A DNA stretch of 64,000 nt from the IMG/VR virus record IMGVR_UViG_3300046507_000447, positions 1,903-65,902 of that record, one strand, 5' to 3'. Positions 1 through 64,000 of the stretch are shown piece after piece. How positions within the stretch are numbered: the first letter of the stretch is position 1; each line of letters starts with the position of its first letter. The notes beneath the pieces were generated by a model. The model did not search any database, was not told the origin of the DNA, and worked only from the letters and a program-made list of their open reading frames with translations. Made by a program: the position numbers and the translations under genes. The stretch comes from a virus. Lineage: Duplodnaviria > Caudoviricetes.

Positions 1-2153
1 TCGCCAAGCAAATGCTGGCCCTGGTCGACTCGTTCGAGAAGTCCGCCAAGAGCGCCGACGACATCGATCGCTTCCGCCAGTCCATGGACTTGCTGGTTCG
101 CTCGACGGACAACACGACGCTGAAGGACTTCGGCCGCGACGCGCGAGATAGCGCTGACGAGCTGAAGCCTTTTGCCAAGGCCGTTGATGACGCCCAGCTC
201 GTCCTCAAAGTCTTGTTCGGCAACGCGGACGAGTCGTCTGCGGCCATGAACAAGCTCATGGGGATCTCGACTGATACCGGCAAGGAGATGGGCGACGCCG
301 CTGTCGGTGGCGACACGTTCAACACGGCGCTCGATAAGCTCGACAAGACCGTCCTGCGCCTCACGGGCTCTCTCGATCACCTGAAGGATCGCCTTCAGCT
401 CGACGCGGAATTCGAGGCGGCGGCCAAGGGCGCCAAGAACATGGGCGAGCTGAACACGGCGCTCGCGAAATACAATGAAGGCCTGAAAGCTCTCGACGGC
501 AAGGAGGCGAACCGGATCTTCGGTAACGCTTCCAACGGCGTCCAGGCAGCAGCGAACCTCATCCGTGACCGCGAGAATTTCAGCCCCTCGTCCTATTTCG
601 ACGTCAACCATGAGCGCGTGGGCTTCGGCTCCGACACTGTGACCGATATCGACGGCACGTTCCGAGAAGTCGTCAAGGGTATGACGACGACGCTTGAAGC
701 GGCCAATCGGGATCTCTACCGCCGCATCGGCGAGTTTCAAAACGGCATCGTCCAAAAGATCGGCGCGGATCGGTTCAACAGTTTTTCGGCGCAAGAACAG
801 GGCGCCCTCACGTCGATTGCCTACAACTACGGCTCGCTCCCCGACCGCATCACTGACGCGGTTAAGAATGGATCGAAGGAAGAGATCGCCACGGCTATCC
901 AGGGGCTTGGCGGCGATAACGGCGGCATCAACCGGAAGCGTCGGAACATTGAAGCTGCCGCCTTCAGCAATGACGACCAGGACGCCCAGAACAAGAAGTT
1001 CGATAAGGATCGCGAAGACGAGCAGAAGAAGGAAGCCGCCACCAAACAGCGTATCGCCGACGGCCAGACGGAGATCGAGCAGCAGACGCTCATCAACGAC
1101 GGCAAGGGTCGAGAAGCTGCGATCACCGAAGCCATTGCCAAGGCCAAAAAAGAAAACCCGGCTATCAACGCGCAAGAGATCGCGGCGATCACCGAGCAGG
1201 CGGGCAAGCTGTATGACCTGAAACAGGTCAGCAAGGATATCAAGGACGACAAGAAGGAAGCCGTCGCCGCCGAGCAACAGGTTAACGCCCTGCTCGCGCA
1301 GCAGAACGCGCTCGCGCAGCAATACAAGAACCAGATTAAGACCGGCGACACGACCGGCGCGGCGGCTACCAAGGAGCAGTTGGCCGGCATCAACGCCGAG
1401 CTGCTGAAGGCGATCGACAACGCCGAGGCGATGTGGAAGTCTATCGGCGGCCCGGTGGCGGACGCTGCGATCACGCGCCTGGAGACCGCCCGCATCAAGG
1501 CGTCCCAGCTTTCCGTCCAGGCCAAACAAAACTTTATCGATTGGGAGAAGGTCGGCAATCTGTTCGTGGACGGATTGACCAACGCCTTCGACCAGTTCGC
1601 CCAGGCCGTGGCCAACGGAGAGAACGTCGCGGAAGCCGCCCGCGACGCCTTCCTGAAGTTCGCTGCTGATTTCTTGATCGAGATCGGCAAGATGATCATC
1701 CGGCAGGCGTTGTTCAACCTCCTGCGCGGCCTGGGCGGACCTTTCGCCAACCTCGGGCTCGGGGCAGGCGCAGCAACCGCGCACACGGGCGGTCTGGTCG
1801 GTAGCTCGCGCGTCGGCTCGGGCAACCAGACACGCAACGTCAACCCGGCAATCTTCTCGGCCGCGCCTCGTTTCCACACGGGCGGGATCGTCGGCCTGCG
1901 CCCTGGTGAAGTCCCGATCATCGCCAAGCAAGGCGAGGAGGTTCTGAAGGAGAACGACCCCCGGCATATCCTCAACGGTGGCGGCGGCATGATGGCCGGC
2001 CCCGGCCCTGCGGCTGCGCCCAACATCAAGATCGTCAATTCCTTCGACGCGCCGTCGGTTGTCAGTGACGCGCTCTCGACCGTTACCGGCGAGCAAGCGG
2101 TTCTGAACGTCATCAAGAAGAACCGTGGCGCGGTTCGCGACATTACGAGGTAA
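1..2153 (+). CDS. Tape measure protein, C-terminal part, with embedded lysozyme-like domain
   Basis: Ala/Gln-rich helical sequence; C-terminal HTGG...FHTGG...GEVPIIAKQGEEVL motif typical of TMPs; internal ENFSPSSYFD...SIAYNYG...RRNIEA lysozyme-like segment; frame open from the window start. Confidence 0.9.
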   Translation, partial: AKQMLALVDSFEKSAKSADDIDRFRQSMDLLVRSTDNTTLKDFGRDARDSADELKPFAKAVDDAQLVLKVLFGNADESSAAMNKLMGISTDTGKEMGDAAVGGDTFNTALDKLDKTVLRLTGSLDHLKDRLQLDAEFEAAAKGAKNMGELNTALAKYNEGLKALDGKEANRIFGNASNGVQAAANLIRDRENFSPSSYFDVNHERVGFGSDTVTDIDGTFREVVKGMTTTLEAANRDLYRRIGEFQNGIVQKIGADRFNSFSAQEQGALTSIAYNYGSLPDRITDAVKNGSKEEIATAIQGLGGDNGGINRKRRNIEAAAFSNDDQDAQNKKFDKDREDEQKKEAATKQRIADGQTEIEQQTLINDGKGREAAITEAIAKAKKENPAINAQEIAAITEQAGKLYDLKQVSKDIKDDKKEAVAAEQQVNALLAQQNALAQQYKNQIKTGDTTGAAATKEQLAGINAELLKAIDNAEAMWKSIGGPVADAAITRLETARIKASQLSVQAKQNFIDWEKVGNLFVDGLTNAFDQFAQAVANGENVAEAARDAFLKFAADFLIEIGKMIIRQALFNLLRGLGGPFANLGLGAGAATAHTGGLVGSSRVGSGNQTRNVNPAIFSAAPRFHTGGIVGLRPGEVPIIAKQGEEVLKENDPRHILNGGGGMMAGPGPAAAPNIKIVNSFDAPSVVSDALSTVTGEQAVLNVIKKNRGAVRDITR

Positions 2154-2156
2154 CGT

Positions 2157-3392
2157 GTGACGATCTATTCGAACGTCTTCCCGACTCACGACCAGCCCTA
2201 TCGCTTGTTCCCGTTGCGCCACAACTGGAACACGCCCTTCCGCACGAACTATGAATTCAAGACGGACATCATCGTCTCGGGCAACGGCAAGGAGCAGCGC
2301 CGCGCCGTCCGGTACGAGCCGCGTGCATCGTTCGAGTTCACATGCAACTACAAGGATAATGAGAAGTACCTGTTCGATCGGTTCATGGACCAGGATCCGA
2401 AGAAGCTTTGCTGGGTCGCGGAGGAATGCAAGACGGCCTTCACCTCGATCGCGATGGACGAGGACGAGACGTCCGTCAAGTTTCGCGGCGGCCGGCCCGA
2501 GTGGATGCCGGTTAACCCGGCAGGCCTGAACGTGATCCTGCAATACGAGGGCCAGACCGAGACGCGCGTCGTCCAGGCGTGCAGCGACAACGTCATGACC
2601 TTCACCGAACACAACAAGTCGGTCTGGCCTGCGGGCACGAGGATCATGGCTGGGGCTCTCGCTCGCGTGCGTCCGGATCCGACGTCTGGCCGTCTCACCA
2701 ATCGAGCCGGCACGGTAAACGTCGCCTTCGATATGAACCCGAGCTTCGCCACCTTCACGCCGGGAGTGGGCGACCAGACGTTCCTCGGCTTCCGCGAGAT
2801 CATCCCGTGGGAAATCAATTGGGGCGCGAACCCCGAGGTCACGCACGCTTGGCCGCGCGACGATGTCGATTATGGCTACGGCATGATCCAGACATTTACG
2901 CCCATCAACTTTCCCGGAAGGATCAACAAATTCAGCTACTGGCGCAAGGGGTGGCAGAATTCCTATAACATGATCGACTTTTTCTTCCGCATGAAGGGCC
3001 GCAACCGGGAGTTCTTCGCGCCCGGATACGAGCGTGCGATCCCTTATTACGCGGCGGCGCAGGGCAACAAGTCGATCCTGATCAAGGGTCTCGATTTCGC
3101 CTACACCTACATGGGCAGCACGGTCTACCGCCGCGTCGCAATTCGGTTGAAAGACGGCTCGCTGATCCATCGGCAAGTTGACTTTATCGAGGCGCTCCCG
3201 GATACCAACACATCGGTTATCTGGCTCACGGAAGACCTCCCGGAAGTCCCGGTCGCGCCGGCCGAGACGAACGGCATCTGGTGGGTCACAGTCTCCAGGT
3301 TTGCGAGCGACATCCTCACGGTCGATTGGCTGACGGATGATATCGCGCAGATCACGTTCAACCTGCAAAACCTGGAGAACTACGACGTATGA
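2157..3392 (+). CDS. Distal tail / minor tail protein
   Basis: Directly after TMP; 'NWNTPFRTNYEFKTDIIVSGNGKEQRRAVR' typical of Chi-like distal tail proteins. Confidence 0.75.
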   Translation: MTIYSNVFPTHDQPYRLFPLRHNWNTPFRTNYEFKTDIIVSGNGKEQRRAVRYEPRASFEFTCNYKDNEKYLFDRFMDQDPKKLCWVAEECKTAFTSIAMDEDETSVKFRGGRPEWMPVNPAGLNVILQYEGQTETRVVQACSDNVMTFTEHNKSVWPAGTRIMAGALARVRPDPTSGRLTNRAGTVNVAFDMNPSFATFTPGVGDQTFLGFREIIPWEINWGANPEVTHAWPRDDVDYGYGMIQTFTPINFPGRINKFSYWRKGWQNSYNMIDFFFRMKGRNREFFAPGYERAIPYYAAAQGNKSILIKGLDFAYTYMGSTVYRRVAIRLKDGSLIHRQVDFIEALPDTNTSVIWLTEDLPEVPVAPAETNGIWWVTVSRFASDILTVDWLTDDIAQITFNLQNLENYDV

Positions 3393-4210
3393 CGTTCAAA
3401 CAGTATGAGCAGGACCAGGAACGCGGCGCGCCGATCAACATTTTCGAGTTCATTGCCGGCGACCAGACCTACAAATATTGCTCGGCCACGGGCTACTATC
3501 AGGGCGCGACGCCGATCCCGATCTCTGCGGAGTCGGTGAAGACCCAGGCGAAGTTCGAGAAGACCGAGCTGGTCATCACCCTGCCGGTAGACACGGATCT
3601 CGCGCGGCTCTTCCTGCCCTATCCGCCGCCCTATGTCGTGCGCGTCATCATGCGCCAGATGCATCTCACGGATCCCAGCCAGCAAGCGCTCGCCGTCTGG
3701 ACGGGCCGCGTGCTCACGGTCGGTCGGGAAAAGGATGAAGCCAAGCTCACATGCGACAGCACGATCCTGTCCTTCAAGCGCCCAGGCCTGCGCCGCAATT
3801 TCCAGCACGGTTGCCCGCTGCTGCTCTATGGCCAGGGCCTCGGCCAGTGCAACGTCAACCGCGAAGGCTTCAAGGTCACGACGGTCGTTGAAGACATCAA
3901 CCCCGACGGCTCGCTCCAACTCCCGGTCGGCTGGAACGGCGCCTGGGCCTCGGACAAGTTTCGCGGCGGCATGATCAAATGGGTATCGAGCGTCGGCCAG
4001 GAGACGCGCGGCGTCATCGCCACGACCGACACGACGATCAAGTTCGGCGGTCTGCTGCGCGAGATCGTAGCCGGCGACACGATCACTCTCTATCTCGGAT
4101 GCCGCCACGACCTGGACGATTGCCGGGACACGTTTGCCAACGCGGTGAACTACGGCGGCCAACCCTGGATCCCATTCAAGAACCCGATCAAGCAACATCC
4201 GTATTGGTGA
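3389..4210 (+). CDS. Tail assembly protein (DUF2163 / phage BR0599-like)
   Basis: C..LY...C and C-terminal GC.H....C...F.N..NYGG.PWIP.KNP motifs. Confidence 0.85.
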   Translation: MTFKQYEQDQERGAPINIFEFIAGDQTYKYCSATGYYQGATPIPISAESVKTQAKFEKTELVITLPVDTDLARLFLPYPPPYVVRVIMRQMHLTDPSQQALAVWTGRVLTVGREKDEAKLTCDSTILSFKRPGLRRNFQHGCPLLLYGQGLGQCNVNREGFKVTTVVEDINPDGSLQLPVGWNGAWASDKFRGGMIKWVSSVGQETRGVIATTDTTIKFGGLLREIVAGDTITLYLGCRHDLDDCRDTFANAVNYGGQPWIPFKNPIKQHPYW

Positions 4211-4213
4211 GCC

Positions 4214-4444
4214 ATGCTGTTCAACATCCTCATCGGTCTCGCGCTGCTGATCATCGGCTACTTCATCATGCCGAAACCGAAGGCCCCCAAGCCTGACGAG
4301 GTGCAGCAGTTGGAAGCGCCGACGGCTTCGGCCGGCAAACAGGCTCCCGTGATCTTCGGCGACAAGCTGTATAAAGAGGCGAACTTCAACTGGTACGGGA
4401 ACATCCAAAACGTCCGCAAGAAAAAGAAGAGCAAGAAGAAGTGA
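4214..4444 (+). CDS. Small tail assembly protein
   Basis: Hydrophobic N-terminus, PTA..G...PVIFG motif, position in the tail-tip operon. Confidence 0.75.
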   Translation: MLFNILIGLALLIIGYFIMPKPKAPKPDEVQQLEAPTASAGKQAPVIFGDKLYKEANFNWYGNIQNVRKKKKSKKK

Positions 4445-4638
4445 CCCAGCCTATCACCCTACGCGAGGCGCGCGACGCTGGTTTCTGTGTGAAAGGGCAG
4501 CGGGAGTTCCTGAATGCCTCGGGCGTGGATTGGCGAGACTATGTCCGCAATGGTATCGAGGTTGACCGCGCGCTTTCTCTCGACGGCTGGGCCGGCCCCA
4601 TAAACAAGATCCTGGCGAAGAGGGAAACCCGTGGGTAA
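4441..4638 (+). CDS. Small tail assembly protein
   Basis: C..G.R.F....G.DW..Y...GI motif; overlaps both neighbours. Confidence 0.7.
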   Translation: MTQPITLREARDAGFCVKGQREFLNASGVDWRDYVRNGIEVDRALSLDGWAGPINKILAKRETRG

Positions 4639-7126
4639 ATCTCAAAAGACCCCCTATCAGGAATACTATATCAGCTTCGACATGGCCGTCTGCCACGGCC
4701 CGATCGACCATTTGGTGCAGCTCTATTTCGAAGAGAAGCCGGTCCTACCCACGGACAATTCGGGGATCGCCGGCCCGTCCATCTGGCAGATCGATGAGCC
4801 TGATCTATTCGGCGGCAACGAGCGCGAAGGCGGTATCGTCGGCACGGCTGCATGGCGCATCGGTGACGCGACGCAAGTCCTGCCGCCCGAGCTGGCCCGC
4901 AAGATGCAGGTCTCGGCAAGCTTTGCCCCTGGCTATCGGGGGATCGCCTGCCTCGCACTCTACGGCGACGACAACAGCGACCGCGAAGGCGCAGTGGTAG
5001 CCGACAACAATCCGCGCGTGCCGTCGGTCTGGATGCGCCTGCGCCGGTACAGCGCCACGCTCGGCAACAACACGAACGTTATCCTCGCGCCGGTCCTGGA
5101 AGCCTACCTGGACTCCAACCCGGCTAACATCATCCACGAAGTGCTCACCAATCCATTCTGGGGGGCCGGGGCGAGCGCGGACGAGTTCGACGTGCCGAAG
5201 TGGCTCGCGGCGGCGCAAACGCTCTATGACGAGAAGCTCGGCCTTTCTGTCGTATGGACCCGGCAAGGCACGGTCGAGGATTTCGTCCAGGAGGTTCTCG
5301 ATCACATCAACGGCATGGTCTTCTTCGATCCCTATGCCGGCAAGGCCGTGCTGAAGCTGGTCCGCGACGACTATGACCGCGACAGCCTGCCGCTCTTCGG
5401 CCCCGACAATTGCGAGCTGACGAGCTACAAGGACTCACTCTGGGGCGAGACGGCCAACGAGGTTGTCGTCACCTGGACGGATCCGCTCGGCGAGCTATCG
5501 GGCGACGGTGCGAGCACGATCACCTATCAGGAGCCCGGTAACATCGCCATGCAGGGCGACGTCGTGTCGGTGAACCGCAACTATTACATGGTGCAGAATG
5601 CCGAGCTGGCGGCACGCCTTTGCATGCGCGAGCTTCAGACGGAGTCGGCCCCGCTGCGCAGCGTGAACCTGGAGGTCATGCGGTCGGCTTGGTTCAACCT
5701 GGACGGTTCCCCGATCCTTCCGGGCGACGTTGTCAAGTTCAAGTGGGAGCCCTACAATATCGAGCAGCTCTTCTTGCGCGTGCTCAATATCGATTGGGGG
5801 ACGGTCGATCAGTCTACTATCCAGGTAGAATTGATCGAGGATATCTTCTCGTTCCAGCTCGCCGAGTTCGCGCTTCCGGGTGGCCCCGAGTGGGAAGACC
5901 CCGGCCAGGATCCCGACAGCTCGGACTATCTCGCGATCCCCGCCAAGTTTTTCGCCGCGCCCATCTCGCTCATCCAGCAAGACTTCGGTGCGGACGCTGC
6001 GCCCTATCTCGCAGACGATAGCTACTACCCGCAGATCCTCATCGGCGTTTGCGTGACGCCGCTCCCTGGGAGCTATGACGACAAGGGGGCGCTGATCGCC
6101 GGCCAGCCCGATCTCCAGTCTTTCGAGATGTGGACCCCCGGCACGGACTTGACCGGCGCGGCCGGATGGGACGACCTCGGCGAGAAACAGCTCACGGGCA
6201 AAGGCCAGCTCAAGGTGCGGCTGGTCCAGGAGGTTATCAGCACGCTCTTCTTCGAAAACAAGATGGGCGGCGACGGCCCGCAGGTTGGCCGCTACGCGAT
6301 CATCGGAGACGGATCTGAGTACACAGATGAATGGATCCTTTTTGAAGAGAAGGTAGCCTCGAACACCTGGAGGGTTCGGCGCGGCGTGCTCGACACGGTC
6401 CCGCATATCTGGGAGGTCGGAACCTCGCTCTACTTCATCTCGGAGTCGTTCGATGCCTACGATACGGGCACCAGCCTCGCCTTCCACGACGAGCAGTATA
6501 AGCTCCAGCCGCGCACCAGCAAAGGCTTCCGCACTTTCGAAGGCGTGGTCCCGGTCACGACGAACCGACCCGATCGCCCGTACCTCCCATACCGTCCCGC
6601 GAACGTGCTCATGGCCGGCAAGATGTTCGGCCTGATCGATGAGAGCCAGTTGTTCGATCGCGAGACCTCAGCGGACGACACGAACGAGCCGCGCGAGCAT
6701 TGGGTCTTTCACATCACCTGGAGCCGGCGCAACCGCAAGCTGGAGGACAGCGTCGTCTACCGGTGGGATGATGCAGACCTCTTGCCCGAAGACGGCCAGA
6801 CGACCTCGATCCTGGTCTACGGTGGGCCAGACGCAACCGGGCCGCTGGTCGATCGCATCGACGGGATCACGGGCACGGACTACGATTTCTCGATCATCGA
6901 ACACACGGCGACGCTGACAAACCTGTCGCTGAAATTCATCTCGCAGCGCGACGGCTACGACAGCTTGCAGGGCCTTGTCCTGAACCTCGATCTCTATATC
7001 AAGGGCTTCGGTTCGGATTACGGTTGGCTCTACGGCGGCTGGCCGGCTTCGGCTCTCGCCACACACGTCGGCGCGGAGATCGAGCTGCCGGGGATCACCG
7101 TCGAAGGCGTCATTAACGAGGTTTGA
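4631..7126 (+). CDS. Tail tip / central tail hub protein
   Basis: LFGG..REGG, NPANIIHEVLTN..WG, RGVLDT, PYRPAN and GFG..YG..YGG motifs; extra C-terminal EIELPGI extension. Confidence 0.85.
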   Translation: MGKSQKTPYQEYYISFDMAVCHGPIDHLVQLYFEEKPVLPTDNSGIAGPSIWQIDEPDLFGGNEREGGIVGTAAWRIGDATQVLPPELARKMQVSASFAPGYRGIACLALYGDDNSDREGAVVADNNPRVPSVWMRLRRYSATLGNNTNVILAPVLEAYLDSNPANIIHEVLTNPFWGAGASADEFDVPKWLAAAQTLYDEKLGLSVVWTRQGTVEDFVQEVLDHINGMVFFDPYAGKAVLKLVRDDYDRDSLPLFGPDNCELTSYKDSLWGETANEVVVTWTDPLGELSGDGASTITYQEPGNIAMQGDVVSVNRNYYMVQNAELAARLCMRELQTESAPLRSVNLEVMRSAWFNLDGSPILPGDVVKFKWEPYNIEQLFLRVLNIDWGTVDQSTIQVELIEDIFSFQLAEFALPGGPEWEDPGQDPDSSDYLAIPAKFFAAPISLIQQDFGADAAPYLADDSYYPQILIGVCVTPLPGSYDDKGALIAGQPDLQSFEMWTPGTDLTGAAGWDDLGEKQLTGKGQLKVRLVQEVISTLFFENKMGGDGPQVGRYAIIGDGSEYTDEWILFEEKVASNTWRVRRGVLDTVPHIWEVGTSLYFISESFDAYDTGTSLAFHDEQYKLQPRTSKGFRTFEGVVPVTTNRPDRPYLPYRPANVLMAGKMFGLIDESQLFDRETSADDTNEPREHWVFHITWSRRNRKLEDSVVYRWDDADLLPEDGQTTSILVYGGPDATGPLVDRIDGITGTDYDFSIIEHTATLTNLSLKFISQRDGYDSLQGLVLNLDLYIKGFGSDYGWLYGGWPASALATHVGAEIELPGITVEGVINEV

Positions 7127-7127
7127 T

Positions 7128-7889
7128 ATGACAGTAGATTTGGGGCAGGCGGGAACATTTCATCTCTACCCGTCGCAGGATAACAACTACACGCGCGGGC
7201 TCAACCTGAACTGGATCGCCATGTCCATGCTCATGAGCCCGTCGGTGATCAGCAAGACGACCTCGATCCCCGGTTCGGCCGACGAGGGCGATCAATATAT
7301 CGACCCCGCGACATTGCGTGTCTTCGCCTGGAACGACGGCTTTACCGACAACGATCCCAACGGCGGTCCGCCAAACGTTTCGCCGGCCGGCTGGTATTCC
7401 CTGGCCCCGAAGCCCGGTCTCTTCATGCACGTACAGGATGAAGAGAAGGTATACATGTATACCAATGAGGGTCTCTGGATGGAGATCTGGGACATCAACG
7501 CGACGCATCATCCGGTCGCCCGCGAGCTGCCCTTCTATTCTCCAGGCGGCTTGCGTCCTGGCGCAACGATCTTCTCCTATGTCGCAGCTCTCCAACTCAC
7601 GCTTCCGGCCGGATCCGTTGCGGGCGGGGCGGCTTGCGAGGTCGCGCCGACAGGTGAAGTCGTGCTCGGCATCAACAAGAGCGGCGCGCAGGTCGGCACG
7701 ATCACCTTCGCCTCGGGCTCGACGTCGGGGGTCATCAACATCCCTGCCGAAGTCATCGTCCAGCCGGCGCTCCCCGGTGAGAACATGTATGTCCAGGCGA
7801 ACATGATGACGATCGTCTCTCCCGGCGATGTCCACGGGCTCGTCGGTCTGTCGTTAACACTGCGCGGCGAAATTCAGGCGATCGACTAA
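7128..7889 (+). CDS. Tail-associated protein (DUF2793-like N-terminus)
   Basis: 'SVISKTTSIPGS..EGDQYI...W....PKPG....VQDE..Y.Y....W' pattern. Confidence 0.6.
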   Translation: MTVDLGQAGTFHLYPSQDNNYTRGLNLNWIAMSMLMSPSVISKTTSIPGSADEGDQYIDPATLRVFAWNDGFTDNDPNGGPPNVSPAGWYSLAPKPGLFMHVQDEEKVYMYTNEGLWMEIWDINATHHPVARELPFYSPGGLRPGATIFSYVAALQLTLPAGSVAGGAACEVAPTGEVVLGINKSGAQVGTITFASGSTSGVINIPAEVIVQPALPGENMYVQANMMTIVSPGDVHGLVGLSLTLRGEIQAID

Positions 7890-8644
7890 TGGTCACACTG
7901 GCAAACCCGAAACCGGGATATCCACAATTCGCGCGGACAAACTCCTCGCGGTATCTGCGCGCCTATATGCGCGGGCTCTGGGCGAAGGGGGAACAACGCT
8001 GGGACAAAGACGTTGACCAGAATTTTTCCTGGTTCGGCTACTGGACCCCGCAGCAAGCGATCTATCGTTTGGAGCTGGACACGCAGCAGATGCCGCCGTG
8101 GTACTCGCCTTACTATGTCAAGCTGATCTGGGATCCGAAGCATTCCATTCCGCAACCTCCTGGCGACGATACGGCAGTCGATACCGTCTATGAAGCGACA
8201 CGGACCTGGGCGTCCTGGGCGGCTCCGATCGAGGGTGCGTCGGCCTACATTTTCGCCGATCGGATGATGGTCATGTATTCGGGCGGCGAGTGGAAGCCCA
8301 TAGCTCGGCTAGTCGATCGGAAGTTCAATTGCGAGATTGCGATCTGCGCGGTCGGGCTCAAGGCCAACATGAAGATGGTGTCGAAGGTCATCGACCAGCC
8401 GATCCGGATCTACGCCCAGAACAACCAGAGCCGGATGCGCGGCGGCGACTATCGCTATACCTATCCGCTCCGCAAGAACGGCGTGGATATCGGCGTTGTC
8501 TTCCAGGGCAAATTCACCTCGGGGTGCTCGGTTGAATTCGACACGGACTTCGCCAAGGGCGATGTTCTCTCGATCGACTTCCCGGCCGGGGCAACCCGAG
8601 ATCAAACCTTCGCCGTCAGCTTGCTTGGGGAGTACCTCCTTTGA
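7889..8644 (+). CDS. Tail-associated protein
   Basis: Translationally coupled to the previous gene; similar 'P.EG..AY....M..YSGGEW' segment and beta-rich C-terminus. Confidence 0.55.
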   Translation: MVTLANPKPGYPQFARTNSSRYLRAYMRGLWAKGEQRWDKDVDQNFSWFGYWTPQQAIYRLELDTQQMPPWYSPYYVKLIWDPKHSIPQPPGDDTAVDTVYEATRTWASWAAPIEGASAYIFADRMMVMYSGGEWKPIARLVDRKFNCEIAICAVGLKANMKMVSKVIDQPIRIYAQNNQSRMRGGDYRYTYPLRKNGVDIGVVFQGKFTSGCSVEFDTDFAKGDVLSIDFPAGATRDQTFAVSLLGEYLL

Positions 8645-10959
8645 CCAGATACCTCACTGCGCAGCCGTTGCTCGCCGCGCCCTTCCTCCGCGTCTGGGAG
8701 AACTATGCCGGGGGCCTGCCGCCGAAAGAGCTGCCCTACTCGCCGGAAGTCGCCGGCCGGGTGATCGGGACGCGCTTCAGCCAGAACCTCGATCTCATGG
8801 CCACGGTGAGCAATTACCGGCGCGCTGACGTCGCGGGCATCGGCAACCCTTCGACGCCGGTCGCGCAGAACGCCGCCTACTACTTCTCGCCGGATGACAA
8901 CTATGTGCTCATGGGCGGCGACGCTACGGTCCTCCCCGTGGTGCTGCCGGCCCTGTTCAAACGGCGCGGCCCCTACTACATGCCGGTTGATGTCGGAGCC
9001 CTGCCGCTGCCATCGTCTGCTGTCGTCACGCGCGCGGCGCTGTCGAAGGGCGGCACGGTGATCGCGGTCTCGACCAGCGATGCGCCGAACGACGTCAAGG
9101 TCTACCTGAAGAACGGCGCGCTCGAAACCTGGGCGCTGGCGACGACGCTGCATCCGAACACGGACTCCGGAGCGGATCTCAGCGCCAGCCCGTTGAAGAT
9201 CGCCGACGACGCAAGCTTCCTATTCGTGGTCGGCGGCTTCGGCCTGGGCTCGATGTATGTCCTGACGAGCGGCGTCTACACGGCGGCCGGCCCAACCGCG
9301 ACGACGGCCTCCTGGATCCGCGACGTGGTCAAGCGGACGAACGGCGATTGGTGGGCCTTGCTCTCCGATACCGCGCTTGGCTTCAAAGGCCCGCCGCAGG
9401 TCTGGGGCTATATCGCGGGCGTCTGGACGGCGATCGACACGACGTTGACGTTCCCTGTTGCCAACGGGGTCGAGGCGGTCTCCTCGCATTTCGCACACGG
9501 CGGCGAGATCGTCGTCTTCACCGTCGCGCGCAACACGACGTTCGGCAGCAGCGCGGACCAGGAAAAATCCCTCGGGATTATCCACGCCTACAACGGCACG
9601 GACTACACGCTGATCACGGAGTATTCGGTGATCCCAGGCGGGGCGATCTGCCTGCTGGTTGCCGAGCCGAAAGTTTCTCCTGACGGGAATTTCATCGCCG
9701 TCGGTTGCAGGCTCTCCTCCAGCGCAGGCGGGCACACGCGGCCGATCTATGTCTACCAATGCACGGGCGGCGTGGGCACGTCCACGGTGACGCTGCTCCA
9801 CACCTTCACGTCTCCCGGCGACGTCGGGCAGCAGACCTTCCAACCCTACGGCTTCTCGCCGGATAACTCTGTACTCCATGCGCAGTGGAACGGCTCGGGC
9901 GGCGCGGCCGACGGCAACTTCCATCTGAACATGGTCACGCCCTGGGCCAACAACAATCCGATGAAGGAAGCGCCTGGAGTCGATAGCAAGCTGGTAACGA
10001 TCCCGGTCTATAGTCCGCACGGGCAGGTCGCGTTCACGCTGACGCCGGGAGGTCTCGTCGCCACGGTGAAAGACGGCTCGGGAAACTATATCGACATGAC
10101 GGTCCTGGAGGGCACGTTCATCTCGCTTTGGGATCGCATCGCAGGCGGCGAGGTCGGCCAGTTTGCCGAGCGCAACTTCATCCAGCATCCGCTCAATACG
10201 GTGATCACCGATCTACTGTTTTCACCAGGCAGTCACATCTTCACTTACCACGCGGAAAGGCCTGGGGATCCTGATCAGACGGGGCTCGGCCGCTACATCT
10301 ATGACATCCACATTCCGCAGTTCATCTCCTACCGAGGGGTCATCCGGAACGCGGGCGACCTCGCTTCGCTGCTGGCCTTCCATCCGGCCGAGACGCATTT
10401 CGTCACGGTCTTCAAGAACGCGGGCGGCAACAATATCCAGTTGTCCCACTTCACGAATTCGATCTACGATTTCACCCATCTCGATACCGACGGCGTGGAA
10501 TACGGGCCGCCCGCGTTCTCGCCTTGCGAGGTCGTCATCGTGGCTCACGGCGGCGATCAGCCCTATTCCGCGTTCAATCATCTCTCGTCGCCTGATAGCC
10601 TTGTCGAGCAGACCTTGCCGATCATGGATTGGGACGAGACCTCGAACATCAACGCCGTGGTTTTCACGCCCGATTGCGACGGCCTGATCATCGTCACCGA
10701 CGACAACATCCAGATCCGGGATCCGGCAGGCGGCGGCGTGCTGGACGAGCAGCCGGCCGAAGTTCCCGATCCGCAGATCCTGCCGGATCCCGATGACCCG
10801 AGCCAGATCATCATCGCCCCGAGCAACGGCGGCGGGGGTGGCGGTGGCGGGGGTGACGGCGGCCCGAGCTGGGGAGTCGATGTGCCTTCGAAGACGGTGG
10901 ATAACCTTTCATACTTGCCATTCGTCAGCATCTCAGTGACCTTCCGGACATGGCGATAG
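8641..10959 (+). CDS. Beta-propeller virion protein, candidate receptor-binding protein
   Basis: Many FSPD/SPDG/FTPD blade-like motifs; Pro-Asp and poly-Gly linker near the C-terminus. Confidence 0.65.
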   Translation: MTRYLTAQPLLAAPFLRVWENYAGGLPPKELPYSPEVAGRVIGTRFSQNLDLMATVSNYRRADVAGIGNPSTPVAQNAAYYFSPDDNYVLMGGDATVLPVVLPALFKRRGPYYMPVDVGALPLPSSAVVTRAALSKGGTVIAVSTSDAPNDVKVYLKNGALETWALATTLHPNTDSGADLSASPLKIADDASFLFVVGGFGLGSMYVLTSGVYTAAGPTATTASWIRDVVKRTNGDWWALLSDTALGFKGPPQVWGYIAGVWTAIDTTLTFPVANGVEAVSSHFAHGGEIVVFTVARNTTFGSSADQEKSLGIIHAYNGTDYTLITEYSVIPGGAICLLVAEPKVSPDGNFIAVGCRLSSSAGGHTRPIYVYQCTGGVGTSTVTLLHTFTSPGDVGQQTFQPYGFSPDNSVLHAQWNGSGGAADGNFHLNMVTPWANNNPMKEAPGVDSKLVTIPVYSPHGQVAFTLTPGGLVATVKDGSGNYIDMTVLEGTFISLWDRIAGGEVGQFAERNFIQHPLNTVITDLLFSPGSHIFTYHAERPGDPDQTGLGRYIYDIHIPQFISYRGVIRNAGDLASLLAFHPAETHFVTVFKNAGGNNIQLSHFTNSIYDFTHLDTDGVEYGPPAFSPCEVVIVAHGGDQPYSAFNHLSSPDSLVEQTLPIMDWDETSNINAVVFTPDCDGLIIVTDDNIQIRDPAGGGVLDEQPAEVPDPQILPDPDDPSQIIIAPSNGGGGGGGGGDGGPSWGVDVPSKTVDNLSYLPFVSISVTFRTWR

Positions 10960-11005
10960 CTGTTTGATTCGGCTATGACCGAAAAAACCTCCTGGAGATC
11001 TTCCC

Positions 11006-11425
11006 ATGGCCATCGTCCATATCGATACCGACTCTTCAATCCTGCTGCTCGATACCTTCTGCGCGCGGCTTAACGGCGGCACGCTGGTCATTTACGACGG
11101 CGCGATGCCCGCCGACGTGAGCACGGCGATCACCACGCAGAAGGATCTCGCGACCTTCGATCTGGCGAGCCCCGCTTTTGCCGATGCAACCGCGACCAGC
11201 ACGGGCGCGGAAGCTCTGCTGGAGACCGTTCCGTCTGTCGTCGCTGACGATACTGGCAACGCTGTCTTCGGCCGGTTCTTCGACAACGCAGGCACGGCTC
11301 GACTGGACGCCGACTGCTCCATCGCTTCCGGATCCGGCGCGATCAAGCTGAACGCGGTCGCGGTTGCGGCGAACGTCAACCTCGCCGTGATCTCCTTCAA
11401 GTTCACCCAGCGCAAGTCCAGCTAA
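11006..11425 (+). CDS. Small virion/fibre subunit, paralogue 1
   Basis: Shares GGTL.IY.G..P....TA ... F ... G.A.F.R..D..G...D......G.G pattern with 11438 and 13316. Confidence 0.75.
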   Translation: MAIVHIDTDSSILLLDTFCARLNGGTLVIYDGAMPADVSTAITTQKDLATFDLASPAFADATATSTGAEALLETVPSVVADDTGNAVFGRFFDNAGTARLDADCSIASGSGAIKLNAVAVAANVNLAVISFKFTQRKSS

Positions 11426-11437
11426 GAGGGCAACAGA

Positions 11438-11869
11438 ATGACCACTTCCATTTCCGCCGAACGCGCCAAGGTCATGCTTGACGCCGGCAATGTCCTGGTG
11501 AACGGCGGCACGATCGAGGTCTACCAGGGCACGCGCCCTGCGACGGTCGATACCGCGATCACCTCCCAGGTTCTGCTCGGCGTCTTCACGATCGGCGCGA
11601 CGGCGTTTGCCGCTGCCACCCAGATCACGGGCTATTCCACGGCGACCGCCAACACGATCGCCCCGGTGGACGCCGACGTGACCGGCACGGCGCAGTTCTA
11701 TCGCGCCAAGAAGTCCGACGGCTCGCCCTGGGAAGACGGCAAGATCACCGACACGGCGGGCGACGGCGACATGAAGATGGCGAACGTCGCCGTGGTCGAG
11801 GACGTCGAAATGAAGATCGTCTCCTGGACTGAGTATATGCCCTACGCCGCAGACCTGCCGGCCCCTTGA
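11438..11869 (+). CDS. Small virion/fibre subunit, paralogue 2
   Basis: GGTIEVYQGTRPATVDTA ... GTAQFYR ... DGKI....GDGDM. Confidence 0.75.
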   Translation: MTTSISAERAKVMLDAGNVLVNGGTIEVYQGTRPATVDTAITSQVLLGVFTIGATAFAAATQITGYSTATANTIAPVDADVTGTAQFYRAKKSDGSPWEDGKITDTAGDGDMKMANVAVVEDVEMKIVSWTEYMPYAADLPAP

Positions 11870-11872
11870 TCC

Positions 11873-13306
11873 ATGACAACCGGAAACCCCCACCTCGCGT
11901 GCTGGACGGCGCTGGACGGAATTCTCCGTCTGTATGAGCTTGACTCGAACAACGTGTTCGTCCAGATCGCGTCGTCCAGTTGCGCGCACTCGGGATCTGT
12001 CCCGAGCCTGCCGTTCATCTCGTTCGGGGTTTCCGACACACGCCTGATCGATTACCGCAACGACAACCCTGGCGCCACGAGCGGCCAGAAATTCGAGCTG
12101 CGCGACTTCGATCTCGCGATCAAGGATGTCAAGAACTATGGCCAGAATGTCGGGACGACCGACGGCTGGTTTGTCGGCGCGGCGATGCCGGCCTTCAACG
12201 TCTTCACGGTGCTGAACAAGGCGCAGTCGGCGAACTATAATATCGTGGTCGCTGACGCCTTCGCCAATGACGGTTCGCTCCCCGTGACGACGCGGCAGAA
12301 CGCCGTCGCCTTCTCGCCGAATGCCCAGGTCGCCGCCTTCGCGAATGACCTCGGCTTGAACATCCTGAAATACAACGGGACCGGCATCAACTACGGCGAG
12401 CCGGTCTACGATCCGACCTTCTTCGATAAGGGGATCGAGTATCCCCTGTCGGCGCTTGGCTGGTCTCCGGACAGCAAGTATCTGGTCTCGGGCAAGAAGC
12501 TGACATCGGGCATCCAGATCTGGGTTCGCTCGGGCACGGACATCGGCCTTGCTTTCGAGCTGGACGAGCCGACCTCGGGTGACATGGGCGGCGTCCAGGC
12601 TATCGCGTGGCGCTTCGACGGGCGCTATGTCGCGGTCTCCTATAACAACGCAGGCGTGTTTACTACGGTCATATACTACCGTCGTGGCGATTACCTGATC
12701 AAGGGCCAGACGATCTCGAATTTCGGCAGCATGCTCAACTGGCTGGCCGACGGCTCGTACCTCCTGGACGCCGGCCAGAAGAAGGCTCAGCGTTATGACG
12801 GTGACGGGGCTATGTCCTCGGCCAACGGCATGATGACGAACCTCCAGAGCGCGGTCGGCGTGGCGGCGATCTCCGGGCAGGTCAAGAGCGCGCAGCCGCT
12901 GCCCTCGATCTACGATGTGGCCCTGAACGCCTTCACCATGCAGACCGTCCACACGGCGAACATCAAGGTCATGTTGGTCAAGGACGCGATCTACGACCAG
13001 ACGGCGACGAACCTCACTGCGCTCCTGGCGAAGGAAGTCTCGGGCAGCAACTGGCCGGCAGGCGGCAAAGTCCTTACCGGCGTCAGCTACGACGCATCCG
13101 TCGCCGGGACGGTCAAGATCAAATTCGACAACGTCACACAGATAATTACCTCGCCGACCCTTACGTTGAACGGTCTGGTCTTCTATGACGCAACCAATTC
13201 GATGCCTCTCATGTTCGTCGGCTACAGCTCGAACGTGACGATCGACTCGACCAAAACAATCAGCATCGAAGGCGCGGCCGGAAATCTGGCACGCTTCCTT
13301 GCATAG
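11873..13306 (+). CDS. Beta-propeller protein fused to a C-terminal virion/fibre-subunit domain
   Basis: WD-like AFSPN/WSPD/AWRFDG blades, then IKVMLV...EVSGSNWPAGGKVL domain. Confidence 0.65.
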   Translation: MTTGNPHLACWTALDGILRLYELDSNNVFVQIASSSCAHSGSVPSLPFISFGVSDTRLIDYRNDNPGATSGQKFELRDFDLAIKDVKNYGQNVGTTDGWFVGAAMPAFNVFTVLNKAQSANYNIVVADAFANDGSLPVTTRQNAVAFSPNAQVAAFANDLGLNILKYNGTGINYGEPVYDPTFFDKGIEYPLSALGWSPDSKYLVSGKKLTSGIQIWVRSGTDIGLAFELDEPTSGDMGGVQAIAWRFDGRYVAVSYNNAGVFTTVIYYRRGDYLIKGQTISNFGSMLNWLADGSYLLDAGQKKAQRYDGDGAMSSANGMMTNLQSAVGVAAISGQVKSAQPLPSIYDVALNAFTMQTVHTANIKVMLVKDAIYDQTATNLTALLAKEVSGSNWPAGGKVLTGVSYDASVAGTVKIKFDNVTQIITSPTLTLNGLVFYDATNSMPLMFVGYSSNVTIDSTKTISIEGAAGNLARFLA

Positions 13307-13315
13307 GGGGCCATC

Positions 13316-13741
13316 GTGACGACAAGCGTTCCTTCCGCCGAAGCTCTCGCCGTTTGCAATCGCGAGGTTGACAAGCTCGACGCCGGCAGTGGATCCGGCA
13401 CGCTGAAGATCTATGGCGGCACGCGCGCCGTCAATTCTGACACGGCCCCAGGAACGACCGCGCTGGCGACCATGACATTCGCCAAGCCGGCTTTCGGTGA
13501 CGCGGCCATGTCCGGACAGGTTGCCATCGCCACGATGAACGCCGCGCCGAACTTCACCGTCACCAATGCCGGCACAGCGACGTGGTTCCGCACCTTCGAC
13601 AGCGCGGGCAACGTGGTCTATGACGGCGATGTCACGGCGGCCTCGGGCTCGGGCGATCTGAAGCTGTCTCTGCTGGCCCTGCCGGCCGGCAAGACCATGA
13701 CGCCTGTCGCTTTGACCTTCCGCGTTCCGACCGGTTCGTAA
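13316..13741 (+). CDS. Small virion/fibre subunit, paralogue 3
   Basis: GTLKIYGGTRA..SDTA ... GTATWFRTFDS.G...DGDV....GSGDL. Confidence 0.75.
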   Translation: MTTSVPSAEALAVCNREVDKLDAGSGSGTLKIYGGTRAVNSDTAPGTTALATMTFAKPAFGDAAMSGQVAIATMNAAPNFTVTNAGTATWFRTFDSAGNVVYDGDVTAASGSGDLKLSLLALPAGKTMTPVALTFRVPTGS

Positions 13742-13752
13742 GGAGAAGATCC

Positions 13753-15540
13753 GTGGCTGGCGGCTTTAACGCAACGATCAACTTCGACACGATCCCGCGC
13801 AACTACGACCAGCAGGGCCGCGAGTGGTTGCCCATTCCTGGCTTCGGCGGCATGCCGAATTTCATCCAGAACTCCTTGACGTCTGGCGGCTATTCCATGG
13901 ACAGCCGCCCGAACCTGGGCGGTTTGAGCGTCGCGGATAACGACCTGATCGCCGGCACGCAAGACTTCGAAGTCAATGTGATTTTCTATCTGGAGGACAC
14001 TGTCAACGAGCAGATCGTCCTCGCCAATCGCGGCGGCGCGTCGGGGGATCCGGGCGGCAACGTTGATGGCCAGTTCATTATCGAGGTCTACAACAACACG
14101 TTCGTCTTTTACCTCGGCTCGACTGGCTTCGCGCAGACTGGCGGCCCGGTCCCAGGCTGGAACAACCTGCTCCTGACGCGAACCGGCACGCATTTCGTGG
14201 CCAAGAACAACGGCACGCAGTTCGCCACCTTCGACACGGCAAACAACTTCCCGTTCTCCCGCTGGACCGTCGGCCAGCTCGGCGTCGCCGTGGTCAACCT
14301 GCCGCTGCTCGGTTGGGTGGATTACTTTTCCGTCAGCGGGAACGTCCAGGTCAACGGCGCGTCCGTCTGGCCGGGTTTCCGATCGACCGGCTATATCGAC
14401 CTGTCCGACCCCGAATACCAGACGCAATCCGTCGGCCTGAAGTCGGGCATTATCGAGCTGCGGCCGAGCGACATCGCAGTCAACGCCCTGAACAGCGGCC
14501 AGTTCGCGCTCATCAAATCCCGTGCGCCGGCCGTGCGCGCCCGCATCCGGACGGACGGCAACCAGATCGAGATGAAGTCCGGTCTGCCCGCCGTGCGCGC
14601 CAAGATCCTCGGCGACGTCGTCTCGATCATCAAGTCCGGTTTGCCCGCTGTTCGCGCGCGCATCGTCGCGCAGCAGCCCCACGGCTTGACCGGCAACTCG
14701 CTGCTGCCTGCCGTGCGCGCCCGCCTCGTCGCCGCGACTCCGATCGCCGTCAACATTGAAAGCGCCCTGCCTGCCGTGCGCGCCAGCATCGCGGGCTCGG
14801 CGGCAATCGCTGCGGATATCAAGTCCGGTCTGCCTGCGGTGCGCGCGAGCGGTTATATCGCGACGCCGGCCCTAGCTATGATCGAGAGCGTGCTGCCCGC
14901 CGTGCGCGCCAGGATCGTCGGCTTGGCCGGCTACGGGATAGACGTTCATTCGGTGCTGCCAGCCGTCCAGGCGCGGATCGTCGGCGCGGCACAGATCGCC
15001 GTCAAGATCGTCTCGAACCTGCCGGCCGTGCGTGCGCAGATCATCGCGCAGTCCGTCAACATCACCGACGTCCAGTCCCGGCTCCAGGCCGTGCGGGCTC
15101 GCATCGTCGCGGGCATCACGACCCAGATCAACGGCAATGTCGAGCTGCCCGCGTTCGGCGCGAGCGGCGAGATCCTCGTCGTCAACCAGATCATCGGCGA
15201 CCTGGAGCTGCCGGGGATCAGCGGCGAGGGCATGATCATCCAGTTCATCGCCGTCAGTGGCAATGTCGAGCTTCCTGGTCTGGGCGTCGAAGGCGAGATC
15301 TCGTCCTTCATGAGCATCAATGGCGATGTCGAGCTACCTGCGTTCGGTGTGACCGGCGAGATCATGCAAATGCAGACGATCGTCGGCGAGATCGAGCTGC
15401 CGGCTTTCGGCGTGGTCGGGCTCTTGCGCGTCGGCGACCAGCCTGTCATTCACACGGGATCCCAGCCGGATCTCGCCACGGACTCTCCCGGCGTCGGCGG
15501 GGGGATCTATCTCGGAACCGACGAAATAAGGATGGGCTAA
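13753..15540 (+). CDS. Repeat-containing virion protein (lectin/LamG-like N-terminus plus two ~20-aa repeat arrays); candidate fibre scaffold
   Basis: N-terminal DF.V...GWNNLLLTR.G...GWVDYF pattern; 10 S.LPAVRA repeats then 5 G..ELP repeats. Confidence 0.7.
   Translation: MAGGFNATINFDTIPRNYDQQGREWLPIPGFGGMPNFIQNSLTSGGYSMDSRPNLGGLSVADNDLIAGTQDFEVNVIFYLEDTVNEQIVLANRGGASGDPGGNVDGQFIIEVYNNTFVFYLGSTGFAQTGGPVPGWNNLLLTRTGTHFVAKNNGTQFATFDTANNFPFSRWTVGQLGVAVVNLPLLGWVDYFSVSGNVQVNGASVWPGFRSTGYIDLSDPEYQTQSVGLKSGIIELRPSDIAVNALNSGQFALIKSRAPAVRARIRTDGNQIEMKSGLPAVRAKILGDVVSIIKSGLPAVRARIVAQQPHGLTGNSLLPAVRARLVAATPIAVNIESALPAVRASIAGSAAIAADIKSGLPAVRASGYIATPALAMIESVLPAVRARIVGLAGYGIDVHSVLPAVQARIVGAAQIAVKIVSNLPAVRAQIIAQSVNITDVQSRLQAVRARIVAGITTQINGNVELPAFGASGEILVVNQIIGDLELPGISGEGMIIQFIAVSGNVELPGLGVEGEISSFMSINGDVELPAFGVTGEIMQMQTIVGEIELPAFGVVGLLRVGDQPVIHTGSQPDLATDSPGVGGGIYLGTDEIRMG
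14512..15425 (+). repeat. Two adjacent coding tandem arrays with ~60-bp period
   Basis: 10 copies of S-x-LPAVRAR-like, followed by 5 copies of G-[ND E]-[VLI]-ELP-[AG]-[FIL]-[GS]-x2-G. Confidence 0.9.
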
Positions 15541-15821
15541 TGGCACAGACCACAAAGATCACGATCACCAACGACGCCTGGACGGCCATGCCGAAAGACG
15601 GCCCGTTCGTTTGCGTTCAACCGCAGGCCCCGATGTCGATGATTGTCCGCATTGATGACGTGGCTCCAGACGACGAGGACGTGACCGGGCTCATCATTGC
15701 CGGCGCGAACGGAGAAAACGCGCCCAGGAGCTTCTCTGCCGGCAACGTGCCCGACGGAGCAATCCTCTATGCTCGCACTAAAGATCAGGCGGATGCAGAG
15801 CTGACGGTCATCACTTACTGA
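15540..15821 (+). CDS. Small putative virion protein
   Basis: Coupled to the previous gene, beta-rich, last gene of the tail operon. Confidence 0.6.
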   Translation: MAQTTKITITNDAWTAMPKDGPFVCVQPQAPMSMIVRIDDVAPDDEDVTGLIIAGANGENAPRSFSAGNVPDGAILYARTKDQADAELTVITY

Positions 15822-16143
15822 CGCGCCCTCGTACCACGTTATAGCGGACGTTCCTGTCCATCACTTCAGCCAGCGTGCCGAAGCTGCGACGGCCCGCTTC
15901 CTGGTCCTCGTGGTTCCATTGCGACGCCATGCGGCACAGCAGCGTCCAGGCTTTCAACATCTTCGCGTTCGGTCGATCGAAGCGCATGCTCATGACGATG
16001 TCGTAGGCTTCCGCCCCGCGCGTCTTGCGGCGATTGTTCCAGGTCGTGCCACATGCGTGGGAGCAGAACCTTTTCACGAAACGCACAGAGCCACCCACGG
16101 GCTCGCGGCATTCCCAGCATCCGGCCGTCCCACGATTATTCAT
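15811..16143 (-). CDS. Zinc-finger-like protein
   Basis: CWEC...FCSHAC motif; isolated reverse-strand gene. Confidence 0.65.
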   Translation of the reverse strand: MNNRGTAGCWECREPVGGSVRFVKRFCSHACGTTWNNRRKTRGAEAYDIVMSMRFDRPNAKMLKAWTLLCRMASQWNHEDQEAGRRSFGTLAEVMDRNVRYNVVRGRVSK

Positions 16144-16252
16144 GTTGATAACTCTCTACTAACTGTTGCCTGACTTCTGTGTACTCGGAGCCGCGACTGG
16201 AAGCAATCGCCCGAATGAGCTATGCAGGTTTTATAGTTAACGGAGCGGCCAG

Positions 16253-17482
16253 ATGAACCTCACAACCCTATATGCGGCGATCGGCCAGAGCGATTTCAAG
16301 AAGTCGCTTTCGCCCGCCCAGCGCAACACGATCGAGCTGATCGTCAACCAGTGGAAAGTCTTCGGCTACCCCTCCGACAACGCCCTAGCCTATGTCCTGG
16401 CGACTGCGCAGTGGGAGACGGCCAACAAGATGGTCCCCGTGCGCGAGACCCTGGCATCCACCGACAAGAGCGCGATGGCGATCCTCGAACGCGACTTCAA
16501 GGCCGGCAAGCTGAAGTGGGTCAAGACGCCTTACTGGCGCACGGGTTACTTCGGTCGCGGTATGGTGCAGCTCACCCACGAGGACAACTACAGCGGGCCG
16601 ATCCGCGACGCCGTGATGGAGACGTTCGGCAAGGCATTCGATATCCACAAGGATCCATCGCTGCTCATCACGAACCCCGACATCTCGTGCTTTGTCCTGA
16701 TCGAGGGCATGACAAAAGGTGTCACCCTCAAGGCGGACTTCACGCCGTGGGCGTTGGAGACGTTCATCAACGACAAAAAGGTGGACTATCTCGGCGCGCG
16801 GAAGACCGTGAACCCCGGCGACAAGAGCAGCGTCACCAAGATCAAGGATCTCGCGTTGCTCTGGGAGGAGGCTATCCGGGAAGCCCGTCGTGATGACGAC
16901 GAGCAATTCCTGGGACCGGCAGGCCCCGACGTGAAGGGCCAGGGTCTCTATGACGGGCGCGTGCATTCCGAGGTTCGTGACGTCCAGGAGTTGCTCGCCA
17001 AGAAGCTCTACCCGGTCGGCCAGATCGACGGCAAGTGGGGCGACCGAACGGCAGCAGCGGTTCTCGCGTTCCGCCGCAAGAACGGACTACCACTCACCGA
17101 CGAGGACATCACCGATAAGGACTTCCTGGCGGCCCTGGCCGTGGGTGATGAGATGGAGCTTCCGACCTCCCGTACCGAGGCGACGGCGGCGGATCTGCGC
17201 GCGCAGGGGTCCAAGACGATCGCGATAGCCGATAAGCTCAAGTGGGTCGGCTCGCTCGCGATCGGCGGCGGCGGTCTGCAAGCGGTAAACTCTGGGCTCG
17301 ATACCGTCGATCAGGTGAACACCACGCTCTCGCGGGTCCACGATGTTACCGCGACGGTAGTGAAATTCCTCCAGGACAACTTCCTCTTCCTGGCGGCCGG
17401 CATCGGTGCGGTCGTGGTGTGGCAGGCGATCCGGATCACCAAGGCGAAGGTCCAGGCTCACCGTGAAGGGAAGGACGTCTAA
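16253..17482 (+). CDS. Endolysin: GH19-like domain, peptidoglycan-binding domain, C-terminal hydrophobic segments
   Basis: LAYVLATAQWET, YFGRGMVQLT..NY; VRDVQ.LL....IDGKWG.RT..AV.AF....GL. Confidence 0.85.
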   Translation: MNLTTLYAAIGQSDFKKSLSPAQRNTIELIVNQWKVFGYPSDNALAYVLATAQWETANKMVPVRETLASTDKSAMAILERDFKAGKLKWVKTPYWRTGYFGRGMVQLTHEDNYSGPIRDAVMETFGKAFDIHKDPSLLITNPDISCFVLIEGMTKGVTLKADFTPWALETFINDKKVDYLGARKTVNPGDKSSVTKIKDLALLWEEAIREARRDDDEQFLGPAGPDVKGQGLYDGRVHSEVRDVQELLAKKLYPVGQIDGKWGDRTAAAVLAFRRKNGLPLTDEDITDKDFLAALAVGDEMELPTSRTEATAADLRAQGSKTIAIADKLKWVGSLAIGGGGLQAVNSGLDTVDQVNTTLSRVHDVTATVVKFLQDNFLFLAAGIGAVVVWQAIRITKAKVQAHREGKDV

Positions 17483-17832
17483 TGCCCTTGTTCCTCACTG
17501 GACTCTGGACGTTCGTCAAGTCGCCGCTCGGGCTCGGCCTGGGCGCGGCTTTCGCTATCCTGGTTTTCGTCCAGGTCCAACGCAACGACGCGGCCGACGG
17601 TGCTGCGGCCGAGTGCAAGGCCGACGTATATCAGCAACAGCTAAAGGATCTACAGACCAAGCTCGATGCTGCCCAGGCTCTCGCCAAGACGAACCAGGAC
17701 AAGGCCGATCAAACCGAAGCGGCCCGTGCAGCGGCCCAGAAAGAAGCCGATGATCTCAAAGCGACACTTCCACCGGACGGCAATCCTCCTATCCCTCCCG
17801 CTGTTCGTCATCGGGTGCAACAGCTCAAATGA
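17482..17832 (+). CDS. Inner-membrane spanin (Rz-like)
   Basis: N-terminal TM helix plus coiled coil, after the endolysin. Confidence 0.75.
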   Translation: MPLFLTGLWTFVKSPLGLGLGAAFAILVFVQVQRNDAADGAAAECKADVYQQQLKDLQTKLDAAQALAKTNQDKADQTEAARAAAQKEADDLKATLPPDGNPPIPPAVRHRVQQLK

Positions 17833-18043
17833 CAAGCCGGCCATCGTCGCGACCGTCACGCCGATCCCCGATCTCGCTGCGACAACGGCTCTGCCTTGCC
17901 GGGATCCTGGTGTGGCTGCGAATTACGGAGACGCCCTCGTGGACACTCGTGTCTGGGGCCTTTGCGAGCGCGGCAGGCACATGGATACCGTCGCCGCATA
18001 CAAAAACGTACAGAGAACATTTGGGGGTCGGCAGGCCCCTTGA
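17750..18043 (+). CDS. Outer-membrane spanin lipoprotein (Rz1-like)
   Basis: Overlaps Rz in another frame; signal and lipobox ILLSLPLFVIGC; Pro/Cys-containing. Confidence 0.7.
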   Translation: MISKRHFHRTAILLSLPLFVIGCNSSNDKPAIVATVTPIPDLAATTALPCRDPGVAANYGDALVDTRVWGLCERGRHMDTVAAYKNVQRTFGGRQAP

Positions 18044-18184
18044 CCGGTAACGCGCACGCGCGTATCAGCAACTTGTTTTGGTGTGTACTCGCTAGATGTA
18101 GCCATTGTGCGGCAAGCCCCAACCCGTCAATTTATGGTCGCCAAGGTAGTAACTCCGATTCGGCACGGCCGAAGGTAGGTTTAA

Positions 18185-18466
18185 ATGTTCTGGGGTAGGG
18201 GCGATAGTTCCAAGCTCTCGACCGAAGAACGGGCTCTCTACGACAACCTGCGCCGGCTAGAAGAAACCGGACACATTGTCGGGACGACTCCGGATCAGAC
18301 GGCGACGGCGTTTAGCGCGATCAAGTTTTTCGGAAGCGTTACCGCCACCTCGGGGATGATCGCCGGGGCGCGGAACGTCATGTACTGGATCGGCGGCTTG
18401 GCCTTTTTCTGGTGGACTTCCAAGGATACGATCGTCGCGTTCCTGCGGCATGTGGTGCAGCCATGA
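18185..18466 (+). CDS. Putative holin-like membrane protein
   Basis: 93 aa with a C-terminal hydrophobic segment, in the lysis cluster. Confidence 0.45.
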   Translation: MFWGRGDSSKLSTEERALYDNLRRLEETGHIVGTTPDQTATAFSAIKFFGSVTATSGMIAGARNVMYWIGGLAFFWWTSKDTIVAFLRHVVQP

Positions 18467-18954
18467 GAGGGATGGGTGTCTTGCGCTGGTTTAAATATCG
18501 CATGATCGAGCTGGCCGTCGCCCTGCCTATCCTGGCTTGCTCGCTCTATCTGATCCAGAACATCCAGGACCAGCGGAAGGTCGGCGTGCCCGCGAGCGCG
18601 TGGTTCTCTGTCACCGACATCTTCGTTCCGGACCACGCTTCGGGCGAGGATGTCACCATGACCTATGACCGGACGATCAAGGAAGAGGTTCGAGGCTTCT
18701 GGTTGATCGAGGCGCAGCGGCAGGACAATGCGTCCGGTTCGTTTGTTTCGGAATGCTCGGCCTCGGGGATCAGCGAATACGAGCCCCAGGATTACATCCC
18801 AAACAATCAGGTGAAGTGGTCCTGGTTCATGGGCGACAAATGCCTGGAGCTTCCTGGCGGCACGTACCGGCTCCGTGGATCCTGGGTCTTGCGTCGCCCG
18901 AGCTGGCCCGACAAGAAGATCGCGACCTATTCGAACCTCTTCAAGATCTACTAG
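18463..18954 (+). CDS. Membrane-anchored periplasmic protein
   Basis: N-terminal TM, two Cys, beta-rich domain; ATGA overlap with the previous gene. Confidence 0.55.
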   Translation: MRGMGVLRWFKYRMIELAVALPILACSLYLIQNIQDQRKVGVPASAWFSVTDIFVPDHASGEDVTMTYDRTIKEEVRGFWLIEAQRQDNASGSFVSECSASGISEYEPQDYIPNNQVKWSWFMGDKCLELPGGTYRLRGSWVLRRPSWPDKKIATYSNLFKIY

Positions 18955-19538
18955 ACTGGCGACTCCTCTGTCGCCCGTCTCACCGTGGCGATAACCTTCT
19001 TCGCCTGTCGCGTCTGGGAGTCAGACAGCTCCCAATCTTCCCGGTATTTCGCGAGCACGTCCTGGGCGAATTCGATCTGCCAGGAGTCGAGATCCCGGTT
19101 GTCGTTATCCAGCGCCCAGGACAGCTCGTTCAACAGCGCTCGGCCGCCTCGGAACGGCTTCTTGCGGCGTGCCTGCTCTCGCTCGGCGTCGTTCATTTCA
19201 GCATCGTCAAACGAGCCCGCATATTGCTCTGCGCGGCGCTTCTCTCGCGCGGCGTGCTCAGCGTTGCGGACATCCTCGCGCTGCCTTGCACGGGCTTCCT
19301 GGGCTCGGGCCTTGGCCTCCCAAACATCCTCCCGCCGTTCGCCTCTTGGCGGCGCGCCTTCCTTGAAGACGACGCGATCGACATAGACGGTCTTGCCGGA
19401 TAGCAGCAGTTCGACCAGCGTCTTCTTCTCGTCGGCGGCGATCTTCCGGATGAACCGCAGAGCGTTCAAAGCTTCGCCGTCATGCTCGCTCCCGAGCATG
19501 CCGATAAACTTTTCGAGCTTGGATCTGCTGTCACTCAT
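18951..19538 (-). CDS. Hypothetical protein
   Basis: LGSEHDGEALNA N-terminal motif; coupled to the upstream gene. Confidence 0.7.
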   Translation of the reverse strand: MSDSRSKLEKFIGMLGSEHDGEALNALRFIRKIAADEKKTLVELLLSGKTVYVDRVVFKEGAPPRGERREDVWEAKARAQEARARQREDVRNAEHAAREKRRAEQYAGSFDDAEMNDAEREQARRKKPFRGGRALLNELSWALDNDNRDLDSWQIEFAQDVLAKYREDWELSDSQTRQAKKVIATVRRATEESPV

Positions 19539-19732
19539 CAGAGGCTTACTATGCTATCGTATTGCCGGTTAAGGCGGTCCATCAAATCGTAATCGTTGAT
19601 CGCTTCGGCGGCGCGCCAACGGCGTCTCCACTCGCCCATGGCGAACATGAGGATCATGCGCCTATCGGATGGCCGCTCTTTGTCCGTGCTCAGCCGGCCG
19701 TAGCAATCGGTCACGTCAATGACGATGTTCAT
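19538..19732 (-). CDS. Hypothetical protein
   Basis: Tiles with neighbours. Confidence 0.55.
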   Translation of the reverse strand: MNIVIDVTDCYGRLSTDKERPSDRRMILMFAMGEWRRRWRAAEAINDYDLMDRLNRQYDSIVSL

Positions 19733-19976
19733 CTTTCCAATCCCCTATGCCACCTGTCTTTTTCGGACGGATCCGCAGCGCATAGGCGAACTGTTTCGGC
19801 AGGGGTCTATTGAACTGCCGCCTCTCGCCGGGATCCGCGTTGAAGATACCCAGCAGGGAGGAAATAGCGCCGTTCGGTCTGACGCCGACGCGGTAGACGA
19901 GGCGCGGGTTTCCCAGCGCCAGGACATGGTCATGCGTGCGCCGGTTGACGGCCCAATACAGAACGCTCGTGCTCAT
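19716..19976 (-). CDS. Hypothetical protein
   Basis: ATGA overlap, GGAGG RBS. Confidence 0.6.
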   Translation of the reverse strand: MSTSVLYWAVNRRTHDHVLALGNPRLVYRVGVRPNGAISSLLGIFNADPGERRQFNRPLPKQFAYALRIRPKKTGGIGDWKDEHRH

Positions 19977-20638
19977 ACAACCTCCATAAGCTCCGGGAAG
20001 AGGAGCGGATCGTTAAACTTGTCCTTCTCGTCACCATGCACAGACCAGACGCCGTGCTGCTGCCGGCCGAACATCTCGAAATAGGGACCGTCCACAAGGC
20101 GCTCGATCAGCGGAAAGATCTCATCCGGCTTGCGGCTGTGCTCGCGGCGCTTGGCGGCGATGAAACGCGGCACGTCCTTGCCGATGCGCTTCGGCCGGCC
20201 GACGGTATTCAGGAAGCATCGTTCCGCGTCCTGCTCTGTCTCGCCGAAGTATGTCTCGTAAACCATTTCCGCGTTCGCCCTGGTCCAGTGGCCCGTGCCC
20301 TGGAAGAACGTCTTGCCGTCCTTGTTGAGCTTGCCCCAGGTGAACCCGACCGTCTTGAATTTGAAGCCCCAGGCCTTCACAACTTCAAGGGCCAACTCGA
20401 CATGGCTGTCGATGATCCACATGAATAGCACGCAATCCTTAGCGGCGAGGTCTTGGACAGGGAGCGCCTTCAGCTCGGGGATCGTCATGGTTTTGTAGTG
20501 GCGATCGGGCGACCGGCCCATGCCCTTGGCCGAGCGCGTGAGGTATTTCCAGGGCGGATCGCAGACGATCACCCGATACTTTTTGTAGCCGAACCCCTTG
20601 AACGGGCCGTCCTGGATCAGTTGCGTTTTCCCCTGCAC
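19973..20638 (-). CDS. MT-A70 family adenine methyltransferase
   Basis: DPPW, HY.TM, LFMW, WGF..KT..F.W.K, G.G.WTR.N.E and REHSRKP motifs. Confidence 0.9.
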   Translation of the reverse strand: MQGKTQLIQDGPFKGFGYKKYRVIVCDPPWKYLTRSAKGMGRSPDRHYKTMTIPELKALPVQDLAAKDCVLFMWIIDSHVELALEVVKAWGFKFKTVGFTWGKLNKDGKTFFQGTGHWTRANAEMVYETYFGETEQDAERCFLNTVGRPKRIGKDVPRFIAAKRREHSRKPDEIFPLIERLVDGPYFEMFGRQQHGVWSVHGDEKDKFNDPLLFPELMEVV

Positions 20639-20843
20639 GTAATTCCCTTATCCGCTGCCTCGCAGCATTTTTTAGCTGCTGGTTGTCTCGGCCGTGGTCG
20701 CCTTGCGGGCAACGCACGCCGATCATTTTATCGGCAAGGAAGACCTTCTCATGCCGGGTGCCTCGTTCAATTCGCCACGGCAAGCCGGTCGCCTCCAGGA
20801 AGGCCTCCAGCTCCTTCTTGAGCTTTCGATTGCTGCCGCTCAT
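20439..20843 (-). CDS. Small protein with a HicA-like N-terminus; 3' end overlaps the MTase
   Basis: RKLKKELEAFL...G..W.IERGTRH.KV pattern; ATGA-coupled start. Confidence 0.4.
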   Translation of the reverse strand: MSGSNRKLKKELEAFLEATGLPWRIERGTRHEKVFLADKMIGVRCPQGDHGRDNQQLKNAARQRIRELRAGENATDPGRPVQGVRLQKVSGDRLRSALEIPHALGQGHGPVARSPLQNHDDPRAEGAPCPRPRR

Positions 20844-21127
20844 ACGACATCCAAATCGTCGCCGTAGTCCTCCTCTGGGGCCGGCTTATCGTCGGCCAGC
20901 CACTCGGCCCAGCTTCCACCGGGCGGCGGCCCCAGGACATAGGCGATGGCGAGCGCCGCGTCCGTGTTGTGGTTGATGTGATAGGAGGTCGAGCTGGTCG
21001 GGTTCTGCGCCGAGACCTGGACGACTCCGTCCTCTCGGAAGAAGATGTTGAGAGATCTTGTCAGCTTCTTCTTCTTGGCATTGCGCAGGACCGTCGCGGT
21101 GTCAGGCGGGAGATCGGTCCACATCAT
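20840..21127 (-). CDS. Hypothetical protein
   Basis: Coupled to neighbours; acidic DDLDVV tail. Confidence 0.6.
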   Translation of the reverse strand: MMWTDLPPDTATVLRNAKKKKLTRSLNIFFREDGVVQVSAQNPTSSTSYHINHNTDAALAIAYVLGPPPGGSWAEWLADDKPAPEEDYGDDLDVV

Positions 21128-21432
21128 ACGGCTCCGTCAGTTTCGTCGTCGGTATCGTCTTCGGCGGGGAGCATGCCGAGCGCCGCCTTGTAGGTGTCAA
21201 CGAGGTTCTCGAACGTCTGCAACTCTTCAGCGTCTTGCTTACGATCGCGGATGACGCGGCGTATCACCTTGTTGTCGTAGCCCCGGCCCTTCGCCTCGCT
21301 ATAGACATCCTTGATGTCCGTGCCGATCGTCGCCTTCTCTTCTTCCAGGCGCTCGATCCGTTCAACGAACTGGCGGAGCTCTGCGCCCGCGTTCGAGCCT
21401 GCGGATGTGTGAGGATCTTTCTTCTTCGCCAT
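21124..21432 (-). CDS. gapR: GapR-like (DUF2312/UPF0335) DNA-binding protein
   Basis: LRQFVERIERLEEEK..I..DIKDVYSEAKGRGYD.K...Y..ALGM. Confidence 0.9.
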   Translation of the reverse strand: MAKKKDPHTSAGSNAGAELRQFVERIERLEEEKATIGTDIKDVYSEAKGRGYDNKVIRRVIRDRKQDAEELQTFENLVDTYKAALGMLPAEDDTDDETDGAV

Positions 21433-21989
21433 TAGACCACGCTCATGTCGTCATCGTCTTCGGCAGGCGATGCGGTTTCTGTCTTCGGTTCCTCCTCGTG
21501 GATGACCCCGAGATGCGGGTCGATCGAGAAGGCACCCTCTCGCTTGAAAGCGTACCACTCGTCGCGCTTGACCTTCTTGACGCGAGGGTCATTCGGCTGG
21601 ACCGCGCCGCCCTTGATCTGGAAGACCGCGTTGGCGTTCGGCCAGTAATAGAATGCGTTCTGGCTGAAGGTCTTGTCGCCGAAGACGATCGGCGAGAGAT
21701 CCGGCCCCGCGCCCTTTACCGGTTCGGCGGCGTCCGTCTCTTCGGTCGTGAGCATCAGGTGGCCGGCGAAACCGTCGGCGTCATCGAACAGCTTGCCGGA
21801 TGCCGGGTGCGTGACCGTGCCGTCCGGATGGCGTATCGCCTCCTTGCTGGTGACGCCGGAACGGGCGGTCGCGAACAGCGGGAAGACCATGTTGTTCTGG
21901 ATGTATTGCCAGCCCACGACGGCGGCGATAGGCATGCCGTCCCCGTCGATTAGCGTTGTCCCAGGCGCGGCCGGGATTGTCGTCGTCAT
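21432..21989 (-). CDS. Hypothetical protein
   Basis: Tiles the operon. Confidence 0.65.
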   Translation of the reverse strand: MTTTIPAAPGTTLIDGDGMPIAAVVGWQYIQNNMVFPLFATARSGVTSKEAIRHPDGTVTHPASGKLFDDADGFAGHLMLTTEETDAAEPVKGAGPDLSPIVFGDKTFSQNAFYYWPNANAVFQIKGGAVQPNDPRVKKVKRDEWYAFKREGAFSIDPHLGVIHEEEPKTETASPAEDDDDMSVV

Positions 21990-22450
21990 GCGGCTTCTCC
22001 GTATGCTTCATTGATGAGGAGGGTGATCGCCTTCTTGATCCGCACAACGTATTTGGTCTGGTCGTTTTCCTGCGACCGGACCCAGCTATCGAGCGTCTTC
22101 AGAATGAGCGTTTCGGTGAGAGGCAAGCGGTTCGCCTCGCAATAGGTTTCGATGGAGATGCGGGGATCGTCCAGGGCGTCAAGCTGCACGCCGAGCGGTG
22201 CGACCAGGGCTCCGTTCATGACGCTGAAGGCGCGGAGCTTCCAGATCGGTTGGACCAGTTCAACGCGGAGATCCACGGTGTGCGCGGCCTTCTCCAGGTC
22301 GGCCTTGCCGCCCTTCGAACGGTGGCGGCTGACATATTTCAAGATCGTATGGGCGCAGGAGTCGTAGCCGTTGATCATTGTGAATTGCATCGGCTGAACG
22401 GCGGAATTCTTGTAGTGGTTGCCGCCTACCTGAACCGAGAGAGCTGTCAT
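21986..22450 (-). CDS. DUF3310-like protein
   Basis: QVGGNHYK...QP..F...KYVSR...KGG.ADLEKA. Confidence 0.75.
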   Translation of the reverse strand: MTALSVQVGGNHYKNSAVQPMQFTMINGYDSCAHTILKYVSRHRSKGGKADLEKAAHTVDLRVELVQPIWKLRAFSVMNGALVAPLGVQLDALDDPRISIETYCEANRLPLTETLILKTLDSWVRSQENDQTKYVVRIKKAITLLINEAYGEAA

Positions 22451-22460
22451 TGTCGTCGTC

Positions 22461-22862
22461 CTAATTGATGATCTTGCGGGACGATTTCGCGACGGCTTTC
22501 AACTCCTCGGCAGTGAGCGCCCCACCGGGGATCTGCGCGCTGCCTTCCGCCATCTTCATGAGACCCAATTCGGTGACGTTCTTGGGGAGCCGTGGGCCTA
22601 TCGACGTAATCGGCAAGCCCTGCATAAGCCAGGACTCAGTGCGTTCCAAGAAGAAAACCGCCACGTCCAGGAAACGAACGGGGGATTGTTCGGAGATGAT
22701 CTTCGCGCGGCGGATGATCTCCTCGGACACGGTGCGAACGTAGTCTGGGTTCGCGGTCGGCTGTCCCAGGAGCGCGAGACGCCGCCACTCCTGCATCCGG
22801 AATTCGAGCTTGGCTTCTTCCGGAGAGAGCCGGCTTGGTTGGACGCGCATGATACCTCGCAA
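22461..22862 (-). CDS. Hypothetical protein
   Basis: First gene after the promoter at 22878-22906; true start may be the ATG at about 22850. Confidence 0.6.
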   Translation of the reverse strand: MRGIMRVQPSRLSPEEAKLEFRMQEWRRLALLGQPTANPDYVRTVSEEIIRRAKIISEQSPVRFLDVAVFFLERTESWLMQGLPITSIGPRLPKNVTELGLMKMAEGSAQIPGGALTAEELKAVAKSSRKIIN

Positions 22863-22877
22863 TGAAATGATCCGGCG

Positions 22878-22906
22878 ACGCTACCCAACAAACAGTTGGC
22901 GGTCAA
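22878..22906 (-). promoter_or_regulatory. Sigma70-like promoter with CAAC-N5-GTTG operator in the spacer
   Basis: TTGACC-17nt-TAGCGT on the minus strand; operator CAACAAACAGTTG at 22886-22898. Confidence 0.6.
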
Positions 22907-23184
22907 TCAGCCTTGGCGGCTATCAACAGGCGATCGATGCGGTGAAACTGGAAGGTCAAACCGCGAGCGCACGCAGCTATCGTGTCTTCGGATTGCATGT
23001 GGACCTTGAAGGGTTTGATCCTCCGATCGGCCGGCATGAAGGCCGCGCTGGCGTTCCACCCTTGAGCGGTCCGCTCAATATCCTCAAGGGTTACGGCTAT
23101 CGGGAGCCCGAAGTGCGTGAACACCTCCCGGAGCCGGAAAGCCAGCGCGCGCCTATCGCTTACGGTTCTTCCCGCAAGTTCCAT
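22903..23184 (-). CDS. Hypothetical protein
   Basis: Tiles the operon. Confidence 0.55.
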   Translation of the reverse strand: MELAGRTVSDRRALAFRLREVFTHFGLPIAVTLEDIERTAQGWNASAAFMPADRRIKPFKVHMQSEDTIAACARGLTFQFHRIDRLLIAAKAD

Positions 23185-23186
23185 GA

Positions 23187-23795
23187 TCAGTCTTTCGGTG
23201 CGGCGTCTTGCGCCTTCTGGCTATCGGGGCCGAAGATGCGTCCGAATTCCGCGCGCATGTAGATCATCATCGCAAGGTTCATGACGTCGATCATGTCGCC
23301 TTTGACGACGTGCTCGGCCAACATGGACGCGAGCTGCTCTTCACTGACCTCGGCCGAGTCCCACCAGCCGCCGTAACCCTGGCCGCGCTTCAGGCCGAGC
23401 TTGTCCTTCATCATCTTGGCGAAGCGATCGACCGCGAAATTGTCCACGATTGCGTCATCGCGCGCTTTGCATGCGGCGACAAAGCCATCCCAATTGACCT
23501 TGCGTACCATGCCGAGACCTGTGTCGGTCCAGTAGCCGGCGCCAGTGGGATCCGCTGGATCTGGATGCGGTATCCTCCAGTGCGGCTCGTCGCTCTTCGG
23601 CAATTCCTTGCGGGCGCGCTCGAAGAAGCGCCCAGGCTGGTCGCCAGTCGGCGGCACGAACTGCGCCACGAGGTGCTTGCGGTTGAACTGCAAGCGCGTT
23701 TCTTCCATGTTCTGGCGAAAGGCCGGCCTGTTTTCCGGGATACAGTCGATGAACCAGCTCATCATCAGATCGAAAGTCTTGACTTCATTGGTCAC
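23187..23795 (-). CDS. Hypothetical phage protein (helical C-terminal domain)
   Basis: FA..MK.KL..KR..GYGGW...L..H..KGD..DV.N.AMM motif. Confidence 0.7.
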   Translation of the reverse strand: MTNEVKTFDLMMSWFIDCIPENRPAFRQNMEETRLQFNRKHLVAQFVPPTGDQPGRFFERARKELPKSDEPHWRIPHPDPADPTGAGYWTDTGLGMVRKVNWDGFVAACKARDDAIVDNFAVDRFAKMMKDKLGLKRGQGYGGWWDSAEVSEEQLASMLAEHVVKGDMIDVMNLAMMIYMRAEFGRIFGPDSQKAQDAAPKD

Positions 23796-24051
23796 GTTTG
23801 CGGAGCCCCTTCATATAGCCCAGGCTGTGCAGCATCTTTGCCAGCAGAACCCAGATCACTTCATCCTTGGCGCGGTGCCCCTCGACGCGGCCCCGCTTGT
23901 TCTCGAAGACGAAATCCGGCTTGCGGAAAACGGTTCCGTTGTAGTTGCGGGTCTCGTCTGTGCCGGTCCCGTCGTTCGCGATGTGCATCACGCCCAGGGT
24001 CGTAACCTTGCGCGTGATGGCAGAGTGCAGCTCGATCCGAATGACGATCAC
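23785..24051 (-). CDS. Hypothetical protein
   Basis: GTG start overlapping the upstream TGA; MIVIRIELHS...IANDGTG. Confidence 0.6.
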   Translation of the reverse strand: MIVIRIELHSAITRKVTTLGVMHIANDGTGTDETRNYNGTVFRKPDFVFENKRGRVEGHRAKDEVIWVLLAKMLHSLGYMKGLRKRDQ

Positions 24052-24266
24052 GCCGCGACCCAATAGGAGAAGCATTCGATATAGCAACGGTTCGAAGGAT
24101 TGATCGCGCTCATCACCGAATGCTTCTTGAAGGTGCGGCTTCCCCAGACGACGACTTCCGGTTCGAGCCCAGGCATGAACGGCGGCAGGGAAATCGTCTG
24201 GACATAGCCGGCCGGGTTCCCGTTCTGGTTGGTGAATAGATCTACCAGCATTACTCTTCTCTCCAT
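24048..24266 (-). CDS. Hypothetical protein
   Basis: Tiles the operon. Confidence 0.5.
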   Translation of the reverse strand: MERRVMLVDLFTNQNGNPAGYVQTISLPPFMPGLEPEVVVWGSRTFKKHSVMSAINPSNRCYIECFSYWVAA

Positions 24267-24589
24267 GTGTTCTGCCCGGTCTTGTCGCGGCAGAGATCAG
24301 CGGTTGGATCGTAGATGACGGCGTTGTCCGGTAGATGGGCCATGCAGACCGTCGCCATCTTGTTACCCGGCGTGTGTGCGGGGCTCGTGGCGAAAGCTTC
24401 CAGCGCCTTGTAACGCTTGTTGCCCTGGCCCTGGGACTCGCAGACGAAACACTCATAGCCCTCGCCGACGGGGAATTCCACCGGGGGTAGGTCGTAGACT
24501 TCCGGTCGGCCGTCGGGACGCAACAGCTTTTGCAGCCAGTCGTTCCGCTCGTTCTTCTTGCCGGGAGTGATGATTTTACTGGAGGACAT
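24251..24589 (-). CDS. Hypothetical Cys/His-containing protein
   Basis: CFVC...CMAH motifs. Confidence 0.6.
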   Translation of the reverse strand: MSSSKIITPGKKNERNDWLQKLLRPDGRPEVYDLPPVEFPVGEGYECFVCESQGQGNKRYKALEAFATSPAHTPGNKMATVCMAHLPDNAVIYDPTADLCRDKTGQNTWREE

Positions 24590-24791
24590 TGGTTACTCCT
24601 GGAGCGTTCTGGACCTGTTGATCGAGGATCCGCTTGTCCGTGAAATGCATGAGGGTGAGGGTGCCTGGAGCGATGGCGAACTTCGGCCAGTCGCCTCGCG
24701 CGGGGCCTTCATAGATGACTTTCGTTCCCCAGACCACGATGACAGTGCCTGGCAGAATGAAAGACGTCGGGTAGATTTTAACGCCGCTCAT
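24576..24791 (-). CDS. Hypothetical protein
   Basis: ATGA coupling. Confidence 0.5.
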   Translation of the reverse strand: MSGVKIYPTSFILPGTVIVVWGTKVIYEGPARGDWPKFAIAPGTLTLMHFTDKRILDQQVQNAPGVTNVLQ

Positions 24792-25129
24792 AGGGCGGGC
24801 TCCTTGTATTTGCGATAGACCCAGCGGCCATCCTCGCGCTCGACCCGGTCCCAGGCCAGCCTATGGACGCGCTGCATTTTCGAGCCGGCCATTTCAGGTG
24901 GGAAGGGGCTTTCCCGGCAAAGGAGATAGAAATGCAGGCCGTCCGGATCGAAGCTGTGCGTCACCGAATTCAGCCACACGGGCCGCCAGACTTTGTCGAC
25001 CGGAATGAAGATCGTCCGACAGACGCGGTTGACGTAAAGCTCGATCAGCTTTTCGAAGCGCGGGATCCACCAGAGCTGCACGCGCTTGAAGGTGGTTGGA
25101 AAGCAACGCTGGATGAGACGCGGGATCAT
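24788..25129 (-). CDS. Hypothetical protein
   Basis: ATGA coupling. Confidence 0.5.
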   Translation of the reverse strand: MIPRLIQRCFPTTFKRVQLWWIPRFEKLIELYVNRVCRTIFIPVDKVWRPVWLNSVTHSFDPDGLHFYLLCRESPFPPEMAGSKMQRVHRLAWDRVEREDGRWVYRKYKEPAL

Positions 25130-25311
25130 AAGAACGCTTGGCCTTTTTCGGTGACGATGTAGATGACGCGACCGTTCAGCCGGTTTTCGTTGACATAGCC
25201 CTTGTTGATCAGGGCCTGGACGATCTTATGGATCAGGGGCGGCGAGGACTTGACCCCGCGCTTGATCAGGCGAAGGCATTCGACTTGCGACGGGGTCAAG
25301 CGGATCGTCAT
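25126..25311 (-). CDS. Small winged-helix-like protein
   Basis: LTPSQ..CL...VQALINKGYV...YIVTEKG..FL. Confidence 0.55.
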   Translation of the reverse strand: MTIRLTPSQVECLRLIKRGVKSSPPLIHKIVQALINKGYVNENRLNGRVIYIVTEKGQAFL

Positions 25312-25315
25312 GGGC

Positions 25316-25756
25316 TCAGCCTACGTGCAGGTTCTGCAAGCCGCGTTCAGTTTCCTCGTCCAGCTCGCGCTCGACATCGGCCATCGTCTTCGGCTCTTCG
25401 TTGATCGCCGACTTGATCGGATCCGCTTTGGGCATGGCGATCGGCTGCGCGGTCGGGCGTTCGGCCAGCTCGAAACCGTTGGCGAGCGCATGACCTCGAA
25501 TGATCTTCTCAGGGAGCGCGACCGGCTTCATCTGGTCGGCGGCGACGGTGGCAATCTGGCGGTCGAAGGACATGAGAAAATCGACCAGCAGCTCTTTGTC
25601 CAGGTGCGCGAACTTCTCGTCGGTCTTGATCGCGGCCTTGTAGATGGCGAGATGGAGGCCGGCGCGCGTGTGCGTCTTGGCTTCCTGTAGATCGGTGAAG
25701 TGCTGGCCGTCAGCGGTCTCGTAGGAGACGACGGCGCGGATAGGTACGTTGTTCAT
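25316..25756 (-). CDS. Hypothetical protein
   Basis: YETADG..F.D..EA..H motif; follows the promoter at 25785-25813. Confidence 0.65.
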   Translation of the reverse strand: MNNVPIRAVVSYETADGQHFTDLQEAKTHTRAGLHLAIYKAAIKTDEKFAHLDKELLVDFLMSFDRQIATVAADQMKPVALPEKIIRGHALANGFELAERPTAQPIAMPKADPIKSAINEEPKTMADVERELDEETERGLQNLHVG

Positions 25757-25784
25757 GAGATGACCCTTTCAGTTGTCAATCAAG

Positions 25785-25813
25785 CGATAACCCAACTCAC
25801 TGTTGGGTGTCAA
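25785..25813 (-). promoter_or_regulatory. Sigma70-like promoter with CAAC-N5-GTTG operator in the spacer
   Basis: TTGACA-cccaacagtgagttggg-TTATCG on the minus strand; operator at 25793-25805. Confidence 0.65.
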
Positions 25814-25849
25814 TTCCCAAACGTTTGGAAATGGATTTGAAAAGTTGGC

Positions 25850-26062
25850 TTATTTCGTCGGCAAAATTTTTCCGAGATTTTTCCGTTCCTCGAACCGTGC
25901 GCCCCGAAGCTTTTCGCGCAGCGCATAGGACAGGGTCTCCAGATAGGTGATTTCGGACTGCAAAACAGCGATCCGGGATTTCCTCGTGCGAATTTTGTCC
26001 ACGGTGGATTTCAGGTCGCGCAGGATATACTCGGAAGTCTCGCTCAGCGGCTTGTCGGTCAT
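25850..26062 (-). CDS. Hypothetical coiled-coil protein
   Basis: GAGG RBS and ATGA overlap at MTDKPLSE. Confidence 0.5.
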   Translation of the reverse strand: MTDKPLSETSEYILRDLKSTVDKIRTRKSRIAVLQSEITYLETLSYALREKLRGARFEERKNLGKILPTK

Positions 26063-26298
26063 AGCATCCTCGTAAAAAAGAACAACGCGGCGGCCAAGAC
26101 GGCGAGACAGATCCAAACAGACGCTTCGATCCAAATTGGCCCCCAACGCAGCGAGAAATCGGTTTCCCAGGTCAAGGTGAGCTGGACGAACGGTTGATGG
26201 ACGCCCCAGAAATTGTGGATGCTCTCGCCGCCTTGCTGGTGGGCCGGTTCGCGCCCGCCGACCCAGCGATTACGATAAGGGAGCCGTGCCAGGATCAT
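26059..26298 (-). CDS. Hypothetical membrane protein
   Basis: C-terminal TM segment; coupled to neighbours. Confidence 0.5.
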   Translation of the reverse strand: MILARLPYRNRWVGGREPAHQQGGESIHNFWGVHQPFVQLTLTWETDFSLRWGPIWIEASVWICLAVLAAALFFFTRML

Positions 26299-27014
26299 TG
26301 CTTCTCTCCCGCTTCGGCCTTTTCGCGCGCCCGTTTTAGATCGGCAGTTTGCTTGCGGATCTGCTCGTTGAAATCGTCCACGGTGATCTGGCCGAGGTTG
26401 ATCTGGCCAAGCAGATTGCGGCCTTGTGTCAGACCTTCATCAAACGACTCGTACGAGAGCCAGGGCGTGAAGGAATAAAGCTCCATGATGGCCGCGACGG
26501 TCTTCTTCGGCAGCAGCGCGTGCAGATCGGCGTCGTAGTTCGTCCCGAGCAACGGCATTGCCGAGCGCTTGCTTTCGGGATGAAGCGGAAACGCCTCGGC
26601 AAGACCCGTCAACAGCTTGTTCATGAGCGCCATGAACGTGCGTTCAGGGCTGGAGTCCTTCTCGATAGAAAATATCGCGCCCTCGGGAATTCGGCGATGA
26701 CCGGTTCGCATGTGCGGGAAAGGGAAGTCGTGCGATCGCCGGCTGAATTTTACCGCGACCATACCTTCACCTTGCCCGGTAGCAGTGGTGGCGCGGCTGA
26801 CGTCCTGGGCGCTCCAGAGATCGGCGAGGCAGTTCTCGCATATGTCGGCCTTGTCGCGGAAGCTGTATGTCGTCTCCAGGCAGACCGTGCATTCGACGCG
26901 GCGTGAGCGTTCTTTCCGGCGTTCACGCCGCGCTTCCAGGACGTTCAGGCGAAGCTCATTCCCCACGGCGAGCTTAGAGATCTTCCGGTCTTCATCACTC
27001 ATATGGCGCATCAA
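26295..27014 (-). CDS. Hypothetical zinc-binding protein
   Basis: CTVC...CENC. Confidence 0.65.
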   Translation of the reverse strand: MMRHMSDEDRKISKLAVGNELRLNVLEARRERRKERSRRVECTVCLETTYSFRDKADICENCLADLWSAQDVSRATTATGQGEGMVAVKFSRRSHDFPFPHMRTGHRRIPEGAIFSIEKDSSPERTFMALMNKLLTGLAEAFPLHPESKRSAMPLLGTNYDADLHALLPKKTVAAIMELYSFTPWLSYESFDEGLTQGRNLLGQINLGQITVDDFNEQIRKQTADLKRAREKAEAGEKQ

Positions 27015-27220
27015 AAGCCCTCCTTCTTCAGATCCACTTCGGTAATGATCGAGAGTAAGCGAATGGCCTCTTGATACCGCTCTTCATTCAAAGCGCGCTG
27101 TGTGGCGTCCCTGGCGGCGGCAACGGCTGCTCCGCGATCGTAGATGGGGCCGATTTCCGTGCCGTTGTCGCCGACGACGAAATGCGCCGGCCTGGAGACC
27201 ACGCGATACCGGACTGCCAT
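27011..27220 (-). CDS. Hypothetical protein
   Basis: GGAGG RBS; tiles the operon. Confidence 0.55.
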   Translation of the reverse strand: MAVRYRVVSRPAHFVVGDNGTEIGPIYDRGAAVAAARDATQRALNEERYQEAIRLLSIITEVDLKKEGF

Positions 27221-27421
27221 TCAACTTTCCTCCCAGACTTCGATCGCCGACAAGCCGCGATCCATGAGTTCGAGCCCCGGCTTGTCGGTGCATATGCGGA
27301 TCATGCTATATTGCGAAAGCCAGCCGATGCAGGAGATCACGTCACGAGTGGCCGGGATCTGTTTCTTGTCGCGGATGTCCTTGAGGACTTGGATGGCGAG
27401 AGACTTTTCAGGTTTGTTCAT
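27221..27421 (-). CDS. Hypothetical protein
   Basis: ATGA coupling. Confidence 0.5.
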   Translation of the reverse strand: MNKPEKSLAIQVLKDIRDKKQIPATRDVISCIGWLSQYSMIRICTDKPGLELMDRGLSAIEVWEES

Positions 27422-28029
27422 CGCGCGTAATTCGGCCGTTTGTCGCCATGCTGGACGATCGTGAATTCCTTGCAGTCTGTTTCGGCGGCCGGATCATCCT
27501 GGTCGAAATACTTGCGGCAGAAACCAGGGGTCTTCGCGGACTGCTCATCGCGTGCTTTAGCCCGACCGCAGCAAGCGCAAAAGGGATCGTGGCCGGGTTC
27601 CGGTTTGAGCGCAGCTTCTTCCTCGTAGCGCTTGCCGCAGAACGGGCAATGCGACGCCTGGACAGCGACGGCCTTCATTTTACCCCGGCCCTTCTCGATC
27701 TGCTCGGTTCCGATATAGGGCGTCGAGCCCAGGCCGTCCTTATCGAGGGTGATCAGCATCTGGATCCGCGTGTTGCGCTCAGCCAGGAGACCATTGAATT
27801 TTTCCATGCAGTTGCAGGTCATGGCTGAGCTTCCACTTTGTGCGCAGTGATCCGGAAGGGGCCGAAAGCGAAAACCCATTTTCCCGGCTTGCTTCTGACG
27901 ACGCCAGCTCTCCAGCTCGTCGGGAAGATTACAAGTCCAATTCCATAGTGCGACATCTGTTTGTCCTTTCGGGGTATTGGCGGCCGGCTTATCTGGGCCA
28001 GGGGTGGGTAAAGCCGGCCGCCTTCTCAT
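27418..28029 (-). CDS. Cys-rich zinc-binding protein (possible internal start MTCNC at about 27822)
   Basis: CNC...CPFCG...CACC. Confidence 0.55.
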   Translation of the reverse strand: MRRRPALPTPGPDKPAANTPKGQTDVALWNWTCNLPDELESWRRQKQAGKMGFRFRPLPDHCAQSGSSAMTCNCMEKFNGLLAERNTRIQMLITLDKDGLGSTPYIGTEQIEKGRGKMKAVAVQASHCPFCGKRYEEEAALKPEPGHDPFCACCGRAKARDEQSAKTPGFCRKYFDQDDPAAETDCKEFTIVQHGDKRPNYAR

Positions 28030-28044
28030 CGGCTAGAAAGGGCT

Positions 28045-29499
28045 CTAGTCTTTCTTGGCCGAGGATAGGTTGAATTCGGCGATCTGTTTCGTGGCGCGGG
28101 CGATGGACGTTTCCACCTCGGAAGAGATGATCGCGAGAGCGATAGAGGGCGACAGGCCGTCTTGCTCAGCCATTTCTACCAATTCGTTGATCGCTTTTCG
28201 AGCCTCGACATGCGCTTCCACGGTGTGTTTGCACATGCGCTCGCAGATCTTCTTCGTCGTCGCTGCAAAGCTATCGAGGGTGAGCGGGTCTCGTTCTGCG
28301 GTATCCATTTTCACGCCTTCCGCGAACGCTTTGTAGGGATCCACCGGCAGTTCGTCGCTAACTGTTTCGAGGGTGAATTGAGGAACATTGCCGAGAAACT
28401 TGTCGCCGGAATAAAGACCGCTCGGGCCGAAGAGGATCTTGGCCGAGGGGCCTTTGACCTGATAGCCCATGCCGAGAACCGGATCCATGGAGACCTTGCG
28501 TTCGGGCGGCGCGGTTACGGCCTTGAGCCATTCCTTAACCCGGATTTCGTATTCGGCCCCCGAAAGTGGGGTTTCAAGTACCCGTGCTGTAGCGCGATCG
28601 AGTTCAACGCGGCGAGGCGCGTCGGTATCCAGCGAGAGGTGCCACGCCGGGTTAAACTTTTTACCGTGGACAATGAATTCCATGCCGTCCCAGCAGGCGT
28701 ACTTGTCCCCAGGTTCGACAATGCATTCATTTAAGCGCTCGACAAAGACAAAGCCGGCCTTTGTGAGCCGCATGAAATCGCCATCACGTTCGACAAGTTT
28801 GCGATGAACTAAACGCTCGCCTCCTATGCCAAAAAGCCTATAGAAAATGTTTGTCATTAGCTGCCCGGTACGACCGCCGTAGAGATGCAACAGGCCGTGG
28901 GTCGCGCTCTCCGGGAAGCGCCAGACCTCGCCGGAAGAGATCTTTTCCTGGTGCTCCTGCTCTTTGGCCTTCTCCTCGGCGAGCGCCGCATCCGCAGTTT
29001 CAATCCGTTCAATCAGCGTCAGCCGGTCGAGGATGTGCTGGTCGATACGATCGAGGACATAGCGATACTGGCTCGGGTGGGCCAGTGTGATTTTCTGTAG
29101 CTTGCATTCGGTATTGATCTGCTCAAACAGCGCTTTGAACATGCCGAGTTCTGGGCCTTCCAATTCGCGCGCGGATCTCCAAATGCTTCGGAACCGGTCG
29201 AGGTATTCTGTCGATTTGATCACACGCTCCGGGGCTATCCGGGCAGCTCGTCGGGCGAGGTTGCGCAGAATGTCGCGGTTGCGCACTGCCGCAAAATGTG
29301 GCCAGCGGTCGCCGAGCTGGATGAAATTGAGCTTTTCACGCGGCGGCAGAGGCGGAATTTTCGTGTCGGTGATCTCGGGCTTGTCGAGAACCTTGCGCAC
29401 GGCCTCCCGGATGGTCTCGGCCAGGGCGTTCATGTTCGCGATCATTTCGTCGGTCCAGACCCTAATGGCCGGCTCAATCGATATCGTTACTTTCGCCAT
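28045..29499 (-). CDS. Hypothetical protein, 484 aa
   Basis: Long ORF with AGGAG RBS. Confidence 0.75.
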   Translation of the reverse strand: MAKVTISIEPAIRVWTDEMIANMNALAETIREAVRKVLDKPEITDTKIPPLPPREKLNFIQLGDRWPHFAAVRNRDILRNLARRAARIAPERVIKSTEYLDRFRSIWRSARELEGPELGMFKALFEQINTECKLQKITLAHPSQYRYVLDRIDQHILDRLTLIERIETADAALAEEKAKEQEHQEKISSGEVWRFPESATHGLLHLYGGRTGQLMTNIFYRLFGIGGERLVHRKLVERDGDFMRLTKAGFVFVERLNECIVEPGDKYACWDGMEFIVHGKKFNPAWHLSLDTDAPRRVELDRATARVLETPLSGAEYEIRVKEWLKAVTAPPERKVSMDPVLGMGYQVKGPSAKILFGPSGLYSGDKFLGNVPQFTLETVSDELPVDPYKAFAEGVKMDTAERDPLTLDSFAATTKKICERMCKHTVEAHVEARKAINELVEMAEQDGLSPSIALAIISSEVETSIARATKQIAEFNLSSAKKD

Positions 29500-29955
29500 T
29501 CGTTTCTCCTATTAGTTAGCCATTCGGCTAAGTTTGACATGATGCGGCAGGATCCAGGCTGGCTTCCAAGCCTTTTTGGATGAGATGCCGGATAGCTTCG
29601 GTCTCAGTCGAAAAACGATGCTGGTGGCGATAGATCGAGATCGTCTCGGCCATTTCAGTCGAGATCGCGACCAGTTTTTTGACCGGGTGAGCGGGCTCAG
29701 GTTTCATCGTCTTCTATCCACTCCTGCAAGCTCTCTTCCGGATCGTTTTCACGACCCCATTCTTCGGCCTCTTTGCGACTGTTGAAAGCTTGCGGCGACC
29801 GAAAACAGACCGGGCCGATATCCGCTTCCCAGCAATCAATGAGCCATTCGCCAGCAGCAGAAAATATGCCTTCATTGGGATCCCAACAAACGGCAACAGC
29901 GTAGATCCGGCCGGGTTTTTTCCGGTTGAGCGTCTGTGCTTTCGGCTGCTCGGGT

Positions 29956-30813
29956 TTATCCACCATCGGCCTTCCCCAGGATCGCGCGCAGAAGACGGGT
30001 GTACCAGCCGTCGGTGCTTTCTTGCGGCCCCCACTCGCCGCCACCGTCCACGGTCTGCGGTTCCATCTCGACAATGGACAGCATTTCCTCGATCTCTTCT
30101 CGATTGAAGCCGGCCGGGAGTGGGGGTTCCACCCTTGCCTGGGGTGATGGTACTGCCTTGAGCAAGCTCAAGGCGTATTCCAGCCTCCCGTCACGGGCGT
30201 AGTCGTTGATGTCCATCTCCCCCATGGCGCGGCTATCCTCCTTCCAAGGATCGCCGTCATGCGTGTAGGCCAGGTAATCTTGAATCGTTTCGACGGCGGC
30301 CGCTAACGCGCTGCGAAGCATGTCGGCTTCAGCGTCATCGGAAGCACGGCAGACGTCGGCCGCCATCACATGTGAAACGGGTGGGGGCTCTTCCATTTTC
30401 GCCATCCGGTTCAGCGCGCCGCGTATCGAGGCGATGCGTCGCGGGTGGGTCTCGCCGCCTTCCTCGATCCACGAGAGCTGGCAATGCGCGATCTGGGCTT
30501 CCTCGGCCGGCGTTAGCGGGCCGACGAGCGTGCTGGTCTCGGCTTCAAGCTGGCGCTTGGACCACGTCAGACCGACATCTCGATAGCCGTATTTCTCGAT
30601 CGCCCTTTTCATGGCGTGGAGAATGTAAAACGGTCTGTTGATATCGGAAAATCCCCCCAGCTCGTTGCCCTGAAGCTCGGCCCAGAGGATCTCGACATCA
30701 GCCAGGATCGACTTACGTTCCTCGTCGGTGAACAGGATTGGGTACGGTCGATCGGTCATCGGTTCTCTCTTTTCGAAATGGCGAATTTTCAACCCAGAAC
30801 AACCAGAAGTCAT
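29956..30813 (-). CDS. Hypothetical mosaic protein
   Basis: Long ORF in operon orientation; likely start MTDRPY. Confidence 0.6.
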   Translation of the reverse strand: MTSGCSGLKIRHFEKREPMTDRPYPILFTDEERKSILADVEILWAELQGNELGGFSDINRPFYILHAMKRAIEKYGYRDVGLTWSKRQLEAETSTLVGPLTPAEEAQIAHCQLSWIEEGGETHPRRIASIRGALNRMAKMEEPPPVSHVMAADVCRASDDAEADMLRSALAAAVETIQDYLAYTHDGDPWKEDSRAMGEMDINDYARDGRLEYALSLLKAVPSPQARVEPPLPAGFNREEIEEMLSIVEMEPQTVDGGGEWGPQESTDGWYTRLLRAILGKADGG

Positions 30814-30903
30814 AACGCGGCTCTTCGGCCGGCGTCAGCTTGGCGTCCTCGCGAATGCGGTATCGTTCGGCGTCACTCAGGTTTTTGGCCACGGGAGTCG
30901 GCA

Positions 30904-31176
30904 TCAGAACATCTCCTCGTAGATGTGCCAGACGAACGGCAACATGATAACCGAGCCGATATGCTGCGTGGCGGCAGCGGGGATAGGCTGGCCTGTCCCG
31001 ACGATGTAGAACGTGCGCGTGGTACGGTCCTGCTCTTCAGTATCGACTTCGAACCAGAGAGAGATCTTTTCCGAATACCTCGTGTCCTGGCCCAGGTTGA
31101 TGAACTTCGCGCCGCGCGGAAGTTCGAGCTGGAAAGCGTGCGCGAGTTCGACAGGGTATTTGAAGATCGTTCTCAT
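30904..31176 (-). CDS. Hypothetical phage protein
   Basis: MRTIFKYP...LPRGA...LW.EVD...GTG....HIGS...VWHIYE. Confidence 0.7.
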   Translation of the reverse strand: MRTIFKYPVELAHAFQLELPRGAKFINLGQDTRYSEKISLWFEVDTEEQDRTTRTFYIVGTGQPIPAAATQHIGSVIMLPFVWHIYEEMF

Positions 31177-31730
31177 GCGAGGTTCTCATGCGCGTCGAGC
31201 GCGGCTTGCAGGTTCAAGAACACCTGATCGTCGCCACCCTTCTCGACCTTCCACGCGCGGATCTCGTTGATTGCTGCCTGGAGCAGCGAGCGCGTCACCA
31301 GGATCGACGGATCGTGGGGTTCGCTTCCCTCGGCCATGGCCTTGAGCGTGTCATGCGAAGGGCCGACGAGCTTGTCCGGATCGCCGCCGAACGCACGGAT
31401 GACCTGCCGCCAAACATCGTCAAGAGTGCGACGATGGACATTGCGCAATGGCCGGTTCTGGACCTGCTCATTCCAGCGCTGGACGGCCCAATCGAGCACA
31501 GATATCGGCGGTTGCGGCCATTCGCCGTCATCCGTCTCCACACGATACCGGATCCAGCCCGTGTCATCGATCTCGATATGCGTCACACGTTCTTTGTTGA
31601 GCAGCTCGCCGGCTCGCGGCAAAACCTCCAGCGCAAAGCGGCGAACCGTCATCTGCCCGGTAAAACCGCGCGGCATTTCATCGACACGGGTCATTTGTTG
31701 GTCGGCAACGGCCCAGGCTGTCTTGGTCAT
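31173..31730 (-). CDS. Hypothetical protein
   Basis: ATGA coupling on both sides. Confidence 0.65.
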   Translation of the reverse strand: MTKTAWAVADQQMTRVDEMPRGFTGQMTVRRFALEVLPRAGELLNKERVTHIEIDDTGWIRYRVETDDGEWPQPPISVLDWAVQRWNEQVQNRPLRNVHRRTLDDVWRQVIRAFGGDPDKLVGPSHDTLKAMAEGSEPHDPSILVTRSLLQAAINEIRAWKVEKGGDDQVFLNLQAALDAHENLA

Positions 31731-32125
31731 GCGAGTTTCCTTTCGAGACGGTCGGAGAGGGGCTTCAAGGCGTTGTCCCAGATCTCAAGTGCTAGAGGAT
31801 TGTCGGAATGGTCGGCGATCACGTCGTAACCGTCATTGCCGTAGATGAGCCGGAACCAGCCGCACGCGCCAATTTCGTCGGGGAGGTGGACGGACAGCAC
31901 GTCCTCCTCTGTCGAATACATCGCTTTGAGGATGTGGTGATAGCGCTGCGAGCGCGTAACGACGGTTTCCTCGCCGTCGTTGATCGAAACCTGGAGTCCG
32001 CGCGCTATACAGGCTTTGATGAGACAGGAGACCATGCGACGCTCGGCGTCGATACGGCGGGCGAGAGCCCAGGCCTTGTCCTTTTGCGCGGCTTTATAGG
32101 CGCGCTGGAAGTCGTTCATACTCAT
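31727..32125 (-). CDS. Hypothetical phage protein
   Basis: DGEE...LIYGNDGYDVIAD motif; first gene after the promoter at 32165-32193. Confidence 0.7.
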   Translation of the reverse strand: MSMNDFQRAYKAAQKDKAWALARRIDAERRMVSCLIKACIARGLQVSINDGEETVVTRSQRYHHILKAMYSTEEDVLSVHLPDEIGACGWFRLIYGNDGYDVIADHSDNPLALEIWDNALKPLSDRLERKLA

Positions 32126-32164
32126 TCGACTAGAGCCTTTCGAATGTCGTTGGATGCAGCTCCG

Positions 32165-32203
32165 GTTCTAGGCAACAGATAGTTGGGTGTCAACTGATAA
32201 TTG
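32165..32203 (-). promoter_or_regulatory. Leftward sigma70-like promoter with two CAAC-N5-GTTG-type operators
   Basis: TTGACA-17nt-TAGAAC; operators at 32173-32185 and 32191-32203 (second has one mismatch). Confidence 0.65.
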
Positions 32204-32205
32204 GG

Positions 32206-32234
32206 CTTGCAAACAGCTTTCCACACGCCTATAT
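32206..32234 (+). promoter_or_regulatory. Rightward rhizobial-type sigma70 promoter
   Basis: CTTGCA-17nt-CTATAT, close to the rhizobial CTTGAC-N17-CTATAT consensus. Confidence 0.7.
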
Positions 32235-32240
32235 CCATTC

Positions 32241-32638
32241 TCGTTGCAGCCGCAATCTGTGACAAGAATGACCTTTCGGGGATAACGGCTCAGGGCTCCA
32301 ACCTGGGCCGTTTCCTTTTTATAGAAGCTGCCGCTCGGGTAAGAGTATCTGCTTCCGTACCCGGAAACCCTCGCGCCTTTGACCTGGAGCGAGGGTTTTT
32401 GCTTTTTATAGAGGTCGATCCTAGCATGGAAGGGAGCGACTCTCTCATGCAGAAATGTAGCGTCGATCGAGGGTCATCCGCCACCCAATGCATGGGGCGG
32501 TTGGACGGGAACGGCAGCATGGCGGGTTCGATCCCCGTCTGCCCCCTGGGGCAGCGCCAGTCGGAGGCATGCAGCTCTCACGAGGAGCAACACACGGACG
32601 CCTTAAGGCCCTGCACCTGATCAGTGCGGGGCTTTTTG
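32241..32638 (+). ncRNA. Putative structured non-coding RNA unit containing a tRNA-like domain
   Basis: Own promoter and terminator, opposite strand to flanking genes, dense hairpins, T-loop GGTTCGATCCC, no convincing CDS. Confidence 0.55.
32608..32637 (+). terminator. Intrinsic terminator
   Basis: GCCCTGCAC-7nt-GTGCGGGGC followed by TTTTT. Confidence 0.75.
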
Positions 32639-32734
32639 CTATCGACGGTTTCGCCAGATGTAGAGAGCGGCGGCAAGCGCGCAGATGGCCGGCCACACGA
32701 AAAGGCAGACGACGAGGATCTCTCTATCGCCCAT
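32639..32734 (-). CDS. 31-aa single-TM peptide (not in the ORF track)
   Basis: MGDREILVVCLFVWPAICALAAALYIWRNRR*; overlaps the upstream gene end and stops at the terminator. Confidence 0.5.
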   Translation of the reverse strand: MGDREILVVCLFVWPAICALAAALYIWRNRR

Positions 32735-32954
32735 GCCACCCCGGCCAAATGTCGTCGGCGCTTTTGCCGGCCGCCTCGTATCCTCGGATGTAGTCGGCGA
32801 TGCCCGTCAGACCGATCTCCCCGCCGCATATGACGCATTTGCATTTCATGCCGAGGGTGACAGGCGAGGACAGGAATTCATGGCGCGGGCAGGCGTCCAG
32901 GAGAGCCCGGTTATCGGTCACACGCTGCCAGAGTCCGTCTGGGATCCTGGTCAT
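32724..32954 (-). CDS. Small zinc-binding hypothetical protein
   Basis: C..H...C..CGG. Confidence 0.6.
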   Translation of the reverse strand: MTRIPDGLWQRVTDNRALLDACPRHEFLSSPVTLGMKCKCVICGGEIGLTGIADYIRGYEAAGKSADDIWPGWHGR

Positions 32955-33184
32955 TGAACCGTGTGATCGTTGACGCCGGGGATCTTATCCAGCTCGAAAT
33001 ACATTTTGCTGACGGGATCCTGCGTGATGAGCGTGGCCGGGTGCGCGGTGAAGCGCATGTTCGAGCGGCGGACGGTGCCCATGCTGGTGAAGATCCAGAA
33101 GACCCCGTATTCGATGATGTCGATCGCGTGCGCCGGCCCGGTATCGAGCCGCATGGTGGCGCGCCTGGGCCGCTCATCGCTCAT
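32951..33184 (-). CDS. Hypothetical protein
   Basis: ATGA coupling. Confidence 0.55.
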   Translation of the reverse strand: MSDERPRRATMRLDTGPAHAIDIIEYGVFWIFTSMGTVRRSNMRFTAHPATLITQDPVSKMYFELDKIPGVNDHTVQ

Positions 33185-33438
33185 GCTGCGGACTGCTGAC
33201 GTTCGGTCACACGGATTTGCCCGTAGACCTTTGGCATGAACACGCCGTCGCGCTTCTCCTGCGCCCAGCCGGCCGTGATGTCATAGGCGATGCAGTTGGG
33301 AATATGGACCTCGTCGCAGAAGACCTTGTCCACCTTCAGGCAGGCCTCGCGATCGTAGAAGGGGGAGAGCTTGGATGCGGAGAGCCTTGTCGGCAGGGAG
33401 CCGCTCAGGTTTGGCGATTTTGAAAAATCCGATCTCAT
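33181..33438 (-). CDS. Hypothetical protein
   Basis: ATGA coupling. Confidence 0.55.
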   Translation of the reverse strand: MRSDFSKSPNLSGSLPTRLSASKLSPFYDREACLKVDKVFCDEVHIPNCIAYDITAGWAQEKRDGVFMPKVYGQIRVTERQQSAA

Positions 33439-33569
33439 TCGCTCAATTTCCTATTTTGGAAAGGGGCGGCAATCGATTGGACCATTTTCGTTTTGGCAAC
33501 TTCACTGGTTTATCGATTGCCGCTGGACGTGCGATGCGTGATCGCCCGCCTGACGCGAAAGGATTAATC

Positions 33570-34073
33570 TCAAGGAGCGTCGAGCGCAACCTGGATCTGG
33601 GCAGTTTCGCACGCCGGGTTTTCCGGCAGGGCGTTATCCACACGATCGTTCACCCAGGCATTGCGGCAAACTTCCGTGGCGGCGAGCTTGAGCTGCTCGA
33701 CCATGCGTGTTTTGTCCGGAGCATCCATGGTCTGCTGGACGCTGCCCACGTTCATTTTTTCAACATCAATGAGGGCTTGATAGACGACCCTGGCGCAGCG
33801 ATCGAGCTTCTTCCCATCGGCAAGAGCGAGGTTGGCGAAGCAATCGGAGTTGGCAGTCGTGCGCCGAGAAGCTGGCTCGGGGAGCTGGGCGGCGATATCT
33901 GTGACAACGGTAGCAACATGATCATTCCCTGCGCTGACGACGCGAAGCTCGCGATCGACCGGTTGGACGGAAGCCCAGAGTTCGCTCGGGCTGGAATAGG
34001 TGGATATCAGGCCGAAGGTCATGGTGGCAAGAACTGGTGCAGCGACCAGGGCGATGACGCGATGCATAGGCAT
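33570..34073 (-). CDS. Membrane-anchored or exported Cys-containing protein
   Basis: GGAGG RBS before MPMHRVIALVAAPVLATMTFGLI; four Cys in the soluble part. Confidence 0.6.
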   Translation of the reverse strand: MPMHRVIALVAAPVLATMTFGLISTYSSPSELWASVQPVDRELRVVSAGNDHVATVVTDIAAQLPEPASRRTTANSDCFANLALADGKKLDRCARVVYQALIDVEKMNVGSVQQTMDAPDKTRMVEQLKLAATEVCRNAWVNDRVDNALPENPACETAQIQVALDAP

Positions 34074-34461
34074 CCTCCGTTCGAATAGCGGCGCAAGCGA
34101 CTCGCGCCTCAAATTCGCCTTGCCGCTCGGATTACCGCGTGTGTGATCTGCTGGCAATGCCATCTGGTGCCCCTCTCATGAGCATTCACAGCGTCTGTCT
34201 GTGTACTCAATTCTGGCCGGCGCTTTTCGAAAACGGGAACCGGCGAGGTTGCCAGGGCGACGGCCGTTCAAAATCGGGAACCGGCGAGCTTTTTAGGGGG
34301 AAGCCCAAAAAACGGCCGATCCCTGTCCAGGCAATAAACGATTATGCGCGCAAAAAGTTTCCTGGTCGAGGGGAACGAAAATTTCCCCGCGCGAAAATCT
34401 TTCCCGCTCGCGTCACGTTATAACATTACGTTACGTTATAAAGTTACATTGCCCTGGTAGT

Positions 34462-34490
34462 GAAAAGCCCGGAAGGCGATCCGGGCTTTC
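34462..34490 (-). terminator. Intrinsic terminator closing the terminal early operon
   Basis: AAAGCCCGGA-loop-TCCGGGCTTTTC directly after the stop at 34496. Confidence 0.7.
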
Positions 34491-34495
34491 GATTT

Positions 34496-34726
34496 CTATT
34501 CCTTGTCGCGACCCGTGTATTTGTCGAAACGTTCTGACGTTCGCGGCATAGCCATGCGGCAAGCCCATATCAGGCCGCCCCCGAATATCGCTCCTGGTAA
34601 GCCGTTTGCTAGATACTGCCAGACTGTGACGCCTATACAGCCGATCATTGCGAGCCGTGCCACATGGAATTGGAGAAGCCAATTGGCGATATCGAGCCCG
34701 ATTTCATCATGCTCGTGTTTCTTCAT
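34496..34726 (-). CDS. Small membrane protein
   Basis: Two hydrophobic segments; ATGA-coupled start MKKHEH. Confidence 0.55.
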   Translation of the reverse strand: MKKHEHDEIGLDIANWLLQFHVARLAMIGCIGVTVWQYLANGLPGAIFGGGLIWACRMAMPRTSERFDKYTGRDKE

Positions 34727-34971
34727 GCCTTGCGCTCGATTAGGAAAAGATAGGTCTGACAATCGGCTTGCCACGGGTATTCCTGCCAAGCGTCATGCAT
34801 CTTGCGGAACCCCGCGTCTTCGCACGAGACGCAAGAAGCCGACATGACGCCTTGCCGCTTACGGAATGCGTTCACCTGGACAACGTCGTCGCTATCCAGG
34901 CCCGAACTATCCCCGTTGACAAAATGCGAGGCCCAATAGGACGGCGCGACTAGTTCAAGCTTATCAAACAT
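34723..34971 (-). CDS. Hypothetical early protein
   Basis: AAGGAG RBS; P..WAS..VNGD.SGL motif. Confidence 0.7.
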   Translation of the reverse strand: MFDKLELVAPSYWASHFVNGDSSGLDSDDVVQVNAFRKRQGVMSASCVSCEDAGFRKMHDAWQEYPWQADCQTYLFLIERKA

Positions 34972-34994
34972 CGGTTTTTGCTCCTTACGTTAAA

Positions 34995-35033
34995 CCGGAA
35001 AAGCGCCGCCGGTTGCCCGTGGCGCTTTCCTTG
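34995..35033 (-). repeat. Intergenic GCAA-tetraloop hairpin, copy 1
   Basis: Near-identical to 35807-35845. Confidence 0.75.
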
Positions 35034-35040
35034 TCTCGCG

Positions 35041-35286
35041 TTAGGCCTGGGACTCGAAGACGACTTTGCGCCCTCCGCGCGCGCCTATGACGATCACGAA
35101 ACGGGACTCGGTATTGTCCCAGGAACTATTGACCATGGCGCTTGTGACGTCGTTCGCCTTGTATGGTTGCGCCTTGCGGTATTCTTCAATGGCGCGCCGG
35201 ACGGAATGCATCCGCGACCCGGCATTAGCTTCCCTGGAAAAAATGCAGGTCTTTCCTGCAAAGAGGTCCGTGCGATAGCAGGTCAT
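35041..35286 (-). CDS. Hypothetical early protein
   Basis: ATGA coupling. Confidence 0.55.
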   Translation of the reverse strand: MTCYRTDLFAGKTCIFSREANAGSRMHSVRRAIEEYRKAQPYKANDVTSAMVNSSWDNTESRFVIVIGARGGRKVVFESQA

Positions 35287-35768
35287 GCTTTGCCGCCTTC
35301 AAAACCCGCGTGGATTTCTTCGCGGCGAGCGACAGCGGCGGCCAAACATTCGGAGGCTAGATCGCTAGCGACATTCGAAAGATAAGCATTATCGGAACCC
35401 GGCCAATTCGTATCAATGCACCATAGGGCGTAGTCGTATTGCCCGGTCAGTTCTATGTCGCCCTTGCGCCCTGTAAATGCTTGGACGCAAACCCCCGCCC
35501 AAACCATGCCGCCGCGCTTGTATGAATTCATTACCTTGCGCGCGTCGTCCGCCTGTTTTTCGAAGGGGACCGTCGGTTCTTCCCCTATATAGCCGTTGTC
35601 TTTCGGATCTTTGGACGGCCAAAAACCGTCAATCTCCTTATCCGGCGCGCCCGCGTCAGTGTCGTGAACAATGGTCGCGATAAAACGGATTCCATCGTGC
35701 GTCGCTTCGATCTGCATCCCGTCGCGGATTTTCCCTTTGATGATAGGAAATTCGATATTCGTTGTCAT
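35283..35768 (-). CDS. Hypothetical early protein
   Basis: GGAG RBS before MTTNIEFP. Confidence 0.65.
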   Translation of the reverse strand: MTTNIEFPIIKGKIRDGMQIEATHDGIRFIATIVHDTDAGAPDKEIDGFWPSKDPKDNGYIGEEPTVPFEKQADDARKVMNSYKRGGMVWAGVCVQAFTGRKGDIELTGQYDYALWCIDTNWPGSDNAYLSNVASDLASECLAAAVARREEIHAGFEGGKA

Positions 35769-35806
35769 AGGGCTTGCTCCAAAATCCCGTTGATATCGGC
35801 ATGAGG

Positions 35807-35845
35807 CCGGGAAAGCGCCAACGGTTGCCCGTGGCGCTTGCCTTG
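35807..35845 (-). repeat. Intergenic GCAA-tetraloop hairpin, copy 2
   Basis: AAGCGCCACGG-GCAA-CCGTTGGCGCTTT on the minus strand. Confidence 0.75.
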
Positions 35846-35847
35846 CA

Positions 35848-36210
35848 TCACACATTGCCGGTTAGACGCCTAAGCGCCTCATCCGCCGACATGGAGTCCA
35901 GTAGGCTTTCGACTTCCTCGCGTTTGCGGTTTTCGATTTCAGCCGCTTTGCGCCGCAACTCATTATCGGCAAGCCTTGCCGTGTTTCCGACAACGGTTTG
36001 CGCCGGGTCCACGCGGAAATAGAGCCACACTTCGCGCCCTGCCTTATCGACAAGCGTCAGTGTCCCAGATGGCTTAACTATCGCGGAATAGCCGTGGTTT
36101 GAAATGAGCCGGTTTGCAGTGTCGATATTGAGCGGGCCGCCAAAGCTACCGCTCATGACCTTTGTGGAGTCCGCGCCGAAAAGGCGAGTTTGATAGGCGA
36201 CGCTAGTCAT
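35848..36210 (-). CDS. Hypothetical early protein
   Basis: Tiles the operon. Confidence 0.65.
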   Translation of the reverse strand: MTSVAYQTRLFGADSTKVMSGSFGGPLNIDTANRLISNHGYSAIVKPSGTLTLVDKAGREVWLYFRVDPAQTVVGNTARLADNELRRKAAEIENRKREEVESLLDSMSADEALRRLTGNV

Positions 36211-36211
36211 T

Positions 36212-36415
36212 TCATGCGCTCCAATTCTGGCATTTGCGGCAAGAGCTATAAACGCCGCCCATACCGGCCATTGCGTATTCCGAAATCAGGCGGGAGACTT
36301 CGCGACGCATATCGCGGGCGCTGGCAAAGTCCGCACGGTCTAATTCGTCAACCGTCTCGCGTCCTTGCGGGCCTTTCCAATTCAAATAAATCACGGTCAT
36401 TTTCTTGCGCTCCAA
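36212..36415 (-). CDS. Hypothetical early protein
   Basis: ETVDE...EY.MA....Y.S.R.C..W motif. Confidence 0.6.
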   Translation of the reverse strand: MERKKMTVIYLNWKGPQGRETVDELDRADFASARDMRREVSRLISEYAMAGMGGVYSSCRKCQNWSA

Positions 36416-36456
36416 TTCGCAATAGTTAGCCGTTTGGCTAAACTTCCTGGGAAGGT

Positions 36457-37929
36457 TTAGGCGTGTGCCGTCGTGTCGGCGGGTTCAATGTTCAACAGGT
36501 CCAGTTCGCCCGCGAGTCGCGCGCATTCGTTCCACGAAAACTTGTGGCAACCGGCCGTAAAGTCCCCATTGGGCTCGATAAGATCCACCTGGAAGTGGCC
36601 CACGCGGAGCGTCGCTCCGTTGCGCTTCCAGCTTTTGCCCGTGTCATGGCAAAGCTTGACGAAACGAAAGACCTTGATCGCGTCTTTCAGTGGCACGGTT
36701 GCGCCCTGGGATGTTTCCAGATTATCGCCGCGAACGCGCACAAGCGCGTTGCCCTTTTCATCGGCAAGGCGAACGTAGCGCAAATCAGAGTCCGTGCTAC
36801 CGGCTAACCAACGCTCGCGTTGTGTGCGTTCTTTTTCCATCCGCACGCGGTTTTCTTCGCGGATCCGCGCGTCTAGTTCTTCCGCGAATTCCCGCCCGAT
36901 CTGGACAAGCTTAGTGAGCAGTTCGCCGCGAATAAAACGGATTCCATCCATGTCGCGGAGCGCTGAAATCGCCCGCTGCAAATTGTGCTTTTCCAGGCCC
37001 ACAAAATCGGTTCCGTGGGCCTTGTCGATCACGGCGCGCAAGGCCAATTTGTTGTTCCGGAAAGCATGCAAGGCGCGATGACGGGCGGCGCGCTCGACAT
37101 AGTGAGCTGCATCCTCTTTCAGCTTTTTGTGACGCGCGGCGAGCACGGCTTGAAGCTTCTTAGGCAGGGTTTTGCCGTTGCGCTTGTAGCGATGATATTC
37201 GAGTGCAATGCGCTTCATGACGTCGGCAACGTCTTCGCGACGACTTTTCAGCCACAACGGGTTTTCGAGCTGTCGCGCGACATGTTCGGCAAGTTGGGTA
37301 TCGGAAATGGTCGCTGCGTTGCGCGCCTCTCTCAAGAGTTGTTCTGCCGCGTTCTTCTTGCCTAGCGCCGCTGCCTTGGCTTGCGCCGTCTCCGCGTCTC
37401 GATACCACTTCACAACGGAGCGCGTTTTGCCGGTAATCGCGGCGAAAAATACGGCAGTTTCAGGGTTCAGACTGAGAATGTGTTTGACCGTGAAAGCGTC
37501 AATCTGAGCCTTGAACCGGTCAGCAACTTCCGTTGTGATGTCATGGGAAAGCCGATGCAACGGCATGGTGATCGAAGTCAGATCGGGAACCGACAACGTA
37601 CGCCCGTGGACGGCATGGCGCGCGTGGCTTTTGTGCTTGCCGGTGGACGTGGAATAGCCGTTCGAATTGAGCAGATAAACGCGCCCTTCCGTCGTCTCGA
37701 CAATGGTTCCCAGGGCGAAATGTGTGCCATAGCTATAGAGCGTGCCATTGGCAAAGCTCATGCGATCGTCGCTTGAACGACCTTCGATAATTTCATTCTG
37801 AGCCCAGACGTGAGCCGTGTTTGAGTGGTCGCCGAAAACGTATCGGCGCCCTTGTTCCCGGTTTGCGGCAATGAGCGTGACCTTGGCGGGTTGCGCGGCG
37901 ATCTGGATTTTAAGAGCTTCGATAGACAT
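36457..37929 (-). CDS. Large early protein of unknown function, 490 aa
   Basis: Long ORF; AHVWA...LYSYG.HF N-terminus and ETSQGA.VP...AGCH C-terminus. Confidence 0.8.
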   Translation of the reverse strand: MSIEALKIQIAAQPAKVTLIAANREQGRRYVFGDHSNTAHVWAQNEIIEGRSSDDRMSFANGTLYSYGTHFALGTIVETTEGRVYLLNSNGYSTSTGKHKSHARHAVHGRTLSVPDLTSITMPLHRLSHDITTEVADRFKAQIDAFTVKHILSLNPETAVFFAAITGKTRSVVKWYRDAETAQAKAAALGKKNAAEQLLREARNAATISDTQLAEHVARQLENPLWLKSRREDVADVMKRIALEYHRYKRNGKTLPKKLQAVLAARHKKLKEDAAHYVERAARHRALHAFRNNKLALRAVIDKAHGTDFVGLEKHNLQRAISALRDMDGIRFIRGELLTKLVQIGREFAEELDARIREENRVRMEKERTQRERWLAGSTDSDLRYVRLADEKGNALVRVRGDNLETSQGATVPLKDAIKVFRFVKLCHDTGKSWKRNGATLRVGHFQVDLIEPNGDFTAGCHKFSWNECARLAGELDLLNIEPADTTAHA

Positions 37930-37958
37930 GGTTTTGACCTTTCAGGGGATAGGGGGTT

Positions 37959-38159
37959 TCAGGCGAGCGCGGCGCGGAGCTTGTCGAGCACGGTAAACGG
38001 GACTTCGTAATAATCTTCCCACGAGTCTTCCGCGTCTCCGGAAGCAAGAACCATTCGACTGCCTTGCCGGATATCGGTTGCGCCGAAAGCTTCGAGCATG
38101 GCTTTGTTGTCCGCCCATTTCACAACGGCTTCAGGATCAACCGGCGTAAGCTTGTTCAT
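37959..38159 (-). CDS. Hypothetical early protein
   Basis: ATGA coupling. Confidence 0.55.
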   Translation of the reverse strand: MNKLTPVDPEAVVKWADNKAMLEAFGATDIRQGSRMVLASGDAEDSWEDYYEVPFTVLDKLRAALA

Positions 38160-38347
38160 CGCACGGTCCGCCTTTTCATCACGATAGACGTGCTGTCGGC
38201 AACCATATCGGCTAGGAGAATAGCGTTTGGTGTCCCCAACTTCTCAAGCGCGGAAGCGATCAAGGCGATGTCATCGCGCTCCAATTCCAGCTTTTGCGTC
38301 CTGACGCGACGTTCCGGGTTGTATGTCTGCGAAGAATTATTAGCCAT
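38156..38347 (-). CDS. Hypothetical early protein
   Basis: AAGGAG RBS. Confidence 0.55.
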   Translation of the reverse strand: MANNSSQTYNPERRVRTQKLELERDDIALIASALEKLGTPNAILLADMVADSTSIVMKRRTVR

Positions 38348-39278
38348 CGTCCGACTCCTTGGAAATCTTCACTTCGCCGATGAATTTCCCGCAATCGGAA
38401 TAGATCGCGGCGGCGGGAATGCCGTTCGTTTCGAAGTCAGTCGCAACGCGGCGCAACACGGCTCCAATCTCCGTTGCAGGCGAGGCCCAGTTTTCGAGCG
38501 TGGCAAAGCTCACTTCGATATGTTCCACGTCGGCAAACGCTTCCGCGCGTTCGTCGCGCTCCTTGATCGTCATAGGCGTTTCCAGAGACGACAAATCGGC
38601 AATGAGGATCGAGCCATCGGCAAGCCCTTCGAACGTGCTGTCGCGCCCGATGCAATCAATCGCTTCCGCCATGTTGGCGAAATGGGGCCTGGTAGTTTCA
38701 ACAGGTTCAACGGCGGCAACCGGCTCTTTCGGCACATAGCTGGCATAGGGCGCGGTATAGCCGTAACGGATCTGCATCCGCGCCTTGGCTGCATAGTCGT
38801 GCCATGCGGAACCGTTCATCGGCTCATTGTACTTGAGACACATTGCAGCGGCGAAATTGGAAGCGGTTGCAGATTGGACTCCCAATGATCCAGCGGCTTC
38901 ATTGTGAAAATTCTTTAGCGACACATACCGATATCCAGCGCGCGCGCCCAGAGTGCGAGCCGCGTTCAACACGAGGCCGAACACGTCACAATAGATCTCG
39001 ATTGCCCGTTCCTGGATGTCGGCGCGTTGCCCAGCGGCAAGCGTGCGCGTTGCGTGGCCGAACTGGACCTTGACGCGGTTAGACACGGCAACGTCAATCG
39101 ATCGGTCGAAATACTGAAAGACCGTCGCATAATAGGTCCGCGACTTCGCCCAATCGAAAAACTCGATATCGAAGGTGAACATGGTCTTTGAGCCGTCCTG
39201 TTTCTGAGTGCGCGCGACGACGCCTTTCAGATCGGTTTGCAGCATGATTTTGAATGCTTCGTTGCTGTAATCGGTCAT
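38340..39278 (-). CDS. Hypothetical early protein
   Basis: Probable start MTDYSNEAF; the upstream extension overlaps other genes. Confidence 0.65.
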   Translation of the reverse strand: MTDYSNEAFKIMLQTDLKGVVARTQKQDGSKTMFTFDIEFFDWAKSRTYYATVFQYFDRSIDVAVSNRVKVQFGHATRTLAAGQRADIQERAIEIYCDVFGLVLNAARTLGARAGYRYVSLKNFHNEAAGSLGVQSATASNFAAAMCLKYNEPMNGSAWHDYAAKARMQIRYGYTAPYASYVPKEPVAAVEPVETTRPHFANMAEAIDCIGRDSTFEGLADGSILIADLSSLETPMTIKERDERAEAFADVEHIEVSFATLENWASPATEIGAVLRRVATDFETNGIPAAAIYSDCGKFIGEVKISKESDDG

Positions 39279-39283
39279 GGGGA

Positions 39284-39466
39284 TCAACCTTTGTTGGTGA
39301 TGCAGAATGAGAGGGAAAGCTTGCCGATGCGGACGAACGTCAAGCCGCCGACCTTGCGTACAGAGAAGCGGGGGAGACGCGGCATGCGGACGGAAGGGCG
39401 TTCGGCGATAGCCATGGCGCTTGCCATCAACAGGGGCGCGGAGAAGGTGGCGAGGGCGATAGACAT
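39284..39466 (-). CDS. Small hypothetical protein
   Basis: GGGGAG RBS; RKVGGLTFVRIGKLSLSFC. Confidence 0.5.
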   Translation of the reverse strand: MSIALATFSAPLLMASAMAIAERPSVRMPRLPRFSVRKVGGLTFVRIGKLSLSFCITNKG

Positions 39467-39480
39467 GGTCCGATCTCCCC

Positions 39481-39720
39481 TTAGTTGGCCTGGACGCAAT
39501 AAGCGCCCTGGACAAGCTCGCTGGCATAGGTGGCTGTATTCATGCCTTCCATGCAATCGTCAAAGGTAAGGTCATAGTCGAGCGTCTGGATATCGCCGTT
39601 GTTATCGACCCAATCAAGGTTGTAGGTCGTATCGTCTGCCATGACCTGCGAGGCCATGTAGGCCATGCCAGAGAGGGCAAGGGTAGCAGACATGATAGTC
39701 GTCATAATCAAGGTACGCAT
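39481..39720 (-). CDS. Small exported protein, first early gene
   Basis: Signal-peptide-like N-terminus, GGAG RBS, LTFDDC. Confidence 0.55.
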   Translation of the reverse strand: MRTLIMTTIMSATLALSGMAYMASQVMADDTTYNLDWVDNNGDIQTLDYDLTFDDCMEGMNTATYASELVQGAYCVQAN

Positions 39721-40158
39721 GAGCTAGCTCCAATAGCTGTTGCAACCCCCTATATGGGGAGCCCTTGTCTTAGGCCTTTGTCAATGTGATTGCAACCGTA
39801 ATCAGTGATCAATGGTAAACAAAGTTGCAAGCGCTCGTGCTTGCCGTACCCATGCCGAATGGCGCTCAGAGTCTAGCGAATAGAGGGGCTTAACCCCTAC
39901 TCCCTGGTAGCGCTTGTTTAGGGCTTTACGTGAATTCGTTTTAGCTAATGCAACCATGTCCACCCATGGCCGGTCGCCGGTATGGGGGTATGACCTATGC
40001 AAGGCGTGCATGTCCTATAGGGGTATGAGCGTATGCCGGTATGGCCATGTAACGCTATAACATCAATACGTTAGGCCTACTAATAGAGGTCATGAGCACG
40101 AGTAGAGGCAAGCGAGGGGCGAATGACGCACAGACGCGAGGTTGACCAGTGGTCGCTT

Positions 40159-40208
40159 GGGTCCCTCCCCTAGGTTGCAGGCTGACAGGGGGGCGCGGAG
40201 CCCTCGGT
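40159..40208 (+). other. Candidate cos site (cosQ-like GGGTCCC plus 12-nt cosN GGGGCGCGGAGC)
   Basis: 40190-40201 matches the Chi cohesive end as I recall it (GGTGCGCAGAGC) at 10/12; AGG/CCT flanks; same position relative to primase as in Chi. Confidence 0.65.
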
Positions 40209-40253
40209 CGTCCACTCGATTCCGGATTTTCCCAGGCCCCGACAGCCGTTATT

Positions 40254-40880
40254 GTTACCCATATGGGTAACTATACTCGGTACATATTCGACCAGGATAT
40301 CCTTTTGCCCCCAGGGTAACGTAATAACGTAACAATGTGAGGAAACACTGAAATACCGGGGCTAAATGACCTCGATTTGCGGATTTGCCGTTTTCCGGGT
40401 TTTCTGGGTAAATCGACAGTCATCACCCGTAATCGTCACTGTTACCGGTAATCGTCAATGTTACGGGTGTGAGGGGTGTGACGACCGTGACAGCCCCTAT
40501 TTTAGCTTGTCTTATGAAAAACCTAATGATTTCAATATGTAAGACCCCCTAAGACAGGTGAGACAGCTATTCTATATAAAGGAATATTTTAGAAACCATA
40601 ATAAAGAGCGCGACCTGTATACGTAAGCATTACCAGCACACGTAAACATTACGAGCACGCGAGGCACGAGGCCAAGCGGTGGGCATAAGGCGTGCGTAGC
40701 GCGTAGCGCCAATATACTTTAGGGAAAAGCTTGACTTCTGTCTCACTGGCTCAGCGGTATGAAAAACCCAGGATTCCCAGGGCCTTCGGCCTGAGACCCA
40801 CGGTGAGACAAGATTTAGCCCGTCTCAGCAGGAATCAAGAAGGCCGGGTTTCCCCGGCCATTCTAACGTTTACCCGTAAT
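40254..40880. repeat. Repeat-rich non-coding region (cosB and/or replication origin candidate)
   Basis: 18-bp palindrome 40254-40271; 19-bp tandem pairs at 40429-40466 and 40621-40658; TGAGAC/GTCTCA repeats; AT-rich core. Confidence 0.6.
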
Positions 40881-40895
40881 GATCCCGCGTGCTCG

Positions 40896-43787
40896 TCACA
40901 CCACGTCGAAGTCATCTTCGGCGTCATCGCCCTGATAAATCGAGTATCCCTTGAGAATGTCGGCGTGTATGGCGCTTTCGCGGACGACCCAACGCCGCTG
41001 GGGCGATCCCATGATCCGGCGACGATTATCGCTGTTCTGAACGTCGCGGCCCCAACCGGGCAGCATTTGCATGGCCTTGCCGATGTTTTGGGTCGTTGCC
41101 GCGTCGGTGACGACGCCGTGCTGTTTATTGAGCGCGTGCTTGATAGCCTGCTCGCGGGTGAAGACGGTTCGCAGGACGAGCGTGTCATCATCCACGCCGT
41201 CGGCCAGATGCTCGCCGAACTGCGCGTGAACGACCGCGCCGATCTCCTGGGCGAACTGCGTGAAGGTGATCGGGGTTTCCAGCCATTCGAGGATAGCCTG
41301 CGCCCAGATCTCGTAGGTTTCTTCGGTTCGAGCCTCGCCTTGTAGCCGCAGGGCCTCGGCCTGGGCCGCAGAACCTTGAAGCGTGAGCGGCAGGGTCTCG
41401 TTGGGAAACTGGTCGCGCAGCTCGAAATAGGCGTGGACGGCCTCGGCCCAGATCTGATCGCGCTCAGCGTTGATCCCCTGGATATCTATGTACTCGCGAC
41501 GCTTTGTGACGACCGGCCAGTAGGAACGGTTGCCGGTGGGATCCTTGAGGTACTTTTTGTCGTTCGTCGTGCCCCAGCAGACGCAGACGCGAGGAAACTC
41601 GCTGACGCGGCGATCGTAGGCCATGCGGACGTCGTCCACGGTTCTGCGCATGAACGCCTTGGCCGAGTTGTGGTCCGACTTGTGGAAACCGGACAATTCC
41701 GGAAGCTCGATCCCCCATTTGCCGGTGATCTCTTCGGCGACGCGCTGTTTCTCGTCCAGCTTGGCGGAAAGCTCGCCGAACCAGTCTTCCGAATAGAGCG
41801 CCATGATCAGCCAGGACTTACCGATGCCGGTCCAGCCCTCCAGGATCGGGGCGTAGTCGAACTTGTGGCCGGGTTCGAAGATCCGCGTCACGCTGGCGAC
41901 GATCGTCAACCGAGAAACCTGCCGGTGATAATCGTTGTCTTCCAGGTCGAGGTATCGGATCAAGAACGTGTCCAGGCGCGGCTTGCCATCCCACTTTTGG
42001 GTGAGCAGGTAGTCGCGGATCGGATGGAACGGCGTGATGCGGGCCGCCAGCTCGATCCCGTCGATCAGGTCGGCTTTCGTCGGCCGCATGCCATAGCCCT
42101 GGAGCTTCTCGGCGTTGTGCGGGCTCTCCAGGACGGCGCGAACCGTCATGTCGTGGTGATCCTGCCAACGGTCGCCGTTCTTCTTATCGCGGACGATGAC
42201 ATTCGGCGCAGTCGTTATGCGCGGCCTGATATCGCGGGCGATGACGACGTTCTTGTCGAATTCGTTGAAACGGATCGCGTTGATGAGGCGGGGGTCGTTC
42301 TGGATGATTGTCGCCACATTGTGCAGCGTCGATTTGATCTCGGCGTTCTCGGTAAACTGGAGATCGCCTAGGAACCAGTTTTCGCGCGGCGTGCGCTTCT
42401 CGGATGGCTTCGGCCGGCCACCCACGGTCTTGGATCGTGGAGGGGCTTCAGTTTTGGCAGAGGGCGCATCTGGTTGCTCCGGTTCAACTTCTGCGAATAG
42501 TCCATCGCCATCACCAGATCCGTCGTCGGCGGAACCGGTATCAGCCCCGCCTCCAGATCGACTATCATCGTCTCCCGGCCGTTCATCGTCACTATCGCCG
42601 CTGTCACGCCCTGAAGCGTGTAGATCCGCATTGTCGTCGCCATCTGTGAACTCCTGGGCCTCTACGCCCGCGTCCTCGAACATGGACCCGACCTCGAACT
42701 TTTCCGAGACGCGGGTCTTCGCATATTCCTTGTCGGTCTTCAGCAGATCGACCAGGGCCTTATAGGACGGCATGTCCGTCGGCGTCATGCCCTCCTTCGC
42801 CTTGCTGTCGCTTTCACCGAAAAGGTGGACGCGGACGAGGTCGAAGGCGTTGACGTTCATATCGCAGATCGGGTCATGCCCGTGGTGCGAATACATGAAC
42901 ATGCCGTTGTCATAGACGATCGCGCCGTTCGAGCTGGTCGAGCCCGCATAGGTGTAACGCGGGTGCCCGGAATTCTCGTCGCCAGGGATGTAGACGCCAG
43001 GAAGGAATTTCTCCATCGCGTCGAAGATGTCGTAGGTTCGGCAGAAGACGCCGACCGGCCCGCGCTTCGAACGCGGATCCTCGGCCTTGTCAGCGCGTTT
43101 GCGCAGATCTTCGTTCGGATGCTTCGGCAGGTTGGCGAAATTGCGCCAGTCGCCGAATATGGCCTCGAACTCGGCCAGGATCGCGTCGGGGTCGAGGAGC
43201 GCGCCGAACTGCTCGTAGGCGAAAAAGATCTTGCGATCGTTCTTTGAGCACGAGGGCTTGAACATCATCTGCGCGCCGCGATAGGAGACGACGTCCACGA
43301 GGTTCATTTCGTGGTCGAGCTTCCAACCGATGAAGCGGACAATGGCCGTGTACTCGTCAACGTCCACCTTGCGCTTCATCGGCATGAACAGACGAACGCG
43401 GGGCTCTTCGACCGTGTGCCGGCGAGACGAATGCCAGAAGGCCTCATATTGGCTGATCGGCGTCAGACCCAGCTCGATCTCGTCCAGGATCGAGGCCGGC
43501 GCGTAATCGACGTCGATCGTCAGCATATCGCGCGGCAGGACGTTGCGGAGCGACCGATGGCCGTCTTTGCACTGTGCGCCCGAGATCCAACCGTTAACGG
43601 CCTTGAGCTTGTCCTGCTCGTCTTTCGGCATGCGGTCGAACTGCTGCCGCGACTCCATGGTCACGGCCGGCTCTTTCAGGATCTTCTTGAGGGAGGACCA
43701 GGACTCCGTCCGGTTCTTCGACTTGGCGAGGTTGTTGCCCCGGCCCTCGGCCCAGCCGACGACATATTGCTCAAATTTGCCTTGCAT
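40896..43787 (-). CDS. DNA primase-helicase (VirE-like C-terminal ATPase)
   Basis: N-terminal D.D and HS.R.H....PR.R; YSHH..DP; PG.KFD..PILEG..G.GKS Walker A; TTN...YL.DPTGNR.YWPV. Confidence 0.92.
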   Translation of the reverse strand: MQGKFEQYVVGWAEGRGNNLAKSKNRTESWSSLKKILKEPAVTMESRQQFDRMPKDEQDKLKAVNGWISGAQCKDGHRSLRNVLPRDMLTIDVDYAPASILDEIELGLTPISQYEAFWHSSRRHTVEEPRVRLFMPMKRKVDVDEYTAIVRFIGWKLDHEMNLVDVVSYRGAQMMFKPSCSKNDRKIFFAYEQFGALLDPDAILAEFEAIFGDWRNFANLPKHPNEDLRKRADKAEDPRSKRGPVGVFCRTYDIFDAMEKFLPGVYIPGDENSGHPRYTYAGSTSSNGAIVYDNGMFMYSHHGHDPICDMNVNAFDLVRVHLFGESDSKAKEGMTPTDMPSYKALVDLLKTDKEYAKTRVSEKFEVGSMFEDAGVEAQEFTDGDDNADLHASGRDSGDSDDERPGDDDSRSGGGADTGSADDGSGDGDGLFAEVEPEQPDAPSAKTEAPPRSKTVGGRPKPSEKRTPRENWFLGDLQFTENAEIKSTLHNVATIIQNDPRLINAIRFNEFDKNVVIARDIRPRITTAPNVIVRDKKNGDRWQDHHDMTVRAVLESPHNAEKLQGYGMRPTKADLIDGIELAARITPFHPIRDYLLTQKWDGKPRLDTFLIRYLDLEDNDYHRQVSRLTIVASVTRIFEPGHKFDYAPILEGWTGIGKSWLIMALYSEDWFGELSAKLDEKQRVAEEITGKWGIELPELSGFHKSDHNSAKAFMRRTVDDVRMAYDRRVSEFPRVCVCWGTTNDKKYLKDPTGNRSYWPVVTKRREYIDIQGINAERDQIWAEAVHAYFELRDQFPNETLPLTLQGSAAQAEALRLQGEARTEETYEIWAQAILEWLETPITFTQFAQEIGAVVHAQFGEHLADGVDDDTLVLRTVFTREQAIKHALNKQHGVVTDAATTQNIGKAMQMLPGWGRDVQNSDNRRRIMGSPQRRWVVRESAIHADILKGYSIYQGDDAEDDFDVV

Positions 43788-43790
43788 GGA

Positions 43791-44018
43791 TCAGACGCCC
43801 CGCGCCTGGAGGTCGTAGAGAAGAGCGCGCAGGTTTGCGATCGGGATCGTCCGATACTTGCCGCTCTTCCAATGGCGAACGAGATTGTAATCGACGCCCA
43901 TCAATTCGGAGAGGGCTTTGGACTTGATATGAAAATCTATCATGGTCGAGCGGAGAAGAGCTGTTCGGTATTCCGTGTCTTTCCACAGGGGGTCGTTTGC
44001 CGGCGCGACCGTCATCAT
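43791..44018 (-). CDS. HTH DNA-binding protein
   Basis: KALSELMGVDYNLVRHWKSGK..IP. Confidence 0.75.
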   Translation of the reverse strand: MMTVAPANDPLWKDTEYRTALLRSTMIDFHIKSKALSELMGVDYNLVRHWKSGKYRTIPIANLRALLYDLQARGV

Positions 44019-44072
44019 CGTCTAATACCTTCGGGCTAAAGTGTGACTATGACACTTTAGCTACTCGGGGAA

Positions 44073-44369
44073 TCAGTGGTCCGCAAGAGCCAAGCCGTAA
44101 ATATAGGGGGAAAACTGATCGATGGTCACGGTCGAACCCGGCAGGCCGCAGACCTTTTGCGCCTTGATTGGCGGAATTCTTCCCTTCTTTATCCACAGAT
44201 AAACTCCCCAATCGGACATGTTGAGGTGCTTCGACAGCATCTCGATCGACTTCACGCCGTCTGGATTGTGGATAACTTTGCCTTTTTCATTGATCGAGGA
44301 CGGCGGGCACGCCTCCAGAAGTAGGTCGTGAAACGGGCCAAGATCCCGGTTTCTCAGTATTTTCGACAT
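44073..44369 (-). CDS. Cro-like HTH regulator
   Basis: SIEMLSKHLNMSDWGVYLWIKKGRIPP. Confidence 0.75.
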   Translation of the reverse strand: MSKILRNRDLGPFHDLLLEACPPSSINEKGKVIHNPDGVKSIEMLSKHLNMSDWGVYLWIKKGRIPPIKAQKVCGLPGSTVTIDQFSPYIYGLALADH

Positions 44370-44405
44370 GCATTAGCTCCGATTTCTAAGTCAGAAATAC
44401 TCGCC

Positions 44406-44421
44406 CAACTGATAGTTGACA
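44406..44421. promoter_or_regulatory. CAACT-N3-AGTTG operator overlapping a TTGACA box in a divergent intergenic region
   Basis: CAACTGATAGTTGACA between the Cro-like gene and the replication operon. Confidence 0.6.
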
Positions 44422-44503
44422 AGAGCCGGTTTTCGATGCCACCAGTCTCCCCAGGCGACGGATCACCCGTAGCCTCCGACCAATTCCCCAAAAGGATTAT
44501 CTC

Positions 44504-44932
44504 ATGGCAACCACGGAAAATGTAGGGTTCGAAGCTGCGGCCCTGACGCTCGCGAAGGCGCTGGACGCTCACAGCAAAGCGCTGAACGATTTCGTCGCCA
44601 ACTCTGGCGGCAAGCCTTCGACCGGCTCGACGGCCGGCGCAGCAACCGGCACGGGCACCAAGGCGACAGGCGCGGGCACCAAGAAAAAGGGTCCGACGAT
44701 TGACGACATCCAGGCGGCTTTCGGCGACTACATGAAGGTCGGCGACGTCGAAGTCCGCAAGGAGCGCAAGGGGCACGTCGTCAACATTGCCGGCAAGTTC
44801 GGTGCGGAACGCGCGACGCTCATCGATCCGAAGCATTTCGAAGAAGCCCTTGCCCTGCTCAAGGCCTACCAGGACGGCGAGGATCCGTTCGCTGAAGACG
44901 GTGAAGCCGGCGAAGAAGAAAGCCCGGTCTAA
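44504..44932 (+). CDS. Hypothetical protein at the head of the replication operon
   Basis: AAGGA RBS; position before DUF2800. Confidence 0.75.
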   Translation: MATTENVGFEAAALTLAKALDAHSKALNDFVANSGGKPSTGSTAGAATGTGTKATGAGTKKKGPTIDDIQAAFGDYMKVGDVEVRKERKGHVVNIAGKFGAERATLIDPKHFEEALALLKAYQDGEDPFAEDGEAGEEESPV

Positions 44933-44939
44933 GCCACCC

Positions 44940-46217
44940 ATGACCGATCAGGCGCAAGAGCATTCAGTTCGCTCGCCGTCGTCAGCGCATCGCTGGCGGC
45001 GGTGCGCCGGATCAATCAATGCCGAACGCGGTCTGCCGGATCGCGTCGGTATCGAGGCCGCCGAGGGCACGCTGTTCCACGAACACGCGGAAGTCTGCGT
45101 TGTCACGGGGCTCGATCCCCAGGCGATGCTTCCTGGCGTCGAATGCGTCGTGAGCGGCCACAAGGTCGTGTATAACGACGAGATGGCGATGCACCTACAA
45201 GGTGGCATCAACTACATTTACAACCGCATGGAGACCGCGACCTGGGAGACGAAAAACCCGGTCCTGATGGTCGAGCAGCGGGTGAAGATCGAGCCCTGGA
45301 CGCTGGAGCCCGGTGGCTTCGGTACGTCCGACCTTTGCATGATCCTGGCGGATGAAAAGCGGATCGTCGTCTTCGATTGGAAGTACGGCTTGATCGCTGT
45401 CAGCCCTTATAAGAACGACCAGCTCATGCTCTACGCCCTGGGCTGCTGGGAGAGCTTGGCGTCCACGCATTTTGCCGGCGTTGATCCGTTCGAGATCGAG
45501 GTCGAGCTGACGATCTGGCAACCACGAGTGCCTGGAGCAGGCGGAACGTGGAAAACCACAATGGGAGACTTGCTTCTTGAGGGTGAACAAATCAAGATCG
45601 ACGCGGCGGCGACATACGAGTTTGATGCGCCGCGAACGCCAGGAACGAAACAGTGTCAATACTGCAAAGCCTCGGCGACTTGCGCGGAGCTTGCGCGCTA
45701 CAATTTGGAGCAGTTCTCACTCAGATTTGACGACATTGACGATAGCCTCGAATACGGGATCGAGCTACCGGACCCGGATATATCGAGCTGGACGCCCGAA
45801 CGCCGTGCCTATGTCCTGCTGCACAAAAAGGTTTTCGAGCGTTGGTTTAAGAAGCTCCATGAGGACGCGCTGGTGGCGTTCTCCCAGGGTCAAGACTATC
45901 CGTTCATGAAGATGGTCACGGGCAAATCTGGCGACCGGTATTACCGGGAAAGCCAGAAGGAAACCGTGATCAAGATCCTCACCGAAGAGTTGAAGGGCAA
46001 GAAGATCTCGCCCGTCATCCACGAGCCGATCAGCCCCGCGCAGGCGCAGAAGGCCCTCGGCAAGAAGAAGTACGATCTGCTCCTAAAGGAGTATGTCGAG
46101 ATACCTCCGGGCAAACCAATCCTGGTCCCCGAAACAGATCCGCGAATTGCCCTCCCGAACCTGGGCGAGCAGTTGGCAGAAGCCCTCAATGGCCTAGAAG
46201 ACGACGGAGACGAATAA
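44940..46217 (+). CDS. DUF2800 Cas4-like exonuclease
   Basis: HS..SPSSAHRW..C.GS; GT..H; GFGTSD; D.KYG; QL.LYA; QPR; C.YC.A...C. Confidence 0.88.
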   Translation: MTDQAQEHSVRSPSSAHRWRRCAGSINAERGLPDRVGIEAAEGTLFHEHAEVCVVTGLDPQAMLPGVECVVSGHKVVYNDEMAMHLQGGINYIYNRMETATWETKNPVLMVEQRVKIEPWTLEPGGFGTSDLCMILADEKRIVVFDWKYGLIAVSPYKNDQLMLYALGCWESLASTHFAGVDPFEIEVELTIWQPRVPGAGGTWKTTMGDLLLEGEQIKIDAAATYEFDAPRTPGTKQCQYCKASATCAELARYNLEQFSLRFDDIDDSLEYGIELPDPDISSWTPERRAYVLLHKKVFERWFKKLHEDALVAFSQGQDYPFMKMVTGKSGDRYYRESQKETVIKILTEELKGKKISPVIHEPISPAQAQKALGKKKYDLLLKEYVEIPPGKPILVPETDPRIALPNLGEQLAEALNGLEDDGDE

Positions 46218-46876
46218 TGGCGAAAGAAAACGACAGCCTCGGGATGGTGACGCTCTTGAACGTGCGTCTCGGTTTCCCGTTCCTATTCCAGCGCGGCGAG
46301 CCCCAGAAGCGCGACGACGGCACGATGACGGAGGGCAACTTCCGCGCCTCGGGCATCATGTACACGACGCCGAAATACGCGGCGCAGACCAAGACAAACC
46401 TCGCCAATCTGAAGAAGGCGCGTCTCGCCGTGATGGCCGCGAAGTTCGGCGAGAACCAAGCCAAATGGCCGAAGATCAAACCGGAAAAGCTTTGCACGCG
46501 CGACGGCAATCTCGAAAATTGGGATGGCTTCCAGGATAGCTGGTATTGCTCTGCAAGCGAGCAGACGCAGCCGCAGCTCTTCAGCCGTGTCCGCGACCCC
46601 AAGAACCCGAAGCTCTGGCTCCCGGCCACCCGCGAGCTGTTGTATGCCGGCTGCATGGTCTCCATGATCGTCCAGCTCTGGGTCCAGGACAACAAGCACG
46701 GCCAGCGCGTCAACGCCAACCTGAAGGCTGTGCAGTTCTTCGCGCATAACGAACACTTCGCTGGCTCGGCTCCTATCGATCCGACCCAGGCCTTCACCGA
46801 AATCGAAGAAGAAGATCCCGGCACGATCGGCGGGGAATTCGGCACGGACGACGATGACGACGACTCCGTAGTTTGA
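46217..46876 (+). CDS. DUF2815 ssDNA-binding protein
   Basis: NVRL.FP.LF; RDG; YAGC.V; L.AVQF; acidic tail. Confidence 0.88.
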   Translation: MAKENDSLGMVTLLNVRLGFPFLFQRGEPQKRDDGTMTEGNFRASGIMYTTPKYAAQTKTNLANLKKARLAVMAAKFGENQAKWPKIKPEKLCTRDGNLENWDGFQDSWYCSASEQTQPQLFSRVRDPKNPKLWLPATRELLYAGCMVSMIVQLWVQDNKHGQRVNANLKAVQFFAHNEHFAGSAPIDPTQAFTEIEEEDPGTIGGEFGTDDDDDDSVV

Positions 46877-46889
46877 TCGGATCTGCGGC

Positions 46890-49115
46890 ATGAGCCTGAT
46901 CGAGCGATACATCACTGCCGTCGCGCAGATAGCCGAACAAGAGGCTATCTCGGACGCCGTAAAGCGAGATCTGGCCCGTGCCGCAAACCGGGCGATCCAG
47001 CTCGGCTCGGCCCTTTATCGTTTCCACCACGACTTCGAAACCTATTGCGACGTCAGCCTGCCGGATGTCGGTGCTGACGCCTATTCGCGCCACCCCTCGC
47101 TCGATCCGCTCATGTGCGCCTATGCGTGCAACGACGAGGAGGTTCTTCAGTGGGTGCCCGCTGAAGGCCAGCGTATGCCGGTCATCCTGCGGGATGCGCT
47201 CCGGGATCCCAAGGCGGTCAAATTCGCCTGGAACAAACCCTTCGAATGGTCGATCTGGGCGAACGCGCTCGGCATCGTGACGCCGCATGAGCAGTGGCGA
47301 GATCCGATGATCCTGGCCTTCTCGCTCTCGCTCCCTGGCTCCCTGGCAAAGGCGGGCGAGGTTGTCGATCTGCCGCCGCACCTGACGAAGATGAAGGACG
47401 GCGCGGCCCTGATCCGCCTGTTCTGCGCGCCGCAGACGCCGTCGAAGAAGAAGCCGTTCACCCGCGCCCTTCCGCATCACTTCCCCGAAAAGTGGGAAAC
47501 GTTCAAGCAGTACAACCGAACGGACGTGGAAGCCGAGCGCGCCATTTATCGCCGCATCCGCAAATACGATATGCCCCAGGAAGAGTGGGAGCTTTGGCAT
47601 ATCGACCAGGAGATCAACCAAGCCGGCATCCCCATCAACATGAACCTCGTGACCAACGCGATCGAGGTCTATGAGACGCTTATTGACGACCGCATTACCC
47701 GGATGCGCGAGATCACCAAGCTTGCAAATCCAAACTCAAACGAGCAGCTTCTCAAATGGCTCCGCGAGTTTGGGTATCCTTTCGAGGATATGAAGAAGGG
47801 TCACATCTCGCGTGCGCTTGAGAAGTTGGATCAACAGTTCAAGGATGGCGAATTCGATGAATACGATGCCCAATCACGTCTGGAGCTGGAACAGGTTCGA
47901 GAAGTCCTCGGGATGCGTCTTGAGGTCTCGGCAGCATCGCCGAAGAAATACTATGCGCTCGATCGCGCGACTGTTGAAGATGGCGACGGTGGATCGGTTC
48001 TTCGCAATGCCTTCCAGTTCAACGGTGCCGGCCGAACATGGCGCTGGGCGGGACGGCTATATCAGGCTCAAAACCTTCCGCGTCCAGACAAGGCGCTGGA
48101 AAAGGGCATTGCGATCCATGTTCGCAACCTAGAATTCCTACGACCGGCTGAGATCGACTTCCTCTACCCGAAGCCGATCAAGCTCCTCCAGGCGGGCCTT
48201 CGCCCCTGCGCGCAGGCCCCCGAGGGTTACACCTTCATCGACGCCGACTTGTCCGCGATTGAGAACCGCGTGCTTGGCTGGATGGCCGGCTGTTCCAAGA
48301 TCTTGCGCGTCTTCCTGGAGAACCGCGACCCCTATATCGACTTCGCCACCTACATGTATGGGATCCCCTACGACGAGCTGATGGCCGACTATAAGGCAGG
48401 GCTCGGGGAACGCCGCCAGACGGCCAAGCCAGGGGTTCTCGGCTGCGGCTACATGCTCGGGGCCGGCCAGCAGCATTACAACCGCGTGACCGCTGAAATG
48501 GAAGCCAACGGCTTGCTCGGCTACGCCTGGGGCATGGGCATTACGTCCTTCACGCCCGAGCAGTCGAAGCTATCGGTCGAGACCTTCCGCCGTGAATTCA
48601 AGGAGGTTGTCGATTTCTGGTATGCGATCGAGCGCGCGGCCAAGCGCTGCGTTCGAACCGGCCAGCCGACATCCTGCCGCATGATCAATTTCGACATGAA
48701 GGCCCCGTTCCTTCGCATGATCCTGCCCTCGGGCCGAGCACTGCATTACTGCCGGCCGAAGCTGGAGATGATCCGCGCGCCCTGGGGCGAGCTGAAGGAG
48801 ACCCTCACCTACGAGGGCCTGAACGACAAGAACCAATGGACCCGCGTCGCCACTCACCCCGGCAAGCTTACAGAGAACGCCGACCAAGCGATGGCCCGAG
48901 ATCTGCTGGCCCACGGCATGCGGCTGGCGAAACGCGAGCATGGCCTGGATCTCCGCATCCATGTACACGATCAGCTCGTCGGCCTGTCGCGGATCGACCG
49001 CGCGGAGGAAGAATTGAAGATCCTGATCCAGTGCATGGAAGTGAACCCGTGGTGGGCGCAGGATCTGCCGCTGGGCTCGAACGGCTTCATCTCTCCGATC
49101 TTCATCAAGAATTGA
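46890..49115 (+). CDS. DNA polymerase, family A
   Basis: DFET exonuclease motif; TWRWAG....QNLPR; DLSAIE.R; K...LGCGY; HVHDQ. Confidence 0.93.
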   Translation: MSLIERYITAVAQIAEQEAISDAVKRDLARAANRAIQLGSALYRFHHDFETYCDVSLPDVGADAYSRHPSLDPLMCAYACNDEEVLQWVPAEGQRMPVILRDALRDPKAVKFAWNKPFEWSIWANALGIVTPHEQWRDPMILAFSLSLPGSLAKAGEVVDLPPHLTKMKDGAALIRLFCAPQTPSKKKPFTRALPHHFPEKWETFKQYNRTDVEAERAIYRRIRKYDMPQEEWELWHIDQEINQAGIPINMNLVTNAIEVYETLIDDRITRMREITKLANPNSNEQLLKWLREFGYPFEDMKKGHISRALEKLDQQFKDGEFDEYDAQSRLELEQVREVLGMRLEVSAASPKKYYALDRATVEDGDGGSVLRNAFQFNGAGRTWRWAGRLYQAQNLPRPDKALEKGIAIHVRNLEFLRPAEIDFLYPKPIKLLQAGLRPCAQAPEGYTFIDADLSAIENRVLGWMAGCSKILRVFLENRDPYIDFATYMYGIPYDELMADYKAGLGERRQTAKPGVLGCGYMLGAGQQHYNRVTAEMEANGLLGYAWGMGITSFTPEQSKLSVETFRREFKEVVDFWYAIERAAKRCVRTGQPTSCRMINFDMKAPFLRMILPSGRALHYCRPKLEMIRAPWGELKETLTYEGLNDKNQWTRVATHPGKLTENADQAMARDLLAHGMRLAKREHGLDLRIHVHDQLVGLSRIDRAEEELKILIQCMEVNPWWAQDLPLGSNGFISPIFIKN

Positions 49116-49118
49116 CCC

Positions 49119-49418
49119 ATGGCCGAGAACCAGATCGAAAAGTCCGTCGTCGCCCTGGCCGAAAAAGCCGGCTGGTTCGTGCGCAAGCTCGAATGGCAGG
49201 GCAACCGCAATGCGCCCGATCGGATCTTCATCAAAGGCGGCAGGGTCGTCTTCATCGAATTCAAGGATCGCGGTGAAGAGGCTCGCCTCACACAGGAAGA
49301 CGAGATCGCCGACATGGTCGCACACGGCGCGGAGGTCCATGTCTGCGACGGCATCGGCAAGGCCTGTCGCGTCCTTGGCATCCCGTTCGTCGTTGACCCC
49401 TTGAGGCCCCACTACTGA
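49119..49418 (+). CDS. VRR-NUC nuclease
   Basis: E..IE...PDR......FIEFK.....Q. Confidence 0.88.
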   Translation: MAENQIEKSVVALAEKAGWFVRKLEWQGNRNAPDRIFIKGGRVVFIEFKDRGEEARLTQEDEIADMVAHGAEVHVCDGIGKACRVLGIPFVVDPLRPHY

Positions 49419-50947
49419 TGCCGCAGACACACATCCCGACCAAACATCGCGGCGACCCGATTGCCTGCGCTGCGCTCTACGGCAAGAACTGGCGGCGGCC
49501 GAAGCTGCTGGCCGATGTCGAAGCGCTGGAATTCCTCTACGGGCCGACGGAAAACCGGCTGAACTACAAGCATGTGCGCGACTACCAGTGGTGGATGTAT
49601 AACGCCATCATGAACCACGAGGCGGTCTTCCTCGGCGCGGAGATGGGCCTGGGCAAGACCGGCGCGACGCTGATGGCGATTGTCGAGCTGCTGGAATATG
49701 GCGGCGTCAGCAAGGTGCTGATCGTCGCGCCTCTCCGCGTGGCCGAGAACACATGGCCGGAAGAGATCGCCAAATGGGATTTCGCGCGGCATCTCAGCTA
49801 TTCGGTGATCTCGGGGGACGAGGACGAGCGGATCGCCGCCTGCATGATGAAGGCCCAGGTCTACATCATCAACCGCGAGAACCTGCCCTGGCTCCAGAAG
49901 CATCTCATCGGTCGCGCCTGGAATTTCGACATGCTGGTCTACGACGAGGCCAGCCGCTTGAAGGCCGGCAGCAAGAAGACGGAGTCGAAGCGGATCTCGG
50001 AATTCGGCGTGCTCTCGCGCATGCGCTTCACCTTCAAGAAGGTCGTGCTCCTCTCGGGAACGCCGGCCCCGAACGGGCTCATCGATCTCTGGGGGCCGAT
50101 CTACATCTGCGACAAGGGCAGGCGGCTCGGAAGCTCGATCACGGCCTATCGCGATCGCTGGTTCCGCAAGGACGAATACGCGAACAAATATGAGCCCTTT
50201 GACCACTCGCAGCGCGAGATCATGGGCAGCATCAACGACATCTTCTACTCTCTGCGCGAGAGCGACTACCTAAAGCTTCCGCCGCTCATGATGCGCGACC
50301 ACAAGGTCACTCTGCCGCCAAAGGCCATGGAGATCTATAAGCGCATGGAGCGGGACATGATCCTGCGCGAGTTGAATGTGGAAGCTGTGAACAACGGGGT
50401 CCTAACCAACAAACTGTTGCAGCTAGCCAACGGCTCGTTGTATTTGGACGATAAGACGGCGCATCCGATCCACGACGCGAAGCTGGACGCGCTCGACAGC
50501 ATTATGATGGAGGCCTACGGCAAGCCCGTGCTGCTGGCCTACAGCTACAAGTTTGACCTGGAGAAGATCAAGAAGCGATATCCCTTCGCCAGGATCTACG
50601 GCGACAGCCCCAACGATAACCGCGACTGGAATGCCGGCAAGATCAAGCTGCTGATTACCCACCCAGCCAGCGCCGGCCACGGGCTCAATTTCCAGCATGG
50701 CGGAAATATCGCGGTCTGGTATGGCCTGACATGGTCGCTGGAGCTTTATTTGCAGTTCCGCAAGCGGCTGCATCGGTCGGGGCAGAAAGCCGATCATGTC
50801 ATGATGCATCGCATCCTGGCGGCCAACACGGTGGATATGAATTTGGTGAAGGCTCTCGATCGAAAGGGCGTCACTCAGGACGGTATAACGGACACGGTTC
50901 GCGTGCGAATTGAACAGGTGCAGCAGCAATGGAAAATGGCGGCATAG
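49418..50947 (+). CDS. SNF2-like helicase
   Basis: MGLGKT, DEAS, LSGTP, HPASAGHGLN.Q, RLHRSGQ. Confidence 0.92.
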   Translation: MPQTHIPTKHRGDPIACAALYGKNWRRPKLLADVEALEFLYGPTENRLNYKHVRDYQWWMYNAIMNHEAVFLGAEMGLGKTGATLMAIVELLEYGGVSKVLIVAPLRVAENTWPEEIAKWDFARHLSYSVISGDEDERIAACMMKAQVYIINRENLPWLQKHLIGRAWNFDMLVYDEASRLKAGSKKTESKRISEFGVLSRMRFTFKKVVLLSGTPAPNGLIDLWGPIYICDKGRRLGSSITAYRDRWFRKDEYANKYEPFDHSQREIMGSINDIFYSLRESDYLKLPPLMMRDHKVTLPPKAMEIYKRMERDMILRELNVEAVNNGVLTNKLLQLANGSLYLDDKTAHPIHDAKLDALDSIMMEAYGKPVLLAYSYKFDLEKIKKRYPFARIYGDSPNDNRDWNAGKIKLLITHPASAGHGLNFQHGGNIAVWYGLTWSLELYLQFRKRLHRSGQKADHVMMHRILAANTVDMNLVKALDRKGVTQDGITDTVRVRIEQVQQQWKMAA

Positions 50948-51633
50948 ATCAGGCGACGACCGACACGGCGCGCAAGCGTCGCGAGGCCCGGAAGCGGGAC
51001 GCCCAGAGAAACGCAAAGACGCTCGGCCAGGACAAGGAGAGCGGTTACGACGGCAACGTCTCGGCCGGCGTCGTCGTCAAGGGCGTAACGATTACCTGGC
51101 TCGCGGCGGTCTTCAACATGGACATTCGCCGGGTGAATTTGCTCATGCGCGAGTGCCCGCCCCTGACACGCGGGATCAGCAAGCAAGGCGGCTATGTCTA
51201 TGATATCGCCATCGCCGCGTCCTATCTCGTGACGCCTCGGGTGAACGTGTCGGAGTATGTGAAGAACATGCGCCCGGAAGACATGCCCACGAAATTCCAG
51301 GAAGGTTTCTGGTCGGCGCAGATCAAGAAACAGACCTGGATGACCAAGGCGAAAATGCTCTGGCATACGATCGACGTCACCCGGAAATTCTCCGAAACAT
51401 TCCTCAAGGTCAACAACTCGATCGAGGGATGGGAAGAGGAAATCGAGAAGCGCGCGCTGCTGCCGGAAGATGTCCGGAAAGCCCTCAATTTCGAGACGCG
51501 ACGCCTGAAAGCGCTGATCTTCAAGGAGATCGCCGAGATGGGCAAAGAGACGCCGCCACAAACCTCAGAACTGATCGACGTGATCCTGGATACCGCGAAT
51601 GACCCTACAAACGACATCAACGAAGTGGTTTGA
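50929..51633 (+). CDS. terS: Terminase small subunit
   Basis: HTH-like segment, FW.A motif, immediately before TerL. Confidence 0.8.
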   Translation: MENGGIDQATTDTARKRREARKRDAQRNAKTLGQDKESGYDGNVSAGVVVKGVTITWLAAVFNMDIRRVNLLMRECPPLTRGISKQGGYVYDIAIAASYLVTPRVNVSEYVKNMRPEDMPTKFQEGFWSAQIKKQTWMTKAKMLWHTIDVTRKFSETFLKVNNSIEGWEEEIEKRALLPEDVRKALNFETRRLKALIFKEIAEMGKETPPQTSELIDVILDTANDPTNDINEVV

Positions 51634-53776
51634 CGAAGCCGCGCCCTTCGACGCCTACCTGGAAGATATCATCGCGCGCGCGGCGGAAAGCGTCAGCCCG
51701 AAAGAGGATCTGAACGTTGCCCAGGCGGCCGAGCGCTACCGCATCATGGTCGGCGGCGGCGTCGAAGGTGAATGGGATAATCGAGAGACCCCCTATCTCG
51801 TAGAGCCCATGGAGGAGATGACCAATCGCCTCTATGAGAGCGTCATCTTTGTCGGCCCCTCGCAGTGCGGCAAGACCGAGCTTTTCCTGAACTGGCTCAC
51901 CTGGACCGTCATGTGCAGCCCCGCCGACATGATGCTGGTCCAGACGGCCATGGCGACCGCGCGCGACTTCTCGATGCGCCGTATCGACCGCATGCACAAA
52001 GCGTCGAAGGACGTCGGCAACAAGGTGCTGGTCGATAACACCTACGACAAGCAATATGCGAGCGGCATGATCTGCCAAGTCTCCTGGCCCTCCAGCAACG
52101 AGCTTTCCGGCAAGCCGATCCCACGCGTGTTCGAGACCGACTACGACCGTATGACCCAGGACGTGGACGGCGAAGGAACGCCCTATGTCCTCGGCAAGGC
52201 CCGTATCACCTCCTTCAAGAAGCGCGGCAAGATCGTCGTGGAGTCGTCGCCCGGTTTCCCGATCAAGGATCCGCAGTGGACGCGGCGCGGCCACGAGGCG
52301 CCCCCGGCTGAAGGGATCCTCTCGCTCTACAACGCGGGCGATCGGCGGCGCTGGTATTGGCGCTGCGTTCGCTCGACCTGCCGCAAGACATTCGAGCCGA
52401 CCTGGGAGCTGATGGAATACCCAGACAGCGAGGATCCGCTGGAAGCCGGCGAGATGGCGCGGCTGCGTTGCCCGCATTGCAATCTCAAATACTCGCACGA
52501 CTTCTCGAACGACGCTCCTGGCAAGTCCGAGATGAACGCGGAGCACGCGCGCTGGATCAAGGAAGGCCAGCTCTGGATGCCGAACGGCTCGATCACGGGC
52601 GAGGCACGGCGCGCCAACTCGGCGAGCTTCTTCCTGGAGGGCGTGTGCGCGGCTTTCGCGAAATGGTCCAACCTCGTGATCGACTATCGAGCAGCGCAGA
52701 AGACGCTCGCCGAGACTGGATCCGAGGAGGAGCTGAAGACCGTCACCAACACCAAGCTCGGGCGCGGCTACCTACCCCAGGCGCAGGCGCAGGCCCGCCT
52801 TGCAGACGAGATCGCCAAGCGCGCCAGCACGGATTGGGGTGAGAAGGTCGTGCCGTTCGGCGCGCGCTTCCTGGTCGCCACGATCGATGCGCAGACCAAC
52901 CGTTTCGAGGTCATGATCACAGCGGTCGGCGCGGAAGACGTCTGGATCATCGACCGTTTCCCGATCAAGTATTCGAAGCGCGAGGATCCGGCGAAGGCTG
53001 GCCAGTTCCTGCCGATCGACCCCGGCGCGAACCCCGAGGATTGGCGGCATATCCTCTACGAGGTCATGCAACAGAGTTACCCTCTCCAGGGCGACGAGAC
53101 CCGGCACATGTCGATCTACATGACCTTCTGCGACAGCGCCGGTAAGGAAGGCTTCACCCGAAATGCTTATTCGTTCTACCGCTGGCTCGGCCAGGGTTAC
53201 AGCGACAGGTCCGAGGTCGTCACGAAAGAGCAGCAAGAGCTTTACCCGTGGCAGGGTGGATTCCAGCAGCACTTCCAATTGACCAAGGGTGAGAGCACGC
53301 CGAGCGCCGCTTCGGTCAAGATCACCTATCCGGATGCTCAGCGTAAGGACCGTTTCGCGGGCGCTCGCGGTGACGTCCCGGTCATGTTCATCAACACGAC
53401 GACGATGAAGAACCATGTGGACGGCGTGCTCAATCGCCTGGAGACGGGCGGCCGGGTGAACTTCCCGAAATGGCTCCCGCACTATGTCTACAAGGAGTTG
53501 ACCACGGAAACCAAGAACCCGAAAACCGGGCTCTGGGAAAATCTGACGGGGCATCGCAACGAATCGTGGGATTTGTTAGTGTATTTGTATGCGGGCCTCT
53601 TGCACCCCAGAATTCATTGGGAGCATATCCCTTGGGATGATCCGGACCCGTTCGCGGCAGATTGGGCTAACAACTCATTCGTTTACAGTATCGAGACGGA
53701 AGTGACCCCGTTCGAAGAAGCCGCCAGAGACGACGACGGTGATCTGGAAGAACTTGGCCGCATGCTGAACGACTAG
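51599..53776 (+). CDS. terL: Terminase large subunit (lambda gpA family)
   Basis: TPYL.EPM; Q.GKTE; ESSP; GDRRRW...C; NE.WD..VY. Confidence 0.93.
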   Translation: MTLQTTSTKWFDEAAPFDAYLEDIIARAAESVSPKEDLNVAQAAERYRIMVGGGVEGEWDNRETPYLVEPMEEMTNRLYESVIFVGPSQCGKTELFLNWLTWTVMCSPADMMLVQTAMATARDFSMRRIDRMHKASKDVGNKVLVDNTYDKQYASGMICQVSWPSSNELSGKPIPRVFETDYDRMTQDVDGEGTPYVLGKARITSFKKRGKIVVESSPGFPIKDPQWTRRGHEAPPAEGILSLYNAGDRRRWYWRCVRSTCRKTFEPTWELMEYPDSEDPLEAGEMARLRCPHCNLKYSHDFSNDAPGKSEMNAEHARWIKEGQLWMPNGSITGEARRANSASFFLEGVCAAFAKWSNLVIDYRAAQKTLAETGSEEELKTVTNTKLGRGYLPQAQAQARLADEIAKRASTDWGEKVVPFGARFLVATIDAQTNRFEVMITAVGAEDVWIIDRFPIKYSKREDPAKAGQFLPIDPGANPEDWRHILYEVMQQSYPLQGDETRHMSIYMTFCDSAGKEGFTRNAYSFYRWLGQGYSDRSEVVTKEQQELYPWQGGFQQHFQLTKGESTPSAASVKITYPDAQRKDRFAGARGDVPVMFINTTTMKNHVDGVLNRLETGGRVNFPKWLPHYVYKELTTETKNPKTGLWENLTGHRNESWDLLVYLYAGLLHPRIHWEHIPWDDPDPFAADWANNSFVYSIETEVTPFEEAARDDDGDLEELGRMLND

Positions 53777-53784
53777 GAGCTTGG

Positions 53785-54018
53785 ATGACCTGCCTTACAG
53801 CCGACGAACGGACCCAACTGACAAAGTGGCTGACCGAGGCGAGACAAGCCTATCACAACGTCAGCATCGGCGGCATGGCCCGCGTGTTTGTTGACCAGAC
53901 CGGCGAGCGCGTCGAATACGGCCCGACCAACGCGGCCCAGCTCGCCAAGTACATTTTCACATTGGAAGTCCGTCTAGGGCTCGCAGACACGGGGCCGGCT
54001 ACGACATGGATGGTATGA
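53785..54018 (+). CDS. gpW-like head-tail joining protein
   Basis: L.EA..AYH....GG....DQ.GERVEY...N...L..YI..LE. Confidence 0.85.
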   Translation: MTCLTADERTQLTKWLTEARQAYHNVSIGGMARVFVDQTGERVEYGPTNAAQLAKYIFTLEVRLGLADTGPATTWMV

Positions 54019-55718
54019 TGGATCGGGATATTCAAGCGGAGATCGACGCGGATATCCGCGATGTCGTCGGCACGGTTCCAGGGCAAGGCCAGGACATGGC
54101 AATCGGCGGCGCCTATGAAGGGGCCAGCCAGTTTGACCAGTGGCTCGCGACCTGGGAAGCGTCCACGGCGTCGGCCGACGTTGACATGCTCGGCACGAAA
54201 CAGATGGCCGATGCGCGCTCGCGCGACGTCCTGCGCAATGACGGCTACATCCAGTCGGGCGCGAACATCACCAAGGACAACATCGTCGGCGCGTCCTATC
54301 TGCTGAACGCGAAGCCGAATTCCGAAGTACTCGGCCTGGACGAGGTCTGGGAAGAAGAATTCCAGCAGGAGGTCGAAGCCAAGTTCACTCTGGCCGCCGA
54401 GAGCCCGCGCTGCTGGTTTGACCGCTCGCGCAGCAAGACCTTTACCGGCATGATCCGTTTGGCCGTCGGCATCTACACCTATGCGGGCGAGATCCTGGCG
54501 ACGTCCGATTGGGTCCGCAACGATCGCACGCGGCCCTTCAAGACGGCGGTCCAGATGATCGACCTTGATCGGCTCGCGAACCCGTGGTCCTCGCCCGATG
54601 TCATGGGCTACGGCGTCTATGATGGCCGGATCGTCCGTGGCGGCGTCCACCAGGACAAGTTCGGCGCGCCCATCGGCTACTATATCCGCAACGCGCATCC
54701 GTCGGAATTCGACCGGTACGCCGACATCAACGACTTCACTTATGTCCCGGTGAGCAAGCCCTGGGGCCGCCTCCAGGTCATGCACCTGAAGGAAGAAGTT
54801 CGCGCCGGCCAGACCCGCGCGGTCGCCGATGTCGTCGCCGGCCTGAAGACGATCAAGATCACCAGCAAGTTCCGTGACCTGACGCTGCAACAGGCGGCAG
54901 TCAACGCGATGATCGCGGCCTCGATCGAGTCCGACCTGCCCCCGGAAGCGGCGTTCGCAGCGCTGGGCGGCGGCAAGGTCACGTCGCCGGGTGAGGTCGT
55001 CGGCAAATACGGCCGGGAATATCTTGAGGCGATCACCAAGTTCGTCGGCAAGCGCGGCATAACTGTCGACAACGTGAAGATCCCTCACTTCTTCCCAGGC
55101 ACGCGCCTGAACCTGCGCAACTCGGGCGCGCCCGGTGGCGTCGGCCAGGAATTCGAGCAATCCCTTCTTCGCCACACGGCGGCGATCCTGGGCGTCTCCT
55201 ACGAGCAGCTTTCGAAGGACTATTCGAAGACCAACTATTCCTCCGCTCGCGCCGGTTTCAACGAGACGTGGAAGTTCATGCAGGGCCGTAAGAAGCTCGT
55301 CGCCGACCGGTTCGCCACCAACATTTACATGCTCTGGTTCGAAGAGATGATGAATGCCGGCGAGATCGAGGCCATGAAATATTCCAAGGCCCCGAACTAT
55401 TACGAGGGCATCAACGCGGAAGCCTACACCTCGTGCGATTGGATCGGCGCTGCTCGCGGCCAGATCGATGAGCTGAAGGAAACCCAGGCCGCCGTGCTCC
55501 GTATCAAGTTCGGCCTCGGCACGCATGAGGACGAGCTGGCGAAGATGGGCAAGGACTGGCGCAAGGTCTATAAGCAGCTCGAACGCGAGCAGAAGGAACG
55601 TGACGCTCGCGGCATCGTTCTCCAGGAGGACAACTCCGTAAACGCAGCGTCCGGTTCGCCTCGCGAGCAGGACAAACAGAATTCAGACGGAGCCGATGCC
55701 AATGCCCTCGCCGCTTAA
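54006..55718 (+). CDS. Portal protein, lambda family
   Basis: ARSRD..RND; GQTRAV; G.SYEQLS.DYS..NYSSAR; ID.LKE. Confidence 0.93.
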   Translation: MDGMMDRDIQAEIDADIRDVVGTVPGQGQDMAIGGAYEGASQFDQWLATWEASTASADVDMLGTKQMADARSRDVLRNDGYIQSGANITKDNIVGASYLLNAKPNSEVLGLDEVWEEEFQQEVEAKFTLAAESPRCWFDRSRSKTFTGMIRLAVGIYTYAGEILATSDWVRNDRTRPFKTAVQMIDLDRLANPWSSPDVMGYGVYDGRIVRGGVHQDKFGAPIGYYIRNAHPSEFDRYADINDFTYVPVSKPWGRLQVMHLKEEVRAGQTRAVADVVAGLKTIKITSKFRDLTLQQAAVNAMIAASIESDLPPEAAFAALGGGKVTSPGEVVGKYGREYLEAITKFVGKRGITVDNVKIPHFFPGTRLNLRNSGAPGGVGQEFEQSLLRHTAAILGVSYEQLSKDYSKTNYSSARAGFNETWKFMQGRKKLVADRFATNIYMLWFEEMMNAGEIEAMKYSKAPNYYEGINAEAYTSCDWIGAARGQIDELKETQAAVLRIKFGLGTHEDELAKMGKDWRKVYKQLEREQKERDARGIVLQEDNSVNAASGSPREQDKQNSDGADANALAA

Positions 55719-57114
55719 CGCAGCCCCCGCGCGCTCGCCGTTCATGGATACCGTGACGCAGAACCCTCTGCTCATGGAACCGCACCACGCGGGCTTCCTG
55801 GCCTCTTCGCTCGAACACATGATGCAGGACGAGCGGGTCGCGGTCGAGATCTCGCGCCCGACGATGGACGCGCAGTCGGATCGGGATTTCTGGGGCGACG
55901 GCACGGACGAGGACTGGCGCACATACTATCGCCCCTACAAGGTGATCGGCGGCATCCTCCAGATCCCCGTCATGGGCACGCTGCTCGACAAGTTCTCGTT
56001 TCAGTTCGGTCGGTGGGCAACGGGCTATAAATACATTGAAATGGCGCTGAAAAGGGGATTGTCCGACTCGGCGGTTTACGGCATCGCTTTGGTTGTCGAT
56101 TCGCCGGGTGGCATGGTCGCCGGTTGTTTTGAGTTGTGCGCCAAGATTTATGACGCACGGTCTGAGAAACCGATCCGCGCCTTCGCGACCGACAGCGCCT
56201 ACTCTGCCGCGTATGCCCTTGCGTGTTCCGCCAGTGTGCTCGTCGTCTCTACGAGCGGCGGCGTCGGCTCTATCGGCGTCGTGACGATGCATGTTTCCTA
56301 CGCCGATGCTTTGAAGCAATGGGGCCTGGAGGTCACTTTCGTCTTCGCCGGCAAGCATAAGGTGGACGGGAATTCCTACGAAAGCCTGCCCGATGCAGTA
56401 AAGGCCCGAATTCAGACACGCATCAACAAGATTTACGGGGTCTTCACCTCGACCGTCGCGAAACATCGTGACATGGATGAGGAAGACGTTAAGGCCACGG
56501 AAGCGCTCACCTATGACGCGGAAGAGGCAACAGCAAATGGGCTCGCCGACCGCATCGGGGCTCTTGACGAAGAACTAGTCGTCTTCTCGGAAGACGTGGC
56601 TCAACAAGGAGATGATTTTATGGCTGAAACCCAGGCAAACACGACCGGCAAGAAGGACGGCAGCGACGACAGCGTCTCGCTTTCCGCGCACAACAAGGCC
56701 GTGAACGACGCTCGCGCTGAAGGCGTTGCAGCCGGCAAGGCCGAAGCTTCGACCGCCGAGCGCACGCGCATCGCCGCGATCCTCGGTTCGGATGAAGCCA
56801 AGACGCGCTCCAAGGCCGCCATGAACGTTGCCATGAAGACCGGCATGTCGCTGGAAGATGCCAAGGCGTTCCTGGCCGATATGCCGGAAGAGAAGGCCGA
56901 AGCTGCGCCGCAGACGGACGCGACCGGCAAGAACCAGGGCCGCAACCATTTCGCCGAAGCCATGGACAAGGGCAAGAGCCCGGATGTCGGCTCCGGTGAC
57001 AGCACGGACGCGAACGCTACCGGCGAGGAAGATACCACGCAGGGTCGCGTCAACTCGATCCTGTCGGCGTACGGTGGCGAAGCCGGCGTCGGCCCGAGCA
57101 AGAAGCGCGCGTAA
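55696..57114 (+). CDS. S49 prohead protease with C-terminal scaffold
   Basis: DSPGG.V.G; SAAY; GSIGV; ER.RI..IL. Confidence 0.92.
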   Translation: MPMPSPLNAAPARSPFMDTVTQNPLLMEPHHAGFLASSLEHMMQDERVAVEISRPTMDAQSDRDFWGDGTDEDWRTYYRPYKVIGGILQIPVMGTLLDKFSFQFGRWATGYKYIEMALKRGLSDSAVYGIALVVDSPGGMVAGCFELCAKIYDARSEKPIRAFATDSAYSAAYALACSASVLVVSTSGGVGSIGVVTMHVSYADALKQWGLEVTFVFAGKHKVDGNSYESLPDAVKARIQTRINKIYGVFTSTVAKHRDMDEEDVKATEALTYDAEEATANGLADRIGALDEELVVFSEDVAQQGDDFMAETQANTTGKKDGSDDSVSLSAHNKAVNDARAEGVAAGKAEASTAERTRIAAILGSDEAKTRSKAAMNVAMKTGMSLEDAKAFLADMPEEKAEAAPQTDATGKNQGRNHFAEAMDKGKSPDVGSGDSTDANATGEEDTTQGRVNSILSAYGGEAGVGPSKKRA

Positions 57115-57149
57115 GCCTTAACCCCGAACTGCCATAGGAGATCTTTACG

Positions 57150-57596
57150 ATGGCGATCGACAACATCATTCCGCGCGCCGATCCGGCCGCCGCTCATTTC
57201 AAGACGGCGTCCTATGCCAGCGCGCCCGAGCCCTTCTTCGGTGACGCCGAAGTTATCGATATCGATGTGCCGTATACCCTGGCCGCCGATACCGATCTGG
57301 CCGAACTGACGGTCGTGAACTACAACCCGGCTAACGGTTCCGTCACCAAGGCGGTCGTTTCTTCCGGCGCGTCGAACGCGAACGCCATCCTCGGCATGCC
57401 GCTGAAGGGTCTTAACGGCGCTACCGGCCGCGTGGGCATCCACACGTCGGGCCATTGGGACAGCCGCGCTCTCATCTGGGACGCGACCTTCACCACGCAG
57501 ACCCTCAAGGACAATGCGTTCCTTGCCGGCTCGCGTCCGATGATCCGCGTCTCGGCCGGTAAGTTCAACAACGCCGCAGTCGATCAAGCCTACTAA
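57150..57596 (+). CDS. Head decoration protein (gpD-like)
   Basis: Between protease and capsid; G.W...AL.W motif. Confidence 0.8.
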   Translation: MAIDNIIPRADPAAAHFKTASYASAPEPFFGDAEVIDIDVPYTLAADTDLAELTVVNYNPANGSVTKAVVSSGASNANAILGMPLKGLNGATGRVGIHTSGHWDSRALIWDATFTTQTLKDNAFLAGSRPMIRVSAGKFNNAAVDQAY

Positions 57597-57636
57597 GGCT
57601 TAGTCACCCAACCGCAACTCGCAAGAGGATCTACTT

Positions 57637-58689
57637 ATGGACCCGACAGTATATGACAGCGCAACGCTCCTCGGCGTGTTCTGGTCTGACGAATACATGA
57701 AGCCGCCAGAGAACTACTGGCTGAACAACTTCTACACGACTGAAGTGCAGTTCACGACTGAAGAGATCGACCTTTCGAAGATCACCGATATTCGCAAGCT
57801 CGCGCCTTTCGTCGTTCCGACACTCCAGGGCACGCCGATCTATTCCGCCGCTGAACGTCTCGCAACCTTCGCGCCGGCTTATATCAAGGCGAAAGATCCG
57901 GTCTCGGCAACTCGCATGATCCGCCGCGCTGCGGGTTACGGCGAGCTTGGCCGTGGTCGCACGGTTCTCACCCCGAAACAGCGTTACGACACGATCGTCG
58001 CCGACGTCATTCGCCAGCATCGTAATGCGGTCGAGCGTCGTTGGGAATGGATGGCTTCCAAGGGCATCCTGGACGCGGCGATTACCCTCAAGGACGACCG
58101 TTACCCGGAACGCATCGTCAACTTCGGTCGCGCTTCTTCCAACACGGTTGTCCTCACGGGCGGCGCGCGTTGGGGCCAGACCGGCGTCGATATCCTGGAC
58201 AGCCTCCAGGGCTTCTTGAACATCGTGCGCAACGCGAAGTTCGGCGGCCCCGCCAATCGTCTGACGATCGGCGCGAACGTGTGGTCTGTCATGCGCAAGG
58301 ACCAGGGCATCCGCGAGTTCCTGAACACGCAGTATAAGCTCGGGGCCAACATCAACCTGAAGCTCGGCTTGCTCCAGGGCCTCCAGGTCGAATACGTCGG
58401 CAATATCGAGACGATCGAAGTCTACGTTTATTCCGACTATTACCAGGATCCGGACGGCACGGTGCAGCCCTACATGTCGCCCAACGACATCGTGCTCACT
58501 GGCCCCTCGGTTTCCGGCGTTCGTGCGTTCGGCGCGATCCAGGACATCGACGCGCAGCTCCAGGCTCTGCCGGTCTTCATGAAGCTCTGGAACGAGAAGG
58601 ATCCGTCCGCGACGCTGATCCTCACTCAGTCGGCGCCCATGATGGTCCCGATCAACCCGAACGCTACGCTCAAGGCGACAGTCGTCTAA
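57637..58689 (+). CDS. Major capsid protein (lambda E family)
   Basis: LAPFV.P...G; F.PAY.K.K; RRWEWMA; QSAP..VP...NA. Confidence 0.92.
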   Translation: MDPTVYDSATLLGVFWSDEYMKPPENYWLNNFYTTEVQFTTEEIDLSKITDIRKLAPFVVPTLQGTPIYSAAERLATFAPAYIKAKDPVSATRMIRRAAGYGELGRGRTVLTPKQRYDTIVADVIRQHRNAVERRWEWMASKGILDAAITLKDDRYPERIVNFGRASSNTVVLTGGARWGQTGVDILDSLQGFLNIVRNAKFGGPANRLTIGANVWSVMRKDQGIREFLNTQYKLGANINLKLGLLQGLQVEYVGNIETIEVYVYSDYYQDPDGTVQPYMSPNDIVLTGPSVSGVRAFGAIQDIDAQLQALPVFMKLWNEKDPSATLILTQSAPMMVPINPNATLKATVV

Positions 58690-58768
58690 GCGATAGTTTC
58701 TCCCAGGACAGGATCGGCGGGCCACAAACCCGCTGTTCTTGACTCCCGCCCAAACGAGGAAGTCCCCT

Positions 58769-59299
58769 ATGGTCTCCAAAGTAATTGCCCTCCACACGAT
58801 CCACCTGACAATCAAGCCGGGTGTCGCCGCTAACCGCGTGACCGGTGAGGCCGCTATCGCCCCCGTGGTCAAGGAAGTCCCTGGCGGCACGGCTTTTACC
58901 CCGCGCACGCAGACAGAATTCAACGAGCTGATGAAGCTCGGCGCCATCCGCCTGCCGGGTGAAGACGAGTCGATCGACAGTTTCCGCACGCTCGAACTGG
59001 ACGACGATGACCGCGAGGTTAAGTCGCGCCCCGGCAAGACGGATGAAGAAATCCGTGCGGCCCAGGCCCAGGCTGACGCCGACCAGAAGAAGCGCGATGC
59101 TGCTGCTGCGAAGGTCAAGGCTGACGCTGAAGCCAAGCTGAAGGCGCAGTCCACCCCCAAGGTCAAGCCGGCCAAGGAAAAGGCCGCTGATCCGCTGAAG
59201 GCCGCCAAGGAAGGCGACGTCGGCGGCACGGACGAAGGCAAGACCGGTGAGCAGCAGTCGTCCGGTGAGCAGTCTGGCGACAACGACGACGTGGTCTAA
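58769..59299 (+). CDS. Post-capsid protein (FI-like position)
   Basis: GAGG RBS; V..G..F...EL..LGA motif followed by a charged low-complexity tail. Confidence 0.65.
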   Translation: MVSKVIALHTIHLTIKPGVAANRVTGEAAIAPVVKEVPGGTAFTPRTQTEFNELMKLGAIRLPGEDESIDSFRTLELDDDDREVKSRPGKTDEEIRAAQAQADADQKKRDAAAAKVKADAEAKLKAQSTPKVKPAKEKAADPLKAAKEGDVGGTDEGKTGEQQSSGEQSGDNDDVV

Positions 59300-59814
59300 T
59301 GGCCGGATTTCGCGAGATCAAAGATCGCGCGCGCAGGGATCTCCACACAGCGTTGGAGGTTCCTGCGTTTTATATTGATCCGCTGGGCGAAGCCGCCCTC
59401 GGCGTGACCGTTCGTGTCCACAATAGCTGGCTCGCCAAGGGCGATGTTCCCGGCACAAGTTTCCGCTTCGGCGAGATCCGCGAAGACACTCCCAAGCTCA
59501 TCTTCTTGTTTGACCAGATCGACCCCGAACCTTTGGCCGTGGTGATGATCTCGGCGATCGAAGGCTATCGTGTTCGGGTTCCGGACCCCCGTTATCTCCA
59601 GACGGTCATGGCCGGGGCGACCGCGCTGGACCCGACTGAGCTGGCCCTTTACCCCAATCCCGATATGGGCATGGTCATCTATGGGAATGTCGAGCTGCCG
59701 GGGATCGGCGCGGACGAGCCCGGTGATCTCCCAGGCATCGGCGTCGAAGCAATGCTCGTTGTCTTCAACCTGATCGACGGCGAGGTCGAGCTACCGCTCA
59801 TCTCGGGAGACTGA
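59299..59814 (+). CDS. Head closure / head-tail joining protein with a C-terminal ELPG-repeat extension
   Basis: F.EIK.RARRDLH..L.VPA.Y N-terminus; tail GNVELPGIG..GDLPGIGVE..GEVELP. Confidence 0.75.
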   Translation: MAGFREIKDRARRDLHTALEVPAFYIDPLGEAALGVTVRVHNSWLAKGDVPGTSFRFGEIREDTPKLIFLFDQIDPEPLAVVMISAIEGYRVRVPDPRYLQTVMAGATALDPTELALYPNPDMGMVIYGNVELPGIGADEPGDLPGIGVEAMLVVFNLIDGEVELPLISGD

Positions 59815-59816
59815 TC

Positions 59817-60458
59817 ATGGCTGATAGCTTCATCTTCGCCGTGAACGGCATCGACAACCTGCACGACTTCCAGCTCAAGAAGGACGAGACCGAACTTCTC
59901 GCGCTCCAGACGATCAACCGCATTGCTGCTACGACGCGCAAAGACGCCGCCGACAAGATCCGCGCAGAGGTTGCATTCGGCCAGTCATATCTCAACCCAG
60001 CGAACAAGCGCCTCTATGTCTCGCAGCAAGCGCGCAAGGGTTCGCTGGAGGCGGTCATCACGGCACGCGGCCGGCCGACATCCCTGGCCCGGTTCATCGT
60101 CGGCGGCACGGCGGCGATTGGCCAGGAGGGCGTCACGGTCGAGGTCGGCCAGGGCCGCATCAAGCATCTCGATCACGCCTTCCTGATCAAGCTCCGCGCC
60201 GGCACGAGCGACGTTGAAACGCGGTTCAACCTCGGCCTCGCCGTGCGTCTGAAACCGGGCAACGATCTGCGGAACAAGCGCGCGAACGTGATCAAATTGA
60301 ATAGCGGCCTGCACATCCTTTACGGGCCGTCGGTATCCCAGATCTTCCTTGCCAACGATGGAACCGGCGTCGCAGACGATCTGGTTCCGGATATCCTGGA
60401 CGGCATGCAGGAAGAATTTCTCCGACTTGTGAGGTTGAAGCAAAGTGGCAAGCTATGA
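59817..60458 (+). CDS. Neck / minor tail protein (gpZ-like)
   Basis: A...IN; RPTSLARF; LYGPSV.Q. Confidence 0.75.
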   Translation: MADSFIFAVNGIDNLHDFQLKKDETELLALQTINRIAATTRKDAADKIRAEVAFGQSYLNPANKRLYVSQQARKGSLEAVITARGRPTSLARFIVGGTAAIGQEGVTVEVGQGRIKHLDHAFLIKLRAGTSDVETRFNLGLAVRLKPGNDLRNKRANVIKLNSGLHILYGPSVSQIFLANDGTGVADDLVPDILDGMQEEFLRLVRLKQSGKL

Positions 60459-60978
60459 ATTTGCGGATCCATTCCGGCTGCGGATTAAGAAGAACCTCGC
60501 GGCGCTGCTGGAGGCGATCTCGATTGCCGACGGCTACCACTTCGACCTGAAGGGAAAGGTCTTTCGAGGCCGGGTACTCTTCGGCCCGAAAGACCCTACG
60601 CCGATGATCGCCATCCTCGAAACGCCGTTGCAGGACGGGGCGTATCCAACGCCGCGCGACAACCCTGCGCAGTATGCCCGGTGGGATTTGACGATCCAGG
60701 GGTTCGTCCTTGACGACGAGAAGAACCCAACAGATCCTGCCGACATTCTAGCGGCCGACGTGAGTCGGGCTTTAGGTGTGGAAAAGGCGGCCAGAAGCGG
60801 CGGAAGAGAAGATAACAACCTGTTCAATATGCGCGGACTTGTTACAGATCTCATCATCGGACAACCCGTAAGTCGTCCTGGGGATGAGCTGTCCGCCAAG
60901 GCCTTTTTCTACATACCCATTACTCTCGGCCTATCCGAGGACACGAGCAAGCCCTATGGCGAGCAAATCACGCCTTAA
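60445..60978 (+). CDS. Tail terminator protein
   Basis: VFRGR..FG...P.P...ILE; QGFV.DD..NPTDPA. Confidence 0.78.
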   Translation: MASYEFADPFRLRIKKNLAALLEAISIADGYHFDLKGKVFRGRVLFGPKDPTPMIAILETPLQDGAYPTPRDNPAQYARWDLTIQGFVLDDEKNPTDPADILAADVSRALGVEKAARSGGREDNNLFNMRGLVTDLIIGQPVSRPGDELSAKAFFYIPITLGLSEDTSKPYGEQITP

Positions 60979-60992
60979 CCAGTGAGGACAAT

Positions 60993-62144
60993 ATGGCGAA
61001 GGACTTCAAAGATTATACCCTGGGTCGCGGGCGTGTGCTGCTTTCCCGTTTCGTACCGGGCACGCAGAAGCCGTCGGGCTTCCTCTACATGGGCAACACG
61101 CCTGAATTCAATCTGACGATTGAGTCCGACAACCTGGACCACTTCTCGTCTGACGAGGGTATCCGCGAAAAGGACGACGGCGTCACGCTGGAAGTCACGC
61201 GCTCGGGCTCGATCATCACCGACAACATCGCCCCGGACAACGTCGCATACTTCTTCTTCGGCGAAACCCAGACGATCACGACGGCAAGCGCCGCCCTGTC
61301 CACGTCCACGATCGAAGGCGTCCGCAAGGACTATTCGTATCTCGTCGGCGCGACGGACATCAACCCGGTCGGCGTTCGCGGCATCAACCCGGTAGACTTC
61401 GAAGTTCGTGAGTCCGGTGGCCTGCGCGCTTCCGGCACGTTGACCTTCACGGCCAACGCCTCGATCGGCGACACGGTGACGATCAACGGACAGGTCTACA
61501 CCTTCCAGAGCGCGCTCGCCGTTGCCAACGACGTCCTGCTCGGTTCGTCCGCTGCTCGCACGGCGGCCAACCTCGTCGCTGCGATCAACGGTGCGGCCGG
61601 CGTCGGTGTCGGATATGCGGCCGGTACGGTTGCCAATGCCGGCGTGACTGCTGCCGCCACGACCAACATCGTCACGCTGACGGCGCGCCTCAAGGGCACG
61701 GCCGGCAACGCGATTACGCTGGTCGAGAACGGCACGAACACGACCGTCTCGGGCGCGACGCTTGCGGGCGGCACGGCATCCGGCGCGCTGTACGTCATCG
61801 TTGATGACTACACGATCAACTACGACACGGGCCGCCTGACGATCGTCGCGACCGGTGCGATCGCCGATGACTCGGATATCGACGTTGCCTACAGCCTCCT
61901 TGCCAACACGCGCGAGCGTGTGATCTCCGGCACGGATCCGGTTGAAGGCGCGCTGATGTACGAAGCCAACAACCCCAAGGGCAAGCAAATCGACTACTAC
62001 ATGCCCTACATCCAGATCAGCCCGAACGGCGACTATTCGCTCAAGGGTGACGAGTGGCAGCAGATCCCGTTCACTCTTCAGATCCTCAAGCCCAAATCTG
62101 GCGGCGCGGCTATCCTGGCCGACGGTCGTCCGGTCTACGCCTAA
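60993..62144 (+). CDS. Major tail tube protein with inserted domain
   Basis: YTLGRG...Y.GNTPEF...SS..G...KD; N..G.....P.GD..LKGDEWQ. Confidence 0.88.
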   Translation: MAKDFKDYTLGRGRVLLSRFVPGTQKPSGFLYMGNTPEFNLTIESDNLDHFSSDEGIREKDDGVTLEVTRSGSIITDNIAPDNVAYFFFGETQTITTASAALSTSTIEGVRKDYSYLVGATDINPVGVRGINPVDFEVRESGGLRASGTLTFTANASIGDTVTINGQVYTFQSALAVANDVLLGSSAARTAANLVAAINGAAGVGVGYAAGTVANAGVTAAATTNIVTLTARLKGTAGNAITLVENGTNTTVSGATLAGGTASGALYVIVDDYTINYDTGRLTIVATGAIADDSDIDVAYSLLANTRERVISGTDPVEGALMYEANNPKGKQIDYYMPYIQISPNGDYSLKGDEWQQIPFTLQILKPKSGGAAILADGRPVYA

Positions 62145-62174
62145 AACCAGCAACTCGCCTGACAGGAGTGCGCA

Positions 62175-62651
62175 ATGCGTCTGAGTAAAATCCAAATCGA
62201 AACGCTGCCGGTGGAAGTCGGCGGCGACAACTCCGAGCCCTTCTATGTGAGGGGCTTGGGGCTTTCGGACTTCCAGAAACTGATGAACGAGCAAGCTCCT
62301 TCCATGCAGCAGCTCTTCAACCGGTTCATGGAAAACCGCAACAGCGGCCAGCAGTGGTCGGCGAATGAAGTCGTCAGCCTGCTCTCGAACGCTGCCAAGG
62401 ACATGCCCGAGCTGGCCGTCCTGGCGATCTGCCTCGGGGCGAACGATACGTCGGAAGAAGCGGCGATCGTCACCCGGCAGTTCTCGATCGGCATCCAGGT
62501 TGATGCGCTGTCAAAGATCTGGGCGCTCTCGATCAAACAGGACGCCCAACTAAAAAATTTGCAGGAGCTAATCTTCGGCGGTCTGGAGAAGGCAGCAGTG
62601 TTCGCGGCCGACTATCTGAACCAAGCCTCGACGGTTGGCTCCTTGAACTAA
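62175..62651 (+). CDS. Tail assembly chaperone (gpG-like)
   Basis: F.VRGL...D motif; between tail tube and TMP. Confidence 0.8.
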   Translation: MRLSKIQIETLPVEVGGDNSEPFYVRGLGLSDFQKLMNEQAPSMQQLFNRFMENRNSGQQWSANEVVSLLSNAAKDMPELAVLAICLGANDTSEEAAIVTRQFSIGIQVDALSKIWALSIKQDAQLKNLQELIFGGLEKAAVFAADYLNQASTVGSLN

Positions 62652-62935
62652 GAGCGCGCGTCAGCCTCCTTCTGGAGGCCGGCCACCCCCTGGCCCCACA
62701 CTACCCGATCGGAATGGTTTGGGATGAAGTGGGGCTCGTCACCGAACGCCGTAACGGGCAGATGGTATCCGAGTCGGAGTTGATGATGCGAACGCTCATC
62801 GCCTTCTGGGATGGAAAGAAGGGCGGCAAGCTGCGCAAGGAATTGCTCGACTCGCTTAATTCGGAAATGGTCCCTCATGCCCTTGGGGGGCATCAAACTG
62901 ATGAGGGAATAACGGATGGCGAACGGGAGCCGTGA
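62552..62935 (+). CDS. -1 frameshift extension of the tail chaperone (gpT-like)
   Basis: Slippery A AAA AAT TTG; the -1 frame is open to 62935 and reads LRARVSLLLEAGH..A.HYP.G.VWDE. Confidence 0.75.
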   Translation, partial: KKFAGANLRRSGEGSSVRGRLSEPSLDGWLLELRARVSLLLEAGHPLAPHYPIGMVWDEVGLVTERRNGQMVSESELMMRTLIAFWDGKKGGKLRKELLDSLNSEMVPHALGGHQTDEGITDGEREP

Positions 62936-64000
62936 CGTCCAACTGGTCATCAAGGCCAAGGACGACGCAAGCAAAACAGTCGAAGCCATCGCGAAGGCCC
63001 TTAACGACCTGACGTCGGGCATTACCTCGACCGAAAAGTCGATCGACAAGGGCGACACTGCCTTCACCAAACTCGGCAAGACCCTCGGAACGCTGGACAA
63101 GGCGCTCCGGGGCGTGTCTTCGACCGACCGGCTCGCCAAGCAATTCGACGCGGCGACGGTATCCGCGAACAACCTGGACAAGTCGATCGGCGATACCGAG
63201 AAGAAGGTATCCGAGCTGGCCGATCGCATGGCCCAGGCTGCGACCGCGACTGCGACCTACGAGAAAAATCTCAAGGATACGACGGCGGCCCTGGAGCGTG
63301 AGAAGACCTCGCTCAAGGACGCCCAGGCCGCGCACAAACAGTTGAACGGCAACCTCAAGGAAGCCGCCACGCAGCGCGCGACCTTGGAAGCCGCCGAGAA
63401 GAAACTGACGGCGGCGATAGATCAGCAGCAAGCGAAGATCGCCGGCTACGAGGCCAAGATTGCAGGGCTCAGCCAGGAGATCTCGCAGACGGCCGAGCCC
63501 ACCAAGCGGCTGGTCAACAACCTGACGGCGGCGACGACCGGCCTGGACAAGTATGTCGCCAAGCTCAGCGCGTCCGAAGCCGCTCTCGCCGCGACACGGC
63601 AGGGCGTGCTCGCGACTGCTGAAGCCGAAGTCGATCTCACGCAGAAGCTCACGGCCAGCGAAACCGCGCTTGCAGGACAGGCCGCCAAGATCGGCGAGCT
63701 GACGGCTGCGAAGAAAGAGCAGCAGAGCGTCACCAAGTCCGTGGCGCAGGCAGAGCAGCAGTTGGCCCGCGAGTATCAGCAGGCCACGCAATCGCTCGCG
63801 CAGCAGCAGACGGGCGCGGCACGGGCCAGCGAAGCGCTGCTCCAGATTGCCACGGCGTCGGAGCTGGCAAAGGATGCAACGGCGGATCTGGCGAAGGCGG
63901 CGACCGGCCCCTTGCGCGAGGCCTTGAGCACGCAGCAGTCCGTTGTTGCTCGACTGAAGAATTCCTATGTGGACTTCGGACAGTCCCTGAAAACCCTGGC
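62916..64000 (+). CDS. Tape measure protein, N-terminal part (runs off the window)
   Basis: MANGSRDVQLVIKAKD.ASK start; Ala/Gln/Lys coiled coil; GAGGG RBS. Confidence 0.88.
   Translation, partial: MANGSRDVQLVIKAKDDASKTVEAIAKALNDLTSGITSTEKSIDKGDTAFTKLGKTLGTLDKALRGVSSTDRLAKQFDAATVSANNLDKSIGDTEKKVSELADRMAQAATATATYEKNLKDTTAALEREKTSLKDAQAAHKQLNGNLKEAATQRATLEAAEKKLTAAIDQQQAKIAGYEAKIAGLSQEISQTAEPTKRLVNNLTAATTGLDKYVAKLSASEAALAATRQGVLATAEAEVDLTQKLTASETALAGQAAKIGELTAAKKEQQSVTKSVAQAEQQLAREYQQATQSLAQQQTGAARASEALLQIATASELAKDATADLAKAATGPLREALSTQQSVVARLKNSYVDFGQSLKTL

Follow-up and report, generated by a model that had tools for sequence, protein, structure and literature searches.

The locus described here lies in an uncultured IMG/VR phage genome of ~66 kb, from which a stretch of 64,000 nucleotides (the window) was analyzed. 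A family scan of the window proteins revealed a siphovirus-type tail, with a tape measure, tail assembly proteins, and a J-like tip, and none of the sheath or baseplate wedge families. The major capsid protein is at most 56% identical to that of any phage record, and the DNA of the region gave zero megablast matches among phage records. A candidate fiber cassette is positioned 3' of the J-like tail-tip gene, and its five plus-strand ORFs sit where the earlier sequence-only reading had placed them (11006 to 15540). The relevant features are as follows.

4631..7126, + strand: J-like tail-tip protein, 831 aa, matching phrog_1101 (E 2e-153) over residues 3-802
8641..10959, + strand: propeller-like protein, 772 aa, with a weak WD40 match, a poly-Gly linker, and a C-terminal LP-type strand
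11006..11425, + strand: bead paralogue 1, 139 aa, net charge -7, matching phrog_3758 (E 2e-23) and the family HMM (E 6e-40)
11438..11869, + strand: bead paralogue 2, 143 aa, net charge -8, matching phrog_3758 and the family HMM
11873..13306, + strand: 477-aa protein, propeller-like in its N-terminal part and ending in a C-terminal domain, a conserved partner gene of the cassette
13316..13741, + strand: bead paralogue 3, 141 aa, net charge -1, directly 5' of the candidate rope gene
13753..15540, + strand: 595-aa protein with a globular head, 15 proline-centered 21-aa units, and a C-terminal tail
13753..14511, + strand: its head (residues 1-253; net charge -11), a possible jelly roll of the ConA-like/LamG type
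14512..15132, + strand: ten basic 21-aa units, residues 254-460, summed net charge +16, candidate rope part 1
15133..15447, + strand: five acidic 21-aa units, residues 461-565, summed net charge -13, candidate rope part 2
15448..15540, + strand: C-terminal tail, residues 566-595, ending in ..GGGIYLGTDEIRMG
59299..59814, + strand: neck-region protein, 171 aa, with a 104-aa phrog_4858 core and acidic-type units

The three small proteins, which had been noticed as ~140-aa paralogues, indeed belong to one family: their pairwise identity is 28 to 32%, all of them match phrog_3758 ("virion structural protein") with E values of 2e-23 to 1e-25, and exactly these three copies were retrieved when the source genome was searched. 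A 97-sequence profile of this family, for which at least 1156 proteins were found, matched two PDB chains near full length, namely 9rkv_A (E 3.5e-32), the garland protein gp014 of phage 7-7-1 (PMC12796354), and the 147-aa chain 44nx_B (E 1e-13), gp40 of phage A1002, which aligned over profile positions 2-140. Paralogue 3 alone retrieved 9rkv_A with an E value of 3.5e-14. The profile had no further PDB match, and the chains of T4 gp8, A511 gp105, and the 812 arm segments were absent. Judging from these profile matches, the paralogues are homologues of the A1002 fiber-dimer protein gp40 and of the 7-7-1 garland protein, and they are called beads in the following. A DUF2190 identity of the beads was rejected, as 0 of the 97 family members match this or any other Pfam family. 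The Pfam family Gp80 (PF23140) had no match in the window paralogues or in the 97 members; it was matched weakly (E 7.5e-4) only by a neighboring 187-aa protein in locus L010.

The 595-aa protein contains the repeats described before, i.e., ten basic and then five acidic copies with a period of ~20 residues and an abrupt switch, which could now be placed at residue 461. The basic units follow the motif x-S-x-LPAVRAR (n = 10) and the acidic units the motif G-x-h-ELP-[AG]-h-[GS] (n = 5). Their LP dipeptides (one AP and one LQ among them) are located at residues 258, 278, 297, 318, and so on to 549, with spacings of 20, 19, and then twelve times 21 residues, and 21 is also the lag with the highest self-identity (0.22). 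Tandem Repeats Finder detected no repeat at the DNA level, and the units are therefore old and diverged rather than products of recent duplication. No tblastn match was found in 50,697 phage records, a word-indexed protein search retrieved the protein itself alone, and ESM-Atlas returned just unnamed viral clusters for the repeat part (0.88-0.89). Remote homology searches found 78 clusters of repeat proteins, with the acidic units as the best-matched part; lengths of up to 3699 and 3996 aa occur among them, with 9 stretches matched in either protein. The proline-centered 21-aa repeat is a widespread family, and the tail class of the 595-aa protein is common to the C termini of the repeat proteins P0016, P0017, P0025, and P0030 and of loci L014 and L015. 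No PDB chain, the A1002 rope included, was matched by the 595-aa protein or by a profile built from its repeats, so that the identification of this protein as a rope draws on gene linkage and analogy.

The proposal that the protein carries a lectin-like head is weakly supported. Look-alikes of the head in ESM-Atlas comprise viral ConA-like/Laminin_G_3 clusters (0.93-0.95), ten clusters carrying Laminin_G_3, and unnamed viral clusters (0.96-0.97), which is consistent with such a fold, but the head had no Pfam match, and single-sequence AlphaFold2 gave no usable fold for the full 595-aa protein (pLDDT 40). The 78 remote matches include no homologue of the head other than two that overlap it partially. 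The β-propeller assigned to the 477-aa protein is in a comparable position. It is suggested by WD40-type Pfam matches below the curated cutoffs (E 0.002-0.015), the similarity of the whole protein to phrog_24741 (E 4e-43), and one GenBank homologue annotated as WD40/YVTN; residues 361-444 match phrog_644. Homologues of the 477-aa protein adjoin bead genes in RHEph12, Atu_ph07, 7-7-1, L014, and L015. Here, the gene lies immediately 3' of that for bead paralogue 2, whose closest relatives in 7-7-1 and RHEph12 are placed likewise.

Acidic-type units were also detected outside the array. A motif scan identified one unit (..IELPGITVEGVI..) in the final ~19 residues of the tail-tip protein (nucleotides 7067-7123), where it is an add-on, since tblastn matches to other phages stop at residues 788 to 805. 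About 2.5 further units make up residues ~129-171 of the neck-region protein (nucleotides 59683-59811), which scored next best when the window was searched with the repeat HMM (E 0.025) and whose gene is flanked by the major capsid gene on one side and the Neck1 and tail-terminator genes on the other. The two matches of the acidic motif outside the array compare with 0.023 expected, and two or more occurred in 0 of 300 shuffles. The C-terminal strand of the 772-aa protein (nucleotides ~10903-10956, ..YLPFVSISVTF..) may be a variant single repeat unit, a likeness judged by eye. One unit type is likewise spread over three proteins in locus L016, and a scan of the whole 7-7-1 genome with three simple motifs found no unit tags in frame on its other proteins.

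In most of the phage loci examined, including those of many unrelated phages, a repeat-family gene closely follows the bead genes. With a repeat HMM match at E ≤ 0.01 as the criterion, the repeat gene adjoins the bead gene in four of the five phage records fetched via a bead protein, i.e., those of 7-7-1, RHEph12, Atu_ph07, and, weakly, Vibrio phage 501E54-1, and it was not found in that of Vibrio phage CKB-S1. Conversely, a bead gene lies within 2 kb upstream in both loci fetched via repeat proteins; three of the five repeat-protein queries returned no related locus. Paralogue 3 as the query had no relative in IMG/VR, and another bead protein retrieved 14 IMG/VR loci, five of which were HMM positive; L015 and L016 were added as repeat positive on the basis of lag-21 periodicity and inspection of the units. 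Wherever these loci have a repeat gene, it lies downstream of the beads on the same strand, and L014 reproduces the entire cassette, with three bead genes, a gene for a 477-like protein, and a repeat protein of 701 aa. Three of the 14 bead loci (L019-L021) contained no repeat gene, L017 was borderline, L025 is a fragment of 4.5 kb, and L026 and L027 have a 24-aa repeat instead; L013 was left out as redundant with another locus. In L009, the cassette is placed between the portal and head-tail joining genes. This gene context covers ~22 of the at least 1156 bead-family proteins, and it is given without exact unit counts for the relatives, because the single-unit HMM is too weak and the span estimate at lag 21 overcounts.

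A chain-like fiber has been solved for the podophage A1002 (PDB 44NX), in which, according to the available part of the report (PMC13730344), 11 dimers are strung on a rope formed by gp39 in a fixed order, gp40 in positions 1-7 and gp41 in positions 8-11, each dimer forming an augmented β-sheet with the rope. Shared with the window are a homologous bead, the presence of at least two bead paralogues, an extended segment of a single protein as the proposed rope, and two zones along it (7 + 4 dimers in A1002, 10 + 5 units here); β-sheet augmentation would be shared as well if the rope reading holds. The differences are also considerable. The A1002 rope is part of the nozzle protein of a Pseudomonas podophage and ends in an Ig-like domain, whereas the siphovirus studied here has a separate rope candidate with a possibly ConA-like head, a strict 21-aa repeat, and three bead paralogues. 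No sequence similarity was found between the two ropes, and the word "repeat" does not occur in the accessible A1002 text. From the same source, the Fiber I of Ralstonia podophage GP4 is known to consist of gp80 dimers on a separately encoded rope (PMC13730344), and gp11 of VP1 is grouped with such small dimers. GP4, which we know via the accessible A1002 text only, thus resembles the window in having small dimers and a rope that is its own gene product, but it has five dimers and a single bead type, and its Gp80 family is the one without a match here. In the baseplate arms of Staphylococcus phage 812, to judge from the part of the report at hand (PMC13433997), scaffold linkers join six small dimers into continuous seven-stranded sheets. 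The completion of sheets between successive small dimers by linkers, a feature of 812, would be the common element with the 812 and A511 arms, which consist of an arm scaffold or BW3 with arm-segment or gp105 dimers; there is no detectable sequence similarity, and the linkers of those scaffolds are separated by folded domains, in contrast to the uniform repeat of the 595-aa protein.

The garlands of the Agrobacterium myophages Milano (gp125/gp127) and 7-7-1 (gp014) include the closest solved homologue of the window paralogues, 9RKV, and the 7-7-1 neighborhood corresponds to that of the window, with two beads, a 477-like protein, and a 21-aa-repeat protein. Virion mass spectrometry, as far as covered by the available text (PMC3517404), detected the 7-7-1 counterparts of the beads and of the 477-aa and repeat proteins, and the masses of the 7-7-1 virion proteins were matched to these counterparts; those of the 477-aa and repeat proteins have no entry among the solved structures. 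According to Sonani et al. (PMC10811340), the Milano garland proteins have the T4 gp8/A511 gp105 fold, and the accessible account describes a "string" without an assigned protein. As described in the parts of these reports at hand, the beads of both phages form a closed zig-zag ring around the distal ends of tailspikes and short fibers in the baseplate of a contractile tail, with no known string, and the portion of the 7-7-1 garland account available names none (PMC12796354), which counts against the rope reading. A baseplate garland of this type was rejected for the window phage, given its siphovirus-type tail, the lack of sheath and wedge families among the proteins scanned, and the absence of similarity between the 595-aa protein and the 7-7-1 long fiber, which had no detectable counterpart in the window (a single pairwise comparison).

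Taken together, it seems somewhat more probable than not that the cluster encodes a chain-like ("beads-on-a-rope") fiber in which pairs of paralogues are threaded on the 15-unit repeat rope. The paralogues would pair as homo- or heterodimers, and, as described for A1002, GP4, and phage 812, each dimer along the chain would have its sheets completed by β-strands of the repeat array. Fiber length would depend on how many units there are, as these would set the number of beads (about 7-15 dimers). Host binding would fall to the lectin-like head and to both propeller-like proteins, and the single-unit tags could be sites where beads tie the fiber to the tail tip and perhaps to the neck. The idea of a scaffold with subunits thus seems largely right because of bead homology and gene linkage; binding by β-strand complementation is proposed by analogy with A1002, GP4, and phage 812. 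The charge contrast between the acidic paralogues 1 and 2 (-7 and -8) and the basic units (+16 in sum) is in line with this reading. Complex predictions of each paralogue (97-row alignment) with residues 398-595 of the 595-aa protein scored 0.00 in both runs, a value obtained without controls and with an uncertain partner fold, which weighs neither for nor against binding. Two specific elements of the sequence-only reading fared worse. One subunit per repeat, i.e., 15 slots occupied in a ratio of 10:5, was a guess, and the beads are dimeric in every solved case. An address code matching paralogues to repeats has no backing from the relatives: L014 with three beads and L016 with two each have one unit type, which weakens a strict one-to-one code. 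The basic-to-acidic switch may nevertheless sort bead types along the rope, like gp40 and gp41 in A1002.

The same genes could also encode an autonomous stalk, which is possible although we consider it unlikely. The 21-aa units would then self-fold into a β-solenoid or hairpin-stack shaft, about 7 nm long if each unit forms one coil, that carries the lectin-like head, and the beads would be no more than connectors or a garland, placed at either end of the shaft or surrounding the tail tip, rather than one for each unit. Support comes from an AlphaFold2 monomer model of the repeat region (25-row alignment), in which the acidic units, at a pLDDT of 80-87, are packed on themselves with one 14-residue and one 2-residue strand each, and from the two runs of alternating hydrophobic residues that can be read from every listed unit. 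In PDB and BFVD, Foldseek found no significant match to the model (threshold E ≤ 0.001; best E 0.1, TM ≤ 0.29), but nearly all of the weak matches, the top ones being β-helices, are β-helix or solenoid proteins. The giant repeat proteins mentioned above would suit a shaft too, and the 7-7-1 and Milano beads ring fiber tips and form no linear fiber in the available descriptions. However, the basic units of the model, with two ~7-residue strands each, reach a pLDDT of just 26-58, and a monomer predictor could pack rope strands together for want of partners. Moreover, a stalk leaves both the regular bead-then-repeat gene order and the single units ending the tail-tip and neck proteins unexplained.

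Alternatively, the units of the 595-aa, tail-tip, neck, and 772-aa proteins could stack into a common β-structure, so that the tags dock the lectin-headed protein directly and the beads are uninvolved in that joint. The presence of one unit type in more than one protein of the same phage, seen in the window as well as in L016, and the predicted mutual pairing of the acidic units fit this explanation, which is nonetheless very unlikely: no precedent was found in the literature consulted, the simple motif scans detected no tags in the 7-7-1 genome, and the bead linkage is left unexplained. It is at least as improbable that repeats and tags are mere by-products of fiber-gene recombination and that the paralogues act elsewhere, e.g., in capsid decoration, with no physical link between them. 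The PHROGs category of phrog_3758 ("head and packaging"), the position of the L009 cassette among head genes, and one source labeling a bead-family member as DUF2190 point in this direction; against it stand the two family members solved in tail fibers or a baseplate garland, the complete lack of Pfam DUF2190 matches noted above, and a linkage that is specific in strand and order.

The relation to the flagellotropic phage Chi, which had been cited as context, proved to be loose. The window phage and Chi/YSD1 are both siphoviruses and, by capsid and tail-tip similarity, can be assigned to a broad Chi-like group, but the likeness is distant, as the capsid identity given above indicates, and a Chi-type fiber protein was not found. 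The Chi fiber is likely polymerized from one protein species, according to the part of the discussion available in PMC10811340. Of the two proteins encoded 3' of the tail-tip gene, that of 253 aa matched only Loktanella and Mesorhizobium phage proteins and no Chi-like phage, and that of 251 aa matched nothing. A flagellum-wrapping fiber of the Chi/YSD1 type was therefore rejected, as no homologue of the Chi/YSD1 fiber protein was found among the 253-aa, 251-aa, and 595-aa proteins, and no sign of flagellotropism was seen.

A broader generalization is tentative and, in our view, rather doubtful. The 21-aa unit might be a general "rope code" of gp40/garland beads in all tailed phages, with charge-switched subarrays and tail-tip, propeller, and neck tags addressing different paralogues in the phage studied here, so that one family wires lectin- or propeller-headed parts to several virion sites. 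The Milano "string" would then be a repeat protein of the 7-7-1 gp108 type, and gp108, the second bead, and the propeller gp107 may form the capsid fibers of 7-7-1, which is a flagellotropic phage.

Chain-like fibers are a very recent structural finding, made in a few podophages and, in a related form, in myophage baseplates. The A1002 paper (PMC13730344) was the only literature on them retrieved, by a search that was not specific to ropes of 21-residue repeats, and we therefore do not present the repeat signature as new to the literature. The cassette would extend chain-like fibers to siphoviruses, and the proline-centered 21-aa unit would serve as a sequence signature of the rope, making such fibers predictable from metagenome sequences. 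It also supplies a candidate for each of two published gaps, namely, the protein acting as the "string" in the Milano garland and those building the capsid fibers of 7-7-1. If fiber length and bead order are fixed by the number and type of its units, such a rope would be a simple, engineerable route to phage fibers of chosen length.

By sequence homology the three small proteins of the cassette belong to a bead family whose known role is to form dimers on the extended chain of another protein. The five ORFs of the sequence-only reading are all present as described, and the small products (139, 143, and 141 aa) are indeed paralogues, 28 to 32% identical and each matching phrog_3758; a search of the genome itself found exactly three bead copies.

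11006-11425 (+), bead paralogue 1
11438-11869 (+), bead paralogue 2
11873-13306, 477-aa propeller-like protein
13316-13741 (+), bead paralogue 3
13753-15540, 595-aa repeat protein, the candidate rope

The assignment rests on homology to the 9RKV garland protein and the 44NX chain of phage A1002, together with the bead systems described. Against the PDB, paralogue 3 by itself matched chain A of 9RKV (E 3.5e-14), and the bead-family profile (97 members taken from at least 1156 family matches) matched 9rkv_A (E 3.5e-32) and 44nx_B, a 147-aa chain (E 1e-13). 9RKV is the 141-aa gp014 of the flagellotropic Agrobacterium myophage 7-7-1, named "garland protein," homodimers of which encircle the distal baseplate and contact the long and short tail fibres (PMC12796354). 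The garland of its sister phage Milano is made of two proteins with about 30% identity, gp125 and gp127, which share the fold of T4 gp8 and A511 gp105; the latter proteins assemble as "beads on a string," each dimer being crossed by an extended chain, and the string of the Milano garland is stated there to be unknown (PMC10811340). For the Pseudomonas podophage A1002, whose fibre-dimer entry is 44NX, eleven dimers are described in tandem on a rope of about 300 Å within the nozzle-rope protein gp39, each pairing with the rope in an augmented beta-sheet; dimers 1 to 7 are gp40 (147 residues) and 8 to 11 gp41. GP4, according to the same paper, has five gp80 dimers on a separately encoded rope (PMC13730344). 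In phage 812, a gp8/gp105-like arm segment protein forms six dimers, which the linkers of an arm scaffold protein unite into continuous seven-stranded sheets (PMC13433997), and this baseplate arm follows the same principle as the A1002 rope and dimers.

The source virus record (65,902 bases, direct terminal repeats) is rated complete, and the window covers 64,000 bases of it, lacking 1,902. PHROG matches of the window proteins revealed a siphovirus-type gene layout, listed here with an open frame at the 3' end.

3-2153, ORF open at the 5' end of the window, with the tape measure at 12-2153
Two tail assembly proteins
4631-7126, J-like tail-tip protein
16253-17482, endolysin
Large terminase, portal, and protease
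57637-58689, major capsid protein
Neck1, tail terminator, and tail tube
62916-63998, open frame crossing the 3' end of the window

Relatives of the capsid and tail-tip proteins occur in Achromobacter, Rhodobacter, Synechococcus S-ESS1, Xylella Sano, and Salmonella phages at identities of at most 56%, so that the label Chi-like holds in a broad sense only. A 221-aa ORF (19973-20638, -) contains a DPPW motif, typical of MT-A70-type adenine methyltransferases. [quoted passage not shown]

The 15 LP-centred units previously read in the 595-aa protein were recovered as ten S-x-LPAVRAR units and five G-x-h-ELP units. The first two LP spacings are 20 and 19 and the other twelve are all 21, and the charge switches at residue 461 (summed +16 before, summed -13 after); Tandem Repeats Finder detected no DNA-level repeat in the gene. 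The labels "propeller" for the 477-aa protein and "lectin-like" for the head of the 595-aa protein (residues 1 to 253) found weak support, the head having been likened to ConA-like/Laminin_G_3 viral proteins by a language model only. The 595-aa protein has no Pfam family and no match in phage records or the PDB, and a word-indexed protein search returned nothing except itself. An exhaustive HMMER search retrieved 78 cluster representatives at an E value of ≤0.001, 11 of them at 1e-10 or better, with all matches inside residues 179 to 595 and nearly all inside 245 to 595. These remote homologues are 164 to 3996 aa long, with LP or related dipeptides spaced by the same 21 residues, and propeller-type Pfam signals precede the repeats in four of the ten top homologues scanned. 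Their C-terminal tails sort into at least four classes, and the class of the 595-aa protein is common to several relatives.

The 21-aa repeat family travels with bead genes. Six-frame ORFs of every gathered locus were scanned with a repeat HMM, made from the best-aligned block of the 595-aa-protein family alignment, and a bead HMM from the bead-family alignment. Paralogue 3 matched 18 phage records; among the five examined for repeat genes, the repeat HMM placed one next to the bead gene in four.

7-7-1, 340-aa repeat protein beside the bead gene (E 1e-10)
RHEph12, 699-aa and 1026-aa repeat proteins by the bead gene
Atu_ph07, 1438-aa repeat protein by the bead gene (E 3e-33)
Vibrio 501E54-1, repeat gene by the bead gene, weak (E 0.003)

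The fifth, Vibrio CKB-S1, gave no repeat-HMM match beside its bead gene. In the reverse search, two of five repeat-protein queries yielded IMG/VR loci, and in both a bead gene on the same strand precedes the repeat gene by no more than 2 kb. Another bead protein led to 14 further IMG/VR loci, five of them positive with the repeat HMM (L014, L018, L022, L023, and L024) and two by lag-21 periodicity and reading of the units (L015 and L016); L017 was borderline, no repeat gene was found in L019 to L021, and L025 is a 4.5-kb fragment only. In L026 (1379-2812) and L027 (3226-4440), the bead genes are followed by a protein with a strong 24-aa period in place of the 21-aa one (lag-24 identity, 0.34 to 0.35), which may represent a second rope period.

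L014 reproduces the cassette of the window: three bead genes in tandem are accompanied by a 477-like gene and by a gene for a 701-aa protein, whose front is propeller-like and which has about 14 "GPF" units. In L016 the bead genes alternate with three proteins, each ending in "APMGDA" units. A strict code of one paralogue per unit type is therefore disfavoured, both loci having several bead paralogues and one unit type. "APM[AG]DA" is a second unit type of the same 21-aa period, present in L016, the 7-7-1 locus (tag 000109, L001 9980-11407), and several metagenomic proteins, and its repeat proteins carry a basic-then-hydrophobic C-terminal tail (KRR..h.h). In an IMG/VR contig (L009 2845-9987), the genes between those for the portal and for head-tail joining encode a bead, a sulfatase-family protein of 441 aa (Pfam E 5e-26), and a repeat protein of 826 aa; an enzyme can thus be part of the cassette, and the head/neck module can be its site, which suggests that the cassette is mobile and not bound to one virion site. 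In L010 (8000-9298), the bead domain makes up the second, C-terminal half of a protein of 238 aa. The product of the next gene, 187 aa long, has a weak match (E 7.5e-4) to Pfam Gp80, which is the bead of GP4 fibre I, so that members of two bead families may be neighbours here.

A scan of the six-frame translation of the window for the acidic motif [IVL]-ELP-[AG]-[FILV]-[GST] located it in three places only, i.e., the five acidic units and two other proteins.

7067-7123, one acidic-type unit with which the tail-tip protein ends
59299-59814, 171-aa neck-region protein between the capsid and Neck1 genes, about 2.5 units as a C-terminal extension of a 104-aa phrog_4858 core

Beyond the array, two occurrences were observed versus 0.023 expected, and no shuffle out of 300 reached two. 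The tail-tip tag is located past the region common to homologues. Scans of the 7-7-1 genome with three simple motifs found no such tags in frame. The 772-aa propeller-like protein (8641-10959) ends with a nine-Gly run within GGGGGGGGGDGG and a tail of about 35 residues containing ..YLPFVSISVTF..; by eye, this tail resembles one variant repeat unit, flexibly tethered.

The simplest account, fitting the bead homology, gene linkage, and tags together, is a chain-like fibre, which we somewhat favour. The 21-aa repeat array would serve as a rope with bead dimers threaded along it, and the tags would be points where beads fasten the rope to the tail tip and possibly also to the neck. Since beads are dimeric in every solved case, the 15 units could hold any number of dimers between about 7 and 15. 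In 7-7-1, mass spectrometry identified as virion proteins the counterparts of all three kinds, namely of the beads, of the 477-aa protein, and of the repeat protein, the entries being paired by protein mass (PMC3517404); those of the latter two are absent among the solved parts of the virion and hence free for a rope-fibre role. Four points count against this account: the repeat profile has no sequence match to the solved rope, part of the bead loci lack repeats, L014 and L016 combine several bead paralogues with one unit type, and the AlphaFold2 monomer model packs the acidic units on one another. In this model (25-row alignment), the acidic units reached pLDDT values of 80 to 87, with one 14-residue and one 2-residue strand each, and the basic units 26 to 58, with two strands of about 7 residues; Foldseek returned no significant match for the repeat model, the weak ones being mostly beta-helices. 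That the array is an autonomous stalk, with the beads serving just as connectors, appears rather unlikely, and any other single reading is highly improbable.

Fibres of this kind are already known from A1002, GP4, and VP1, the garlands of Milano and 7-7-1, and the arms of 812 and A511. New in the window are a siphovirus as bearer, a separate rope protein with a tentatively lectin-like head, a strict 21-aa unit in two charge classes, three bead paralogues, and candidate rope units apparently reused to tag other virion proteins; the linkage of the repeat family with bead genes is new more widely. The boldest reading allowed makes the 21-aa unit a general signature of ropes for the bead family. 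If true, this would also identify the Milano garland's missing string, as well as the capsid-fibre proteins of 7-7-1.

Follow-up and report, generated by a model that had tools for sequence, protein, structure and literature searches.

What is a tRNA-like sequence, with its parts in circularly permuted order, doing in a phage that carries neither tRNA genes nor a gene for Ro60? The sequence belongs to a virulent-type siphophage from soil with direct terminal repeats, whose record (65,902 bp) is complete and of which a stretch of 64,000 nucleotides, hereafter the window, was analysed. The genome has a G+C content of 60%, contains frequent long open frames and encodes its own replication genes (DNA polymerase, primase-helicase). 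The element lies on the plus strand, in a 600-nt non-coding gap within a block of minus-strand genes. This block is predicted to consist of early genes, to which the element would be antisense, and a putative plus-strand RNA would be able to pair along its whole length with the intergenic part of the minus-strand operon. A search for Ro60/TROVE gave no match at E <= 1 in the complete record, while control genomes did match; the absence of a Ro60 gene, initially noted for the window, holds for the whole 65,902 bp. ARAGORN and the Rfam model found no tRNA gene in the phage, ARAGORN detected no tmRNA, and no integrase was found in the complete record with PF00589 and PF00239 (tyrosine and serine recombinases).

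The stretch 32513-32576 (+) opens with a stem strand, continues with a T arm, an acceptor hairpin closed by a loop and a D arm of reduced size, and finishes with the strand that completes the stem (Table 1). Each of these pieces was found where the initial annotation had placed it. The T-acceptor-D topology that it had proposed, with the ends at the position of the anticodon stem, is correct; it is the order of the Rfam YrlA consensus and of the YrlA RNAs as presented in the available text of Chen et al. (2014, PMC4201824). In the closing stem, seven of the eight positions are paired (one A.A mismatch, one G.T). The junctions are reduced to one nucleotide each, C between the acceptor and the D stem and G between the closing and the T stem. 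The acceptor has 6 bp in the uncut form; with its loop opened by a cut between 32547 and 32548, it reaches 7 bp (CTGCCCC/GGGGCAG). In the D-arm loop, equivalents of A14, G18, G19 and A21 are present. By sequence, TTCGATC and AGTCGGA agree with the UUCRANY T loop and the two D-loop guanines taken as the mark of a tRNA elbow, and the T-loop and D-loop consensus occurs on the plus strand only. A fully paired T-arm stem is found at three sites of the window, the two others being on the minus strand (49951-49967 and 53705-53721); that of the element is the sole one with four G-C pairs and the sole one outside predicted genes. Inspection of the sequence revealed no CCA, no G73 and no closed anticodon loop. 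Hence, the initial statement that there is no anticodon loop and no CCA holds for CCA and for a closed loop, but the heptamer CTCTCAC does resemble an anticodon loop.

Table 1. Plus-strand features in and around the tRNA-like element (positions in the window).
Feature	Positions	Strand	Remarks
Candidate promoter CTTGCA-17 nt-CTATAT	32206-32234	+	10/12 versus CTTGAC-N17-CTATAT; weak evidence
Unit A	32236-32322	+	5' hairpin and terminator-like hairpin T1 (32284-32312) with T run
Unit B	32323-32432	+	Terminator-like hairpin T2 (arms 32365-32377 and 32386-32398, then T run)
Leader of conserved segment	32433-32512	+	Contains GGGGCGG (32494-32500)
Closing stem, 5' strand GGCAGCAT	32513-32520	+	Anticodon-stem position; followed by G at 32521
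T arm GCGGG-TTCGATC-CCCGT	32522-32538	+	5 pairs, the first G.T; loop fits TTCRANY
Closed acceptor hairpin CTGCCC-CCTG-GGGCAG	32539-32554	+	Followed by C at 32555
Reduced D arm GCC-AGTCGGA-GGC	32556-32568	+	3-bp stem, 7-nt loop
Closing stem, 3' strand ATGCAGCT	32569-32576	+	Pairs with 32513-32520
Anticodon-loop-like heptamer CTCTCAC	32577-32583	+	Not enclosed by a stem
Intrinsic terminator T3	32608-32637	+	9-bp G+C-rich stem, 7-nt loop, TTTTT

At the level of sequence, the tRNA-Asp ancestry of the element is clear. A 21-mer taken from the T arm and the acceptor 3' strand, of which it covers the greater part, is matched exactly only once among 185,579 species genomes; this sole match lies, in register, in a tRNA-Asp(GTC) gene of a metagenome-assembled bacterium (G001; gene at L028 1402-1477, 68.0 bits on the tRNA model). 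Over the T arm and the acceptor 3' strand, 24 nt are identical; the acceptor 5' strand does not differ either, so that both acceptor strands match. Moreover, the D loop is of the AGTCGG type, as in tRNA-Asp, and the heptamer equals the tRNA-Asp anticodon loop CTGTCAC at six of seven positions. Compared with this genuine tRNA-Asp, whose acceptor stem and T arm are identical and whose D loop and anticodon-loop motif are related, the element is permuted, its acceptor is closed, the anticodon arm is absent, and the D arm and variable region are shortened. The tRNA-Asp has the D arm GCTCAGCTTGGTTAGAGT. Relative to the canonical D arm, the stem GCTC/GAGC has become GCC/GGC: both partners of one pair are gone and the helix is still perfect. 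No TROVE gene was found in G001, to which the flanks of the element gave short chance matches only.

The frequency with which such an arrangement arises by chance was estimated with a liberal descriptor on 300 simulated 64-kb sequences. A T arm alone occurs 1.28 times per simulated sequence, and a T arm with an adjacent hairpin of at least 6 bp 0.057 times. Given these two, a D-like arm together with a 7-of-8 closing stem was obtained in 1,210 of 200,000 simulated flanks (0.006), a D-like arm by itself in 7.3% of them. The combined expectation for the whole element is about 3x10^-4 per genome with this liberal descriptor, and a chance origin is unlikely. It should be noted that the descriptor is also matched by adjacent tRNA genes with spacers of 2-4 nt: the other 179 kb of loci gave four full matches, all in L014, L015 and L023, the first two of which contain dense series of tRNA-type T arms.

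With YrlA (RF02553), the element shares the order T arm, loop-closed acceptor, D arm, and the exit of the ends through the anticodon-stem position. Its T arm is near the consensus GCGGGuUCGAgaCCCGC; both RNAs have a D loop of the G18/G19 type and lack CCA and anticodon. As a family, YrlA RNAs are bound by Ro60/Rsr and modified by TruB and DusA. However, the Rfam YrlA model gives the element 14.5 bits (E = 7.3) against a gathering score of 69, with an alignment restricted to positions 31-62 of 114 (32 positions). This cut-off is conservative, since the Ro60-linked L020 scores 39.5 and seven Ro60-linked phage modules are without match at the gathering score (in L019, L020 and L023, which have 39 listed open frames, 16 of these were scanned with Pfam). 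According to the available text of Chen et al. (2014, PMC4201824), YrlA carries near its 5' end a Ro60/Rsr-binding motif, GNCGAAN0-1G (CGAA), and YrlA genes have a Ro60/TROVE gene on their own strand no more than about 4 kb away. Neither GNCGAAN0-1G nor CGAA occurs in 32400-32645 (+), and the element, unlike YrlA, stands alone in a phage without tRNA genes and without Ro60. The core shared by YrlA and tRNA comprises, in the available text of Wang et al. (2018, 10.1101/312249), the U8-A14-A21, 9-12-23 and 13-22-46 triples and the Levitt pair. These cannot form as such in the element, because its junctions have 1 nt and nucleotides are missing: 1-nt junctions stand in place of UA (U8/A9) and of the 4-nt variable region, and the D arm has a stem of 3 bp and a loop of 7 nt where YrlA has 4 bp and 9 nt. 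The likeness to YrlA put forward initially thus stands for module order, but not for membership of the family, against which the score, the absence of Ro60 and the missing CGAA, U8/A9 and variable loop argue.

The comparison with covariance models suggested at that stage leaves the element below every cut-off, for YrlA, tRNA and permuted tmRNA alike. The tRNA model (RF00005) has no match in 32100-32900 even at E <= 10, nor does ARAGORN report one, so that the element does not align as an ordinary tRNA, the decayed form of which the initial annotation had itself raised as an objection. The two-piece permuted tmRNA (RF04321) has in common with the element the order T arm, acceptor 3' strand, acceptor 5' strand. 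The score on this model is 13.7 bits, with a cut-off of 47; G3-C70 replaces G3.U70, CCA and an intervening segment are lacking, no tag frame is convincing, and ARAGORN calls no tmRNA. Y-RNA modules linked to Ro60 were found in nine IMG/VR phages of ~75-95 kb (L037, L038, L042, L043, L045, L046, L049, L052 and L061), all nine records encoding a TROVE protein; none of the seven modules scanned reaches the Rfam YrlA gathering score. In these modules, the T arm is of the tRNA-Asp type (GCGGGTTCGAGTCCCGT), the 7-bp acceptor is closed and the D loop reads AGTCGG. The acceptor cap has 4 nt (GAAA, TTCG, GCAA or CGTG) in seven of the nine; L037 and L052 have a 6-bp acceptor stem (with one mismatch in L037) and a 6-nt loop. 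Unlike the element, they possess a canonical D arm TAGCTCAGTCGGTAGAGC. AGGTC precedes their T arm (TGGTC in L061), and their flanks, with long variable arms, do not align with the element. Other phages also carry this design without Ro60: 11 closed-acceptor modules were found in the viral contigs, two of which lie in 100%-complete records without a TROVE gene.

Is the locus organised as a transcription unit? The rhizobial sigma-70 promoter consensus is CTTGAC-N17-CTATAT, and scoring with it gave nine promoter-like sites in the window against 4.2 expected, three of the nine being intergenic. No promoter adjoining the element was found; the sole upstream candidate precedes both T1 and T2. Unit A is predicted to fold at -38.2 kcal/mol (z = -5.11; none of 200 shuffles was as stable), and a promoter-like site of the minus strand (32265-32237) lies partly over its 5' hairpin. 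Unit B (z = -3.35) contains the inverted repeat I2, and a 15-nt direct repeat is found at 32311 and 32398. Past the module, at a distance of 32 nt, T3 is one of two sites in 64 kb, both strands considered, that pass a strict terminator rule; its pair probabilities are 0.95-1.0 and the z-score of 32577-32645 is -2.99. In all, three plus-strand terminator-like hairpins stand within 360 nt of an otherwise minus-strand block.

The element is retained in a related soil phage (a contig of run X2, from another study). There, 32433-32729 differs at 5 of 297 nt (98.3% identity), against 163 of 3,287 nt (95.0% identity) for all other aligned pieces together (Fisher p = 0.006; p = 0.10 against the adjacent piece alone). 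A contig of run X3 covers 32449-32599 with two differences. Upstream of the conserved segment, the relative is devoid of 32323-32432 (110 nt, 32322 being joined to 32433); downstream, it is devoid of 32730-32950, a gene being absent on that side. Another piece, 33997-34333, shows 98.8% identity, and since this is equally high, phage mosaicism could explain the higher identity of 32433-32729. BLAST, pattern and covariance-model searches found no homologue beyond near-identical relatives and, as a result, there is no covariation. BLAST against a phage collection, with 281 nt and with 16 kb, gave no match. In viral contigs, an exact 25-mer and three degenerate patterns yielded no close homologue, and a fourth degenerate pattern matched only other kinds of module; a metagenome pattern scan returned 16 loci, none of them a homologue. 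A single-sequence covariance model (R1) had no match in five related whole records and, across the collected loci, scored only modules already fetched by sequence patterns. As for the neighbouring genes, the 132-aa protein has relatives at nine loci (33-48% identity), the 76-aa protein at one (55%), and no related loci were found for the 490-aa and 484-aa proteins. At the 10 related loci, neither the T-loop motif nor a tRNA gene within 4 kb was found (0/10 in both cases), and one of the five related whole records has any tRNA gene.

Nearest-neighbour modelling does not favour the cloverleaf. As drawn, it is assigned -25.8 kcal/mol, the minimum free energy of the 64-mer being -29.3, and its probability in the ensemble is 0.0015. 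When the 213-nt context (32433-32645) is treated by partition function, pairing in the T arm and closing stem has a probability of 0.04-0.05 and that in the acceptor hairpin one of 0.20-0.25. For stretches of 64, 83 and 246 nt, the folding z-scores are -0.39, +1.53 and -0.68, respectively. The predicted fold that competes with the cloverleaf is an extended hairpin. An alternative fold had been proposed at the outset: the upstream GGGGCGG can indeed pair with CTGCCCC, but these pairs have a probability of 0.00 in the same 32433-32645 calculation, and the idea that the RNA is possibly switchable is left unsupported.

From these observations, it can be proposed that 32513-32583 is a circularly permuted tRNA-like module derived from tRNA-Asp and that it forms the core of a small non-coding RNA, which would be transcribed from the plus strand, antisense to the surrounding early-gene block, and would end at T3. 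In such an RNA, the T loop UUCGAUC and the two guanines of the D loop (AGUCGGA) would build a tRNA elbow, the acceptor and T stems would stack into a 12-bp minihelix capped by a small loop, and the RNA ends would exit at the anticodon-stem position. The design would be that of YrlA minus the Ro60-docking handle and minus the U8/A9 and variable-loop core. The stretch is probably a free-standing tRNA look-alike without a Ro60 partner or docking site. More precisely, the explanation that we prefer is a YrlA-like mimic of tRNA, orphan and reduced to a minimum, on which RNase P possibly acts; our confidence is evenly divided between its being right and its being wrong. This look-alike could be accepted by host enzymes that read the tRNA elbow and minihelix, and the phage would likely benefit by occupying or recruiting a host tRNA-binding factor early in infection. 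The decoy role suggested at the outset is, like transcription, fold and cleavage, an inference.

Since the acceptor can extend to 7 bp, cleavage by RNase P may occur between 32547 and 32548. Such a cut, as in the YrlA of Mycobacterium smegmatis, would expose a tRNA-like 3' end that could be trimmed and could receive CCA, and would also yield a 3' fragment of roughly 90 nt. In the available text of Chen et al. (2014, PMC4201824), M. smegmatis YrlA is cut by RNase P and then receives CCA, an acceptor capable of 7 bp is held responsible for the cleavage, and the majority of YrlA RNAs are uncut. The acceptor of M. smegmatis YrlA also reaches 7 bp; this RNA, unlike the element, is Rsr-bound and encoded beside the Rsr gene, and cleavage of the element is only predicted.

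The main alternative is that the element is a functionless relic of two adjacent tRNA-Asp copies, once present in an ancestral phage or a host fragment, that lost their outer halves, which left the 3' half of the first beside the 5' half of the second; the apparent cloverleaf would then be a mere vestige of the duplication. We regard this as doubtful, though deserving serious attention. The tRNA-Asp ancestry fits such an origin, as do the continuation of the 5'-half-like part into the anticodon-loop-like heptamer, the apparently eroded D arm and variable region, the lack of support for the cloverleaf from folding energy, and the existence of closely spaced tRNA genes that satisfy the descriptor (L014, L015, L023). 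However, tRNA genes are missing from the phage and from the surroundings of the related loci and, with one exception, from the related whole records. The parts retained are exactly those that close a four-way junction; the T arm and acceptor are perfect, yet the flanks bear no trace of the missing halves, and the D stem lost both partners of a pair, not one. Moreover, in the relative, with its indels on either side of the segment, conservation of the segment equals or exceeds that of the coding flanks, and the strong terminator T3 lies downstream. An origin of another kind, at the DNA level, would make the tRNA-Asp 3' end an att core or its remnant and the inverted repeat a recombinase-binding feature. 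Att cores typically consist of an identity running to the 3' end of a tRNA gene, which the 24-nt identity does. Nevertheless, an attachment-site remnant, also raised initially as an objection, is unlikely because the complete record encodes no tyrosine or serine recombinase. The direct terminal repeats and the phage's own DNA polymerase and primase-helicase argue against it as well, and an att core would leave the D-like arm, the closing stem (p = 0.006) and the terminator unexplained; we thus hold a DNA-level site to be very improbable.

Other explanations grant the locus a product but a different one. In the P4 CI RNA and the P1/P7 C4 RNAs, tRNA-like folds direct maturation by RNase P, and the module could likewise be a processing handle that recruits RNase P, the working part being the ~90-nt 3' fragment (32548-32637), which would base-pair, for instance, with the antisense early mRNA. 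The 7-bp-capable acceptor stacking on a 5-bp T stem, the cleavage described for M. smegmatis YrlA with such a stem and the full complementarity to the intergenic part of the minus-strand operon are consistent with this role. It seems to us improbable all the same: most YrlA RNAs, as far as the available text goes, are uncut, the loop leaves just 6 bp in the uncut RNA, and no target was identified. A protein product is conceivable too, as a 64-codon plus-strand frame (32426-32620), ending inside T3, is open, has AGAGG 11 nt before its ATG and is followed by a terminator after the stop; the likeness to tRNA would then be incidental. This frame, however, scores -0.22 bits per codon, against -0.03 or better in all 16 neighbouring genes scored, and has no homologue among proteins of 35-112 residues. 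Its start codon and AGAGG fall within the 110 nt missing from the relative, and long open frames are common at 60% G+C. We see very little room for a small protein gene. Finally, permuted tRNA genes exist in a red alga, and in the element the 3' half indeed precedes the 5' half, which is followed by an anticodon-loop-like heptamer, as if the transcript were circularised and re-cut to a working tRNA. But the rejoined molecule would be without U8/A9 and most of the variable loop, its anticodon stem would be mismatched, CCA and G73 are absent, and bacteria are not known to possess the splicing endonuclease on which this route depends. We give next to no credence to a true permuted tRNA gene.

If the mimic reading is true, the tRNA-like domain has its own function, and the element, a minimal copy reduced to elbow and acceptor/T minihelix in a small virulent phage devoid of Ro60, is a compact bait for its partner. 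Should the element instead be a relic, it would illustrate on a small scale how duplicated tRNA genes can give rise to permuted tRNA-like RNAs. In the available texts, Y-RNA-type tRNA mimics are described together with Ro60 (Chen et al., 2014, PMC4201824; Wang et al., 2018, 10.1101/312249), the partner of the YrlA tRNA-like domain is still to be found (Wang et al., 2018), and the Y-RNA survey searched only TROVE-encoding genomes (Chen et al., 2014). In the literature searched, which was covered incompletely, there is no report of a Ro-less phage YrlA-like RNA.

A broader reading, which we consider unlikely, would be that virulent phages without tRNA genes and without Ro60 carry stripped-down, Ro-independent mimics, opened by RNase P into a two-piece, CCA-bearing decoy directed against a host tRNA factor. 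The acceptor/T-arm minihelix would be copied from a bacterial-type tRNA-Asp, which may be that of the host, and the decoy would soak up or mislead a factor acting on tRNA ends or elbows, for example a tRNA-directed defence enzyme. Were this true, the element would form, with Ro-less jumbo-phage modules, a class of orphan viral tRNA decoys apart from Y RNAs.

The element has the sequence layout of a permuted tRNA-like cloverleaf, in which a T arm, a closed acceptor hairpin and a D-like arm follow one another between the strands of a closing stem. All pieces listed in the initial annotation are in place and the topology it proposed is right: the order is that of the Rfam consensus of YrlA, the Ro60-bound bacterial Y RNA, and is also described for YrlA by Chen et al. 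(2014). The closing stem pairs at seven of its eight positions, with one A.A mismatch and one G.T. Both loop consensus sequences (T loop, TTCGATC; D loop, AGTCGGA) appear on the + strand only. Fully paired 5-bp stems around a T-loop-like heptamer occur at three sites in the window, among which the T arm of the element alone has four G-C pairs and alone lies outside predicted genes.

Coordinates of the element, its surroundings and compared modules (window positions, except for L050 and L047)
Feature	Position	Strand	Remark
Closing stem, 5' strand	32513-32520	+	GGCAGCAT
T arm	32522-32538	+	fully paired 5-bp stem
Closed acceptor	32539-32554	+	
D-like arm	32556-32568	+	
Closing stem, 3' strand	32569-32576	+	ATGCAGCT
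T-arm-like site	49951-49967	-	fully paired 5-bp stem
T-arm-like site	53705-53721	-	fully paired 5-bp stem
Candidate promoter	32206-32234	+	CTTGCA-17-CTATAT; weak site
T3	32608-32632 plus TTTTT	+	strict terminator rule; pair probability 0.95-1.0
phrog_22565 gene	31727-32125	-	
phrog_9844 gene	32724-32954	-	76 aa
Module of L050 (Ro-less jumbo phage)	4717-4766		among tRNA genes
Module of L047 (Ro-less jumbo phage)	2287-2336		among tRNA genes

A 21-mer covering most of the T arm and the acceptor 3' strand was searched for in 185,579 species genomes and gave a single match, which lies in register at the 3' end of a gene for tRNA-Asp(GTC); this gene scores 68.0 bits with the tRNA model and adjoins a tRNA-Val gene. 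This identity extends over 24 nt, and the acceptor 5' strand GGGGCAG is common to both sequences. Moreover, the D loop belongs to the AGTCGG type, which is shared by the D arms, likewise tRNA-Asp-like, of phage Y-RNA modules, and the 7 nt 3' of the closing stem (CTCTCAC) are one substitution away from the anticodon loop of tRNA-Asp (CTGTCAC). The element is thus a tRNA-Asp-like sequence in circularly permuted order; an ordinary decayed tRNA was rejected.

To estimate the chance expectation, a descriptor kept liberal on purpose was run over 300 simulated sequences of 64 kb, which gave 1.28 T arms and 0.057 T arms with an adjacent hairpin per sequence. When the T arm and hairpin were kept constant, 1,210 of 200,000 simulated flanks (0.006) produced both a D-like arm and a closing stem paired at 7 of 8 positions. 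The product, about 3x10^-4 per genome, is not negligible over a scan of very many windows and leaves the tRNA-Asp identity out of account. A chance look-alike was rejected on these matches to tRNA-Asp. The initial observation is correct and goes beyond chance.

Membership in the YrlA family could not be upheld. With the Rfam model (RF02553), the element scores 14.5 bits, against 69 needed, over model positions 31-62 only; the GNCGAAN0-1G / CGAA motif was not found in 32400-32645. The usual Ro60 gene, noted as missing from the window, is absent from the complete record. YrlA has a UA and a 4-nt variable region where the element has one-nucleotide junctions; in the crystal structure, these nucleotides carry base triples and a Levitt pair (Wang et al., 2018). 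What appears to be left of the YrlA design is the elbow and the acceptor/T minihelix. By these comparisons, the element would be a stripped-down new form of the YrlA-type design, with putative expression and function.

A pattern built on a tRNA-Asp-type T arm and an AGTCGG D loop matched 25 viral loci, of which 11 were read from their sequences as closed-acceptor modules and the other 14 taken for adjacent tRNA genes or chance. Records of nine of the 11 (L037, L038, L042, L043, L045, L046, L049, L052 and L061) encode a protein with TROVE, the Ro60 domain; the acceptor stems of these nine vary between records yet stay paired. The YrlA gathering score was reached by none of the nine closed-acceptor modules scanned, seven TROVE-linked ones included; this subfamily from phages seems to escape the curated model. 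For a metagenome module located next to a Ro60 vWA protein, the score was 39.5 bits. Since two of the 11 modules (L047 and L050) lie in 100%-complete records (254 kb and 279 kb) without a TROVE gene, as against nine with one, Ro-less copies of the design are present in phages as a minority. The L050 acceptor, CTGCGCC-GCAA-GGGGCAG, shares its 5' strand with that of the present element. What sets the latter apart from all of these modules is the reduction of its D arm and junctions and the lack of tRNA genes in its phage. In a further locus (12.5 kb of a 227-kb contig), about 20 tRNA genes are closely packed; the locus also holds a permuted tmRNA at 3861-4135 (91.4 bits) and a T arm followed, 3 nt on, by the start of a tRNA match spanning 171 nt.

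The element sits in a gap of about 600 nt (32126-32723) between two minus-strand genes, and the + strand of this gap carries three hairpins (T1, T2 and T3), each followed by a T run. Apart from T3, just one site in the entire window passes the strict terminator rule. Unit A (32236-32322), which contains T1, is very stable (z = -5.1); for unit B, which contains T2, z = -3.35. The only + strand promoter-like site found upstream of the element is the candidate promoter, with T1 and T2 in between. The 5' hairpin of unit A (32236-32270), a 13-bp interrupted inverted repeat, overlaps a minus-strand promoter-like site (TTGTCA-17-GAGAAT, 32265-32237) and could be an operator instead of, or besides, an RNA hairpin.

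The record itself probably comes from one sequencing run; from three soil runs of another study, assembled contigs of a related phage were compared with window positions 30000-35000. This relative lacks 32323-32432 (unit B) and 32730-32950 (the phrog_9844 gene), contigs of runs X2 and X3 joining 32729 to 32951 with one extra T, and it keeps 32433-32729; the module and T3 are thus retained as a block between two indels. Over 32433-32729, the X2 contig shows 5 differences in 297 nt (98.3% identity), compared with 163 in 3,287 nt (95.0%) for the other seven X2 pieces listed (Fisher p = 0.006 versus all other pieces, 0.10 versus the adjacent piece); the X3 contig shows 2 differences over 32449-32599. 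Because one further piece is 98.8% identical, mosaicism is an alternative account of the higher identity. A 15-nt direct repeat flanks unit B (TTTCCTTTTTATAGA at 32311-32325, TTTGCTTTTTATAGA at 32398-32412). Its copies come after T1 and T2 and the 110 nt between them are missing in the relative, which suggests that a terminator module was duplicated or lost.

Beyond the observed anatomy, ancestry, terminator and retention, we propose, with an even chance of being right, that the + strand yields a small RNA with its 3' end at T3, the core of which would fold into a minimal tRNA-Asp mimic. Host enzymes reading the elbow and minihelix should accept this mimic, RNase P may cut it between 32547 and 32548, and the mimic would serve to occupy or recruit a tRNA-binding factor of the host. 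The cloverleaf is not favoured by energy models (-25.8 kcal/mol versus -29.3 for an extended hairpin pairing the T-loop region with the D-loop region). When 213 nt are folded, the T arm and closing stem pair with probabilities of 0.04-0.05, and the acceptor hairpin and D arm with 0.20-0.29; z-scores of the element are unremarkable. As the same program likewise misses the cloverleaf of the genuine tRNA-Asp, these predictions carry little weight either way, yet lend the cloverleaf no support. The switch to a GGGGCGG-CTGCCCC pairing suggested in the initial annotation has a predicted probability of 0.00 and was not sustained.

The main rival, which we consider rather unlikely, is that two neighbouring tRNA-Asp copies left a relic without function; tRNA genes that stand side by side with tiny spacers do imitate the permuted layout. 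Less weight is given to a mere RNase P processing handle and to a true permuted tRNA gene. The same applies to an att remnant, in a complete record where tyrosine and serine recombinases are absent, and to a small protein gene. A 64-codon + strand frame does overlap the element. It scores -0.22 bits per codon, lower than any of the 16 neighbouring genes scored, a homologue search found none, and its start falls in a piece missing from the related phage.

The parent record (65,902 bp, direct terminal repeats, completeness rated 100%), of which the window takes up bases 1903-65902, has neither tRNA nor tmRNA and gives no Rfam match at gathering scores. It carries a siphovirus gene set (tape measure, tail, portal, protease, major head protein and terminase) and its own replication genes: family A DNA polymerase, exonuclease, Gp2.5-like SSB, helicase and a VapE-type primase-helicase. 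For the large terminase, identity to any cultured phage does not exceed 45.5%, the nearest being Synechococcus S-ESS1, Achromobacter AchV4 and Ruegeria and Xylella siphophages. In the composition-based gene list, + strand blocks (12-18954 and 44787-62651) enclose a minus-strand block (18951-44709) of mainly small genes without known role, which also holds an MT-A70 DNA methyltransferase and a DUF3310 protein (19973-20638 and 21986-22450). Upstream of the primase-helicase gene, 39528-40895 (1.37 kb) has short open frames only and two different 19-nt tandem repeats (40425-40468 and 40621-40658), and is a possible iteron-containing origin of replication.
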